Source: Alphaproteobacteria bacterium (GTDB lineage Bacteria > Pseudomonadota > Alphaproteobacteria > Rhodospirillales > WMHbin7). From it: a stretch of DNA of 64,000 bases. Positions within the stretch are counted from its first letter, which is position 1. Each line of letters begins with the position of its first letter. The notes beneath the pieces are model-generated. The model was not told where the DNA came from, did no database searches, and worked only from the letters and a program-made list of their open reading frames with translations. This document shows positions 1 to 64,000 of the stretch, piece after piece. Location: NCBI GenBank assembly GCA_015232335.1, contig JADFZV010000014.1, positions 253-64,252 of the forward strand. The letters run 5' to 3'. A program made the translations under genes and the position numbers.

Positions 1-501
1 TGTGCGACGGAGTTGCAAATTTGAGCAGTGGCAACCTAGCCTGCATGTTCGGTCAGCTTTCCATATCTAGCGTTTTTGCTATAGCCCCTAATGTAAGGGA
101 AGGCTCTACTATGCTTACTATTCCAAACTTTTTCGGCTGGGCACTCAGCAAGGCGGGGACGAGTTCGTCAGAACACAAGGGCTCTGAGCTAAGAGAATGA
201 GCATGCGTCGGCTACTGGCATTGGGTCAAAGCTCTTTCGCCCTTGATATAGAGACCTGCCAATGCCACTGACAACACAAGACAACCCGCTCTTCCAAGCG
301 CAAGGGGTTGATGTGTCAAATCTGTTGAGTTTGCTGGAAAATGGCCTACCCTAGTCCTTATAGTAGAGGGGGGTAGACCTGTACGCTAATTTCCAAAATA
401 TCCCCATAAATGCGTTTCACGCCTTTTAGTGAGTGTTGCAGATGTCGCTAACTTTTTCACGGTTTGCTTCTAACGAGTCCGTTAACGGCAATCTATTCCA
501 G

Positions 502-1497
502 ATGTTTGAGGGTGCCAGCGTTCTGGTGACCGGAGCCACCGGGTCTTTCGGTCGAGCTTTTATCGCCAGGCTGCTGCAAGACTACAAGCCGGCGCGGCTC
601 GTTGTTTTCTCGCGCGACGAACTGAAGCAGCATGAAATGCAGGTCAGCCGCGTTTTCTTAAACCGCCCGGAGATTCGCTATTTTATCGGCGACGTCCGCG
701 ATGTTGGCAGATTACGCATGGCCATGCGAGGCGTTGATTACGTTGTACATGCCGCCGCCTTGAAGCAGATAACAACGGCCGAGTATAATCCTCTCGAATG
801 CGTCCATACCAACATTATGGGGGCAGAAAACGTTGTGACGGCAGCCATTGACTGTGGCATAAAGCGAGTAATTGCGCTTTCGACCGATAAAGCCGTAAAT
901 CCAGTCAGCCTCTACGGGGCGACTAAGTTGGCCTCGGATAAAATTTTCATCGCAGCCAATAATATTGCAGGTCCCACAAGAACTCGTTTCTCCGTGGTCC
1001 GCTACGGCAATGTCGCAGGCTCGCGAGGCAGCGTCGTCCCCCTATTCCGCCGCATGATTGCAGAGGGAGCGTCTGAGCTGCCTATCACCGACGAGAGAAT
1101 GACACGCTTTTGGATTACATTGGACGAAGGCGTGGACTTTGTTCTTTCCTGTTTTCATTTGATGCATGGTGGCGAGATATTCGTTCCTAAAATTCCAAGC
1201 CTGAGCGTTGTTGATCTCGCTAAGATTATGGCCCCCGAACTGCCGCACCGAATTGTTGGCATTCGCCCCGGTGAGAAGCTTCACGAAGTCATGATTACCG
1301 AGGAGGATTCGCCGGTAACCTTTGATTTGGGAGATCGGTATGTCATCGAGCCCACGATCAACTTCTGGAATCGGCCCAGTTTTGCCGAGTCAAATTACCC
1401 CTTGGTTTCGCCGGATTTCAGATATGCCAGCAACATGAATACACAGTGGCTGGATGAGAAGGCGACTCGCGACATTATTTCCGCCTGTGCTGACTGA
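502..1497 (+). CDS. pseB: UDP-N-acetylglucosamine 4,6-dehydratase (inverting), PseB
   Basis: GATGSFG Rossmann motif, FSRDELKQ, VHAAALKQ, ALSTDKAVNPVSLYGATK (YxxxK), RYGNVAGSRGSVVP, TRFWITL, GIRPGEKLHE. ORF track starts at GTG 433; ATG 502 (MFEGASVLVTG) fits the family N-terminus better. Confidence 0.93.
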   Translation: MFEGASVLVTGATGSFGRAFIARLLQDYKPARLVVFSRDELKQHEMQVSRVFLNRPEIRYFIGDVRDVGRLRMAMRGVDYVVHAAALKQITTAEYNPLECVHTNIMGAENVVTAAIDCGIKRVIALSTDKAVNPVSLYGATKLASDKIFIAANNIAGPTRTRFSVVRYGNVAGSRGSVVPLFRRMIAEGASELPITDERMTRFWITLDEGVDFVLSCFHLMHGGEIFVPKIPSLSVVDLAKIMAPELPHRIVGIRPGEKLHEVMITEEDSPVTFDLGDRYVIEPTINFWNRPSFAESNYPLVSPDFRYASNMNTQWLDEKATRDIISACAD

Positions 1498-1505
1498 AAC
1501 TTGCA

Positions 1506-2720
1506 ATGACCCATTCAAGTGATGACCGATTTCTACCCTATGCCCGCCAAGACCTGGACGCCTCTGATATTGCTGCGGTTGTTGATGTTCTTAACTCGGA
1601 TTGGCTTACTCAAGGCCCAAAAGTCCCCGAGTTCGAGTGTGCCATCGCCGAACGCGTCGGCTCAAATTTCGGCGTGGCGATGTCATCTGGTACTGCCGCG
1701 CTTCACGCCGCTTGCATAACAGCTGGGCTAGGGCCAGATGATGAGATAATCACCTCGCCCATTACATTTGCAGCAAGCGGTAATTGCGCCTTGTATGCAG
1801 GGGCGAATGTTCGTTTTGCCGATATCCGACAAGACACCTACTGTATCGACCCGCAGAAGATTATTGACGCGATTACCCCCCGAACCAAAGTCATTATTCC
1901 TGTCGACTTTACAGGCCAGCCTTGCGATCTTGATGAAATCTCTGGCATTGCCAGAAGGAGTGGGCTTGTCGTTATTGAAGACGCGGCTCACGCGCTGGGG
2001 GCAACCTATCGCGATCGCAGCGTCGGATCTCTTGCTGACATGACCGTTTTCTCCTTTCACCCTGTCAAGCATGTCGCAGCGGGTGAGGGCGGCCTTGTTG
2101 CAACGAATGACGGTGCCTTTGATGCTGCTCTTCGACTGTTTCGCTCTCACGGTATTTCCAACGCAGAAAACTCGATGACCCTGCCTGATCAGGCGGCAGA
2201 TAACGAGGGCATTCCAGCAGAGCGCGCTAATCCACCGGGAAAGGCCGGGTGGTATTATGAAATGCTCACTTTAGGCTATAATTACCGAATTACAGACATG
2301 CAGTGCGCTCTTGGCCTCTCGCAGCTAGCGCGGCTTGACTCCTTTATCGAGCGTCGCCGAAGAATTGCCCAACGCTATACAGAGGCATTTTCCCAATCGC
2401 AGCTACTGTCTGTACCAACGCAGCTTTCAGACCGTCAGAGCGCCTGGCATTTGTACGTTCTTTCCCTTCGGCTGAAGAAGATGGAGAAAACAAGGCGGCG
2501 CGTATTTGATGAGCTGAGGGCAATGGGAATTGGCGTTCACGTACACTACATTCCGCTTCACCTCCAGCCATACTACCGTAAACGTTTTGGCTACAAGCGC
2601 GGAGACTTTCCTGTTGCCGAGGCCTATTATGACAGCGCCTTGACCATTCCCCTTTTTCCAGCGATGTCAGATATCGACGTCGAAAGGGTTATCAAATCTG
2701 TTCTTCAGGTTGTTCAGTAA
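1506..2720 (+). CDS. pseC: PLP-dependent sugar aminotransferase, PseC (DegT/DnrJ family)
   Basis: LPYARQ, SDWLTQGPKV, SSGTAALH, IIPVDFTGQP, IEDAAHALGA, FSFHPVKH (PLP lysine), GEGG, GYNYRITD, VHYIPLHLQPYY; directly follows pseB. Confidence 0.9.
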   Translation: MTHSSDDRFLPYARQDLDASDIAAVVDVLNSDWLTQGPKVPEFECAIAERVGSNFGVAMSSGTAALHAACITAGLGPDDEIITSPITFAASGNCALYAGANVRFADIRQDTYCIDPQKIIDAITPRTKVIIPVDFTGQPCDLDEISGIARRSGLVVIEDAAHALGATYRDRSVGSLADMTVFSFHPVKHVAAGEGGLVATNDGAFDAALRLFRSHGISNAENSMTLPDQAADNEGIPAERANPPGKAGWYYEMLTLGYNYRITDMQCALGLSQLARLDSFIERRRRIAQRYTEAFSQSQLLSVPTQLSDRQSAWHLYVLSLRLKKMEKTRRRVFDELRAMGIGVHVHYIPLHLQPYYRKRFGYKRGDFPVAEAYYDSALTIPLFPAMSDIDVERVIKSVLQVVQ

Positions 2721-2724
2721 TCAT

Positions 2725-4443
2725 ATGACTGCGAATTCACTCGGGAAAAACGCACCCCCTCGCTTTTACCAGCGCTTCATTGGCGGTGTCGTTCAGAATC
2801 ATGACTGGCCGCGCATAACCACGCAACTTAGTGGGGCACAGTTTCAGCCGCGCGACGCTGGGCTTAATTTCCTGATTATCAACGCCCCCATCCGTGAATG
2901 GTCTCAACCAAATATTCTGCCCTTGGGACAAAGTTTTGTCGGTGCAGTTTCTGTCATGGATGGCCATCGTTTGCATGTGCTGGACCTTAACGCCATGCGA
3001 CAGAGGCCGATCAGAGACAATCCCCAGGCCTTTACAAGCTGGGTGCTTGAGAAGCTAACAGAATGTTTGTCTTCCTTTAGGCCAGACGTTATTGGCATCG
3101 GCGGCATTATCACACAGTATGCCCGCATCAAGCGCATGACCGAGCAGTGCAAGCGAATTCACCCGGATATTCCGATTATTTTAGGTGGCGGCATTGCAAC
3201 CTGTATGCCGGAGTTTATGCTTCGGCGCCTGGACATCGATATCGTCGTGCGCGAGGAAGGTGAGCTGACGATATCAGAATTGCTGGAGAGAATTGAATTG
3301 GCCCAGCCGCTTGACGGCATCAAAGGCACACTTTTCAAACGCTACAACGGAGACGGATCTTTCGACATCGTAGACAACGGCATCCGCCCACAAATTGGAG
3401 GTCGCGAGCTAGGGTTAGACGCCTTACCCTGGCCCTTGCGCTCGCGTTGGCCTGAGGAAGATGTTTACAAGCATAATCCGATTGGACATCTGAACTGGCA
3501 GAATAAGTGGAAGGACGGTGCCGCCACTGATGCAGGATCCTATTCCCTGGCCATGCTCGGCTCGCGCGGTTGTCCCTATGCGGTTAATGCCTGTGATTAT
3601 TGCTATACGACCTATCTTGGCCCCAAGTACCGGCTCAGAAGCCCTCGCGAGGTGGTCAACGAGATGGAGGCTCTGAAGAGTGAGTACGGCGTGAACTATC
3701 TGCACTTTCTCGACGATCTGCTGATTGCCAACCCTAAATGGGCCTACGAACTTTTCGACGAGCTGAAATTGCGCAGGCGCCAGACTGGTTTCAAGATTGA
3801 GTGGGGTGGAACCTGCCGGACGAATATAATCGCCGCTGAGGTATTGAAGGCCAGAAAGAGTGGCGCCCCATCCATTCTTGAACGCGCCTATGAGGTCGGC
3901 ATGCGCCAAGCTGGCTATGGCGTGGAAACAGGCAGTCCCACCATATTAAAGTCTATAGACAAATCGGGACAGACTGTCGATGCAATCCGTGTCGCCATAG
4001 GCGAAACCATTCGTGTGTTTGGCTATGCTGATTGCTCCTTTATGATTGGATCGCCTGGAGAGACCCGGGAGACTGTTCGGGAGACAGTAGAGTTATGTAA
4101 GGAAATTGGCCTTGCCCCTGAGGTTTTTTTCTTCACAACGGCCTATCCCGGCACCACCTTCTGGCAGCTCGCTCTCAAGAAGGGATTGGTGGCAAAAGCC
4201 GTTACCGGAAAGCCAGGCCCTGCTGACGAAGACATGATCGAGGAGTATTGCATGCGTCTTGGCGAGCAGGGTGATGCCGTAAGAACCAACTTCAGTGACT
4301 TGCCAGACGAGGAAATTGTCGAACTCTCCTGGTGGGCTGTGAAGGAGCTTGGGGCACAGAACGTTTACAGGCATCCCCATACGGGCGATATCGAGCCCGA
4401 GAGATCCCCTCTTGTCAGGGGAGCCAACGATGCCTCTTTATGA
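2725..4443 (+). CDS. Cobalamin-dependent (class B) radical SAM protein with non-canonical Cys spacing
   Basis: N-terminal B12-binding-like domain (PDVIGIGGII, PIILGGGIAT, VVREEGE); SRGCPYAVNACDYC; HFLDD, GYGVETGS, FMIGSPGET, AYPGT. Confidence 0.85.
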   Translation: MTANSLGKNAPPRFYQRFIGGVVQNHDWPRITTQLSGAQFQPRDAGLNFLIINAPIREWSQPNILPLGQSFVGAVSVMDGHRLHVLDLNAMRQRPIRDNPQAFTSWVLEKLTECLSSFRPDVIGIGGIITQYARIKRMTEQCKRIHPDIPIILGGGIATCMPEFMLRRLDIDIVVREEGELTISELLERIELAQPLDGIKGTLFKRYNGDGSFDIVDNGIRPQIGGRELGLDALPWPLRSRWPEEDVYKHNPIGHLNWQNKWKDGAATDAGSYSLAMLGSRGCPYAVNACDYCYTTYLGPKYRLRSPREVVNEMEALKSEYGVNYLHFLDDLLIANPKWAYELFDELKLRRRQTGFKIEWGGTCRTNIIAAEVLKARKSGAPSILERAYEVGMRQAGYGVETGSPTILKSIDKSGQTVDAIRVAIGETIRVFGYADCSFMIGSPGETRETVRETVELCKEIGLAPEVFFFTTAYPGTTFWQLALKKGLVAKAVTGKPGPADEDMIEEYCMRLGEQGDAVRTNFSDLPDEEIVELSWWAVKELGAQNVYRHPHTGDIEPERSPLVRGANDASL

Positions 4444-5164
4444 CAAGTCTGGCCAGAGACGAAGTGTTGTTGGCCTTATTCCCGCAAGGGGAGGCAGCAA
4501 GGGCCTTCCCCGCAAGAATGTGCTCCCAATTGCTGGAAAGCCTTTGATTGGTTATGTAATCGAAGCTGCACAGGCCTCGCGACTGCTGGATCTTGTCGTT
4601 GTCTCAACCGACGATGAGGAAATTGCAAAGGTCGCTCGCAGTTTTGGGGTGCGTGTCATCGATCGCCCAGCTGAGTTTGCAACCGACACCGCCCCAATTG
4701 ATTTGGCATTACGGCATGTCGTGAGTGTTCTCGAGCGCGAAGGTCATGCCGTCGATGTTGTGGTCTGGCTGCAAGCAAATGTGCCAACAACATCCCCCGA
4801 GGTCATCGATCAGGCCGTCAGCCTTATGCTAGAGGAGGATTGTGACAGCGTACAGACTGTTGTTCCATTTCAAATCCCTCCGCAATGGGCTTGGCGCCTT
4901 GACGGCAATCGACTCTTGCCACTTGAAGGTTGCTACAAATATACGGTTCGCAGACAAGATGCTGTTGAGGCGTACCATCTTGATGGAGCAATCAACGTTT
5001 TGAAGCGCACAATTCTGATGAATACGGAGGGTCAGCAAGGCCAGGCATACTTCGGAACTGATCGCCGCGCGCTTGTCCAGAGTCCTCACTCGAATATCGA
5101 AGTTGACGGACAAGTGGACTATGACTATGCCTGTTATTTATTTGAGCGTCGACAATTCAAGTGA
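4430..5164 (+). CDS. pseF: Acylneuraminate cytidylyltransferase (CMP-pseudaminic acid synthetase, PseF/NeuA family)
   Basis: GLIPARGGSKGLPRKNVLPIAGKPLI, VVVSTDDEEIA, RPAEFATD, RRQD, IEVDGQVD; sits inside the pse operon; ATG 4430 overlaps the end of the upstream gene. Confidence 0.85.
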   Translation: MPLYDKSGQRRSVVGLIPARGGSKGLPRKNVLPIAGKPLIGYVIEAAQASRLLDLVVVSTDDEEIAKVARSFGVRVIDRPAEFATDTAPIDLALRHVVSVLEREGHAVDVVVWLQANVPTTSPEVIDQAVSLMLEEDCDSVQTVVPFQIPPQWAWRLDGNRLLPLEGCYKYTVRRQDAVEAYHLDGAINVLKRTILMNTEGQQGQAYFGTDRRALVQSPHSNIEVDGQVDYDYACYLFERRQFK

Positions 5165-6672
5165 CTACAAATGCTTCCAGGCATTGCGTAATCCGGGCTG
5201 ATGCATCGGCGCAGCTCGGTGGCGGGCACATCCTGCGCTGCCTGGTGCTTGCAGACGCACTGACCTCTTATGGCTGGAAGTGCTCCTTTGCCACCAGAGA
5301 GACGTCGCTAGGTGCTGTGAGGCGGCTTCAATATTCTGGGCACGAGATCGTAATCCTTCGAAGTGACGAGCAGCATGAGGCCGACGAGATTCTGGCGGCG
5401 TTCTTGCAAGGATGCGATCTTCTGATTGTCGATCATTACCATAGAGGCAAAGCGTTTGAGCAGCAGCTTTGTAAATGGGCACAGAGAATATTTGTTATTG
5501 AAGATTTACTTGACCGCTCTCATCAATGTAATTTTTTGCTTGATCAAACACATTCGGCTCGGCCAGCTGAGATGAGTATTTCTTCTGTAGGCTGCCAACT
5601 TGTCGGTCAGGAATTCGCACTGTTGCGCCGCAGCTTCTCTATTGCCCGTTTGGCCGGCCCCGTCTCAGGGAGAATCTTTCCTCCTCGCAGAATTCTGATC
5701 CAGACCGGACTAAGCGATTTGGCTGGACTGGCAGTTCCTTTAACTTTAGCCGCAAGAGCCGCCTTTCCTGATGCCTTGCTGGCTGTCGTGCTAGGGTCAA
5801 TGGCCGCTTCGCTGAGTGAGATTCGCCAAATTTCTCAGTGTAGTCCCGGGTCTGTTGCGCTTTATATTGACGAAGAACACATGGACGATCAGATGAGGAA
5901 TGCAGACCTTATGCTGGGCGCCGCCGGAAGCTCTTGCTGGGAGGCTTGCTGTCTGGGATTGCCAATGGCGCTGGTACAGGTTGCCGAGAATCAGCAGCCT
6001 GTCATCGAGCTGCTGACACAAAGAGGTGCGGCTATTTGCTTAGGCACAGCTAGCGATATTTTGTCTTGCCCGGACGACATTATTGGAAAGTTGACTTCGT
6101 TGACAGCAGAGCATCTGATGAATTTCTCGACCCAATCCAGCCGGATCTGCGACGGACTAGGTGTCAACCGCGTTCTATTGACTTTGCTGCCGGAATTGAC
6201 GACGGCTCGCACTGCGATAACGTTGCGACCTGTTCAACCTGGCGATTCAAGTTTGCTTTTTCAATGGCAGGTGGACCCATCGACAAGAAGGTTTTTCAGG
6301 GATCCGTCAGTTCCCACTGCCGAACTGCACGCATCCTGGTTCTCTGACCGCTTGGCATCGGACAAGGGGCCGTTTTGTCTTATTATGCACTTAGACCAGC
6401 CTGTTGGGGTCATCCGGCTTGATAGACTTGATAGCGCAAGACGAGATAAATTTGTCCCTGCCTTTGAAGTGTCTCTTATCATTTCTCCCGAGGAGCGCGG
6501 AAAGGGTATTGGATCCGCCGCCTTGCGTGCCGCTTGTCGGCTGGTTGATGGTGTCGATGTTGTGGCTCATATCTTCAGCCAGAATGAGCCCTCAATTGCC
6601 GCATTTGCCAGTGCCGGATTCTTGCCCGATGGCAGCGACTGGTTTCGACTAAAGGCGCGTGATCATGGTTAG
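5161..6672 (+). CDS. pseG: PseG hydrolase fused to a C-terminal GNAT acetyltransferase (PseH-like)
   Basis: IRADASAQLGGGHILRCLVLA, LLIVDHY, AAGSSCWEACCLGLP, VAENQ in the first ~340 aa; then TLRPV...GVIRLD...SLIISPEERGKGIGSAAL...NEPSIAAFASAGF (GNAT fold). Confidence 0.85.
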   Translation: MTTNASRHCVIRADASAQLGGGHILRCLVLADALTSYGWKCSFATRETSLGAVRRLQYSGHEIVILRSDEQHEADEILAAFLQGCDLLIVDHYHRGKAFEQQLCKWAQRIFVIEDLLDRSHQCNFLLDQTHSARPAEMSISSVGCQLVGQEFALLRRSFSIARLAGPVSGRIFPPRRILIQTGLSDLAGLAVPLTLAARAAFPDALLAVVLGSMAASLSEIRQISQCSPGSVALYIDEEHMDDQMRNADLMLGAAGSSCWEACCLGLPMALVQVAENQQPVIELLTQRGAAICLGTASDILSCPDDIIGKLTSLTAEHLMNFSTQSSRICDGLGVNRVLLTLLPELTTARTAITLRPVQPGDSSLLFQWQVDPSTRRFFRDPSVPTAELHASWFSDRLASDKGPFCLIMHLDQPVGVIRLDRLDSARRDKFVPAFEVSLIISPEERGKGIGSAALRAACRLVDGVDVVAHIFSQNEPSIAAFASAGFLPDGSDWFRLKARDHG

Positions 6673-7345
6673 AGCAGTAGTGGCAACGATAAAGCCCTGG
6701 AATGTCGACATCTACAAGAAGAGCGTTTCACGTTTTCCTGGCGATTGGCGCCTTGTCCAAAGCCCGGAAGAGCTGACTGCCGACTTTATTGACAGCTTCA
6801 GGCCGGATTATGTCTTTTTTCCCCACTGGTCTTTGCGTGTGCCGGATTGGCTGCTTGGGCAGACGCAGTGTGTATGCTTCCATATGACTGACGTTCCCTT
6901 TGGCCGCGGTGGATCACCATTACAGAATTTGATTGTGCGGGGTGTTTCAACAACCATCGTCAGCGCCTTAAAGATGGTTCCTCAAATGGATGCAGGTCCT
7001 GTCTATCTCAAGCGGCCTCTGCCGTTGGAGGGAAGAGCCCAGGACATATATGAGAGGTGCGGTCTATTGGTCTTCGACATGATCGAGGAAATCGTCCGCA
7101 CCAAACCGGTGCCTGTCGAGCAGACAGGCCCCATTACCGTCTTTAGTCGACGCACACCTGATGAGAGCCTCTTGCCGACCGATGGGAATCAGAAATCTCT
7201 TTACGATCACATTCGAATGTTAGACGCTGATACTTATCCGCCCGCTTTTCTGGAATGGGGGAATCTCCGGCTGGAGTTCACGCACGCACAGCCAGAACGC
7301 GACGGAGTAGCTGCCCGGGTGTTCATCAGAAGAAGAGAGACCTAA
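6665..7345 (+). CDS. Formyltransferase-family protein (methionyl-tRNA formyltransferase-like)
   Basis: PDYVFFPHWS, CVCFHMTDVPFGRGGSPLQNLI, MDAGPVYLK, YDHIRMLDADTYPPAFLE. Confidence 0.75.
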   Translation: MVRAVVATIKPWNVDIYKKSVSRFPGDWRLVQSPEELTADFIDSFRPDYVFFPHWSLRVPDWLLGQTQCVCFHMTDVPFGRGGSPLQNLIVRGVSTTIVSALKMVPQMDAGPVYLKRPLPLEGRAQDIYERCGLLVFDMIEEIVRTKPVPVEQTGPITVFSRRTPDESLLPTDGNQKSLYDHIRMLDADTYPPAFLEWGNLRLEFTHAQPERDGVAARVFIRRRET

Positions 7346-7348
7346 CGA

Positions 7349-8044
7349 ATGGTAGGGACAGTTCTTGTTGTTGCGGCCCACCCCGATGATGAAATGCTTG
7401 GATGCGCGGGCACACTTGCTCGTCACATTGCAGCTGGCGCTCAAGTGAACTTGCTTTTTCTTGCGGAGGGAGGAGACAGCGCCCGCCTAGATAAAACCGA
7501 CAGCCAAGGCCGCGCGAAGAGCATTGCGTCAATTACCCTGGCAGCTCAGAGGGCGGCCGCGCTTCTTAATGCAAGCCCCCCACAGTTTCTCTCTTTACCT
7601 GACAACCGCATGGATGAGTTGCCGTTGTTGGAAGTTGTTAAATCGCTTGAAAGCGCGATTTCATCGATCAACCCTTCGATTATTTACACGCACCATGCTC
7701 ATGATCTGAACATTGATCATCGCATTACCCATCAGGCTGTGCTTACCGCCTGTCGTCCTACTCCATGCTCTAATGTCGAAGCCATTTATGCCTTTGAGGT
7801 TTTGTCCAGCACGGGCTGGGCATCACCCACCCCCGCAGAGGCATTCCTGCCCAATAGATTTGTTGATATATCGCCGTATCTTGAGAAGAAGAAGGAACTT
7901 CTGGGCTGCTATGCCGATGAGATGAGAGCATTTCCGCACGCCAGATCCCTAGAGGCCATTGATGCCCTAGCCCACCTGAGAGGTGCACAGGCTGGATTTT
8001 CAGCGGCGGAAGCCTTTATGATCGTCCGGGAGCGGGTGTGGTGA
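7349..8044 (+). CDS. PIG-L/LmbE family N-deacetylase
   Basis: VVAAHPDDEMLGCAGTLARH, LPDNRMD, IYTHHAHDLNIDHRIT, FLPNRFVDIS, EAFM. Confidence 0.9.
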   Translation: MVGTVLVVAAHPDDEMLGCAGTLARHIAAGAQVNLLFLAEGGDSARLDKTDSQGRAKSIASITLAAQRAAALLNASPPQFLSLPDNRMDELPLLEVVKSLESAISSINPSIIYTHHAHDLNIDHRITHQAVLTACRPTPCSNVEAIYAFEVLSSTGWASPTPAEAFLPNRFVDISPYLEKKKELLGCYADEMRAFPHARSLEAIDALAHLRGAQAGFSAAEAFMIVRERVW

Positions 8045-9093
8045 CAATTGGAGGCATCACGATTGACGGGCGTTCCCTAAGTTCTGAGCTTCCCCCTTAT
8101 ATTGTTGCCGAGTTGTGCGCCAATCATAACGGCAGCCTGGAGCGTGCCCTCTCTATCATTGAAGCGGCCAAGGCAGCCGGTGCCGATGCTGTCAAGCTGC
8201 AGACATACACGCCCGATACGATGACAATTGATAGCAGCAACCCCGAGTTCCTTTTAAAGGGTGGGCTCTGGGACGGCTATCGCCTGTATGAGCTTTATCA
8301 AAAGGCTTATACCCCCTGGGAATGGCATGAGGCGCTTTTCGCCAAAGGCAGGGAAGTTGGCATTACCGTTTTCAGTACCCCCTTTGACGAGACAGCAGTC
8401 GATTTTCTCGAGCAATTCAGCCCTCCCGCCTACAAAATCGCCTCGTTTGAGTTGATTGATATTCCCCTTATCCAGAAGGCCGCCTCGACGGGCAAGCCTA
8501 TCATTCTTTCCACCGGAAACGGATCGGAGCTTGAAATATTATCCGCGCTAGATGCCTGTCGTGGCAGCGGCGCCCCCGATGTTATTCTGCTTCACTGCGT
8601 CAGCGCCTATCCTGCACCTGCGGAGGAAAGCAATCTTCGTGCAATTTTTTATCTTCGCGAACGTTTCGGAACGCAGATCGGCCTATCGGACCATACGCTG
8701 GGAACCGCTGTCTCCATTGCAGCAACGGCGCTTGGTGTCTGCATGATTGAGAAACACTTTACACTCGACAAGGCACAGGAAGATATTGACGGACCCTTCT
8801 CAATCGAGCCTCATGAATTGAGCCGCTTGGTTCAAGACACGAAAATTGCCTGGAGTTGCCTGGGAAGCGGCCGCCTCGATCGTGCTCCTTCTGAAGGAGC
8901 AATGAAGCAATTCAGGCGTTCCTTGTACACAGTTGCCGATATTGCAGAAGGTGAAGTCTTTTCTCGCGACAACATTCGGTCAATAAGACCGGGGAATGGA
9001 CTTTCTCCTGCCCATTTACCAGAGATTATTGGCCGAAGGGCAAAGAAGAGCATTATGCGCGGCACGCCACTCGCCTGGGAACTTGTGCTTTGA
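8038..9093 (+). CDS. pseI: Pseudaminic acid synthase PseI with C-terminal SAF/antifreeze-like domain
   Basis: IVAELCANHNGSLERA, VKLQTYTPDTMTIDS, YKIASFE, LLHCVSAYPAP, GLSDHTLG, IEKHFTLDK, FRRSLY, IRSIRPGNGL. Confidence 0.92.
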   Translation: MVTIGGITIDGRSLSSELPPYIVAELCANHNGSLERALSIIEAAKAAGADAVKLQTYTPDTMTIDSSNPEFLLKGGLWDGYRLYELYQKAYTPWEWHEALFAKGREVGITVFSTPFDETAVDFLEQFSPPAYKIASFELIDIPLIQKAASTGKPIILSTGNGSELEILSALDACRGSGAPDVILLHCVSAYPAPAEESNLRAIFYLRERFGTQIGLSDHTLGTAVSIAATALGVCMIEKHFTLDKAQEDIDGPFSIEPHELSRLVQDTKIAWSCLGSGRLDRAPSEGAMKQFRRSLYTVADIAEGEVFSRDNIRSIRPGNGLSPAHLPEIIGRRAKKSIMRGTPLAWELVL

Positions 9094-10958
9094 GCATCAC
9101 CCCTGCACCACAAGCACCTGCCGCGAGTTCTGGTGTTTCCGTTTTTTCTTTGCTTCGTCAATATTCCAAGCCGTATTGGAAGAGCATCGCTTTAACGATA
9201 GTTCTCAGCTTGCTGGGAACAACTCTGGCCTCGCTAATGCCCCTCGTTATGGCACCCATTCTTGATATTGCTATGGGCAGAAAACCGCTATTTTCCCAAG
9301 GTGCGGGCGGGGTTACATGGCTTGATTTTGACCTGAACAACGCTGGTCAGATCATCATGTCCTATATGAACGCGTCAGAGAGCAACTCATTTCACCTGAT
9401 TGTTCTACTAAGTGCACTCTTTTTTGCCGCATCGCTTGTGTCAAATTTCTTGATATTTCTCTCACAGTTTACGGGTAGAAGCATTCAGGCGAGAACGGCG
9501 CGCGATCTTCAAAACCATCTCTTTTCGCATATTCTTAGCTTGCCGATGTCCTTTTTCTACGCCAGACGGTCGGGCGAGTTGATTTCATGTTTAGAGCGCG
9601 ATACTGGCGCCACGACATCCGGCATGGATAAAATTTCTCGCTATCTTATCACAGCCCCCTTGCAGATTGCCTTTTATGCTTATTTGCTGGTGAAGACGAA
9701 TGTATCTCTCGCACTCGTTGCTCTTCTTTCATCCGTAGCTCACTACGCCATTACCAAATCACTCAGTGGCCGCGTGAAGCGTTCTGTTCGAGACCAATAC
9801 TCTATTTACGCCGATCAGTCAGTACGCCTTCAGGAGGCCATTCTCGGCATTCGGCTGGTCAAATCCTATGCTGCAGAGAATTTTGAAATTCGCAAGTTCC
9901 GCGAGCTATCTTCGAGGCTAGTTTTTTCAACGCTTCGTCAATTTGTATATGAAAACATTCAAGACCCTCTTCGTGCGCTTACAAACCAGTTTGTCTTGTT
10001 GTTTATTCTCGTTTTTTCAGCGTACGAAATGCTGAATGGCCGAATGGAACCAACTGGCTTTTTGCTGTTCATTTACATTGGACAGCGACTTGTCGGGTCT
10101 ATCAAGCTTTTGGGTGATACACTTGCTACGATGCAAGTGACGGCGGCAACGGCGGAAAGGCTTGTCGAGCTTTTGAGGTTACGTCCACGCCTGAAGGGCG
10201 GGCATCAGACGATTGACAGTTTTCAGACATCAATCAAGCTTGAGAATGTCTCCTTTTCCTATCAGGACACAGATGTCCTCACTGATATAAGTCTTGAGAT
10301 CAGGCGCGGTGAAATGCTGGCAATCGTTGGCCCCAGCGGAGCTGGCAAGTCGACTTTTGTCGATCTTATCTTGCGCTTGCATGATCCCCAGCAGGGCTGC
10401 ATCAGCATCGACGGCACGGATATTCGAAGCTTCCGTTTGGAATCCTTACGAAGGTTGTTTGGCGTCGTTTCTCAGGAGACAACTCTCTTCAACACCTCAG
10501 TATTCGATAACATTGCATATGGCAGAGATGGCTTGACAGAGGCCGAAGTCCACAAGGCGATGGAAATGGCCAACGCCGTTGATTTCATTGCTTCGCTCCC
10601 TCAAGGCCTTCAGACATTGATCGGAGATCGCGGCGTTCGGCTTTCCGGTGGACAAAGACAGCGGCTAGCCATAGCGCGCGCTGTTGCAGCATCTCCTCAG
10701 ATTCTTGTCATGGACGAAGCGACAAGTGCACTCGACAGCGAGTCTGAAAATCTGGTTCAAGAGGCCATTGACCGCGTTATTAAGGATTCGACGGCTATTG
10801 TCATTGCCCACCGACTGTCCACTGTCATGCATGCCACCAGGATTGTTGTGCTTGATCAGGGACGCATTGTTGATATTGGTACGCACGAGGCACTTCTTGG
10901 TCGCTGTGCGCTTTATGCCCGATTATGTTCGCACCAGTTTGTCGACCCCACGCCTTAG
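9090..10958 (+). CDS. ABC exporter, fused TMD-NBD (MsbA/PglK-like)
   Basis: Hydrophobic N-terminal TMD; Walker A GPSGAGKST, Q-loop VVSQE, signature LSGGQRQR, Walker B ILVMDEATSALD, IAHRLST. Confidence 0.92.
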   Translation: MSITPAPQAPAASSGVSVFSLLRQYSKPYWKSIALTIVLSLLGTTLASLMPLVMAPILDIAMGRKPLFSQGAGGVTWLDFDLNNAGQIIMSYMNASESNSFHLIVLLSALFFAASLVSNFLIFLSQFTGRSIQARTARDLQNHLFSHILSLPMSFFYARRSGELISCLERDTGATTSGMDKISRYLITAPLQIAFYAYLLVKTNVSLALVALLSSVAHYAITKSLSGRVKRSVRDQYSIYADQSVRLQEAILGIRLVKSYAAENFEIRKFRELSSRLVFSTLRQFVYENIQDPLRALTNQFVLLFILVFSAYEMLNGRMEPTGFLLFIYIGQRLVGSIKLLGDTLATMQVTAATAERLVELLRLRPRLKGGHQTIDSFQTSIKLENVSFSYQDTDVLTDISLEIRRGEMLAIVGPSGAGKSTFVDLILRLHDPQQGCISIDGTDIRSFRLESLRRLFGVVSQETTLFNTSVFDNIAYGRDGLTEAEVHKAMEMANAVDFIASLPQGLQTLIGDRGVRLSGGQRQRLAIARAVAASPQILVMDEATSALDSESENLVQEAIDRVIKDSTAIVIAHRLSTVMHATRIVVLDQGRIVDIGTHEALLGRCALYARLCSHQFVDPTP

Positions 10959-10964
10959 CTTGAC

Positions 10965-11975
10965 ATGTGCCCAAGACCCCTCCTTAGCGTTGTCATGGCT
11001 GTCCGCAATGGCGCTAAGTTCCTGCAGGAGACATTGGACAGCCTTAAGACTCAGAGCTTCAAGGATTTTGAGCTGATTGTTGTTGACGACGCTTCCACCG
11101 ACGGGTCGTCTGCTATTCTTGCGGCCTGCGAGGGGCTTGAGATACGTCTGCTGAAGAACGATTCCTCCAGAGGACTTGCCTATTCGCTGAACAGGGGAAT
11201 CGACGAATCGAAAGGCGTTTTTATCGCCCGCCAGGACGCTGATGATCTTGCTCTCCCGGATAGATTTGCAAATCAACTAGCCACATTGAAGGCCAACTCA
11301 CGCCTCGTTTTGCTGGGATCTGCCTACGATGTGATTGATGTTCAGTCGAAAGTCGTCGAATCGCAACGTCAGCCTCTTGATGATCGCTCCATCCGCTGGC
11401 AAATGTTGTTTCACAATGCTTTCTGTCATAGTACGGTGATGTTCCCCCGCAAGGCCATTGACCAACCTCTTTTGCGCTATGATGAGGCAAAGCCCTTTGC
11501 CCAGGATTACGGCTTATGGTCACAGCTGATAAAACGTGGCGAGGTCGCTAATCTTAGAAAGCCTTTGCTGGCTCTTCGCCTTCACGATTCCAGCATGTCG
11601 GCTACGGGCAAGCTCAACCAGCAAACCATTGCGGATAAGATTGCTGCCGAGAATATGTCGGCGCTCTTGGGATACAGCCCCCCGGCTTTGCACGTTCACC
11701 TGCTGCGGTCCTGGTATTATGGACTGCCTGAATCATTAGGAACAGACGGCCAGGCAGCCCTTATGCTTGCTTTAGAGCTCTTGCGCGCCTTCGGCCATTG
11801 CGGTCAAGAGGACTTATGGGCAGAGCGCATTCTTTGTCATTCAGATACGCACTATTGGCCCTTTGCTAAGGCCTTGATTACGCTTGCGCCCTCTGCCTTC
11901 GTCAAGTCAAGTTTCAAGCGTTTATTGCGACATTCAACTGCCAGGCCTGATCGCGTCAGATCTTTTGAACCATGA
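10965..11975 (+). CDS. Glycosyltransferase family 2
   Basis: LSVVMAVRNG, FELIVVDDASTDGS, GLAYSLNRGI, FIARQDADD, QDYGLW. Confidence 0.9.
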   Translation: MCPRPLLSVVMAVRNGAKFLQETLDSLKTQSFKDFELIVVDDASTDGSSAILAACEGLEIRLLKNDSSRGLAYSLNRGIDESKGVFIARQDADDLALPDRFANQLATLKANSRLVLLGSAYDVIDVQSKVVESQRQPLDDRSIRWQMLFHNAFCHSTVMFPRKAIDQPLLRYDEAKPFAQDYGLWSQLIKRGEVANLRKPLLALRLHDSSMSATGKLNQQTIADKIAAENMSALLGYSPPALHVHLLRSWYYGLPESLGTDGQAALMLALELLRAFGHCGQEDLWAERILCHSDTHYWPFAKALITLAPSAFVKSSFKRLLRHSTARPDRVRSFEP

Positions 11976-13156
11976 CTGATCCGAAAAAGCGCGTTGCCGT
12001 TGTTGCGCCAAGCTTTCCACCTTCAAAGGCCGGTGGTGTGGCTTCCTCGCATGAACGGCTTGCTTCACTATTGGAGAAGAGTGGCTGCCAAGTGCGCCGT
12101 TTTGCCTTTCTTGACGGACATCTTTCAAGTGATGCTGTCTTTAGGGCATGTGCGTCAGATAGGTGGAAGCGCACGATTGACACGCTGAGCACCCTTTTTT
12201 TCCGACTGGCTGACCCCTCCGGGCGCGCCTATCAGACTTCCGATATTCTCAAATCCTTGCCCGGGGCAAGGCGGCTGAAGCGCGGGATTTTGGATTTCGC
12301 ACCGCATGAAATTATTCTGCCTGATCACGGATGTCCTGGGCTCGGCCTTGGCGCCTTTCCTTCATCTTCCAGAGTCACGCTAGTCGCACACCATAACCCG
12401 ATGCGCTTTGTAAACTGTCCTGGCTTGAATTCGCACTCTCCTTTGGATGCAAAAATTGCCGTTGCGCTTGAGAATTTCTCTCTTTCTAATATTCATCGCG
12501 TCATAGCGCCCTGCCACTATATGGCTGCCGAATTTAGGCAGACGTATAGATTTTCTGGTGACCTTGCCATTATTCCCAATTTAATCGACATTGCCGAGCT
12601 TGATGCGATATCACCGCTTGATCCACGTCGGGAAATGGGGCTCGCACCACAGGCCCCCTTGATTTATATTCCCTCTGCTGGCAGCAGAATAAAGGGCTCG
12701 GCTATGCTGCCAGAGCTGATAAGGCGAATCGCAGACTTATATCAAGATCCCTTTGGCTTATATCTTTCTGGGTCAGTTTCAGAGCAATTGGTCCATCAAC
12801 TGCCCAACCACATTCCTGTCTTCACTCCCGGCCATTTACCCGTGGATACGAATCTTGCTTACGTAAAATCATGCTCTTTTGCCTTATCTCCCACGCTTGT
12901 GGAAAATTTTAGCATGGCGCTACTTGAAGTACAGATGATGGGGCTAGCTGTCGTAACCTTCGATATTGGTGGTAATCGGGAGTTGGTTTCAGTTGGACAG
13001 ACAGGCTTTATCGTTGCACCTTTTGATGTCGTGTCCATGGCCGGAAAGGCTTCAGAACTCTTGTTAAATCAGACACTCTTTCCAACACCTATGCTTAAAT
13101 CACTCTGTCGGGCGCGCTTTGATCCCGACCGTTGGCTTCCACTGTGGGTAAACTAG
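11972..13156 (+). CDS. Glycosyltransferase family 4 (GT-B)
   Basis: VAVVAPSFPP..AGGVAS, IAPCHYMA, IKGSAML, ENFSMALLEVQMMGLAVVTFDIGGNRELV. Confidence 0.8.
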   Translation: MTDPKKRVAVVAPSFPPSKAGGVASSHERLASLLEKSGCQVRRFAFLDGHLSSDAVFRACASDRWKRTIDTLSTLFFRLADPSGRAYQTSDILKSLPGARRLKRGILDFAPHEIILPDHGCPGLGLGAFPSSSRVTLVAHHNPMRFVNCPGLNSHSPLDAKIAVALENFSLSNIHRVIAPCHYMAAEFRQTYRFSGDLAIIPNLIDIAELDAISPLDPRREMGLAPQAPLIYIPSAGSRIKGSAMLPELIRRIADLYQDPFGLYLSGSVSEQLVHQLPNHIPVFTPGHLPVDTNLAYVKSCSFALSPTLVENFSMALLEVQMMGLAVVTFDIGGNRELVSVGQTGFIVAPFDVVSMAGKASELLLNQTLFPTPMLKSLCRARFDPDRWLPLWVN

Positions 13157-13158
13157 AT

Positions 13159-13932
13159 ATGTTAAAGCCTTTGATACATCGCCTTTTGCGTAAGTTTGGC
13201 TATGAGTTGACTCCAAGGCAGGGACGCAGCTCCCTTTACGGTGTTCTAGTAAACGCTAAAAGGAATGGATTTGCCCCAGCCGGAGTTATTGATGTCGGAG
13301 CTGGCCGGGGAGATTTCACGCGACTATCCCATGACTTGTTTTCGCAGGCGAGGTATCTGATGATAGAGCCTTTGGACGAGTTTGATTCTAAGCTTTCAGA
13401 CGTATCCAGGGCAATTCCAAATGCACTTCGAGTCAAGGCCGTAGCTGCAAGTGCTAGCGGCTCTCGAATGTTCAATATTCACCCTGATCTTTTTGGATCA
13501 TCTCTTCTTTTCGAGGATGAAGCGACGAATGTCAACGGAACCCCCCGCGAGGTTCTTGCGCAAAGGCTTGAGGGGCTCGTTGGCGATGCAGGCCTTCCTG
13601 CCCCATTTCTTCTTAAGATCGACGTTCAAGGTGCAGAGATCGAGGTTCTTTCTGGCGCTGAGGCAATTTTGGATCAGTGTTCTATGATCATTCTGGAGAC
13701 CTCGCTTTTTAAATTTTTCGATGGTGGCCCCCTATTGCATGAAGTCATAGCCTGGATGGAAGCGCGAGATTTCCTACCTTATGACATTTTTGGGCTGGCT
13801 CATCGACCTCTTGATGGCGCCCTTGCGCAGGCTGACATTGTTTTCGTCCCATTGCACAGCGACCTGCGTCGGCATCACCATTACGCAACCGCCTCACAGC
13901 GAGCCAACCTGACAGAGAGGTTGCGCTCTTGA
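13159..13932 (+). CDS. FkbM family O-methyltransferase
   Basis: VIDVGAGRG, LMIEPL, LLKIDVQGAEIEVLSGA, QADIVF. Confidence 0.88.
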   Translation: MLKPLIHRLLRKFGYELTPRQGRSSLYGVLVNAKRNGFAPAGVIDVGAGRGDFTRLSHDLFSQARYLMIEPLDEFDSKLSDVSRAIPNALRVKAVAASASGSRMFNIHPDLFGSSLLFEDEATNVNGTPREVLAQRLEGLVGDAGLPAPFLLKIDVQGAEIEVLSGAEAILDQCSMIILETSLFKFFDGGPLLHEVIAWMEARDFLPYDIFGLAHRPLDGALAQADIVFVPLHSDLRRHHHYATASQRANLTERLRS

Positions 13933-14756
13933 TTTCAATTTCACTCGTCACGCCCAGCTACAACAAGGCGCCCTTTCTTGAAGCGGCCCTGCGCTCTGTT
14001 TTGGACCAGAATTATCCCAACCTCGAGTATGTTGTTGTTGATGGCGGCTCACAGGATGGATCCATCAATATTCTTGAGCGCTACCGCGCAAGGTTGAGCC
14101 ATCTAGTCATTGAGCCGGATGGCGGAATGTATGATGCCTTGGCCAAGGGCTTTGCTCAAACTCGTGGCGACGTAATGGGGTATTTAGGGGCTGACGATCT
14201 TCATATGCCCTGGACGCTTTCCGTCATTGGAGAGATTTTTGATTCCTTTCCAAAGATTGATTGGATAACCACAATGTATCCCCTCACGGTCGATAAATTC
14301 GGTCGAGTGATAAGGGCCAGATGCCTGCCCCCTCCATCTAGCAGGTCGTTTTGGCGGGGGGCCAACCTGCCTGGCTTTTCTTGGTGGTCGAATGGATGGC
14401 TTCAACAAGAATCAACATTCTGGCGTCGCAGAGTATGGGAACGATCAGGCGGGTTTGATACATCCTTGCGCTGGGCAGGCGACTTTGATTTGTGGTGTCG
14501 CTTTATGAAGTTGTCTGACCCGGTATCTGTCGCCGCCCCCTTGGCTGCATTCCGCCGACATGGGGAGCAAATCAGCGCAACCCAGGCTGAGGGCTATAAG
14601 CACGAAGCCCTTTTGACATTCAAGCGCCATGGCGGCATGGAGGGAGGGCGCATCGTCTCACGAATGAGGGAGATGAAACGAAGGGTGGGCCTGAAGCAGG
14701 GCGGCTCTGCACTGCATTATGATTCTATTTCAGAATCCTGGCATTTTTCTTTTTGA
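13929..14756 (+). CDS. Glycosyltransferase family 2 (WcaE-like)
   Basis: ISLVTPSYN, YVVVDGGSQDGS, EPDGGMYDALAKG, YLGADD, QESTFWRR, AGDFDLW. Confidence 0.9.
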   Translation: MISISLVTPSYNKAPFLEAALRSVLDQNYPNLEYVVVDGGSQDGSINILERYRARLSHLVIEPDGGMYDALAKGFAQTRGDVMGYLGADDLHMPWTLSVIGEIFDSFPKIDWITTMYPLTVDKFGRVIRARCLPPPSSRSFWRGANLPGFSWWSNGWLQQESTFWRRRVWERSGGFDTSLRWAGDFDLWCRFMKLSDPVSVAAPLAAFRRHGEQISATQAEGYKHEALLTFKRHGGMEGGRIVSRMREMKRRVGLKQGGSALHYDSISESWHFSF

Positions 14757-14763
14757 GATTAAG

Positions 14764-16008
14764 TTGAAGCCCTGGTTGACAAACACCCTGCTGGTTTTTA
14801 CGGCGACCCTGGTTTCACTTGTCGCTTTCGAAGCGGTCCTTAGGCTTTCAGGCTCACAGTGGGAGCGCGAGCGATCTCTGTTTGCTGAACCACCGCCGCG
14901 CCCGCGCTATACCCAGCTTCCTGATGGCCTTTATCAACTTTCCCCAACCCAGCGCCTGCTGAATTCCGGGATCTGTTTTGAATCCATTTCTGTCGCCACC
15001 AATGCTGTGGGATTTCGAGGCCTGAAGGACTGGCCTGCCGAAGGAGGACTCCTGCTGCTGGGCGATTCGTTTATTGAAGCCCTTCAGGTGCCTGATGGAT
15101 TGACAGTTGCGGATGTCCTTGAGCGTCAAACGGGAAGGCCTGTCCTTAATGCAGGCGTTAGCGGCTTTGGAACAGTTGCCGAGCTGCGTCTTTGGAGGGC
15201 CGCCCTGCAGATCAGACGTCCGGAGGCGGTTATCCTCTTTTTTTACCTGGGCAATGACGTTGCTGACAACTCCTGTGCCCTGACTAGCAGCCGAGCACCC
15301 TGCTCCAATGAGAGCAAACCGCCTGTGAATGTTTCCCCTTCTTCTCGCCTCCCAAGCAATGAAACTGTGGGCAATTCTGGCGGCGGTTGGTGGCCCTATT
15401 TGCGACGTCATTTGGCTCTATATTCATTTATGCATGATGCCCGAATGATTTTTGAAGGCTTTGTTTCTGCCAAGACACCCATACGCTGGAATCTCTATGC
15501 AAACCCTTTAGACCCACAGTGGGAGAGCGCCTGGGCTGAGACGGAAATAGCTCTTGATCTTTTAAGCAACGAGATCGGAGCAACTGGATCAAAACTTTTT
15601 CTTGTTGCCATCCCCGAGCATTTGGCGGTGGCTGACAATCCAGAAAGAATGCTTCGATTTTCTTCGGGAGCCAAGCCCCCTATCGGCTTTGATCCGGAAA
15701 GCCCATCTCGCCGTCTTATGGATATTGCGGCGCGATTGAACATCCCCGCCCTCGATCTTTTGCCGATCTTCAAGGCCTACCGTCAACGCCACAATCTGCC
15801 ATCTCCATATTTCTCCTATTCGTGCGATGGTCACTGGAACCCCCTTGGCCACCATCTCGCAGCAACCGCTGTCTCAGATTTTCTTGGATATGGAAGCAGG
15901 CTATCCCAGGTGATGGCTTCTCCCTCTCGCCAGATTCTGGGAGAAGCCGCCTTTCAGGAAATTTATGTAGGCGGCATATACAGGCCTACTATAAGGGCAG
16001 CTGAATGA
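14764..16008 (+). CDS. Membrane-anchored SGNH/GDSL-fold protein (acyltransferase or esterase) #1
   Basis: N-terminal TM helix; LLLGDSFIEA (block I Ser), VLNAGVSGFGT, GNDVADN, DGHWNPLGH (DxH). TTG 14764 preferred because the track start at 14719 overlaps the upstream gene. Confidence 0.78.
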   Translation: MKPWLTNTLLVFTATLVSLVAFEAVLRLSGSQWERERSLFAEPPPRPRYTQLPDGLYQLSPTQRLLNSGICFESISVATNAVGFRGLKDWPAEGGLLLLGDSFIEALQVPDGLTVADVLERQTGRPVLNAGVSGFGTVAELRLWRAALQIRRPEAVILFFYLGNDVADNSCALTSSRAPCSNESKPPVNVSPSSRLPSNETVGNSGGGWWPYLRRHLALYSFMHDARMIFEGFVSAKTPIRWNLYANPLDPQWESAWAETEIALDLLSNEIGATGSKLFLVAIPEHLAVADNPERMLRFSSGAKPPIGFDPESPSRRLMDIAARLNIPALDLLPIFKAYRQRHNLPSPYFSYSCDGHWNPLGHHLAATAVSDFLGYGSRLSQVMASPSRQILGEAAFQEIYVGGIYRPTIRAAE

Positions 16009-16996
16009 GTGCTGCGGCAAGTGGGCTGCGCCAGGGTTGCCAGTCGCCAGGTGTCGAGACCGTGTCGTCGATTAGGTTCAAATAAGCGCCGACCATTCGC
16101 GTTGATGTATGTGGGTAGTGCCTTAGGGCTTCACGATGACGCGCATACCCTGCCATCAAGCGAACCAGGGCCTCGCCGACATCTTCAGGCCCTGAATAGA
16201 TTTCGCCATACGAATCACAATATTCCGGCAAAGCGCCGCTATTACGAAACAGCAGTGGCAAGCCGCATAAAGCGCCTTCAATATGGTGCATGCCAGCAGG
16301 TTCGTTCACCGAAGCCGTCACATAGGCGTGATGACGCTTCAATTCGTCAGCCAGAGCAGACCCATTCAGCGGCGGAACATGAGTTGCATTCCGGAAGGCA
16401 AAGCCCTGCGGCAGATTTCCGACATAGGTCAAGGCGAAGCGTCCTCTTAATGGCCCCTCGGCCATCATTTGATCCAGCTTCTGATAGACGTCCATCCCCT
16501 TCATGGCATGTCCACCCCAATGATGTGTCACCAGGCGCAAGACCTCGTCACCCGACCAGGGAATATGCCCATTCCCATTGAAAATTTGCTCGTCAGCTCC
16601 GTTCAGAATGACGCTTGAGGTTGACTCTCTGCGCCAGATATCCAGCTCTGTCAGCCACGACCCAATGAATACCGTGTGATCAGCGAGATAGTTGGCCAAT
16701 CTCAGACGGGCATTCATTCCGAACGTGCCTTTGCGCTCGTCACACTCGTTAATTCGATGCAGAACCTTAACCTTCGGGTGGGAAAGACGGTGTCGAAAAA
16801 TCTGTCCAAGCGTGAAGGGAACTGCGGGGTTACGGGCCCTGGGATCTATAAGCAAGATCAGGTCGATATCATCGTGCTTAAGATCGAATACGACGTGGTC
16901 CCCTCTCGCCAACAAAGCATCCGCCAGTGCAGAAGCAAAGCGATTTCCACCGCCCCAGGGCCCTTTTTGAATTCGATGCCCTAAAGCGATTTTCAT
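15989..16996 (-). CDS. GT-B glycosyltransferase (GT4-like); paralog of 38869..39882
   Basis: GPWGGGNRFA, HRINECDERK, VILNGAD, HWGGHAMKG, EPAGMHHIEGALCGLP; ATG 16996 overlaps the upstream stop (ATGA). Confidence 0.78.
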   Translation of the reverse strand: MKIALGHRIQKGPWGGGNRFASALADALLARGDHVVFDLKHDDIDLILLIDPRARNPAVPFTLGQIFRHRLSHPKVKVLHRINECDERKGTFGMNARLRLANYLADHTVFIGSWLTELDIWRRESTSSVILNGADEQIFNGNGHIPWSGDEVLRLVTHHWGGHAMKGMDVYQKLDQMMAEGPLRGRFALTYVGNLPQGFAFRNATHVPPLNGSALADELKRHHAYVTASVNEPAGMHHIEGALCGLPLLFRNSGALPEYCDSYGEIYSGPEDVGEALVRLMAGYARHREALRHYPHTSTRMVGAYLNLIDDTVSTPGDWQPWRSPLAAALIQLPL

Positions 16997-17757
16997 GTCG
17001 AGGCTTCGCAACTAGCCCAGATTTCACCCCACAGGGTCAGGCGTTCGGTAACCCGTAGCCCGGCCTGTGCCATTTCTTCTTCAAATTCGCTGAGCGTATG
17101 TTCGATATAGTGCGTAGGGTCAGATCTGAAATCGATCTTCAGCTCACGACGCAGGGGCATGTGCCAGCTGCGCTCGAACATTGGAACCCTGACCAGGATT
17201 TTTCTCGGTCTCGCCTGCCTTATGATCGACTTGAGGAAGGAAACACGCTCGGCAATGTGCTCCAGAACATTAGAGAGGATAATCACGTCCCAAGGGCCCT
17301 CGGGCAATTTATGAAGTGCGTCTTGATCCAGAAAGCTCAAATTTTCTGGAGATGGCAGAGACCGAGCTTTGGCTAAGCTTGCCGGATCGTAGTCGATGCC
17401 TACCACTTTTGCTTTCGGCCGAGCGGAGGCAATCGATCTGGCAACGGCTCCAATGCCACAGCCAATATCAAGAACCGTGGCCTCTTCGCCTATCCGTTCG
17501 ATAAAGAATTCATGATAGAGGGTCAGGCGATGCTTGGGATTTGTTCCCCCACCATATGCTGTCGCGCGCTCGGACAGCAATCGCTCGATATCGTCTTGGA
17601 CAAGAAGCAAGTGGCGAAGGGCGGCCTCAGACGACCCAATCCGCGATTCGAGAAGCAACAAGCTGCGCAGAACCCCCCGGCGCAAGACGAAGGGAACCAA
17701 GCCCAGTGGTTTGGCTAAGAAACTGACGGCGGCAAGAAGAAATCTTTTTATGGTCAT
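16993..17757 (-). CDS. Class I SAM-dependent methyltransferase; paralog of 58537..59304
   Basis: VLDIGCGIG, VVGIDY, DVIILSNVLEHI, PKHRL, RVPMFERSW, DPTH. Confidence 0.88.
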   Translation of the reverse strand: MTIKRFLLAAVSFLAKPLGLVPFVLRRGVLRSLLLLESRIGSSEAALRHLLLVQDDIERLLSERATAYGGGTNPKHRLTLYHEFFIERIGEEATVLDIGCGIGAVARSIASARPKAKVVGIDYDPASLAKARSLPSPENLSFLDQDALHKLPEGPWDVIILSNVLEHIAERVSFLKSIIRQARPRKILVRVPMFERSWHMPLRRELKIDFRSDPTHYIEHTLSEFEEEMAQAGLRVTERLTLWGEIWASCEAST

Positions 17758-17838
17758 GGATCAGGTTGACGTGGACGCGCAAAGTACTTACCAACATCCT
17801 TTTAGATGGTCGCCCTGTCAAGCGCGAGGTAAGGTTTT

Positions 17839-18753
17839 ATGATGGGAGAATCACAGATGTCATCCCTTGGGCCTCGTCTCTCTGCATTCAAGGTGGCCCT
17901 GTTTCTGCTTTTGCCGAACAATATTGTTTGGTCTTGGCTTTTGACAGCACAAGAGCGCCGAGAATTGCTTGAGGCCAATCTACATGGTAATGACGAGAGG
18001 CCGGATTTTACACCAGAGGCTTATCAGAAAGGAAACTCCTTTGATTCAGATGCAGACCGGCGCAAGCACATGGATGGCAAGTGGATTCTGAGGTTTTTGG
18101 AAACCTATAATCCCGACTCTGTGCTGGAGTGCGGGCCGGGGTCGGGATTTCATACGCGTTCCATAGTCGAATATCCCTCGGTTCGCTGGTATGCAGGATG
18201 CGAGGTTAACCGCTCCTTCGTAGAGTTTCTAAGATCCCGACTGGACGCTTTGTCGCCAGACAAACTTCTCTCTGCCCAAGTTTTTTTAGGGGACGTTAAG
18301 GAGATTGAGGTCGCACCTGTTCAGGCCGTTATTTTTTCTTCGTCCCTTCATCATATGCCTGACCGCGCCGACATTTTTAGCCAGCTTCTTTCACTTGTTC
18401 GCCAGAATGGGTACATCTGCTGCGTCGAGCCAACCCACTATCTTTCCCGCTGGCGACATCTTTGGCGCAAAGTCATCATGCGGGGCTATGTCCAGGATAA
18501 GGTTCGCGGAAAAACGCCTTTGTCAACTCACCACTTTTGCACATGGTACGAATTCAGGGGGCTTGAGCGACTTTCCCAGGGAAAACTGCGCATTATTGAG
18601 GTTGAGTATGACGGCTATCGCGGTTTGCTAGTTCCACGAATATTAGGCAAGTTGTCGCGCCTTCTCGGTTTGGGGTGGCCGTCATGGCTGAGAAATAGTT
18701 TTCCAGTTAGGCTGTTTTCATCGCGTATGATGATCGTTTTCCAGCGAATTTGA
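17839..18753 (+). CDS. Class I SAM-dependent methyltransferase
   Basis: VLECGPGSG, YAGCEVN, AVIFSSSLHHMPD, LVRQNGYICCVEP. Confidence 0.8.
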   Translation: MMGESQMSSLGPRLSAFKVALFLLLPNNIVWSWLLTAQERRELLEANLHGNDERPDFTPEAYQKGNSFDSDADRRKHMDGKWILRFLETYNPDSVLECGPGSGFHTRSIVEYPSVRWYAGCEVNRSFVEFLRSRLDALSPDKLLSAQVFLGDVKEIEVAPVQAVIFSSSLHHMPDRADIFSQLLSLVRQNGYICCVEPTHYLSRWRHLWRKVIMRGYVQDKVRGKTPLSTHHFCTWYEFRGLERLSQGKLRIIEVEYDGYRGLLVPRILGKLSRLLGLGWPSWLRNSFPVRLFSSRMMIVFQRI

Positions 18754-18771
18754 GGCCGAGTTCCCCACGTC

Positions 18772-19917
18772 ATGCGTATTCTGATTGTCAACACGGACTA
18801 TCCCGCCTTTCTCGATCAATTTTATCTAGGCCGACCTGAGATGAAGGCCTCAAGCTACGTCACGCAGATGCGGGCAAGAAATGACAGCTTATTTGGGACG
18901 GCTGATTTCTACTCGCGCGCCTTTACTTCCATCGGCTGCCAGGCATGTGAAGTTCACGCTAACAACGATCCGATGCAGATGGCCTGGGCGAGAGAGCACA
19001 GCCAACATTTAGCGGGAAGAAGCCTTATTCCGCCGTTCTTGAAAAACTTTGCGGAGCGTGCACGCCGTCGCATTTTTGGAAGGCAGCTTGACGGCACTTT
19101 ATTAAATATTCTTTCTGCACAGATCAGACATTATGAGCCTGATGTTGTCTTGAATCATGATATGTATCTCATTCCCGGATTGAAGCTCAGACAAGCCGCA
19201 GGAAGCCGTGCCCTCATTGTGGGTCAGATTGCCTCTCCCGTGCCCAGCCACATCAAGCTTTCTGATTACGATCTCTTACTGTCTTCGCTGCCAAATCTTG
19301 TCGCAGGCTTTCGTGCCGCAGGCATTCCGGCTGAGCTGTGTCGGCTTGCATTCGATAGTCAAGCACAGAAGGCGGCGTCAGCGCAGCAAATGCGATATGG
19401 AGTCGTTTTTGTCGGCAGCCTGAGCAGTAATCATGGTAGACGGTTTCAGTTGCTAGAGACGCTTGCTGCCAGCTGCCCTCAGTTTGAGTTATGGGGCCCC
19501 CGCATCAATCATGTTGTAGAGTCTTCCCCACTGCACGCGGCATACAAGGGTGAAGCCTGGGGCGCTGACATGTACAGTCTGCTTGGACGCGCTGCAATTA
19601 CCGTCAACATCCACATTGACATGGCGCAGGATCATGCCAACAACTGCCGACTTTACGAAGCAACGGGTATGGGCTCGTTACTTTTGACAGATGACCAGCG
19701 CGACCTGAGTGATATCTTTATTCCTGGGGCAGAAGTCGTAACGTTCTCATCTCCGTCTGAATGTCTGACCCGAGTTCAAGAATTGTTACAAGACGAGAAA
19801 CTTAGGCAGCGCATCGCCAAAGCTGGACAGGAAAAGACACTTGCGACGCACACATATGTGAACCGGGCATCAGAAATGCTTGAGATCTTCACGCGTCATG
19901 GAGCGGGCATATCATGA
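18772..19917 (+). CDS. Glycosyltransferase, CgeB/DUF3880-like (Glyco_trans_1_2)
   Basis: MRILIVNTDYP, VVFVGSLS, AWGADMYSLL, TVNIHID, NCRLYEATGMGSLLLTD, HTYVNRA. Confidence 0.82.
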   Translation: MRILIVNTDYPAFLDQFYLGRPEMKASSYVTQMRARNDSLFGTADFYSRAFTSIGCQACEVHANNDPMQMAWAREHSQHLAGRSLIPPFLKNFAERARRRIFGRQLDGTLLNILSAQIRHYEPDVVLNHDMYLIPGLKLRQAAGSRALIVGQIASPVPSHIKLSDYDLLLSSLPNLVAGFRAAGIPAELCRLAFDSQAQKAASAQQMRYGVVFVGSLSSNHGRRFQLLETLAASCPQFELWGPRINHVVESSPLHAAYKGEAWGADMYSLLGRAAITVNIHIDMAQDHANNCRLYEATGMGSLLLTDDQRDLSDIFIPGAEVVTFSSPSECLTRVQELLQDEKLRQRIAKAGQEKTLATHTYVNRASEMLEIFTRHGAGIS

Positions 19918-21242
19918 AACTGGGCGTTGTCCCTCTGTTGTCCGGCGATAGCGGTGGCGTCTATCAGTATTGCTTGATGGTACTGGAAGCGCTTCGCAAC
20001 CCTTGTGCGCTTAGGAGCGATGATAGCGTTACTTTGTTTGTTCACGACACTCAGGATTCCGGGCTGAATGATGTTATTTCTCCAGACTGGGCTATCCAAC
20101 CCCTGCGCCCGCCTTCCTTAAGACGCCGAGCTGCATCAGCCGCCCAAACTATCCCACTCATAGGTTCCTTGATACATTTGTTATGGAAGTGTGTCTCCTA
20201 TTTCAGAAGAAAAGCTGCACACAGATCAAGCAGCCAACCAAGGCGAGAGCAGGAGAAGTGGTTCAGGTCACTCGGGATTGACCTAATGCTATATCCTGTT
20301 CCGATGTCGATTTCTTTTGAATGCCGCATTCCTTATGTTTTCACAGTCCACGATCTTCAACATCGCCTTCAGCCACAGTTTCCCGAGGTTGGCGAGCCAG
20401 CTGAATGGCAGGCTCGAGAGGCCCTTTTTAAAAGTGGGATCGAGGGTGCTGAGGTGGTCATTGTTGACTCGGAGACAGGTCGACAGGATGTTATGTCCTG
20501 CTATGGCAATCGCGGAATTTCTGCTGACCGGGTCCGAGTGTTACCCTTTGTACCTCCTAGCTATAGTCCTGAACGCACCTCATTGCATGAGCAACAGGAG
20601 GTTCGCCTGCGCTACAAGCTTCCTGATCGCTATTTTTTTTATCCCGCACAGTTCTGGCCGCACAAAAATCACCAGCGCCTTGTCAGGGCATTAGCCACTT
20701 TGCGCGACCAATATTCAACATGTGCGCACTTGGTTTTGTGTGGTTCACGTAACAACGAGATTCGCAGTCGCACATTTGCCGAGCTTAGCGATTTGATCCG
20801 GGAACTTGGTCTTCAGGGTCAAGTTCATTACCTTGGTTTCGTACCAGATTCCGATATGCCTGCGCTTTATGCAGGATCGCAGGCCCTGACGATGCCAACT
20901 TTTTTTGGGCCAACAAACATTCCCATACTTGAAGCCTGGTCCTTAGGGTGCCCAGTTCTGACATCGGATATTCGAGGTGTGCGCGACCAGGCAGGAGATG
21001 GCGCTTTGCTGGTTGACCCCACTTCTGTCGAAGCCCTGGCTGATGGCCTTCGCCAACTTTGGTATGATGATGCGCTTAGGGCGCAGCTTCGCACGAATGG
21101 CGCCAAACGCCTTGCAGATTTTTCTAAGGAGGATTTTGCCCAACAGCTTTCAGAGATACTAGAGCTTGCTCGCAGCCGCGTGCTTGCAAGCAGGACGCAG
21201 ATCAGCCCAGCCACAGAACCGCTGACAGGAACATGCTCATGA
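19914..21242 (+). CDS. Glycosyltransferase family 4 (mannosyltransferase-like)
   Basis: GGVYQY, FTVHDLQH, FFYPAQFWPHKNH, YLGFVPDSDM, FGPTNIPILEAWSLGCPVLTSD. Confidence 0.88.
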   Translation: MKLGVVPLLSGDSGGVYQYCLMVLEALRNPCALRSDDSVTLFVHDTQDSGLNDVISPDWAIQPLRPPSLRRRAASAAQTIPLIGSLIHLLWKCVSYFRRKAAHRSSSQPRREQEKWFRSLGIDLMLYPVPMSISFECRIPYVFTVHDLQHRLQPQFPEVGEPAEWQAREALFKSGIEGAEVVIVDSETGRQDVMSCYGNRGISADRVRVLPFVPPSYSPERTSLHEQQEVRLRYKLPDRYFFYPAQFWPHKNHQRLVRALATLRDQYSTCAHLVLCGSRNNEIRSRTFAELSDLIRELGLQGQVHYLGFVPDSDMPALYAGSQALTMPTFFGPTNIPILEAWSLGCPVLTSDIRGVRDQAGDGALLVDPTSVEALADGLRQLWYDDALRAQLRTNGAKRLADFSKEDFAQQLSEILELARSRVLASRTQISPATEPLTGTCS

Positions 21243-22222
21243 AGGTCAAAAGTCTTTCTTTCCATCTTCTGGCCATGCTCCTTGTTTTAGCTTTGGCTGG
21301 AGCGCTTCTCGAGATTGGCATGAGGATTGCCTTCGCCCGCAGCATGGACTTCGACATAGAAATGTGGAAGTACGCCATGCTCTTGAAGCAACCCTCCTCC
21401 AATCCCCGCATTGGCCATGAGCACAAACCTCACAGCAGAGCGTTCTTGATGGGGGCCGATGTTCAGATCAATTCAATTGGCCTGCGCGATATTGAGCGGC
21501 CTGCAGCCAAGCCACAAGGCGTCAAGCGTATCTTGATGCTTGGCGATTCACTGACTTTTGGATGGGGTGTTGAGATGGCAGACACGCCATCTAGATTGCT
21601 TGCTCAGCTTTTTTCCGCACATGGGTCCGATGTTGATGTCATTAATTCCGGTGTTGGCAACTACAACACAGACATGGAAGTTTCTTATTTTTTTCAAGAG
21701 GGGGTGAAGCTAGATCCCGATCTTGTTGTCCTTAACTACTATATCAACGACGCTGAGACCACCCCAGCGCAGCAAACTGGTTTTTTTCGGCAGAATTCCT
21801 ACGCTTTTGCTTTTATTTCTGGACGCATCGGTATTCTTTTTCGCCTGCTTGGCTCGAGTCCTGATTGGAGGGAGTATTATCAAGCGCTTTATGATGATTC
21901 CAACCCTGGCTGGGCGCGGGCCAAGGCGGCTATTGCGCGGCTTGCTGCTTATTGCCGCCAACGCGACATTCCTTTAATTGTTGTTAACTATCCAGAACTA
22001 CACGAACTTACCCCCTATCCTTTTTTGGACGTAACCGCCAAACTTCGCGCTGCTGCCTTCTCTTCTGAGGCTGATTTTTTAGATTTGCTTCCAGCCGTTA
22101 GCGACTTGGAACCCAAGTCATTATGGGTTTCCCCCATGGATGCTCATCCAAACCCGGCCTCAAATCGAGCCTTTGCGAAGTTGTTATATGACACGATAAC
22201 CTTGAAGTTTGCGACTGACTGA
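21233..22222 (+). CDS. Membrane-anchored SGNH/GDSL-fold protein #2
   Basis: N-terminal TM; INSIGLRD, RILMLGDSLTFGWGV, INSGVGNYNT, YYIND, DAHPN. Confidence 0.82.
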   Translation: MLMKVKSLSFHLLAMLLVLALAGALLEIGMRIAFARSMDFDIEMWKYAMLLKQPSSNPRIGHEHKPHSRAFLMGADVQINSIGLRDIERPAAKPQGVKRILMLGDSLTFGWGVEMADTPSRLLAQLFSAHGSDVDVINSGVGNYNTDMEVSYFFQEGVKLDPDLVVLNYYINDAETTPAQQTGFFRQNSYAFAFISGRIGILFRLLGSSPDWREYYQALYDDSNPGWARAKAAIARLAAYCRQRDIPLIVVNYPELHELTPYPFLDVTAKLRAAAFSSEADFLDLLPAVSDLEPKSLWVSPMDAHPNPASNRAFAKLLYDTITLKFATD

Positions 22223-22256
22223 TGATCGAACGCGACCGCTACTCATGGAGGAAACT

Positions 22257-22406
22257 GTGAGCCTGATAAAAGAATTTATTCAATTTGCTAAAACGCGAAA
22301 GAAGATTTGGCTGTTTCCCATTATTCTTCTTGCCCTGATTTTAGGAGGGCTTGTTATCTTGACAGAGGGCTCTGCCATTGCGCCGTTTATTTACACCGTC
22401 TTCTAA
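22257..22406 (+). CDS. DUF5989-type small membrane protein (~49 aa)
   Basis: MSLIKEFIQFAKTRKKIWLFPIILLALILGGLVILTEGSAIAPFIYTVF matches the RKKxWLxPII...GSAxAPFIYTLF pattern; GTG 22257 follows GGAGG. Confidence 0.8.
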   Translation: MSLIKEFIQFAKTRKKIWLFPIILLALILGGLVILTEGSAIAPFIYTVF

Positions 22407-22460
22407 CGCCACAACTGATGTGTGCCGCTTCATATTTTGTGGTTCCATGAGGAAGGCTAA

Positions 22461-23516
22461 GTGACCAGGGCTCGCTTGTTGTTGTTTTCATTTGCTTTGG
22501 CGTTGCTTTCCCTGGCTTTCGTCGAGGTCTTTTTGCATGTCGTTTATTTTGCCAAGAGAGGAGCTCCGATCTGGCAGACTTCCAGGGCTGAGTTTGCGGT
22601 TCGCGATTTCACTGAGCTGACAGAGGACGAACGTGTTTTCACTGCTCGTGCGAGCATTGAGCAGAGTTTTATCTCGTTTGACGAGAACAGATTCAGACGC
22701 GGTGACAATGACTATCTCCATTTTCCAGAGCAGATCGTTTTTCTTGGCGATTCCGTTCCATTCGGTATGGGGGCTAGGGCAGAGGATTCTGTTCCATCTG
22801 CACTGTTCAGGGCTTTGCATAGCGGCGGCAACAGCAGGCTAGGAGTCATCAACGCGGCCCTTCCCTCCTATTCGCTGCGCCAATCAATTGCTCGATATCG
22901 CAAGGAAGTGGCCGGACGCTGGGCGACACGTGCTGTGATTCTTCAGGTTTATGATCCTGCTACACAGTTTGCCATGTTCGGCCAGAGTTGGTCGCTTGAC
23001 GATAACTGGGCCAACCAAAATGCAAAGCTTTCCCGCATTAAGGATAAAAAGGAAGGAGGTGTGAGAAGCCTATTTCGCTTTTCGTCGCTCTATTTTCTTT
23101 ACCGCACGATCAAGCCTGGCAAGGGCGATCCAAGACTGCATTTCCGCTTGAGGCGAGATGATGAGGCGTCGGCTGCAAGATTCTCTAACGAGGTTCGTTT
23201 GGAGCTTTCCGGGTTCCTAGACGAGTTGCGCAAGACCGGAACATATCTTTTTCTTCTCCCCATAGTTCACGTCAATGAGGAAAGCCTTTCTCCCGGGCTG
23301 CGTCTGACCACCGGATTGATGAATGAGATTTTCGCGAAATTTGCAGCCGACCATCCAGACGTAACCTTTATCGATCACAGACCTGCCTTAGCCTCTCACA
23401 ATAAGCAAGATATCTTCATCGATGATGCTGGGCACCTAACCAGGCTTGGAGCCGAGTTGCAGGCAGGTGCTATTTTGAGGGCGCTATCCAGCCAGAGGAG
23501 CCTTCTTGCCCCTTAA
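22461..23516 (+). CDS. Membrane-anchored SGNH/GDSL-fold protein #3
   Basis: N-terminal TM; VFLGDSVPFGMG, INAALPSYS, DDAGHLT. Confidence 0.78.
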   Translation: MTRARLLLFSFALALLSLAFVEVFLHVVYFAKRGAPIWQTSRAEFAVRDFTELTEDERVFTARASIEQSFISFDENRFRRGDNDYLHFPEQIVFLGDSVPFGMGARAEDSVPSALFRALHSGGNSRLGVINAALPSYSLRQSIARYRKEVAGRWATRAVILQVYDPATQFAMFGQSWSLDDNWANQNAKLSRIKDKKEGGVRSLFRFSSLYFLYRTIKPGKGDPRLHFRLRRDDEASAARFSNEVRLELSGFLDELRKTGTYLFLLPIVHVNEESLSPGLRLTTGLMNEIFAKFAADHPDVTFIDHRPALASHNKQDIFIDDAGHLTRLGAELQAGAILRALSSQRSLLAP

Positions 23517-24885
23517 TTGTGCCCGTGGCCCCAAGCGGATTGGCGCCTTTTTGAAACGCCCTTCTATTTTGGTGGTTGCCAGCTTGGCTGTTAGCCTGAT
23601 TGGCATTGAATGCGCTCTTAGGCTTTTTCTTCCTTTGCCGTTTCTCACCATTGGTGATTATTCACCAGAGAATGCCAAGCATTATGGATGGGGCTATGCC
23701 CCCCATTCCAGGATTGTGGTCGCCGACCCGGATACGGGTAAGGTTTTTTCCGACCAGGCCAACAGTCGCGGTTGGCGGGACATTGAACACAAGCTTGATG
23801 CAAAGCCGAACGTGCGACGCATCCTGATTCTTGGAGATTCAAACACCTTTGGCGCCAATGTGCCCGCCGAGACGATTTACCCGCGCCTTCTTGAGCGGTT
23901 GATTTCCAGCGCGGCTATTCCGGTTGAAGTTGTTTCCATGGCTTATGGTGGCTGGTCAACAAGCCAGGAGCTTGAGGCGCTTGTCCGAGAAGGCCTCGCC
24001 TATAAACCTGACCTCGTTGTTGTTCAGTTCACCAGCAATGATCTTGGCGAGAACGCTTATATTCCTGCGGCTGGTGTCCACGAGGCAACTCTCGACAAGC
24101 CCTTCTATCACCTGCTGGACGAGCGCGGACATCTCGTGCGTATTCAAAATCCAAATTTCCGCCTGCGCACTGAGCACCCTTTGATTGTACAGATAAAGAC
24201 CCTTGTTGCTCGTTTCGAGATTCTTAAGCGCAGCTATGTTGTATATGATTCGCTTCGAAGCCAGCGCAATCGAAAATCGCTTTTTGGTTATCCTCTAGAC
24301 CAACGCCAGATAGAGCAGGCCCAGCTCGCCTTTGGCCTTGAAGCCAACGACCCTATCGTTCGCTATTTGACTCCGAAGATTGGGCAGTCCCTTGATTATA
24401 CAGCCCTTTCTGAGTTGATCGGCGGCTCAGCCCACGTCAAGGATCGCGAGGGGTTGCTTGCTGTACTTGGCGACGTCTGGATTAACCAATACTGGGACTC
24501 CAGTCATTTTCAACCCGCTGCTCCCGACCCCACAAGCTATGAGTGGCGCCTCTATCATGCACTCATGCGGGAACTGCGCGCCCGCGTTCCGTCGGGTATT
24601 CCTGTTCTTCTTCTCTCAGACCACGAACAGGGATATTACGAGTGGCAGCTTCGTTGGTACAGAATTGCCTCAAACGAACAAGCGAGATTGGCCTTTTTCT
24701 CAGTTAACGACCATTTGTCTATAATGGCCGCCCAGGAAGGAATTGAGTTTGTCCCAACCCCCAGGCCGCATGTGCGCTTTCGCCTTGACCCGCACCCCAA
24801 TGCCCAAGGTCACGAAGCTATGGCAAAGAATCTTGCTGATTACATCCTAAGCCGCCATTTCAAGGCGTGGGAGCAAGGTCGATAG
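23506..24885 (+). CDS. Membrane-anchored SGNH/GDSL-fold protein #4
   Basis: N-terminal TM; NSRGWRD, RILILGDSNTFG, MAYGGWST, FTSNDLGEN, DPHPNAQGH. Confidence 0.8.
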   Translation: MPLNCARGPKRIGAFLKRPSILVVASLAVSLIGIECALRLFLPLPFLTIGDYSPENAKHYGWGYAPHSRIVVADPDTGKVFSDQANSRGWRDIEHKLDAKPNVRRILILGDSNTFGANVPAETIYPRLLERLISSAAIPVEVVSMAYGGWSTSQELEALVREGLAYKPDLVVVQFTSNDLGENAYIPAAGVHEATLDKPFYHLLDERGHLVRIQNPNFRLRTEHPLIVQIKTLVARFEILKRSYVVYDSLRSQRNRKSLFGYPLDQRQIEQAQLAFGLEANDPIVRYLTPKIGQSLDYTALSELIGGSAHVKDREGLLAVLGDVWINQYWDSSHFQPAAPDPTSYEWRLYHALMRELRARVPSGIPVLLLSDHEQGYYEWQLRWYRIASNEQARLAFFSVNDHLSIMAAQEGIEFVPTPRPHVRFRLDPHPNAQGHEAMAKNLADYILSRHFKAWEQGR

Positions 24886-24971
24886 CAGACTGGACAGCAA
24901 CTCCGGCCTCCTGTAATTATTTGCCTTAACTGTTTGCTTTTTTTCTAACTTTGTGTGCGGGGCGCTATCAC

Positions 24972-25601
24972 ATGCGGGCAGTTGATATTTCCGTTGTTGT
25001 AACAAACTTTAATTACGGTCGCTTTCTGCGCCGCTGCATTCGCTCACTTCTCAACCAGGATATTGACCGGCATCTCTACGAGATAATCGTCGTTGACGAT
25101 CAGAGCACTGACGATTCCTTAATCGCGTTAGAACCCTTTCGTTCCGCAGGCGAGGTTCGTGTCATTGTTAACGATCAGAATCTCGGGGTGGGGGGCAGTG
25201 CAAGGGCGGGCGTCGATCATTCCCGGGCAAAATTTTTTGTTCGCGTTGACGCGGACGATTACGTCCAGCCATCTTTTCTTTACATGCTTTACACTTTCCT
25301 TCGACTTAACCTCGACTATATTGGTGTTTCTTGCGATTACTTCTTAACAACTGAAGACGAAAAGATACTCTCCACTGAATCTTTCAAGGACAACGGGATC
25401 GCTTGCGGGCTGATGTTGCGGACATCCTATCTCGAAAAGGTCGGTTCCTATGACCCTGCTGCCAGGGTTTTTGAAGACCAGGATCTGATGCAACGCCTTG
25501 ACATGAGCAGGGTCTATCATTTGCCATTGCCGCTCTACAATTATGTTAAACACGGGAATTCCCTGACGGACAGCGCCAAACTTGGAACCGGGGCCGTGTA
25601 A
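24972..25601 (+). CDS. Glycosyltransferase family 2 (short)
   Basis: ISVVVTNFNYGRFL, EIIVVDDQSTDDS, FVRVDADDY, EDQDLM. Confidence 0.85.
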   Translation: MRAVDISVVVTNFNYGRFLRRCIRSLLNQDIDRHLYEIIVVDDQSTDDSLIALEPFRSAGEVRVIVNDQNLGVGGSARAGVDHSRAKFFVRVDADDYVQPSFLYMLYTFLRLNLDYIGVSCDYFLTTEDEKILSTESFKDNGIACGLMLRTSYLEKVGSYDPAARVFEDQDLMQRLDMSRVYHLPLPLYNYVKHGNSLTDSAKLGTGAV

Positions 25602-25608
25602 CTGCGCC

Positions 25609-26274
25609 ATGGAACAGGTCTCTGTATTTTCATTTGGCCGCAAGCAAAGCGCCCGCTGTCAGAACAAAATGCTTCGTGGCTTTGCTGACACGACCTTGAC
25701 GGACATCGTACTAGCCAAACTGTCGCGCCTTAGTCATCCTGCCTTTTTTGCGGGGCATGAACCCGAGTTTGCCGAAAAATGCCTCGCGCACGGCGTTCCT
25801 TTTATTGCCCGCAGTCAGCGCTCTGCTACGATTGACGAGCCAATCGTCGATATTCTGGACTTCCTGAAGCCTATTCAGTCCCGCTTTTTCGTCATTGTCA
25901 GCGCCTGTCTTCCGTTACTTCCTCTTGCGGATATCCAGAACTTCATCGACCAATCGCTCGCAAGCGGAAAACCGTCGATGTCTGCCAGGATGCATCGCAC
26001 CTATTTCCTACGCGCCAGAGACCATGCCCCCCTCAGTTTTGATGGCACATCACAGACGATCAACACCAAAACCGTTGAGCCGGTTTATGAGCTGGTTCAC
26101 GCCCTCTACTTCTTCGAGAAGGACTTTTTTTTCAAAAACGGCCGCTACTGGAATTGGGGCGATTTGCGAATGCATGACATGGCCTCGCCCCATTTTCTGG
26201 TAGATGTTGATACTGAGCAGGATTTTATAGCTGCAGAAAGTCTCTACCGGGCCTTTGGGAATGCAGCGGCTTGA
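25609..26274 (+). CDS. Divergent acylneuraminate cytidylyltransferase-family protein
   Basis: FGRKQSARCQNKMLRGFADTTL (degenerate ARxxSKRxxxKN loop), RSQRSATIDEP, SACLPLL, VDVDTEQDFIAAE. Confidence 0.7.
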   Translation: MEQVSVFSFGRKQSARCQNKMLRGFADTTLTDIVLAKLSRLSHPAFFAGHEPEFAEKCLAHGVPFIARSQRSATIDEPIVDILDFLKPIQSRFFVIVSACLPLLPLADIQNFIDQSLASGKPSMSARMHRTYFLRARDHAPLSFDGTSQTINTKTVEPVYELVHALYFFEKDFFFKNGRYWNWGDLRMHDMASPHFLVDVDTEQDFIAAESLYRAFGNAAA

Positions 26275-27325
26275 GGGTTTTCACAAGGGGGATCGCGCCC
26301 TGGTCTTCATGGGAGGACCTTCTGTACTCAAGAAGCGAGTGGATATTTCCCGCCTTGCCGGAAAAGGGTTTACGGTATTTTTGGAATCCAAAGCCCTTAC
26401 CGAACGCTTTTTAGACTGGGGGCTGCCCGTAGACTACTATTTAATGTTCTACCCCGACAAGGCTAAGTCTAATAGTTTTCAGATGGTTGTTCTGCAAGCG
26501 CTTCTCTCTAAGCTCGATTTGAAGCCTCTTGTCCACCCAGAGCGGCATGCGCAAATCGATTATATGCTATCTCATCTTGACTCATATCTTTCTCCGGGCA
26601 AGCAGAACATCACGCATAAGCGTCTTATGTGGAATGCTGACGTCTTTTTACCTGGATCGCCGTTCGAACTGCTGCCCAAGCTTCAGCAGGCCCGTTTAAT
26701 TGCATATCAGCCAGCCCTTAAGACAGCGGTCAGTAAGCAAATTTTTGAGCAAGAGATGCACACGTTCGATACCGATGAGTCTCCGGGCGACTTATCCCTA
26801 GAAGGCTATTATAAGCCGCTCATAAAGGATGGGCGCCTTGTGTTGCAGAGCTCACGCCTCACCAACTCGGCGGCGATTGCTCTTTATCCCCTTCTGAAAT
26901 TCATGGGCTTCAGCAAGGTCTATTTTCTAGGGTCTGACATGTCGATGCTTGGAACGATGGAACACGCGGCACCCTTTACTTTTCTTTCAATGTCGGACTA
27001 CAGACAGTTTTTTGATCGCGCTAGGCGCGCCTTTGGTACACATTTTCCCTCAAGCGACCGACGCGACGCGTTGGAGGATCTTCAATCAAGATTCTTGAGT
27101 GGGGATGTTTTGACCCTCTTTTCTCCCCAGGGACGAGACTCTTTCCTGGCGCTCTTGAGCGGCCAGGCAAATTATCGACGCCCAAGATCCGAATTGCGAA
27201 TGGCCAAGCGCTTGCTCATGGCGGCACAAGGAATTGAATTTGTTAATGTTTTTGAGCCATACAGCTACGCCTTGCCTACGGAGGGCGTTCGTAATATTTC
27301 ATTTGAGCAAATGTTGCTTGAGTGA
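26261..27325 (+). CDS. Maf/DUF115 (MptE-like, CstII-related fold) putative ulosonic-acid transferase
   Basis: HKGDRALVFMGGPSV near the N-terminus and NSAAIALYPLLKFMGFSKVYFLGSDM, the GxGPS / G.x.xIYLxGxD pattern of Maf/GT42-like proteins; lies between a cytidylyltransferase and a NeuB gene. Confidence 0.6.
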   Translation: MQRLEGFHKGDRALVFMGGPSVLKKRVDISRLAGKGFTVFLESKALTERFLDWGLPVDYYLMFYPDKAKSNSFQMVVLQALLSKLDLKPLVHPERHAQIDYMLSHLDSYLSPGKQNITHKRLMWNADVFLPGSPFELLPKLQQARLIAYQPALKTAVSKQIFEQEMHTFDTDESPGDLSLEGYYKPLIKDGRLVLQSSRLTNSAAIALYPLLKFMGFSKVYFLGSDMSMLGTMEHAAPFTFLSMSDYRQFFDRARRAFGTHFPSSDRRDALEDLQSRFLSGDVLTLFSPQGRDSFLALLSGQANYRRPRSELRMAKRLLMAAQGIEFVNVFEPYSYALPTEGVRNISFEQMLLE

Positions 27326-27534
27326 CCTTGCTGCGACAACAATCTTGCAATTTCTTTGCTTGAGATGCCAAGGCTATTGAGCGACCGGTCGTTGAGTGAG
27401 GTGTGTTAGCTTTTGTCACAGCATCTGACCCCGCCGCCAGCCATGCAGTTTCTGTGGGGTGTGGCCTAGGCAAAGCCTTGTTTCTAATTTTCCCGCCGCG
27501 TTTGCAGCGGCACTGACGACTAGCAAGACAGGAT

Positions 27535-28266
27535 ATGCACGTGATCATCATTGCGGAAATCGGCATCAATCATAATGGAAGCCTTAATCTGGCACATGAG
27601 CTCATTCGACAAGCAAAACTGAATGGCGCTAATGTGGCAAAATTCCAGTTTTATGACCCCGAAAAGATTTTTGGGCCGAGCGGTTCGCATCCGAACGAGG
27701 AGGCTTTTCGTCAGGCGCAGACTGTTCAGTTCGGCTTTGAAGAAGCCAGGCAGCTTAGTAAGTGGTGCGTTGAAGAAGATATTGAGTTCATGGCCTCTGC
27801 TTTTGACGAGGAACGTTTTATGTGGCTGGAGGAACTGGGTGTGCGGCGCCACAAGATCGCCAGTCGCACCGTGCAGGATGGCGCTTTGTGCGATAAAATC
27901 CTGTCCACAGGCAAGGAGTGCTTCATCTCGTTGGGGCTGTGGCAAGGCCAGGAGGTTCCCTTCTCCGCACCCAATGCCACCTACTTGCTTTGCGTAACCA
28001 AATATCCTTGCGAATATTCCGATATTTCCATGCCTCTTAGCTTTCAAAAGTCCAAGTATCAGGGCTTTTCTGACCACACCCTTGGCATTGAAGCGTCTTT
28101 GGTCGCCATCGGTCGCGGAGCCACAGTGATTGAAAAGCATTTTACCCTGAACAAGGGCCTGGCTGGGCCCGACCATGTCTGCAGCATGACGCCGGATGAG
28201 CTTTTCAATCTGTCTCGATTCGGGCGCGACATGGAGAAATTTACCCGTGCTGCCGCTACGCCTTAG
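27535..28266 (+). CDS. Short NeuB-family ulosonic acid synthase lacking the SAF domain
   Basis: IIAEIGINHNGS, VAKFQFY, HKIASR, CVTKYPC, GFSDHTLG, VIEKHFTLNKGLAGPDH; ends at 243 aa. Confidence 0.85.
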   Translation: MHVIIIAEIGINHNGSLNLAHELIRQAKLNGANVAKFQFYDPEKIFGPSGSHPNEEAFRQAQTVQFGFEEARQLSKWCVEEDIEFMASAFDEERFMWLEELGVRRHKIASRTVQDGALCDKILSTGKECFISLGLWQGQEVPFSAPNATYLLCVTKYPCEYSDISMPLSFQKSKYQGFSDHTLGIEASLVAIGRGATVIEKHFTLNKGLAGPDHVCSMTPDELFNLSRFGRDMEKFTRAAATP

Positions 28267-28280
28267 AGAATGCATTTAAG

Positions 28281-38058: not shown

Positions 38059-38832
38059 TTATCTCGCTGTTGCCCTGCAGGGGAAGTCCAGCATCGTCGC
38101 GGCAGGTGTCGGAGTGTCTAGTGTAATGTCAAAGATTCGGCCAGAATCCTGGCACTCGGGGAGGCAAAGGTTCAGAAAGAATTCACTGACGCGTTCCGGT
38201 GATTTGACAGTAAGCGGATCTTCATCGGGGCATACGGCCGCCCGCATGCTGGTTCGCGTCGGGCCTGGGTTTAGTAGATTTATCCGAATGGGAGTGTCTG
38301 CGGTTTCATACGCGTAGGTTTTCGCCATTGCTTCCAACGCACATTTTGTCAGTGAGTAAGGGCCGAGCTTGGCTCGCCCTTGATTGCGCGTGACACCGCT
38401 CGTTACAAACACCAGTCGCGCCGCTTTGGCGCGCCGCAATAATGGGTCAAAGGTTTTGATCAGCCTGAAGTTAGCCGTAAGATTGATATCCAGCACCTTT
38501 TCCCAGTCCGCATCGTCAATATTGGATAACAGGGATATGGGGCCAAGCTCGCCCGCACTGGCGATTAGAATATCCAGACGTTGAAACTTTTTCTCGACAG
38601 CCTCGGACAATCGTGGAAAAAAACTGCTGTCCGTCAAATCGCCAACCGGCGTTAGTATTTTGCCGCCAAACGGGGAAAGCTCTTTGATCAGGTTCTTTGC
38701 GCATTCTTCGTCTCTGACGGGAAGAATCAACTCAGCGCCCTCTTCTGCAAATTTCTTTGCAACGGCATGGCCTATGCCACGCGAGGCCCCCGTTATCAAG
38801 GCAACCTGGTTCTTAAGGCGACAATTAGGCAC
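38059..38832 (-). CDS. Classical short-chain dehydrogenase/reductase (YciK-like)
   Basis: LITGASRGIG, LDILIASAG, NLTANF, FVTSG, YSLTK (YxxxK), INLLNPGPTRTSMRA. Confidence 0.9.
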   Translation of the reverse strand: MPNCRLKNQVALITGASRGIGHAVAKKFAEEGAELILPVRDEECAKNLIKELSPFGGKILTPVGDLTDSSFFPRLSEAVEKKFQRLDILIASAGELGPISLLSNIDDADWEKVLDINLTANFRLIKTFDPLLRRAKAARLVFVTSGVTRNQGRAKLGPYSLTKCALEAMAKTYAYETADTPIRINLLNPGPTRTSMRAAVCPDEDPLTVKSPERVSEFFLNLCLPECQDSGRIFDITLDTPTPAATMLDFPCRATAR

Positions 38833-38868
38833 GAAAGCCTCTCATTCGTATCTTTTGGAACGAAAAAC

Positions 38869-39882
38869 ATGAGGAAGGCAGCGAAGGTTTATATTCACTT
38901 TCCATATAGGCTAGGCCCCTATGGTGGGGCAAATCAATTTTTTAAGGCTCTGCGAGGGGCTTTGCGTAGGATTGACCGATTTGCAGAATCTCCAGAAGCT
39001 GCAGATGCGATATTGTTTAATAGTCATCATTCTATCGATCAGATTATCGACTTTCGTGCCAAAAATTCCAAAGCGATTTTCGTTCACCGCGTTGACGGAC
39101 CGATGCGGGTCTATAATGCCTCCTCTGACAAGCGTGACGGTATCGTAGCCTTGGCTAGCCGCCTGCTTGCTGATGCAACTGTCTTCCAGTCCGAATGGAG
39201 CCGGGCGGAAAATGAAAAGGCCGGTTGGGAGGGGCCGCCCTACGGGACATTGATTGGAAACGCGCCTGATCCGGAGATTTTCAATTCTTGCGGGCGTGTG
39301 GTGCCGCCCGGGTCTCTGGCAGAGAAGGTGCGCGTCATATCGAGCAGCTGGTCGCCAAACCCTCGCAAGGGCTTTGATGTCTACGCTTTTCTTGACCAGA
39401 CACTCGACTTGGATAGATTTGATTTCACGTTTGTTGGAAATTCCCCCTATCAATTCAAACGGATAAAGCATCTGCCGCCCTTGGAGAGCCATGCATTGGC
39501 TTCAGAGTTGAAGCAGAACGATATCTTTCTCGCTGCCACTTTGAATGATCCTTGCTCAAACTCGCTTCTTGAAGCCTTGGCTTGTGGTTTGCCGGTTATT
39601 GCAAGGAGAAGTGGGGGAAATCCTGAGTTGGTGCGCAAAGGCGGGCTGCTTTTTGATGAAAAAGAGGAGGTCATTGGACTTATGGGCGATCTCGCTGCCA
39701 ATTACCACGCATATGTTGAAGCCATATACTCGCCAAATATTGATGAGATTGCCTTCAAATATGCCGATTTTGTCGACTTTCTTGTTAATGAGCAGGACTG
39801 CGGGCGGCTGATTACGAAGAAGTTGAGAATGCTTGACTACTTCCTGACCCGGTGGCGGCTACGAAAATTAGAGCATGGCTAA
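38869..39882 (+). CDS. GT-B glycosyltransferase (GT4-like); paralog of 15989..16996
   Basis: GPYGGANQFF, HRVDGP, IGNAPD, SSWSPNPRKG, DPCSNSLLEALACGLPVIARRSGGNPELV. Confidence 0.82.
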   Translation: MRKAAKVYIHFPYRLGPYGGANQFFKALRGALRRIDRFAESPEAADAILFNSHHSIDQIIDFRAKNSKAIFVHRVDGPMRVYNASSDKRDGIVALASRLLADATVFQSEWSRAENEKAGWEGPPYGTLIGNAPDPEIFNSCGRVVPPGSLAEKVRVISSSWSPNPRKGFDVYAFLDQTLDLDRFDFTFVGNSPYQFKRIKHLPPLESHALASELKQNDIFLAATLNDPCSNSLLEALACGLPVIARRSGGNPELVRKGGLLFDEKEEVIGLMGDLAANYHAYVEAIYSPNIDEIAFKYADFVDFLVNEQDCGRLITKKLRMLDYFLTRWRLRKLEHG

Positions 39883-39970
39883 TTCGATCTTGCCCCTGTC
39901 CGATATTGATGTTCTCGGCATATTTAGTTATGAACAGGGCCGGATAAACTTATTTTTTGGCTGACCCCCA

Positions 39971-41200
39971 ATGAAATTAAAGAACTGCCGTCTTTGCGGA
40001 ACAGACCGATTAACCCAGTTTCTGGATTTGGGGTATGCACCACCTGCTGACGCATTCTTGACAGCAGAGCGACTTAGCGAGCCGGAGACCTATTACCCGC
40101 TGCGCGTCCTGCGGTGTGATGAGTGCCATTTCATTCAACTTGACTACGTCGTGCCCCCAGACGTGTTGTATACCGTCGACTACCCCTATGAATCTTCAAT
40201 GACGCGTGCCGGCAAGGCGCACTTTTCTCGTTTTGCGGGGTCCATTGTCAGCCGGTTTGGTGTGACAAAGGACGAACTGGCGGTCGATATTGGCAGCAAT
40301 GTCGGTGTACTGCTGGGCGGCTTCAAGGAACAGGGCCTGCGGATACAGGGCGTTGATCCAGCGGCCAACATCGCGAAGATTGCCAACGCCGGTGGCGTCC
40401 CGACCATTCCCCAGTTCTTTTCCGCCGATGTTGCCCGTCAGATTTTATACGATCAGGGTGCGGCCAGGATTATTACAGGAACGAATGTTTTTGCTCACAT
40501 ACATGATCTCACTTCCCTTATGCAGGCCGTGGATGGCCTGCTCGCACCGAATGGTGTCTTTGTTGTAGAAGCCCCGTATTTTGTGCACCTGCTTGAAGAG
40601 AATGAATTTGACACGATATATCATGAGCACTTGTCGTACATCTCTATTAGTCCCCTGATTCCCTTTTTTCGTAAATGTGGGTTTGAGCTGATAGGCGTTG
40701 AGCGCCACGGAATTCATGGCGGTTCAATCCGTCTGTTCGTCGGGCGGCTAGGCGCGATGCCGATCGAGCCATCAGTCGATGCCTTTGTTCGCGAAGAGAG
40801 TGCAAAGAGCATTTACAGTCTGGAGACGCTGGGTCGGTTTTCCGGACGCGTCGAGGCTAACCGCAGGGCCTTGCGTCACCTGCTCATATCCCTCAAGGAT
40901 CAAGGCAAGCGTATTGCCGGGGTCAGCGCACCCGCCAAGGGAATGACGTTGCTGAATTACTGCGGCTTTGGGCGAGAAATTTTAGATTTTGTCACGGAAA
41001 AATCCCACCTAAAAATCGGTCGCTACACGCCGGGCCGACACATTCCCGTGAAGCCTGATTCAGCCCTGATCGAGGAAGAAATTAATGTCGCCTTGCTGCT
41101 TGCGTGGAACTTCAAGGAAGAGATCATGGAAAACCTGAGTGAGTTCCGCAAGAGGGGCGGGCAGTTCATCGTTCCCGTGCCAACTCCAGAGCTTATCTAG
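39971..41200 (+). CDS. NDP-sugar C-methyltransferase (TylC3/NovU-type, zinc-binding N-terminus)
   Basis: CRLC...FLDLG..PPADAF...YPLRVLRCDEC, VDIGSNVG, NVFAHI, EFDTIYHEHLSY, HGGSIR, SAPAKGMTLLNYC, LLLAWNF. Confidence 0.9.
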   Translation: MKLKNCRLCGTDRLTQFLDLGYAPPADAFLTAERLSEPETYYPLRVLRCDECHFIQLDYVVPPDVLYTVDYPYESSMTRAGKAHFSRFAGSIVSRFGVTKDELAVDIGSNVGVLLGGFKEQGLRIQGVDPAANIAKIANAGGVPTIPQFFSADVARQILYDQGAARIITGTNVFAHIHDLTSLMQAVDGLLAPNGVFVVEAPYFVHLLEENEFDTIYHEHLSYISISPLIPFFRKCGFELIGVERHGIHGGSIRLFVGRLGAMPIEPSVDAFVREESAKSIYSLETLGRFSGRVEANRRALRHLLISLKDQGKRIAGVSAPAKGMTLLNYCGFGREILDFVTEKSHLKIGRYTPGRHIPVKPDSALIEEEINVALLLAWNFKEEIMENLSEFRKRGGQFIVPVPTPELI

Positions 41201-41242
41201 CAATTCTGTCCCTTCAAAACTGCCCAGAGATGGAGATCCGTT

Positions 41243-41629
41243 GTGTTGCTTACACATCCAGCGATAAATTTCGAAGATGACCGCGGAGCCATTAAGGACA
41301 TTATGTTCCGAGAGCCTGTTGATCACGTAACCGTAATTACTTCCAAGGCTGGGGTCGTTCGCGGAAATCACTTTCATAATGAGACTGTTCAGTGGGTCTA
41401 TCTTGCCAGCGGCAGCTTGAAATCGCTGACACGCAAGGACAATGGGGCTGTTGAGGTGACCGCGCTTAAGCCCGGGGACTTAATTCTAACAGAAGCGGGC
41501 GAACAACACGCTCTGGAGGCCCTGGAGGATTCTACCTTCTTCGTTTTCACGCGCGGCCCGAGGGGGGGGCAGGACTATGAATCCGACACCTTCCGGCTGG
41601 ATAAGCCGCTACGTGATCCGGCCTTGTGA
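41243..41629 (+). CDS. Cupin-fold sugar isomerase/epimerase (WxcM/FdtA-like)
   Basis: FEDDRGAI, GVVRGNHFHNETVQWVYL, EQHALEALED; contains a G8 tract at 41562-41569 (in frame). Confidence 0.72.
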   Translation: MLLTHPAINFEDDRGAIKDIMFREPVDHVTVITSKAGVVRGNHFHNETVQWVYLASGSLKSLTRKDNGAVEVTALKPGDLILTEAGEQHALEALEDSTFFVFTRGPRGGQDYESDTFRLDKPLRDPAL

Positions 41630-41637
41630 GGCAAAGA

Positions 41638-42768
41638 TCAAGCCCCCGACAGAGGTAGGTAGACCCTTTCCAAGTAGAGCCCAGCGATTTCAGCCCAGCC
41701 GAAGCGGCTGATGGTCATGGCTCCGTTCCTGGCCAGTTTCTCCGCCAGCCCTGGCGTCTCAAGTAACGTGCTGATTCTACTGGCCAGGGCATGACTGTTT
41801 TCTGATTCGGCGGTGAGGGCATTGTCCCCGTCGACTGTAATATCGGGAACCATGCCCACGCGCGTGGCTATCAAAGGAACTCCACAGGCGAAGGACTCAA
41901 GAAGCGCCGCAGGTGCACCATCCTCGCGTGACGTCATCAGATACATATCCAAAGCATGATAATAGCGTACGACCTCGCTGTAATCGCTCAGCATGGCGTG
42001 CGCATAAGGTATCCCCATTTTTTCCAGTCCCTGACGGACAAAACCTCGTGCCGGTCCTGTCAGCAGAACAAATACTGGATATTTGTCCTTGATGAGGTTC
42101 AGTGTATCGAGAAAAACGTCGGGCCCCTTAATCAGCTTAGGTTCCAAGCCCTCCTGCCAGCCATTGCCGTCTTTCTGGAACGAGCCTATGCAAATCCTGT
42201 CTTCGGGGATACCAAGCTCGCTCCTTAGGCTATTGCGATAAAGTGGCGACGGTGGCGGGCAGAATAGCTTCAAATCCACACCCAGGGGCACCCGAACGAG
42301 CTTGTCCCCTGGGACACCCCATTCGGCCAGTCGTCTTTCCATGATTCCACATCCGGTGACGACCATATCAATTGTCGCAAGGCCCGCGAGAAAGCGGTCG
42401 ATCGACCGGCTCAATCCTGCATCTGCAGAATCACGATCACCATGAAAGACCGTAACAACAATCTTGTTTTTTTCAATCGCAGCACTATTGCAGGAGGCAG
42501 CAAAATCGCCAATGGTTCCGAAGTGCAAGATTTGCCCTCGCAGGCGCGGCAGATCCTCTCTGGTAACCGTGGCAGCTTCCATACGCCCTGTTTCGCGAAT
42601 GCCTCTGGTCACGTAGCTTCCGACCGTATCTGCCGCCCAGTTTGCATTCGGAACAACATAGCACACCCCTTCACGGCGCCCGAACGGGCCACAGGGCCGC
42701 TTATCGAGCGCCGCCGCCGCTGCAACCACTTTTAAAATCAGTTTCTTTGCCTTAGCTTTCAAGATCAC
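41638..42768 (-). CDS. Glycosyltransferase family 4; paralog of 62496..63608
   Basis: RVPLGVD, IGSFQKDGNGWQEGLEPKLIKGPD, YLMTSREDGAPAALLESFACGVPLIATRVGM. Confidence 0.85.
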   Translation of the reverse strand: MILKAKAKKLILKVVAAAAALDKRPCGPFGRREGVCYVVPNANWAADTVGSYVTRGIRETGRMEAATVTREDLPRLRGQILHFGTIGDFAASCNSAAIEKNKIVVTVFHGDRDSADAGLSRSIDRFLAGLATIDMVVTGCGIMERRLAEWGVPGDKLVRVPLGVDLKLFCPPPSPLYRNSLRSELGIPEDRICIGSFQKDGNGWQEGLEPKLIKGPDVFLDTLNLIKDKYPVFVLLTGPARGFVRQGLEKMGIPYAHAMLSDYSEVVRYYHALDMYLMTSREDGAPAALLESFACGVPLIATRVGMVPDITVDGDNALTAESENSHALASRISTLLETPGLAEKLARNGAMTISRFGWAEIAGLYLERVYLPLSGA

Positions 42769-42951
42769 GCTCTTTCATTTTGCTTGCCTGCTTCTTAGCG
42801 ATATCCAAATTGGCCTTTTATCGGCCTTGCCTCGCTGCTGGCAACAAATCAAGCCCTTGCGGTATCGTTAAGTGTATTATATCTGCTTAGTTGCCTATCG
42901 GGTCAATTCTGCTTTTGCCAGCTTAACGTCCTTGGTCTTGGGAGTGGTTTT

Positions 42952-44430
42952 GTGAGAGTTCTATTTGTAGTCTCAAATCTCTTTTTCTCAGAGCCAATGG
43001 GCGTATTGCAACTTAGTGCAATTTGCAAGGGTCGCGGCCACATTGTTCGCCTGATGTCCCTGACGCAGCACCAGATTGGTCAAGTTCTCGACAGCTTTAA
43101 TCCAGACGTTGTTGGTTACAGCACGACATCCTCCGAGGAGTATCTCTTCCGCGAAGCAGATCAGGTTGTTCGAACATGGGCAAACTTGACCGGAAAAAGG
43201 ATTCTCAGGGTCATGGGTGGCCCGCATCCGACATTCTTTCCCGAGGTTCTCGATAGTTTAGAGCTTGATGCTATTTGCATTGGCGACGGCGACAAGGCAA
43301 TTTTGCGTCTCTTAGATGCCTTTGCCGCAGGAAATGACCTTACTGGCATTCCCAATATAGCCACCCCTTCCGCGCGCGTTCCGACAAAAGAAATTGTTTC
43401 CGAGTTGGATGATCTGCCTTTTCCAGACAGAGAGGTGTTTTACGAGGCCTCTCCAGACTTGATGAAGGTTGGCATCCGGGGTTTTATGACGATGCGGGGC
43501 TGCCCGCACAAATGTACCTATTGCTTCAATCACGCGTACAACAAGCTTTTCAAAGGCGACGGACGCAAGCTTCTCAGACGTAGAAGCGTGGATAACGTCC
43601 TGGCTGAGATAAAAATGGTGATCGCTGATTTTCCGCAAGTCAGGTTCGTTCGTTTTGTTGACGATGTTTTTGCCATTTTTGCAGATGACTGGCTGCGTGA
43701 ATTTGCCGACCGCTACCCAAGGGAAGTGGGCATTCCCTTCTACTGTCTGGTTCGTCCGAACAATATGAGCGAGGAGATTGCGCAGCTTCTGGCGAAGGCA
43801 GGATGTCTGCACGTTGGCATGGCGGTCGAAAGTGGTGTCGAGCAGATTCGCAACGACATTATGAAACGCAATATGAGCGATGCGGTCGTCAAAAGCGCTT
43901 TTGCCGTAGCACACCGCTATGGCATTCGCACATCAGGCAACACAATGATCGCGATTCCTGGAACCAAGGCTGAGGACGACTATAACTCCTACTTATTCAC
44001 GCGCTCGCTTGGCATGACCTTTCCAAGTTTTGGAATTTTTGTACCCTTTCCCCGCACAGAGATGACTGAGTACGCTGTCCAAATTGGGGTTCTCGACCCT
44101 GAGTTTGATTGCGGAAATTTGCGCCCCTCTCTTCCTTCTGCCCTCAACAATTACTCTGAAGATGACAAGCGGTTTCAACAGAATCTTGTCTTTTTGGGGC
44201 CAATTTTTTGCTTTTTGCCCGATTTCATGCTTCCAGTGTTGAAGATGCTGCTAAGATCACGGTTGACCCCTCTGTTCAAGCCGCTGGGAGGAGCCTTTGT
44301 TACGTGGCGGATGACAAAGGTTTTTCCAAACTCCTATCCTCGCGACCCGATTACCTTTCTGAAAAGCGTTTTTCGGGCTATGGGGCACTTCGTCGCACCG
44401 GAAACCAAACCCATCAATATCCGCAGGTGA
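42952..44430 (+). CDS. Cobalamin-dependent radical SAM protein
   Basis: EPMGVLQLSA, PDVVGYS, MGGPHPTFFPE, ICIGDGD, MRGCPHKCTYC, RFVDDVF, MAVESG, PFPRT. Confidence 0.88.
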   Translation: MRVLFVVSNLFFSEPMGVLQLSAICKGRGHIVRLMSLTQHQIGQVLDSFNPDVVGYSTTSSEEYLFREADQVVRTWANLTGKRILRVMGGPHPTFFPEVLDSLELDAICIGDGDKAILRLLDAFAAGNDLTGIPNIATPSARVPTKEIVSELDDLPFPDREVFYEASPDLMKVGIRGFMTMRGCPHKCTYCFNHAYNKLFKGDGRKLLRRRSVDNVLAEIKMVIADFPQVRFVRFVDDVFAIFADDWLREFADRYPREVGIPFYCLVRPNNMSEEIAQLLAKAGCLHVGMAVESGVEQIRNDIMKRNMSDAVVKSAFAVAHRYGIRTSGNTMIAIPGTKAEDDYNSYLFTRSLGMTFPSFGIFVPFPRTEMTEYAVQIGVLDPEFDCGNLRPSLPSALNNYSEDDKRFQQNLVFLGPIFCFLPDFMLPVLKMLLRSRLTPLFKPLGGAFVTWRMTKVFPNSYPRDPITFLKSVFRAMGHFVAPETKPINIRR

Positions 44431-44536
44431 GTTTGATGTGCCTCAGATTCCCGAAGTGTTTGACTTTCTTGAGTTGCACGACACGAAATTTATAACCGTT
44501 ATTTTTTAAGCCTTATGACGTGATGGACGATCCAGC

Positions 44537-46714
44537 ATGAGCATGAACCAAAGTGACTTGTTGAACTTATCCAACAGAGGAATCCAAAAGTTTGGCGAGA
44601 TATTTCAAAATCACTCATTTCTAATTATTTTCGTATTTTCATTGGTGGCGACGGTTGAGTATTTCGCCCTCGGCCAGTTTTCCTACCTGAACCCCGAGGC
44701 TGAGGGAGACAGCTCGATCCCCTCTCGAATTCTTCTCGGAATGGAGATGGCAAGGGGTCAGGTTGGCCAGTGGGAAAATCATTTTGCTGGGGGCATGGAT
44801 CGTCTTTCCGCGCTTTTTCAGATCAACCTGCTAGCCCCGCTCTTCGCCTTTTTTCCTGCCTGGTTGATCGTAGGTGGCGTTATCTTTGCTTCAACCTTGA
44901 TTGGCACCTGGTCGGTCTGTGCCATCCTTAGAACTTATCTTGCCATTGCCCCTTCTTTGGCGACAGTGGCTGGAGTTTTTTATGCCTTGGGTGTTCAGGA
45001 GGGGCTTCTATACTATTTCAATGCCTTTGAATTCTGCTTGATGCCCCTTTCCTTGTACGCGCTGCACAGGTTTCGGGAACGCCCCCTTGTCGCAGCAGTC
45101 TGTCAGTTTCTGATTGCCGCTTCGCTTGGGTGGGGATACAGCCTGCATGCCGTATATGTGCTGCTGCTTGTTGCCCCTTGGTCGTTGTTCGTTGTTGGCT
45201 GGTCTCGTCGCACAGCACTTTTTGTCGTCGCTGCCCACGTCGCAGGATGGATGTGTTATCTCGTGCCAATTTCTGCGCCCGTATTTTCTGCCGTAGCCAC
45301 CTCGGGGGTTACGGATGTTGCGGGCAACTTGCTGGAGATTCCCTTTATTGAGCTTATGAAGCAGCAGGTGACGAGTGGCATCTATTTTCTTTTTGTCATT
45401 CCCCCGATTCCATTCTTGATCCCTGCGCTATTGGCCCTATGGCTTGGCGGCCTGAGCCAGAAGCAGCGGATCGTCTTGCAGATTGGCTTTCTTCTTGCCG
45501 CACTGCTTTACTTTGCGCCCCTGATTTCATGGATTCAGCATGCCGTGGGGTTACCTCTCGATTCTCTTCGCTTGCGTCGCATGAGCAACGCAGTTGCCCT
45601 AGCCGCCCTATTGGCGGTTGCCGTGGGTGCCCAGGCGTTGGGGGAGCGTCTTGCCATTGTTTTGCATGATCGCAGGGAGCCCTTTTTCCGTCTTGGCTTT
45701 CGAGGCCTGACATTTTCGGTTTTGCTGCTCATCTGCCTTGCAGGCCTGATCAACAGCAAAGTCTTCCACCTTGAAAGATATCGCTACGGAGCGACCTACA
45801 GTGTTCTGTACGAGAATCCCCTAATTCGTTCCACTTTTGCCGCCATTGGCACCGCAGAGCCTTTCCGCGTTGCTTCTGTTGTGCCCAAACCGTTTCATAC
45901 CATGGCCGAGCCGGACCATGCCTGGGCTTACGGTCTTGAGACGTCGGATGGCTATTTCGCCTTTCACACAAGGGAATACGCCCAGTTCTGGGAAGCGATG
46001 TATCAATTTGCGCCACAGCCTCTTCCCGTTCCAGATGAGGTCAGGGGCTTCACGCAAGGTCGGCGTTTTTATGTGCAAAGCGTCTCGGAAAAGTGCGAGG
46101 CGTCTCTGCTGGGAGCCCATGTCAATCTTCGTTTCTTATCAGCATTGAATACCGCATATCTGATTTCTCCCTGCCCACTGTTGGACAAGGAGTTCACCCT
46201 TGTGGCCAGGACAGATCCGTCCTTGCGATTGAGGTGGGATGGCCTGGGAAGAGTTGAGAAGCTTAGAGCTTTTCTAGCAGCCGAGTATCCGGGAAAGGAT
46301 GTGTACATTTATCGCTTTGCAAGCGCAGTTCCCCGAATTTTCGTTGCAGAGAATGTTATTTCCTTTGAAAGCTCGGATGCACTCTTAAGGGACATTGCTT
46401 ATGGAACCGGTTCCAACAGGGTTGCGCGCCTGCTACCGGGCGGCATCGCCAAATCCCAGGACTGTCCTCAGGGGCTGGGATCGGCACGGCTTGTTCAGTA
46501 CAGTCCAGACGAAATACGCGTCGATGCAGAGCTTAGTGACTGCGGCCTACTGGTCATCGCCAACAACTACCATTCAGGCTGGATCGCTGAGGTTGATGGG
46601 CGCCCCGCAGACCTCTTGCGGGTTAACCTGCTTCACCAAGGCGTTTTCCTGCCGCCAGGGAAGCACCAGGTCAGGCTGCGGTATTTTTCGCCATTCATGC
46701 CTGCCTTGGGATAA
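44537..46714 (+). CDS. YfhO-like polytopic membrane protein (GT-C-related)
   Basis: About 12 hydrophobic segments in the N-terminal 400 aa; C-terminal SPDEIRVD..GLLVIANNYHSGWIAEVDG...VNLLHQGVFLPPGKHQVRLRY typical of YfhO. Confidence 0.68.
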   Translation: MSMNQSDLLNLSNRGIQKFGEIFQNHSFLIIFVFSLVATVEYFALGQFSYLNPEAEGDSSIPSRILLGMEMARGQVGQWENHFAGGMDRLSALFQINLLAPLFAFFPAWLIVGGVIFASTLIGTWSVCAILRTYLAIAPSLATVAGVFYALGVQEGLLYYFNAFEFCLMPLSLYALHRFRERPLVAAVCQFLIAASLGWGYSLHAVYVLLLVAPWSLFVVGWSRRTALFVVAAHVAGWMCYLVPISAPVFSAVATSGVTDVAGNLLEIPFIELMKQQVTSGIYFLFVIPPIPFLIPALLALWLGGLSQKQRIVLQIGFLLAALLYFAPLISWIQHAVGLPLDSLRLRRMSNAVALAALLAVAVGAQALGERLAIVLHDRREPFFRLGFRGLTFSVLLLICLAGLINSKVFHLERYRYGATYSVLYENPLIRSTFAAIGTAEPFRVASVVPKPFHTMAEPDHAWAYGLETSDGYFAFHTREYAQFWEAMYQFAPQPLPVPDEVRGFTQGRRFYVQSVSEKCEASLLGAHVNLRFLSALNTAYLISPCPLLDKEFTLVARTDPSLRLRWDGLGRVEKLRAFLAAEYPGKDVYIYRFASAVPRIFVAENVISFESSDALLRDIAYGTGSNRVARLLPGGIAKSQDCPQGLGSARLVQYSPDEIRVDAELSDCGLLVIANNYHSGWIAEVDGRPADLLRVNLLHQGVFLPPGKHQVRLRYFSPFMPALG

Positions 46715-46720
46715 CGCGCC

Positions 46721-47845
46721 ATGGTCAACTGGATATCGCAGGCAAAGCCGCTTGATCTGCTGCGCCGGGGCATGAGCAGAAGGCCTTGGTATGTCGTTCT
46801 ATATGTTACGTCGCATTGCAACCAGCGCTGCAATATGTGCTTTAACTGGAAGAATTTAAACACACTGAAGCGCAGTGAAGAGTGGAGCCTGGACGAAATC
46901 CGCCTTCTGGCCGAGCAACTGCCGGATCTCTATCAGCTGACGCTGACGGGCGGAGAACCAACCCTGCGTCAGGATTTGGGCGAGATTATTGAGATTTTTT
47001 TCAATGTCGCGGGAGTTAGCAGAATCACCGTCGCAACGAATGGGTCATACCCGGATCGTGTGGACAGGTTGATCCGACAGGTGACGAATTCGTGTCCTGG
47101 GCTGACGCTTTCGATAAATCTATCCATCGATGGAATCGGCCAGGCTCACGATCAGATTCGTGGCATGCCCGGCAGTTTCGACCGCTTGGTGGAAACTTGG
47201 CATATTGCAAACCAGCACAGCAAGAAATCTTCCCAGGTGAACGTCGCAACCGCTTCGGTTCTCACGGCAGGCAATCTCGCTCAGATGAAGGATTTGTTGA
47301 ACTGGGTTGCAGCAAACATGGACATTGGCAGCCACGGCGTGATGCTAGCCCGGGGAGATGTGGCCACACAGGCCGGGGCCGCAGCCTCGGAGGATGATTT
47401 TATTGGCATATTACGCTATCACAGTGCCCTCGCCCGCTCGGCGGGGCGATTAAACCAGGTTTTGGCAGATGAATATTTCAGATGTCGCGTCAAGACGATC
47501 AAAAGCAGAAAAATGGCAAATCCCTGCCGATCTGGCGACAAGTTGATAATTATTGATGAGAAGGCAAATGTACACCCCTGCGAAATCTTAAATGTTCTTG
47601 CGGCTGCAGGTAAAACAGGGGATAGCGATCTGGGGGATTTTTCCTTCGGGAATTTGAGAACATCTAATTTCAATCTTGGCTCTCTGCTGGAATCGCCAAG
47701 AGCCAAGGAGATTCGCCGCTTCATTCAGGAGGAGCGCTGCTGGTGTACGTTTGAATGCGCTCAAATCAACAACTTAGTGCTTGATCCTCTCAGCTACTTG
47801 CGGTTATTCGGTCGTGTGATAGGCGTTGGGGAAAGGGTGTGCTAA
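46721..47845 (+). CDS. Radical SAM protein with Twitch/SPASM-type C-terminal Cys cluster
   Basis: VTSHCNQRCNMC, TLTGGEPTLR, VATNG, SIDG...HDQIRG; C-terminal CRSG...IDEKANVHPCE...CWCTFEC. Confidence 0.85.
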   Translation: MVNWISQAKPLDLLRRGMSRRPWYVVLYVTSHCNQRCNMCFNWKNLNTLKRSEEWSLDEIRLLAEQLPDLYQLTLTGGEPTLRQDLGEIIEIFFNVAGVSRITVATNGSYPDRVDRLIRQVTNSCPGLTLSINLSIDGIGQAHDQIRGMPGSFDRLVETWHIANQHSKKSSQVNVATASVLTAGNLAQMKDLLNWVAANMDIGSHGVMLARGDVATQAGAAASEDDFIGILRYHSALARSAGRLNQVLADEYFRCRVKTIKSRKMANPCRSGDKLIIIDEKANVHPCEILNVLAAAGKTGDSDLGDFSFGNLRTSNFNLGSLLESPRAKEIRRFIQEERCWCTFECAQINNLVLDPLSYLRLFGRVIGVGERVC

Positions 47846-47924
47846 TGGTCTTGCTCCTTACAAGGCAATCTGCGCCTTTGGGCGCCTTTTTGGCGTCTGC
47901 AAAGTCCAAGAACGGGGAAGGTTC

Positions 47925-48962
47925 ATGACAAAGACGGTTCTGGTTACGGGTGGGGCCGGCTTTATTGGCTCAAACTTCGTTCATTTGCTTCTACGACGTT
48001 ATCCGGATTATCGTTTTCTGGTGTTGGATAATTTTACTTATGCAGCTTCCATCGACAACTTACCGGAAGCCGCTGTTGTAAGCGAGGATGACCGGGTTCA
48101 GGTATGGGTCGGCAACGTCTGCAATGCCGATCTGGTGGCCACCTTGATGGCGCAGTCGGACATGGTGGTGCATTTTGCCGCTGAAACACATGTGACGCGC
48201 TCGATCTTTGACAATCTCACCTTCTTTCAAACAGACGTCATGGGAACGCATGCCGTTGCCAATGCCGTTGTCAAATTTAGAGATCGGATCGAGCGGTTTG
48301 TTCATATCTCCACCTCAGAGGTCTACGGAACGGCAGCAGATGCCCTGATGAGTGAAGAGCATCCTCTTAATCCTATGAGCCCTTATGCATCGGCGAAGTG
48401 TGGAGCGGATCGTCTAGTTTACTCCTACTGGGCAACCTATCAAATACCTGCCGTCATTGTCCGCCCCTTCAATAATTATGGGCCTCAACAGCATCTTGAG
48501 AAGGTCATCCCCCGCTTTGTAACCAGCGTTCTGGTTGACGAGCCGCTAACCGTACATGGCGATGGATCGGCTGCACGGGATTTCATTTTTGTTGAGGACT
48601 GCTGTAACGCAATTGATTTGGTTTGCCATGCGCCAACCGAGAAGGTGGTCGGCCAAGTCTTCAACGTCGCCTCAGGCCATGACATATCGATCTTGGATAT
48701 CGCCCGCGCCGTATGCAAGCAAATGGGAAGCGATGGATCACGCATTTCCTTCATCGGCGATAGGCCGGGGCAGGTTTTCCGTCATACCGGCGACTGGTCA
48801 AAAATCAATCGCGTGCTGGGTTGGAGCCCGACAAGAAGCTGGGAGCAAGGGCTTGAGCAAACCATTGCCTGGTATTGTCAGAATCGTCCATGGTGGGAAA
48901 AGCAGATGTGGATGCGCCATATTCCCATTACCACCGCCGCCGGCAAGAAAGAGCTTCACTAA
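47925..48962 (+). CDS. NDP-hexose 4,6-dehydratase (RmlB-like extended SDR, variant active site)
   Basis: VTGGAGFIGSNF, LDNFTYA, VVHFAAETHVTRSI, HISTSEVYG, SPYASAK, NNYGPQQHLEKVIP, RDFIFVED, DRPG. Confidence 0.8.
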   Translation: MTKTVLVTGGAGFIGSNFVHLLLRRYPDYRFLVLDNFTYAASIDNLPEAAVVSEDDRVQVWVGNVCNADLVATLMAQSDMVVHFAAETHVTRSIFDNLTFFQTDVMGTHAVANAVVKFRDRIERFVHISTSEVYGTAADALMSEEHPLNPMSPYASAKCGADRLVYSYWATYQIPAVIVRPFNNYGPQQHLEKVIPRFVTSVLVDEPLTVHGDGSAARDFIFVEDCCNAIDLVCHAPTEKVVGQVFNVASGHDISILDIARAVCKQMGSDGSRISFIGDRPGQVFRHTGDWSKINRVLGWSPTRSWEQGLEQTIAWYCQNRPWWEKQMWMRHIPITTAAGKKELH

Positions 48963-49244
48963 TCAGCAGGCCTTTATGACTCGGCCAGAAGTGAAAGTTT
49001 TGGCGCAGCGTCTCGCGCCATTCAGCGATCCTGCCGCTTGCCAGTCCCATAAGCGGCGTGTGCCGCCTCAAAACAGCGTTAGCGGAGTTACGGCAATGTG
49101 GGGCGCGGAAATAGCGATTAAATCATTTCTAAGATTGGGTTCAAGAATTGGCTGAAAGCCTTGACATGATGTCTCATGGCTTTGATCCCCGTTGGGGATC
49201 TGCCGCCCTTGCTCATTCCCCAGCATACAAGGCAGGATGTTGAC

Positions 49245-50828
49245 ATGCAAAAGCTCAGGGTTTTTCTTGCAGACCTGCGCAACGGCTACTTTCCGCAGAT
49301 TCGCTCATCTGTGCCATTGGGTATGGGCTATGTGGCGGCATATCTTCAGAAACGGTTCGGCGACGAGATCCACCAGCAGCTTTTTATCGACGTGGCAAGG
49401 CTTTACGATGAGCTTCGCAAAACGAGACCCGACATTGTCGCTTTTGGCGCCTTTGCCTGGAATGCCGCTCTTACCAACCGGGCTGTCCGGATTACCAGGG
49501 AACTTGCCCCCAATGCTCTTATTGTTGTTGGTGGAGCTGAAGTTTCGCATTTGCCTGAATGCGTCACTCATGACTTTAAAAATCTTCCCGAGGTCGATTT
49601 TGCGATTTCATATGAAGCAGAGATGCCGATGGCAAATCTTGTCGCGGCTTGCATATCTGCAAAGTCGCCTTTTGAAGCAAGAGGCGAGGAGATTCGAGGT
49701 TGCCTGACGCTGAGCGGCACCTCGAAGGGCGCCGCCAGTTTTTGCGAACGAATTACCGACCTTTCTTTGATTCCGTCGCCTTATCTCAGCGGCTTTATGG
49801 ATCCATTCTTGACGGACCCAAGTTCGCTTCCCTTAATTCAGGCATCGCGTGGATGCCCCTACCGCTGCACATACTGTGTTTCAGGAAATCTTGTGTGGAA
49901 CAAGCTGCGCGCCTTTCAGACCTCTCGTGTTCTTGAAGAAATTGATTATGTTCGACAGCATGCCGCTATCGCCAATTTACGCTTTGCTGACGATAATTTC
50001 GGATTGCTTGAGCGCGATCTTGAAATCGCCGAGTACTTGGCAGATCTGCATAGGAATTTCAATTTTCCTCATACGATCTCTCTTTATACCGATAAACATC
50101 CGTCTGAGCGCGTTCTTGAGATCAATCGCCTGCTAGCGCCGATGCAGCCCTTTAATATCAGCCTGCAATCTGTGACTCCGGGCGTCTTGGCGACGATCAA
50201 GCGAATTAATATCAAGCAGGAGGGGATCAAGGCGGCCGTCGCCTTTGCCCGAAATCACAGCCTCATGCCGGTCACCGAGGTTATGTTTCCACTTCCCGAG
50301 GAAACCGTGCAAACATTTTTCGATGGTTTGGATTCTATATTAGAGAATGGATTTGAAAGCATCGCTATCAGCTTTGTTACAATCCTGAAGCACACCGCGT
50401 TGGATCAGCCAGAGGAGCGCGAGAAATATCGACTGGAAACAGGTTTTGTCATATCTCCGAACGGATTCACACTCCACGAACGCTTTCAAAGCGTCGAAAC
50501 GCAGGAACTGGTTATCGCAACCAATAGCGTTTCCAGGCAGGAATATTTCGACAGCATCAAACTGATCTTCTTGTACCGAGTAGCCACAATCCACGGCTTT
50601 TTCCGGGAACTACTTTTCTTCTTCATGAACTATGACATCAGGCCGTTCGAGTTGTTCAGCCGAATTCTGACTGATTCAGATGAATTCCCTTGCGTCTCCA
50701 AGCATGTTTTGTGGATTGCAGAATCGGTTCGTGCCCTATTATTCCATTCAGCCGAGCAGGCGGCACAGCACTATCTATCCACCCCCCCCAGTGGCAGATC
50801 AACCTCCAACGGAATATTATGGGATTGA
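49245..50828 (+). CDS. Cobalamin-dependent radical SAM protein, N-terminal part (frameshifted at a C8 tract)
   Basis: VPLGMGYVAAY, PDIVAFG, VVGGAE, YEAE, ASRGCPYRCTYC, FADDNFGL, PLPEET; last 13 residues lie downstream of the C8 run. Confidence 0.82.
   Translation: MQKLRVFLADLRNGYFPQIRSSVPLGMGYVAAYLQKRFGDEIHQQLFIDVARLYDELRKTRPDIVAFGAFAWNAALTNRAVRITRELAPNALIVVGGAEVSHLPECVTHDFKNLPEVDFAISYEAEMPMANLVAACISAKSPFEARGEEIRGCLTLSGTSKGAASFCERITDLSLIPSPYLSGFMDPFLTDPSSLPLIQASRGCPYRCTYCVSGNLVWNKLRAFQTSRVLEEIDYVRQHAAIANLRFADDNFGLLERDLEIAEYLADLHRNFNFPHTISLYTDKHPSERVLEINRLLAPMQPFNISLQSVTPGVLATIKRINIKQEGIKAAVAFARNHSLMPVTEVMFPLPEETVQTFFDGLDSILENGFESIAISFVTILKHTALDQPEEREKYRLETGFVISPNGFTLHERFQSVETQELVIATNSVSRQEYFDSIKLIFLYRVATIHGFFRELLFFFMNYDIRPFELFSRILTDSDEFPCVSKHVLWIAESVRALLFHSAEQAAQHYLSTPPSGRSTSNGILWD
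50782..50789. repeat. C8 homopolymer at the junction of two reading frames of the radical SAM gene
   Basis: tatccACCCCCCCCAgtggca; removing one C joins the 49245 frame to the 50680-51246 frame. Confidence 0.85.
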
Positions 50829-51246
50829 AAAGGATGCGATTTTTAAGATCCTTCACAGTCAGGAGATTTCTCAGATCATTCGTGAAGTTGCTAGGGCCGG
50901 CCAAATTATCATTGAGCAGCGCGAAGGCCAGCCCCCTCCCAATTTTACCCTTGCCTTAAGCCAGCTGGTTGAAATTTTGACAAGCTCAGTCATACCTTTC
51001 CACCAGCCGGTGCCTGAGATTTTATCAGTCCCAATATCGTTTGATGTCTTGGCTTGGGCGCGAGACAATTTCCAATCCAGGCTAACGAACTACGCCGCGC
51101 CTAGAGATTCCACTGTGACACTCAGAATTCGGAATATTTCTGCTTATAATGAAATTTGGCATAGTAGCAATACGGTGGAGCAAAAATATCGGATTGGCCT
51201 TTCTCCCAATATCAACTCGTCCAACCGACGACGATTCCTCACCTAA
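50791..51246 (+). pseudogene. Out-of-frame C-terminal ~150 aa of the radical SAM gene
   Basis: Open frame VADQPPTEYYGIEKDAIFKILHSQ...FDVLAWARDNF... in +1 frame, with no convincing RBS/start of its own. Confidence 0.62.
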
Positions 51247-51367
51247 CGCATCATCAAAGCCGCCTTTTGGCCTCCAGCTCAGGCGATTTGCTCCGGAAAT
51301 TGTTTTAGAGAAGGATTCACGTTTAACTTCGCATTATCCGAGTGAGTCGGCGTTAAACGATCGAACG

Positions 51368-52786
51368 CTAGGGAAAATATGCTTCCGGCAGAACAAGGCG
51401 CAGATAATCGTATTGGCTGCTGACGTTACGAAGTTTTAGAAAATCGTCATCAGGATATACGTTTATCTCACCGAAATAGTAGCGGTTCAAAAACAGGGCA
51501 AGTCCCTCGGGACTATCCTCTCGCTGCAATGTCCAGGGATCTTTGGTGACGCGGTGGAATCCGTCCCAGAACCAAAGGTCCCGGCCCAGCCAGCCGGGAA
51601 CATAGGTCCAAAACAATTCAAGCAGGCTTCCGGAAAACGGCATGTCAAGGATACTGTAAAGTCCGTTGCTCTCGAAGCGTTGTTCAAGGTCAGAGAGCAA
51701 TGCGGAGGAAAACATGTGGTTGCAGCCGGCAGCATGCCAGCCCGGCTCTGTGCTTTTGTGAAAGAGCACATCCTTATGGGCCACGGTACTGACAACGTCG
51801 CTGATTTTTGTGCGCTTGCCATCGACAAAAATGCATTCCCTCTTTGAATCGCGCCTGAAATCGAATGAGATTCCGAGATGTTCACGAGCAAGGAAAGAGG
51901 CTCTGCTTAGCCAATCTTCAAGCTGACTGCGCTTCATCTCTGGCAACAGGATGCGCAGAAGCTTCTTGAGCCTTCTCGTGTTCCTAGCCCCCGTCAGGGG
52001 ACGGTCCTCAAGAATGGCTGCAAGCAGGCGCATCCGCGAAGTCACTTCAAGGTCCCGAATGTGGTATTGCCTGGTTGGCGCTACCTTGTCGCCCCATGCA
52101 TCAAAAGCTCTTTTCAAATCTGGATCTCTGCAAAGCAATTCCATACAAGCGGCAACAGACTGATTGTGAAAGCGGTCAATGTCCGTTGCCTCGGGGGAGG
52201 TGTCTGGCAAGCCCGGTTGGGTATAAAGGCTTTTGGGAATGCGCCCCTTCATATGTGCGCTGGCCAGGAAGTCGATATTATGGGTGGACGCTGCCTCAAG
52301 GGCGGCGGTCAGGCTAGCCGAGCTTGTCAGCAGGGTTCCTTCTTGGAACGTAAAAAGATAGTCATAATCCTTCCAGGCGCCGGTTCGAATGAATTTTAGC
52401 CAAACGCCAGAGTCAAGCGACTGGTCGTTCTCAAAACTGAGGGATTGAACATTGCGTCGGTTAAGAGCACAGAGCTCATGCAGCCTCTGGTCAAACGGAC
52501 TGAGCTTTGGATTTATGCCCTTTTGTCGAGCAAGCTGGTCATATTCCGCATAGGAACGGCGCTCAACATCGACCGAAAGGGCAATAACAGACTCGGCTGT
52601 CTCTGCCTTTAGCAATTCGCGATATTTGGCATAACCCAGCTTATCGTTGCATGTTCCGTCGCCCTCATTGAAGAGCAGGAAGAGGTCAAAATCCTGGAAA
52701 TCCTGCAGCATAAGTGAAATCAGGCTTCCCATGGCAAGCCACGGCTTGTGGTGCAGGCAAATGGCAACAGCGATCCGGTTCTTCAT
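51368..52786 (-). CDS. Uncharacterised protein, possibly GT-A-like glycosyltransferase
   Basis: 472 aa open frame, translationally coupled (ATGA) to the upstream gene; N-terminus IAVAICLHHK...LISLMLQDFQDFDLFLLFNEG resembles a GT2 start; no clear DxD. Confidence 0.45.
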   Translation of the reverse strand: MKNRIAVAICLHHKPWLAMGSLISLMLQDFQDFDLFLLFNEGDGTCNDKLGYAKYRELLKAETAESVIALSVDVERRSYAEYDQLARQKGINPKLSPFDQRLHELCALNRRNVQSLSFENDQSLDSGVWLKFIRTGAWKDYDYLFTFQEGTLLTSSASLTAALEAASTHNIDFLASAHMKGRIPKSLYTQPGLPDTSPEATDIDRFHNQSVAACMELLCRDPDLKRAFDAWGDKVAPTRQYHIRDLEVTSRMRLLAAILEDRPLTGARNTRRLKKLLRILLPEMKRSQLEDWLSRASFLAREHLGISFDFRRDSKRECIFVDGKRTKISDVVSTVAHKDVLFHKSTEPGWHAAGCNHMFSSALLSDLEQRFESNGLYSILDMPFSGSLLELFWTYVPGWLGRDLWFWDGFHRVTKDPWTLQREDSPEGLALFLNRYYFGEINVYPDDDFLKLRNVSSQYDYLRLVLPEAYFP

Positions 52787-54096
52787 GCGCTGCCCGACGG
52801 ACGGATGCTTGTCCTTGAATGGGCGGCGCGGAGAACTGATTCTGAGATTTCTGCCAGAATTCGACGGCTTACGTTACCATCGACGGGCCCCGTATGCTGG
52901 CTGCGGAAATTCTCAAGGTCCGGGGCAGAAATCGCATAGTCCTCCAGCCTAGTCGTGGAAAAATGACGAATGAACTGATTGGCAGGCATGGTTAAATGAA
53001 AGCCTGAGCGTAGTCCGTAGCCTTTATCAAACCATTCGTGCGACAACTGCGCCTCGTCGACAAAGCCGACGGCATCAACGTCAATAAAGACAATAAATCG
53101 ACCAAGCGCCGCAGCGTCAAGAATAGTGCCGGAACGGTATCCGCAAACCACAAGATCGCTGGCAAGAATGCCAAGCATCATGGCCTGAGGATAGGTTTCG
53201 TTGGCAGGAACAAAGCCGTCGGCAATTGCCGCCTCCTCAGGAAGAAAGAGCGGGCCTTTGGGAACATCCTTCATCCGGCGGGGGACCATGAGAAGAAATG
53301 CGTTATTGGCATCACAGAATTGGCGCAGAGCCTTTAGCGTATCGAAATGGCTCGGCCCTCCTAAGAGGCCACGCAAGGCCCAGGATGGGCTGCGCAAAGT
53401 GAGCAGGGAATCCTTGAAGCGAGACCATCTTGACCGCGCACTCCAAAACACTGAATACCAGGGAGTCGTTACCGATGGGTCCCTTCGCGTGACGTATGAA
53501 TCGGGGACATAAAGCACACATGGTTTGTCTTTTGGAATGCCCAGATCATTTCGAACAGTTTCCCGATCCAGCAGGGCGGCAATGTCTGCGCGTACATATC
53601 CAGTCTGGACGATGCGGCCGCGATATTTCGACAAATCATCCGGCCAGGCCTCAGACACGACGGTTTTCATTACTTCGCCTGTCCAGAAAACAAGATCGGA
53701 ATGTTCAAGGTCGTTGATGTAAAAGGAGTCGGCGACCAAAGCCCATTGTGGCGACAAGAATTTGTCAAGATAAGCGTCGTCCAGAGGCTCTGCAAACAGT
53801 CTGGCGGAGAGGTCCAGATTGTACTTGGCACCAGCCAGCGCCAGGACTGCATCGGATGAAGAGATGACATCCACATATTCCGCCAGGGTCTGTGGCTTTA
53901 TGACCTGTGCCGCGTGCTGCAGGCGTTGCGGAATGTTGTCCAGGGTAGCACTCTGATATGATTTGACTCGACCCGGTTCGATCGAAGGCCCAAGGACAAC
54001 GGTAGCCTTCAAATCAGATCTTTTCGCGGCCGCTTCAATAATCGGTCCCAGTGTTCGGTAATGTGGAATTGACAGAATCAGGAATGTCAATTGCAT
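52783..54096 (-). CDS. Uncharacterised GT-B-like protein (CDP-glycerol glycerophosphotransferase / ulosonate transferase-like)
   Basis: 437 aa; VQTGYVRAD, RNDLGIPKDKPCVLYVP, SDLVVCGYRSGTILDAAALGRFIVFID, DGNVSRRI resemble the C-terminal Rossmann domain of that superfamily. Confidence 0.5.
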   Translation of the reverse strand: MQLTFLILSIPHYRTLGPIIEAAAKRSDLKATVVLGPSIEPGRVKSYQSATLDNIPQRLQHAAQVIKPQTLAEYVDVISSSDAVLALAGAKYNLDLSARLFAEPLDDAYLDKFLSPQWALVADSFYINDLEHSDLVFWTGEVMKTVVSEAWPDDLSKYRGRIVQTGYVRADIAALLDRETVRNDLGIPKDKPCVLYVPDSYVTRRDPSVTTPWYSVFWSARSRWSRFKDSLLTLRSPSWALRGLLGGPSHFDTLKALRQFCDANNAFLLMVPRRMKDVPKGPLFLPEEAAIADGFVPANETYPQAMMLGILASDLVVCGYRSGTILDAAALGRFIVFIDVDAVGFVDEAQLSHEWFDKGYGLRSGFHLTMPANQFIRHFSTTRLEDYAISAPDLENFRSQHTGPVDGNVSRRILAEISESVLRAAHSRTSIRPSGSA

Positions 54097-54141
54097 GCAA
54101 GATACTCGGCAGTTCTATCAGAAACGACGTTCGGCACGGTT

Positions 54142-55440
54142 TCAATCGGCCTCTTTTAACAGGTTGTTCTTTAGAAGGAGCTGCGCCAAGGCATGACACT
54201 GCGCAAAATCCTGATCGGTCATTTGAGCAATTGACAGCAAGTCATTACGTCCATCCGCGTAAGCCAGTATATTTTTCAAATTCATCATCTCCAGACCACT
54301 CGTTCGGGTTGCCAGAGTCGGATAAAGGCCCCGCTTGCCTAACTGTGGCTCGCAGGGAAAAACTGCTTGATAGGTGCGATTGGCTTCGAGGGTGCCAAGG
54401 CAGGTCCACAAGACCCTGAATGAATCCTCAAGTCCCCGCTGCGTGACAAAGCTAAGATCGTCCAGGCTCGTATGGTACTCGGGATAGGCGCCATACTTTG
54501 ACCGCATGATCGAGACGACGGGCAAGTCAATGCCGGGGCTGCAATATTGGCGCTCGTCGCTGCCTCGATCAAGAAAGCTGTATGTTCTGTGCGTCGGGAA
54601 TAGGCTGGAAAGGACATGACGGGCCACGCGGTCGGCAAGTGTTGTTCCATAGCGCGAGGGCAAGAAGGAAAACAGCCCCTCGTCACCGGCGCAAGTTAGA
54701 ACAAATCCAGCAACCACGTTTTTCTGCATCTCAGCCAGATGACGACTGAGGTAGTAAATCGCGCCGATCGTCTCGGGAAGAAACAAAATGCGGTAGGTGT
54801 ACCTGCGCTTTGGCTGGCGCATTAAGTGCCTGGCCAGGCTTGTGGTCAGCACCGGGCCAGACAGTTCGTTGTTGGCCATCGATGGGTGACAGATATAGGT
54901 GGAAAGGAGTATTTCCTCCCTTTCCTCGCCAGGAAGGAGAAGCTCGCCAAATGTCATATGACCAGGGGCCAGGCTGCTGTCGATGACGACATGGTACCTG
55001 TCAGGTTTCAACGCCATGCGCTGGGAATGGCTCAGGCAGAACCCCCATCTTTTTTCATAATAGGAAACGATGTAGGGAATTGCGTTTGGCAATTCTGGCA
55101 AAGAATATAAATGCTGATCAAGCTCGGCCAGATCCAGCCAAAGATCTACAGGGTGAGAGTAGCCAAGCACGTGCAGATTAGAGTTTTTGAAATCGACGAT
55201 CCTCTCTCCTGACTCGGTTTCAATATAGGCGTCACGTATGTTCCACTCATCGGGTACGGTCCAGTCAAAAGCCTTGGACCCAGATGGAACCTCGTGAATC
55301 TGCAGATCAGGAAGAAGGTTCTTGAAATATGACAGAGTATGTCGGTTGCCAGAACCGGTAAGGCTCCTGCAGATCGGAAATAGATCCACGGCCCAGCGGT
55401 GCATGGGATCAAAGGAGAAGTCGATGAAATCAGTCAGCAT
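54142..55440 (-). CDS. DUF4910 (DUF2172, M28 peptidase-like + winged HTH) protein
   Basis: [117 protein letters not shown]. Confidence 0.9.
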
Positions 55441-55754
55441 CCTCAACTCACGTAAATCGGCATGGTGTGGTTTACGTCTGCGCAGCAAACAATGGTTATA
55501 GAAGGCTAAAGCGGTAGCCGAGAGAGTTTATGTCGAAATAAATTGCCCTTCTATAGATTTCACGCATGCTTTCCTCGACTGACCCAGCGCGACGAAAAGA
55601 TCAAAATGAGAACTTCTGGATGTGATTCAGTTTGCTATTCAATGCCATCGCCTCGGCCAGGATATCAAATGCCCCACTGCCAAGCTTCAAGCGACAACCG
55701 GTTGCCTACGGCCCAATCGGAGACCGAGGAGACGTCTTGAATGATGAGGGGAAT

Positions 55755-57299
55755 TCAGTGAAGAGGGAGGCAGCCGCCCGTTTGCGTCCGCCTCAAGTTT
55801 TTTAGGCTGCCGTATATCCGTGTAAGAAGCCCGATCAGCTTAAATTCCACCAACCCTCCATATACGCCAAATCTGAAGCGCGCATCCAGGCTGATCTGAA
55901 TTAATCTCAAGACCAGACGCTTCAGAGGCGACCAGGCGACCTTCGTCTCCGATGCATAAATCCTTCTGTAGCTGTCGATCAGCAGGCTGGCATTCTTTGC
56001 CAGCCAGCGGCCATCTTCTGGCACCCAGGGATATTCAACACCCTTATCCCAGCCATCGTCGTTTTCCGGATCAGCGTATTGACGACACCATTCCTCGAGC
56101 GATTGAGGCGCTTGATAATTCCAGTCACGCTTCACTTGATCGTACAGTTCGCCGCCTGGATATAGCCGATAATATTGTGGGCCGATGATCTTGGCATTGG
56201 GATCCGCCCGAATGGCCCACCCGACCAGCCTCATGGTCGCCTTGTAATCGGCTGTCGTTTCGCCCGGCAACCCGATCAGGAAGGAATAATATTTGCGGAT
56301 TCGCGGCTCGGCCGAAAGCCAGGAGATCGCCCGCTTGACCTTCGAAACGCGCAGTTTTTTCTTGATCGCCTCAAGCACGCGTTCTGATCCCGACTCAAGG
56401 CCGAACTTCATGGCTTCGCAGTTGATCTCAGCAAGCTCTTTGAGAAAATCGGGATTGATATAGGAATCGTTCAGGTAATCGGCTCGGCAATTTGCCCGCC
56501 AGCGGAAGGTGAACCCCTTCTCCCGATAAAGCCTGATGAATTCGCGGGTGCGTTGCTTGCCCTGAAAAAAGTTTTCGTCACGAAAGTAAACGACCTTCGG
56601 ATTGAAGCGTGCAACCAAGGCCTCGATCTCATGCACCATTTCTTCTGCCGGGCGTGGGCGCCATTTTTCGCCACGTACTGCGTTGAAGCAAAAGGTGCAT
56701 TTATACGAGCAGCCCCGCCCGGACAGAACCTGGATATAATTGCCGAAGGTCGAAAGCACCTTGGGATCCAAAAGATCGTAATTCACATCATAGAAGGGCG
56801 CTGCAGGCGCGATCGACGTTCGCTGCAGGCTGCCGTCGGCCTGCCTGAAGATCAGGCCGGGAACACATGAATAATCTGGGTCTGGCTTGGCGATCTGGTC
56901 AATCAGGGCGTTCAGGGTGAATTCGCCCTCACCATAGGCCACAAAATCGATATTGGCATAGGCCGCCGTTTGTTCTGGGCAAAGAACGGCATGCGGGCCT
57001 CCCACGATCACTTTGCAGGCGGGATTTGCCGCTTTGATGGTATCCGCTGCCCGCTTGAGAAACGGGGTGTAACGGCTCATGATGGAAAGGCCGATCAAAG
57101 GCGTTTGCTTGGCCAGATCAGACAGATCCGCGATCAGCTTGTCTTCGCCGTCAATGGAGGCATCAATCAGGCGCACCTTTCTGTTGCAGCTATTGGCAAG
57201 ATAGCTACCAACCGACAGAATTCCCCACGGAATATTGCTGACCGGATTACGGTCGTCCGGGTTGACAAGCAGGACGTCCAGGTTTTCTCTGTCATTCAT
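55755..57299 (-). CDS. Cobalamin-dependent radical SAM protein
   Basis: VLLVNP, IPWGILSVGSYL, IVGGPHAVLCPE, AYGEGE, SGRGCSYKCTFC, FRDENFF, FGLESGS, LIGLPGET, LYPGG. Confidence 0.88.
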   Translation of the reverse strand: MNDRENLDVLLVNPDDRNPVSNIPWGILSVGSYLANSCNRKVRLIDASIDGEDKLIADLSDLAKQTPLIGLSIMSRYTPFLKRAADTIKAANPACKVIVGGPHAVLCPEQTAAYANIDFVAYGEGEFTLNALIDQIAKPDPDYSCVPGLIFRQADGSLQRTSIAPAAPFYDVNYDLLDPKVLSTFGNYIQVLSGRGCSYKCTFCFNAVRGEKWRPRPAEEMVHEIEALVARFNPKVVYFRDENFFQGKQRTREFIRLYREKGFTFRWRANCRADYLNDSYINPDFLKELAEINCEAMKFGLESGSERVLEAIKKKLRVSKVKRAISWLSAEPRIRKYYSFLIGLPGETTADYKATMRLVGWAIRADPNAKIIGPQYYRLYPGGELYDQVKRDWNYQAPQSLEEWCRQYADPENDDGWDKGVEYPWVPEDGRWLAKNASLLIDSYRRIYASETKVAWSPLKRLVLRLIQISLDARFRFGVYGGLVEFKLIGLLTRIYGSLKNLRRTQTGGCLPLH

Positions 57300-57415
57300 G
57301 TGTTTTCGTGCCGCCAATCGATCGACAGGAACTTCTGCACAAATAATCGAATATCCGCCAAGTTTCAATGCGCCACTGGTTTTTTTCTTTATACTCAGGA
57401 TGATAGAATCTCCTA

Positions 57416-64000: not shown

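Follow-up and report, generated by a model that had tools for sequence, protein, structure and literature searches.

The window analysed here is a 64,000-nucleotide stretch of an alphaproteobacterial genome (GCA_015232335.1, contig JADFZV010000014.1, positions 253 to 64,252). It carries a gene for a B12-binding-domain radical SAM (rSAM) protein of 572 aa within a tightly packed set of genes for pseudaminic acid (Pse), a sialic-acid-like surface sugar of the nonulosonic acid (NulO) type. Gene assignments were made by profile searches with Pfam and NCBIfam models, and the features are collected in the table.

Features of the Pse gene set and the profile scores on which their assignment rests (bits, with model cut-offs)
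Position	Strand	Feature	Support
433..1497	+	pseB, UDP-GlcNAc 4,6-dehydratase (inverting)	TIGR03589 512 (cut-off 408); PF02719
1506..2720	+	pseC, aminotransferase	TIGR03588 485 (cut-off 424); PF01041
2725..4443	+	B12-binding-domain rSAM protein of an uncharacterised family specific to NulO clusters	PF02310 56 (gathering score 32.1), residues 71-191; PF04055 57 (gathering score 29.5), residues 285-463; best NCBIfam model HpnJ, 94.7 (cut-off 577.6)
3571..3603	+	Non-canonical putative [4Fe-4S] motif C283-x6-C290-x2-C293 (SRGCPYAVNACDYCY)	All three Cys invariant in 31 aligned family members from many phyla
4430..5164	+	PseF-like cytidylyltransferase (non-canonical CMP-NulO synthetase)	PF02348; TIGR03584 132 (cut-off 205.7)
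5161..6672	+	PseG (UDP-sugar hydrolase) fused to a C-terminal GNAT acyltransferase domain, the presumed PseH substitute	TIGR03590 194 (cut-off 154), residues 9-282; GNAT Pfam hits, residues 353-487; TIGR03585 (PseH) 23 (cut-off 93)
6659..7345	+	Formyltransferase-like protein	PF21553 64; weak ArnA and Fmt NCBIfam hits
7349..8044	+	PIG-L family de-N-acetylase	PF02585 92
8038..9093	+	pseI, pseudaminic acid synthase	TIGR03586 483 (cut-off 340)
9090..10958	+	MsbA/PglK/HepA-like ABC exporter, translationally coupled to pseI	PF00664 and PF00005
10965..16008	+	Co-oriented glycan-assembly genes of the duplicated module: GT2, GT4, FkbM methyltransferase, GT2 and an SGNH/AlgX-like gene	Pfam; same genes in the same order follow the second copy

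The gene junctions were examined in the sequence. The TAA of pseC occupies 2718-2720 and is followed by four bases (tcat) and the rSAM ATG. An in-frame TTG at 2710 is the mechanical start of the open reading frame, but the N-termini of homologues favour the ATG. The rSAM stop codon (TGA, 4441-4443) lies beyond the ATG of the next gene, giving a 14-nt overlap, and the stop of that gene in turn overlaps the GTG of the pseG fusion. All junctions from 433 to about 16000 are gaps of 8 nt or less, or overlaps, on one strand. Promoter-like and terminator-like sites were no more frequent than in shuffled sequences, and the operon is therefore inferred from packing. The preliminary description had reported a class B rSAM gene that begins 4 nt after the pseC stop and overlaps the start of pseF, and this observation is correct. 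However, the downstream gene is not a canonical PseF, and the PseH function is represented only by a weak GNAT domain. The cluster also carries two further non-canonical genes, the PIG-L deacetylase and the formyltransferase-like gene.

Homology searches were performed to determine whether the rSAM gene is peculiar to this locus. More than 1700 homologues were found, the top 120 of which are 61-78% identical. The family is 59-66% identical across more than 12 phyla, including CPR bacteria and archaea. It is defined here operationally by at least about 59% identity over the full length, an invariant CX6CX2C motif and Pse-type neighbours, and the protein of the window satisfies all three. The preliminary description had asked whether orthologues are always embedded in pse operons, and this check came out positive. 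Among 36 loci, taken from GTDB species genomes, a metagenomic contig and the second copy in this genome, at least 34 have PseB, PseC, NeuB-type synthase or cytidylyltransferase genes within 10 kb; the other two are a 1.2-kb fragment and a contig with short flanks. One locus belongs to the culturable Lusitaniella coriacea LEGE 07167. The upstream neighbour is often PseC, and the downstream neighbour is either a PseF-like cytidylyltransferase (13 loci) or a GFO oxidoreductase followed by a CTP_transf_3 gene, often fused to a class-III aminotransferase (about 18 loci). The formyltransferase-like gene recurs next to PIG-L in 6 rSAM loci, PIG-L is paired either with it or with a hexapeptide acyltransferase, and homologues of the ABC exporter at 39-63% identity recur in many loci. 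Recurrence of the same pseC-rSAM-cytidylyltransferase arrangement in unrelated phyla places the linkage far beyond chance. The term "inserted" in the preliminary description suggests a local event, whereas the arrangement is an old module that is conserved across phyla and transferred horizontally.

The distribution of the family is nevertheless rare and patchy. In the alphaproteobacterial order of this genome, which is also that of Magnetospirillum, 1 of 401 genomes carries it, as compared to 125 with PseI. This genome has two copies of the whole module, the second on another contig, and the rSAM genes are the most conserved pair (78%) among the 12 duplicated genes. The rSAM is also the slowest-evolving gene of these clusters, with a mean pairwise distance of 0.31-0.33 as compared to 0.41 for PseB, 0.51 for PseC, 0.55 for PseI and 0.60 for PseF-like proteins. 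Its distances correlate with those of PseB (r 0.71) and of the PseF-like proteins (r 0.66). The reading frame is intact in both copies in this genome and in 20 other genomes. These data bear on the possibility that the gene is an inactive relic whose iron-sulfur motif was damaged by a 3-residue insertion, since CX6CX2C differs from the canonical CX3CX2C, which is present in the other B12-rSAM paralogues inspected. With the motif shared by all 31 aligned members, this reading is effectively refuted and is very unlikely. Three invariant Cys sit at the expected place, and such spacing variants are known in the superfamily; ligation of a [4Fe-4S] cluster is inferred from sequence.

The rSAM protein was next compared with characterised enzymes by profile search, sequence search and structure prediction. 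No NCBIfam model came near its cut-off. Among the named B12-rSAM equivalogs (HpnJ, BchE, ApyD, BzaD and the ladderane rSAM) HpnJ was the best, and among named methylases the scores were 66 of 600 bits for PhpK, 55 of 650 for HpnR and 33 of 700 for KedN5. An AF2 model was obtained with pLDDT 79 and pTM 0.84, although the loop of the Cys motif is poorly modelled (pLDDT below 50 for residues 284-297). Foldseek searches with this model matched many rSAM structures and were led by full-length matches to cobalamin-dependent rSAM enzymes, TsrM (6wte, E 1e-22), OxsB (5ul4), MgmA (9ccb), CysS (9n1b) and TokK (7kdx), with E values of 1e-22 to 1e-12 and probability 1.0, and AprD4 was also among the top matches. 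In the predicted fold, as in these structures, an N-terminal Rossmann-type B12-binding domain is followed by an rSAM partial TIM barrel and a C-terminal helical domain, and the profile also hits the B12 domains of TokK, OxsB and TsrM. The family differs from them in its low identity (15-18%), its Cys spacing, a conserved N-terminal extension, an invariant C-terminal RHPHTG motif and its genomic context, which is NulO operons rather than antibiotic, cofactor or MCR-modification loci. The genome encodes CobS and at least 12 other B12-rSAM paralogues, so that cobalamin is available, but binding of cobalamin by this protein is an inference from its domain content.

In the case of the rSAM core, direct sequence search of the PDB gave only remote hits. 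The strongest of these was AprD4 (6fd2, E 5e-8; TM 0.68 to target), the rSAM 1,2-diol dehydratase of apramycin biosynthesis. AprD4 acts on an aminosugar and has a B12-like N-terminal domain and a non-canonical Cys spacing (CPYPCRFYC in the alignment), yet it binds no cobalamin, is about 120 residues shorter, and its model NF033070 scores only 40 bits against a cut-off of 500. This match, together with HpnJ, a putative ring-contraction enzyme, as best NCBIfam hit, raises the possibility of radical chemistry other than methyl transfer on a NulO intermediate. The reaction could be epimerisation at an unactivated carbon, yielding a new stereoisomer of the Pse/Leg/Aci series, AprD4-like dehydration or deoxygenation, deamination, or a carbon-skeleton rearrangement as in OxsB or HpnJ, and the B12-like domain would be structural or would use cobalamin differently. 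The GFO-family oxidoreductase that follows the rSAM in about half of the loci could reduce or oxidise a radical-generated keto intermediate, as AprD3 does with AprD4. However, no oxidoreductase is adjacent in the cluster of the window, the B12-binding domain is above its Pfam cut-off and matches genuine cobalamin binders, and most characterised class B enzymes methylate. All matches are remote and none discriminates between the readings, and this alternative is considered possible but rather unlikely.

A second alternative is that the enzyme acts not on the sugar backbone but on an N-acyl side chain, for example extending acetyl to a larger acyl group, or on the finished glycan or its lipid or protein carrier. 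The window is a 60-kb glycan island with many methyltransferases, two further B12-rSAM genes and a carrier-protein cassette, and TokK and CysS extend alkyl groups on side chains. However, the constant partners across phyla are PseB, PseC, a NeuB-type synthase and a cytidylyltransferase, whereas glycosyltransferases, carriers and acceptor proteins vary from locus to locus. The high identity across bacteria, CPR and archaea also argues for one small invariant substrate. This reading is considered unlikely.

Relative to the canonical pathway of Helicobacter and Campylobacter (PseB-PseC-PseH-PseG-PseI-PseF), PseB, PseC, PseG and PseI of the window score above their equivalog cut-offs, whereas the GNAT domain and the cytidylyltransferase fall below those of PseH and PseF. 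Among 9 rSAM-adjacent homologues of the cytidylyltransferase none scores better than the one in the window (best E 1.9e-38), so all are below the cut-off, consistent with an altered sugar substrate. A deacetylase and a formyltransferase are also embedded among NulO genes in Ca. Kuenenia stuttgartiensis (NZ_LT934425.1), where CMP-NulOs with one free amine and one N-formyl group were detected (bioRxiv 10.64898/2026.04.20.719630), which matches the logic of the pair found here. That cluster is described as Leg-type, and the text does not mention a radical SAM gene.

Literature searches pairing Pse, Leg or NulO terms with radical SAM or cobalamin terms found no characterisation of the enzyme in the library searched; the only near hit was an unannotated radical SAM ORF in some Legionella LPS loci. 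Ulosonic acids with an extended carbon backbone exist and have no assigned genes (PMC8157484; bioRxiv 10.64898/2026.04.20.719630). A link to the C10 CMP-ulosonic acids of Magnetospirillum gryphiswaldense MSR-1 (chromosome of 4,365,796 bp, PMC3953193), the one strain in which these are reported, was tested and is not supported for this family. The best hit in MSR-1 is only 29% identical (E 2e-22), and none of the 83 genomes of its family has an orthologue, so this family cannot be tied to that chemistry. MSR-1 does have two B12-rSAM genes of other families in its legionaminic-acid island. The MSR-1 CMP-sugar masses 679.198, 693.214 and 707.230 were at first read as triamino sugars, which would match the trio of GFO oxidoreductase, aminotransferase and rSAM. 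This reading was dropped because the same formulae fit acetimidoyl plus O-acetyl and the MSR-1 island encodes a HisH/HisF-type amidotransferase.

Taken together, these results suggest that the rSAM gene encodes a tailoring enzyme of the Pse pathway with class B architecture. Dedication to the NulO pathway is well supported and is held with high confidence. All six canonical functions are still encoded, with a GNAT for PseH and a PseF-like enzyme, and in this view the enzyme, co-translated with pseC and a dedicated cytidylyltransferase, would therefore add a step rather than replace one. Most likely it would use a 5'-deoxyadenosyl radical and methylcobalamin to put a methyl group on an unactivated carbon of a pathway intermediate, with the UDP-4-amino-4,6-dideoxy-AltNAc stage, free Pse or CMP-Pse as candidates. 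The product would be a C-methylated (branched or chain-extended) NulO, activated by the co-evolved cytidylyltransferase and placed on a surface glycan by the downstream glycosyltransferases and ABC exporter. PIG-L and the formyltransferase-like protein probably exchange the N5-acetyl group, by de-N-acetylation and re-acylation, independently of the radical step. The explanation as a whole is held with moderate confidence at most, and C-methylation itself, plausible but unproven without product data from any host of the family, only tentatively. Fold and domain content place the enzyme among cobalamin rSAM enzymes, but close neighbours include the non-methylating AprD4 (dehydratase), OxsB (ring contraction) and putative HpnJ. 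In addition, PseG and PseI still score as canonical equivalogs, which is not expected if the hexose were already altered before condensation. The interpretation in the preliminary description, that the enzyme may C-methylate or otherwise rework a UDP-altrosamine intermediate or CMP-Pse, is partly supported. The anatomy of the genes, membership of the family at the level of domain and fold, linkage to Pse genes, conservation and patchy distribution rest directly on the analysis, whereas the operon, the substrate class, cluster and cobalamin binding, methyl transfer and the position of the step are inferences.

By analogy, B12-rSAM C-methylases that act on unactivated sp3 carbons are embedded in sugar and phosphonate pathways. 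GenK and GenD1 tailor sugars in gentamicin, and Fom3 methylates a CMP-linked substrate made by a neighbouring cytidylyltransferase. GenD1 works alongside a GFO-type oxidoreductase and an aminotransferase, the same trio seen next to this family in about 18 loci. The substrate here would be a 5,7-diamino NulO or its UDP-hexose precursor. A more far-reaching possibility, which remains tentative, is that the family is a dedicated C-methyltransferase of the Pse pathway producing a carbon-branched or chain-extended (C10) ulosonic acid. This would be a class of bacterial 'sialic acids' outside the Pse/Leg/Aci/Fus series, spread by horizontal transfer through more than 12 phyla including CPR bacteria and archaea, and B12-rSAM enzymes of several families would be the missing genes behind the 'higher-carbon ulosonic acids' seen by mass spectrometry.

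NulOs cap flagella, S-layers, capsules and LPS, and they shape recognition by phages and immune systems. Their known biosynthesis is entirely polar chemistry. A conserved radical, probably cobalamin-dependent, step would add a new reaction type to the pathway, predict a new sugar, and give candidate genes for extended-backbone ulosonic acids that have been reported without any genetic basis. With its many orthologues and with hosts that include a cultured cyanobacterium, the enzyme would also be a well-behaved new model of a class B rSAM enzyme with a CX6CX2C cluster motif acting on a small soluble substrate.

The stretch opens with a co-oriented, tightly packed gene row in which pseB and pseC are followed by a gene for a 572-aa protein carrying both a B12-binding and a radical SAM (rSAM) domain. 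Inspection of the sequence placed four bases between the pseC stop codon and the rSAM start codon, and the rSAM stop codon 14 nt inside the next gene. The preliminary description, in which the gene begins 4 nt after the pseC stop and its end overlaps the start of the following gene, is therefore exact, and its observation is confirmed. However, two labels must be used with care. The gene called pseF scores below the PseF cut-off, and the only candidate for PseH is a GNAT domain that likewise falls below its cut-off.

Features of the pse gene row, the surrounding glycan island and related loci, with profile scores where obtained
Sequence	Position	Feature	Scores and remarks
Window	1-20000	First 20 kb of the glycan island	About 52% G+C
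Window	433-1497	pseB	TIGR03589 512 bits, cut-off 408
Window	1506-2720	pseC	TIGR03588 485 bits, cut-off 424
Window	2718-2720	pseC stop codon	TAA
Window	2725-4443	B12-binding radical SAM protein, 572 aa	PF02310 56 bits; PF04055 57 bits; ATG at 2725
Window	4441-4443	rSAM stop codon	TGA
Window	4430-5164	Cytidylyltransferase (PseF-like)	132 bits against a PseF cut-off of 205.7; ATG at 4430
Window	5161-6672	PseG-GNAT fusion	GNAT domain 23 bits against a PseH cut-off of 93
Window	6659-7345	Formyltransferase-like protein	
Window	7349-8044	PIG-L de-N-acetylase	
Window	8038-9093	pseI	TIGR03586 483 bits, cut-off 340
Window	9090-10958	MsbA/PglK-like ABC exporter	Followed by glycosyltransferases
Window	25582-28266	Second ulosonic-acid module	Includes an unannotated 356-aa ORF
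Window	25582-26274	Weak cytidylyltransferase-like ORF	Below Pfam cut-offs
Window	27535-28266	NeuB-domain protein, 243 aa, without the SAF domain	PF03102 155 bits
Window	30827-32392	Radical SAM gene	Radical_SAM Pfam hit only; lies after an AMP-binding enzyme and an AAC(3)-fold acyltransferase
Window	49176-50828	Radical SAM gene	Both B12-binding and Radical_SAM domains
Window	34765-36432 and 44537-46714	PMT_2-family (ArnT/PMT-like) membrane glycosyltransferase and a weak YfhO-like membrane protein	
Window	39971-41200	TylC3/NovU-type sugar C-methyltransferase	PF08421, PF08484
Contig C11, same genome	131000-150900	Second, diverged copy of the module (locus L045)	
Contig C11, same genome	202816-205322	Orthologue of the second MSR-1 B12-rSAM enzyme, plus Maf	68% and 60% identity
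MSR-1 chromosome	3,482,000-3,501,900	Leg-type NulO island (locus L056)	
Locus L056	13336-15471 (about 3,495,335-3,497,470 of HG794546)	B12-binding radical SAM gene of another family	CX3CX2C motif
Locus L056	17701-19248 (about 3,499,700-3,501,247 of HG794546)	B12-binding radical SAM gene of another family	CX3CX2C motif

The rSAM protein was compared with curated models, aligned with its relatives and modelled in order to assess its relationships. No curated NCBIfam model comes near its cut-off, and the best is HpnJ at 95 of 578 bits. An alignment of 31 family members from many phyla has 73% mean column identity and shows an invariant SRGC-PYAxxA-C-DY-C motif, that is, C283-x6-C290-x2-C293 instead of CX3CX2C, together with invariant blocks such as NPxGHLNW and RHPHTG. 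An AlphaFold model built on that alignment has a pLDDT of 79 and a pTM of 0.84, although the cluster loop is poorly modelled. The best PDB matches of this model are the cobalamin-dependent radical SAM enzymes TsrM (E 1e-22), OxsB, MgmA, CysS and TokK, together with the cobalamin-free dehydratase AprD4. A profile search hits the B12 domains of TokK, OxsB and TsrM, and the radical SAM cores of MgmA and AprD4. At the level of architecture the protein is a class B radical SAM enzyme, whereas cobalamin binding and the reaction catalysed are inferences that cannot be read from the sequence. The genome encodes CobS and at least a dozen other B12-rSAM paralogues at 25–33% identity. Non-methylating radical chemistry, such as epimerisation, AprD4-like dehydration or rearrangement, remains a serious rival to C-methylation; the radical SAM core is closest to AprD4 and the best family hit is HpnJ.

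The protein database holds more than 1700 homologues, of which the best 120 are 61–78% identical over the full length. The few that carry names come from Rokubacteria, Chloroflexi, Anaerolineae, Cytophagales, Bathyarchaeia and Euryarchaeota. A scan of GTDB species genomes returned 36 loci, with sources that include Rokubacteria/Methylomirabilota, Planctomycetes, Omnitrophota, Chloroflexota, Patescibacteria, Nitrospiria, Terriglobia, Verrucomicrobiota, Delta- and Alphaproteobacteria, a Pseudomonadales MAG and the cultured cyanobacterium Lusitaniella coriacea LEGE 07167. Whether orthologues are always embedded among pse genes had been set beforehand as a test of the proposal. In at least 34 of the 36 loci, relatives of PseB, PseC, a NeuB-type synthase or a cytidylyltransferase lie within the flanks retrieved. 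The two exceptions are a 1.2-kb fragment (L031) and a short-flank contig that shows only PIG-L, an oxidoreductase and a cytidylyltransferase-aminotransferase fusion (L011). The order pseB-pseC-rSAM-cytidylyltransferase recurs many times, and also in a metagenomic contig carrying the 75%-identical relative.

The gene just downstream of the rSAM is one of two kinds. In 13 loci and the window it is a PseF-like cytidylyltransferase, and none of nine rSAM-adjacent PseF-like proteins scores better than 132 bits against the PseF equivalog. In about 18 loci, about half of those of the family (L001, L002, L004-L006, L010-L013, L017, L022, L023, L027-L029 and L033-L035), it is a GFO/Idh/MocA oxidoreductase followed by a CTP_transf_3 cytidylyltransferase, which is usually fused to, or otherwise followed by, a class-III aminotransferase. 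This trio recalls GenD2/GenS2/GenD1 of gentamicin biosynthesis. The cytidylyltransferase-aminotransferase fusion also occurs without the rSAM in genomes of the window's genus (loci L054 and L055), which carry a different NulO cluster with this fusion, PseG and PseI.

PIG-L is repeatedly paired in rSAM loci with the formyltransferase-like gene, as in the window, or with a hexapeptide acyltransferase, which suggests exchange of the N5-acetyl group. The SugarBase preprint (10.64898/2026.04.20.719630) finds CMP-NulOs with a free amine and an N-formyl group in Ca. Kuenenia, next to a deacetylase and a formyltransferase, and this matches the PIG-L plus formyltransferase-like pair of the window. NulO ions at 261, 275 and 289 are reported for Ca. 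Kuenenia stuttgartiensis (NZ_LT934425.1). By eye, however, the formyltransferase-like protein reads CFH where sugar and tRNA formyltransferases have NxH, so formyl transfer itself is uncertain.

Pairwise distances were used to compare evolutionary rates, and Mantel correlations to compare each gene with the rSAM. The rSAM is the slowest-evolving gene of these clusters, with a mean pairwise distance of 0.31–0.33, compared to 0.41 for PseB, 0.51 for PseC, 0.55 for PseI and 0.60 for the PseF-like protein. The Mantel r against the rSAM distances is 0.71 for PseB, 0.00 for PseC, 0.41 for PseI and 0.66 for the PseF-like protein. The lack of correlation with PseC may reflect paralogous aminotransferases in the loci.

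The genome (3.43 Mb, 89 contigs) is alphaproteobacterial, with a permuted tmRNA bearing the tag ANDNEALAIAA, and its G+C content is 59.3%, higher than that of the first 20 kb of the window. Orthologues at E <= 1e-100 are absent from four genomes of the same genus, one of the same family, and all other sampled genomes of the order, giving a count of 1 of 401 genomes across 136 genera. In that same sample PseI scores above its cut-off in 125 of 401 genomes; the frequency of the rSAM among Pse-capable relatives is 1 in 125. In the order of another alphaproteobacterial carrier the count is 1 of 244. The module therefore appears to be a rare accessory that moves horizontally, and it is not part of the ordinary Pse pathway. 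Unusually, this genome has two copies of the whole 14-kb module. The second, on contig C11, has the same order from pseC through rSAM, pseF-like, pseG-GNAT, formyltransferase-like, PIG-L, pseI, ABC, GT2, GT4 and FkbM to the last GT2, with proteins that are 50–78% identical, and the rSAM pair is the most conserved at 78%. No pseB lies directly upstream of this copy, where a different SDR gene sits instead. Twenty other carrier genomes have one copy each.

The same glycan island holds further genes. Two further radical SAM genes are only 28–33% identical to the pse-embedded enzyme over partial alignments, and there is a second ulosonic-acid module. The presence of a TylC3/NovU-type sugar C-methyltransferase suggests that the island may also make a conventional branched-chain deoxysugar. 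The PMT_2-family and YfhO-like membrane proteins hint that the glycan is transferred on the periplasmic side from a lipid carrier, which fits the ABC exporter.

In the full-text literature searched, no paper links a radical SAM or cobalamin enzyme to Pse, Leg or NulO synthesis. Ulosonic acids with an extended, C10-type backbone have been described in M. gryphiswaldense, with no gene assigned (Kleikamp et al. 2020, PMC8157484; SugarBase preprint, 10.64898/2026.04.20.719630). Two complete genomes of the window's order were examined for this link, M. gryphiswaldense MSR-1 (chromosome of 4,365,796 bp) and Magnetospirillum sp. ME-1 (4,551,873 bp). Neither genome, nor any of the 83 genomes of that family, has an orthologue of the CX6CX2C enzyme. 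The best hit overall is E 3e-36 at 31% identity, and in the case of MSR-1 it is E 2e-22 at 29% identity. A role for this family in the MSR-1 sugars is therefore not supported.

The Leg-type island of MSR-1 nevertheless contains two B12-binding radical SAM genes of other families, which flank a Maf-like gene 12–16 kb downstream of legI on the same strand and are candidates for the unexplained extra carbon of the C10 CMP-ulosonic acids. The island's gene content is LegC, LegG, LegI, a formyltransferase-like gene, PtmE-like, GFO, LegF, an SDR, a HisF/HisH-type amidotransferase and methyltransferases. ME-1 has a B12-rSAM gene about 2 kb from a NeuB gene, and the window's genome has an orthologue of one MSR-1 enzyme, next to a Maf. 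B12 radical SAM genes of several families thus recur in NulO islands, including in the one strain where extra backbone carbon has been measured, which supports the general idea by analogy only.

With regard to mechanism, all canonical Pse functions appear to remain encoded, so the radical enzyme would add a step rather than replace one. Its constant partners are pathway enzymes, whereas glycosyltransferases and acceptors vary between loci. Together with near-60% identity across domains of life, this argues for one small invariant substrate, which may be a UDP-hexose intermediate, free Pse or CMP-Pse. C-methylation is the most probable chemistry, although it is unproven and rests on precedent. 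Most class B enzymes methylate, GenK and GenD1 provide precedents on sugars, and Fom3 methylates a CMP-linked substrate supplied by a neighbouring cytidylyltransferase. The uniformly non-canonical adjacent cytidylyltransferase fits an altered sugar at the activation step, while the canonical scores of PseG and PseI argue mildly against modification before condensation.

The interpretation offered in the preliminary description, a radical SAM enzyme of the pse pathway that may C-methylate or otherwise rework an intermediate, is thus supported in part. The domain architecture, the linkage to pse genes, the conservation and the patchy distribution come directly from the sequences compared, while cobalamin binding, the substrate, the position of the step and methyl transfer are inferred. 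The new elements are the two module types downstream of the rSAM, the non-canonical cytidylyltransferase partner, the evolutionary-rate and co-variation data, the frequency among Pse-capable relatives, the duplication of the module in this genome and the negative result in M. gryphiswaldense. Dedication of the enzyme to the pse pathway is strongly supported, which places an enzyme of class B radical SAM type in a pathway where no radical step is known.

Follow-up and report, generated by a model that had tools for sequence, protein, structure and literature searches.

On balance, and with moderate confidence, we read the locus at positions 49245-51246 of the window (the whole 64,000-nucleotide stretch of DNA analysed here) as one TokK/CysS/KedN5-like gene within an acquired island, carrying a single recent lesion in a run of C and representing a real null allele rather than an evolved switch. 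The events behind it would be as follows. A low-GC island for the synthesis of a pseudaminic-acid-type sugar or polysaccharide would have been acquired horizontally, bringing the gene with it. A C run encoding Thr-Pro-Pro in a variable loop would then have come to exceed its in-frame length by one base, so that translation would end 13 codons past the run and the last 152 residues of a predicted channel-closing domain would be lost. A C8 run is prone to slippage and can slip back, and the allele would therefore be reversible in principle.

Direct reading of the sequence gives an A at position 50781 and then a run of eight C at 50782-50789. The frame that begins with the ATG at 49245 stays open until the stop codon at 50826-50828 and yields a product of 527 residues, made up of 514 native codons and 13 out-of-frame codons. 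In the +1 frame no stop codon occurs from about 50671 until 51244-51246; the chance that its 152 codons downstream of the run would stay open is about 0.001 by simple arithmetic, (61/64)^152. Reading one base fewer across the C8 run generates the junction string HYLSTPPVADQPPTEYYGIEKD and a continuous product of 666 residues. The two frames, the position of the run, the 666-residue protein and its junction had all been proposed in a preliminary description of this DNA, and each was reproduced here. The query used in the searches below, P0003, is this 666-residue read-through protein, which is one residue off the pure removal of one C (AGTG read as S). The features of the locus are collected in the table.

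Table. Features of the interrupted radical SAM locus (positions in the window).
Feature	Position	Strand	Remarks
Shine-Dalgarno-like sequence AGGCAGGA	49230..49237	+	7 nt 5' of the start codon; from reading of the sequence
Upstream frame	49245..50828	+	B12-binding domain, radical SAM core, first third of the C-terminal domain, 13 out-of-frame codons, stop
C8 homopolymer	50782..50789	+	Place where the frame shifts by +1; encodes Thr-Pro-Pro in a predicted variable surface loop
Downstream +1 frame	50791..51246	+	Last 152 residues of the C-terminal domain, through the conserved NSSNRRR; stop position as in homologues
Whole gene if unshifted	49245..51246	+	666 aa; predicted TokK/CysS-like three-domain cobalamin radical SAM enzyme

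Comparison with homologues places both the start of the gene and the break within it. The N-termini of the homologues (MxVFLADL...) agree with a start at 49245. In the alignment, frame 0 tracks the family consensus through ...AEQAAQHYL and the +1 frame tracks it from ...EYYGIEKD, which confines the frame shift to 50778-50808, an interval where the C8 run is the sole homopolymer longer than two. Beyond it, the downstream frame holds the family-conserved residues and has no second stop or shift.

That the two frames belong to one gene is indicated by the whole family. When P0003 was searched against a collection of 5.8 billion proteins, the top match was the window's own 527-residue product, and the 65 closest homologues (29-42% identity, 621-731 residues) were all single chains covering 90-100% of the fused 666-residue protein. 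Within its own genome the query falls into two neighbouring matches that lie in different frames; a related genome of the same order has a single open frame of 704 residues that matches it. Conservation continues past the junction, at E547, D600, W604, L613, R662, R663 and the C-terminal NSxNRRR motif, in alignments of both 16 and 73 sequences. The reading frame is thus interrupted relative to full-length homologues, as it would be in a frameshift null allele or pseudogene. The earlier proposal of a single split radical SAM gene holds up well on this evidence: the homologues span the junction, and aligning them revealed none that ends near residue 520. No orthologue above 42% identity was found in 40 related genomes or in the 5.8-billion-protein collection, a scan of metagenome contigs for the exact flanks with a variable gap between them gave no match, and the genomes that are closest in MutS, at 98% identity (an Alphaproteobacteria MAG), evidently lack the gene. 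Because no near-identical genome carries it, the ancestral length of the run is deduced rather than seen.

The read-through protein has the two domains that define class B radical SAM enzymes, a B12-binding Rossmann domain (PF02310, E 1.9e-10, 41 bits against a cut-off of 32.1) and a radical SAM core (PF04055, E 5.3e-10) with a CxxxCxxC cluster motif. The latter reads CPYRCTYC, and its Cys204, Cys208 and Cys211 are invariant in 73 sequences; all other family-invariant residues are also intact in the frameshifted gene. No Pfam model matches the last 150 residues of the read-through protein. The best NCBIfam model is that of the KedN5 family (NF033712, E 2.6e-50, model positions 13-442 of 624), but its score of 171.3 bits is far under the curated cut-off of 700 bits, and the protein is therefore a relative of that family and not a member. 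Among solved structures, CysS (5.7e-43) and TokK (3.9e-42) are the nearest in sequence, both over residues 25-462.

An AlphaFold2 model of the read-through protein, computed from the 73-sequence alignment, has a mean pLDDT of 91.8 and a pTM of 0.90. The junction falls in a loop between two helices (residues 513-523, pLDDT about 73), and the model past it is confident (pLDDT 84-98 over residues 521-660). In Foldseek searches the whole model aligns to TokK (7kdx) and CysS (9n1b) with TM-scores of 0.76-0.81, its N-terminal domain aligning to their Cbl domain, while TsrM, OxsB and others match the first two domains only. The large C-terminal domain that packs on the barrel in TokK/CysS-type methylases is present in the read-through protein only. 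Together, the single full-length homologues, the conserved residues past the junction and the confident fold indicate one gene with a frameshift; by alignment and model this is one gene with one lesion, located in a predicted variable loop. The enzyme is most likely a TokK/CysS/KedN5-like class B radical SAM protein and a putative C-methylase, the methylase chemistry being likely in view of its relationship to TokK, CysS and KedN5.

As encoded, the product lacks residues 515-666, about two thirds of the C-terminal domain; it had been described beforehand as keeping the B12-binding and radical SAM domains, and Pfam finds both of them in the truncated form, which drops 152 conserved C-terminal residues. 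In TokK and CysS the C-terminal domain (residues 433-630 in CysS) forms the substrate channel, and contacts with the substrate or SAM lie near the C-terminus (Asn515 and Tyr652 in TokK, Asp607 and His617 in CysS) (bioRxiv 10.1101/2021.07.10.451909; PMC12846815). From this channel role in what are distant homologues, with about 20% identity to the protein, we infer that the encoded product is inactive. The gene as it stands is most likely a null allele, and the glycan modification that it would confer is most likely missing.

The genome (3.43 Mb, 89 contigs) has 59.3% GC and the window is a 52% GC island, within which the frameshifted gene is at 46-49% against 59% for the genome. At its start the window holds a pseudaminic-acid-like operon with PseB-like, PseC-like, B12 radical SAM, cytidylyltransferase, GNAT, PIG-L and NeuB genes. 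Further on there are glycosyltransferases, many SAM methyltransferases, a TylC3-type sugar C-methyltransferase, more radical SAM genes, a DUF4910 protein, a Wzy_C/methyltransferase fusion and gmd. The neighbours of the frameshifted gene are themselves glycosyltransferases and methyltransferases, and the glycan-biosynthesis setting suggested previously is borne out by the pse-like genes, NeuB and the glycosyltransferases. In two alphaproteobacterial genomes the orthologues lie among NeuB, PseB/PseC-like, cytidylyltransferase, DUF4910 and LIC12162 genes. From these clusters and from the window itself, it is reasonable to suppose that the enzyme modifies a nonulosonic-acid-type sugar or its substituent. 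Judged by its low GC relative to the genome and by the failure to find any orthologue above 42% identity, the gene is accessory, and genes of this kind tolerate inactivating mutations.

Other features of the island and the genome deserve mention. A cassette at 28281-30830 encodes an AMP-ligase, a 92-residue ORF and an AAC(3)-like N-acyltransferase; the ORF (29728-30006) contains a DSLG motif like that of carrier proteins and has no Pfam match. In Micromonospora, the orthologues of the frameshifted gene adjoin genes for an AMP-ligase, a BtrH_N protein and a carrier protein (PP-binding). The cassette and these neighbours hint at acyl groups tethered to a carrier as possible targets of the enzyme family, in parallel with the pantetheinylated substrates of TokK and CysS. 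Two neighbouring ORFs of 472 and 437 residues on the minus strand (51368-54096), which lie directly 3' of the frameshifted gene, match nothing in Pfam or NCBIfam. Two pairs of overlapping ORFs, 59289-61628/61460-62425 and 62415-63608/63445-63999, were suspected of further frameshifts; this was rejected, the overlaps resulting from the choice of the most upstream start; by Pfam, gmd and the glycosyltransferases at these pairs are intact. Across contigs C5 and C11 of the genome there are six NeuB homologues, two in the window and four on C11. The B12 radical SAM query has fourteen matches in the genome, many of them on C11, and this contig appears to hold a second, larger nonulosonic-acid/radical SAM island. 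Maf/DUF115 (PF01973) was sought in the window and not found; the only MptE/Maf-like match is on C11.

The strongest competitor of a real null allele is an error of sequencing or assembly, in which the true run would be in frame, the 666-residue gene intact and the extra C present in the consensus alone. Homopolymers are classic sites of miscalled indels, the assembly is a draft in 89 contigs, and the gene has no other decay and a fully conserved downstream frame, just as an intact gene would look. The other G/C runs of the genome speak against this explanation. There are 129 runs of at least 8, and 51 of these sit at least 60 codons deep in uninterrupted ORFs of at least 250 codons, 17 of them being 9-11 bases long. 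When a frameshift-like pattern was defined as a long ORF ending just past a run with another frame opening there, it was found at 3.1% of G/C runs of at least 8 and at 2.5% of random positions. Eight runs of this length are positive for the pattern, and on inspection seven of them proved to be normal boundaries between genes or frames that do not code. The C8 run alone breaks a gene, and the remaining 128 runs break none. Even the longer runs of the window are in frame (G10 in gmd, C9 in a glycosyltransferase-like gene). At runs of 6-7 there is a small excess of the pattern (3.7% against 2.5%), for which an influence of local GC on spurious ORFs is a possible cause. That the other runs are clean indicates that the assembly is not prone to homopolymer errors, which makes an error at this site less likely without removing it; we consider it rather unlikely and infer that the extra base is present in the DNA and not merely in the assembly. 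Outside the window, the longest homopolymer of the genome by far is a C22 run at C19:37261-37282, where there is no convincing ORF.

If the null allele is real, it may still be asked whether it is one state of an evolved phase-variable locus, in which cells with an ON run (C7 or C10) and cells with an OFF run (C8) would be mixed and one glycan modification would vary among them. An ON/OFF switch of this kind had been put forward in the preliminary description. Several observations are in its favour. Firstly, the run lies inside the coding region of a gene in a glycan island, as hypermutable repeats of switch genes do. Secondly, three more long in-frame G/C runs are found in genes of the island (G8 in a cupin gene, G10 in gmd and C9 in a glycosyltransferase-like gene), a suggestive but small set, and at the gmd and glycosyltransferase sites the runs are interrupted or absent in same-genus orthologues. 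Thirdly, Campylobacter glycan loci include predicted phase-variable radical SAM genes (in C. fetus) and the DUF4910-family gene Cj1295 (PMC6321876; PMC3068675).

Other observations speak against a switch. A run at this site is absent from all 72 aligned homologues, and no homologue was seen to have so much as a Pro-Pro there. Genome-wide, G/C runs of at least 8 are about 2-fold rarer than composition predicts (129 seen, about 289 expected), and the window is not significantly enriched in them (of its 20 runs of at least 6, 4 reach 8, compared with 125 of 1469 elsewhere; Fisher p = 0.09). The repeat is thus neither conserved among homologues nor over-represented relative to composition, as that of a contingency locus would be. 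MutS is intact. With eight bases, the run is near the lower limit of the lengths reported to vary, and the ON length of C7 is short against the 9-10 of most Campylobacter runs (PMC6321876). Finally, CCC is the preferred Pro codon of this genome (50%), so that a C7 run easily arises by chance from Thr-Pro-Pro. With no run in homologues, no enrichment of G/C runs, an intact MutS and an in-frame length of only C7, the proposed switch is not supported, and we regard an evolved phase-variable locus as improbable.

The other runs of the island can be described individually. A small cupin gene (41303-41629), just 3' of the TylC3-type sugar C-methyltransferase, contains the G8 run (41562-41569) in frame close to its C-terminal end. 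The G10 run (62072-62081; C10 on the plus strand) is in frame in an intact gmd on the minus strand (61460-62425) and codes for Leu-Gly-Gly-Gly; the gmd of the closest same-genus orthologue encodes identical residues from the interrupted GGGGGCGGC, and two others differ and have no run. The C9 run (63613-63624) makes up codons 2-4 (Pro-Pro-Pro) right after the ATG of the glycosyltransferase-like gene. The 129 codons of that gene available in the window have no Pfam match, and its N-terminus, MPPPVLFLFKSGR, matches orthologues that adjoin gmd in related genomes and are without the run. Elsewhere, switch genes typically carry their runs at such a 5' position. An extended proposal would make the island a switch set, with C8 OFF here, G10 ON in gmd and C9 ON. 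The switched enzyme, in this proposal an iterative C-methylase of the TokK/CysS type, would assemble a branched substituent on a pseudaminic-acid-type sugar, or else on its carrier-bound acyl precursor. We consider this combination improbable.

Recoding, whereby full-length enzyme would be made from the C8 allele by a +1 slip of tRNA-Pro on CCC-C or by transcriptional slippage, is very improbable as an explanation of the locus; in that case the frameshift would be tolerated or would have a regulatory role. The shift required would be +1 on CCC CCC before AGT, which is a rare codon here (3.3 per 1000), and CCC-N sites are prone to +1 slippage. Against it, the homologues have neither a frameshift nor a run at this position, there is no evident stimulatory element, and nothing points to a programmed event. 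Some full-length protein could still arise by +1 slippage at a low level on CCC-C; spontaneous slippage at such sites is usually about a per cent or less. [quoted passage not shown]

The null allele that we favour is in itself a minor matter: annotators should treat the locus as one gene, and one glycan modification is probably missing. Of more lasting interest are the proteins to which it leads, at least 65 uncharacterised proteins of 621-731 residues with the TokK/CysS fold, of which the alphaproteobacterial ones are found in nonulosonic-acid clusters. This suggests a radical C-methylation chemistry, so far undescribed, in the biosynthesis of surface sugars. Were the locus a true switch after all, homopolymer-based phase variation of glycans would extend to an environmental, mismatch-repair-proficient and GC-rich lineage, a free-living Rhodospirillales-type alphaproteobacterium.

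Several known systems can be compared with the locus. It resembles an ordinary frameshift null allele of an accessory island in that one indel, at a short homopolymer, interrupts a gene that is dispensable and horizontally acquired. Unlike an ordinary pseudogene, it has no further decay, and is thus either very recent or not real. The conserved residues downstream and the absence of any other stop or shift point to a recent lesion, and the locus probably represents either a recent knockout of an ordinary kind or a slip in the assembly. It also resembles the poly-G/C genes of flagellar glycosylation, capsule and LOS in Campylobacter, where a run likewise lies in the coding sequence of a glycan-modification gene and an out-of-frame length leads to truncation. 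In those genomes, which have about 30% GC, the runs are non-random, and they are conserved within homology groups but vary from strain to strain (PMC6321876). In contrast, the present genome has 59% GC, runs are under-represented, and the run is of eight bases (seven when ON) and confined to this gene alone.

The closest likeness in protein terms is to TokK (7kdx/7kdy) and CysS (9n1b-d), which are cobalamin-dependent radical SAM iterative C-methylases. The read-through protein shares with them a Rossmann B12 domain, a radical SAM barrel with CxxxCxxC and a large helical C-terminal domain, and is of comparable length (666 residues, against 645-681). It differs in having only about 20% identity to them, the sequence match (about 1e-42) being limited to the first two domains and the C-terminal domain being undetectable by sequence. 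Unlike TokK and CysS, which belong to antibiotic clusters, this gene lies in a surface-glycan/nonulosonic-acid island, and the copy found there is frameshifted.
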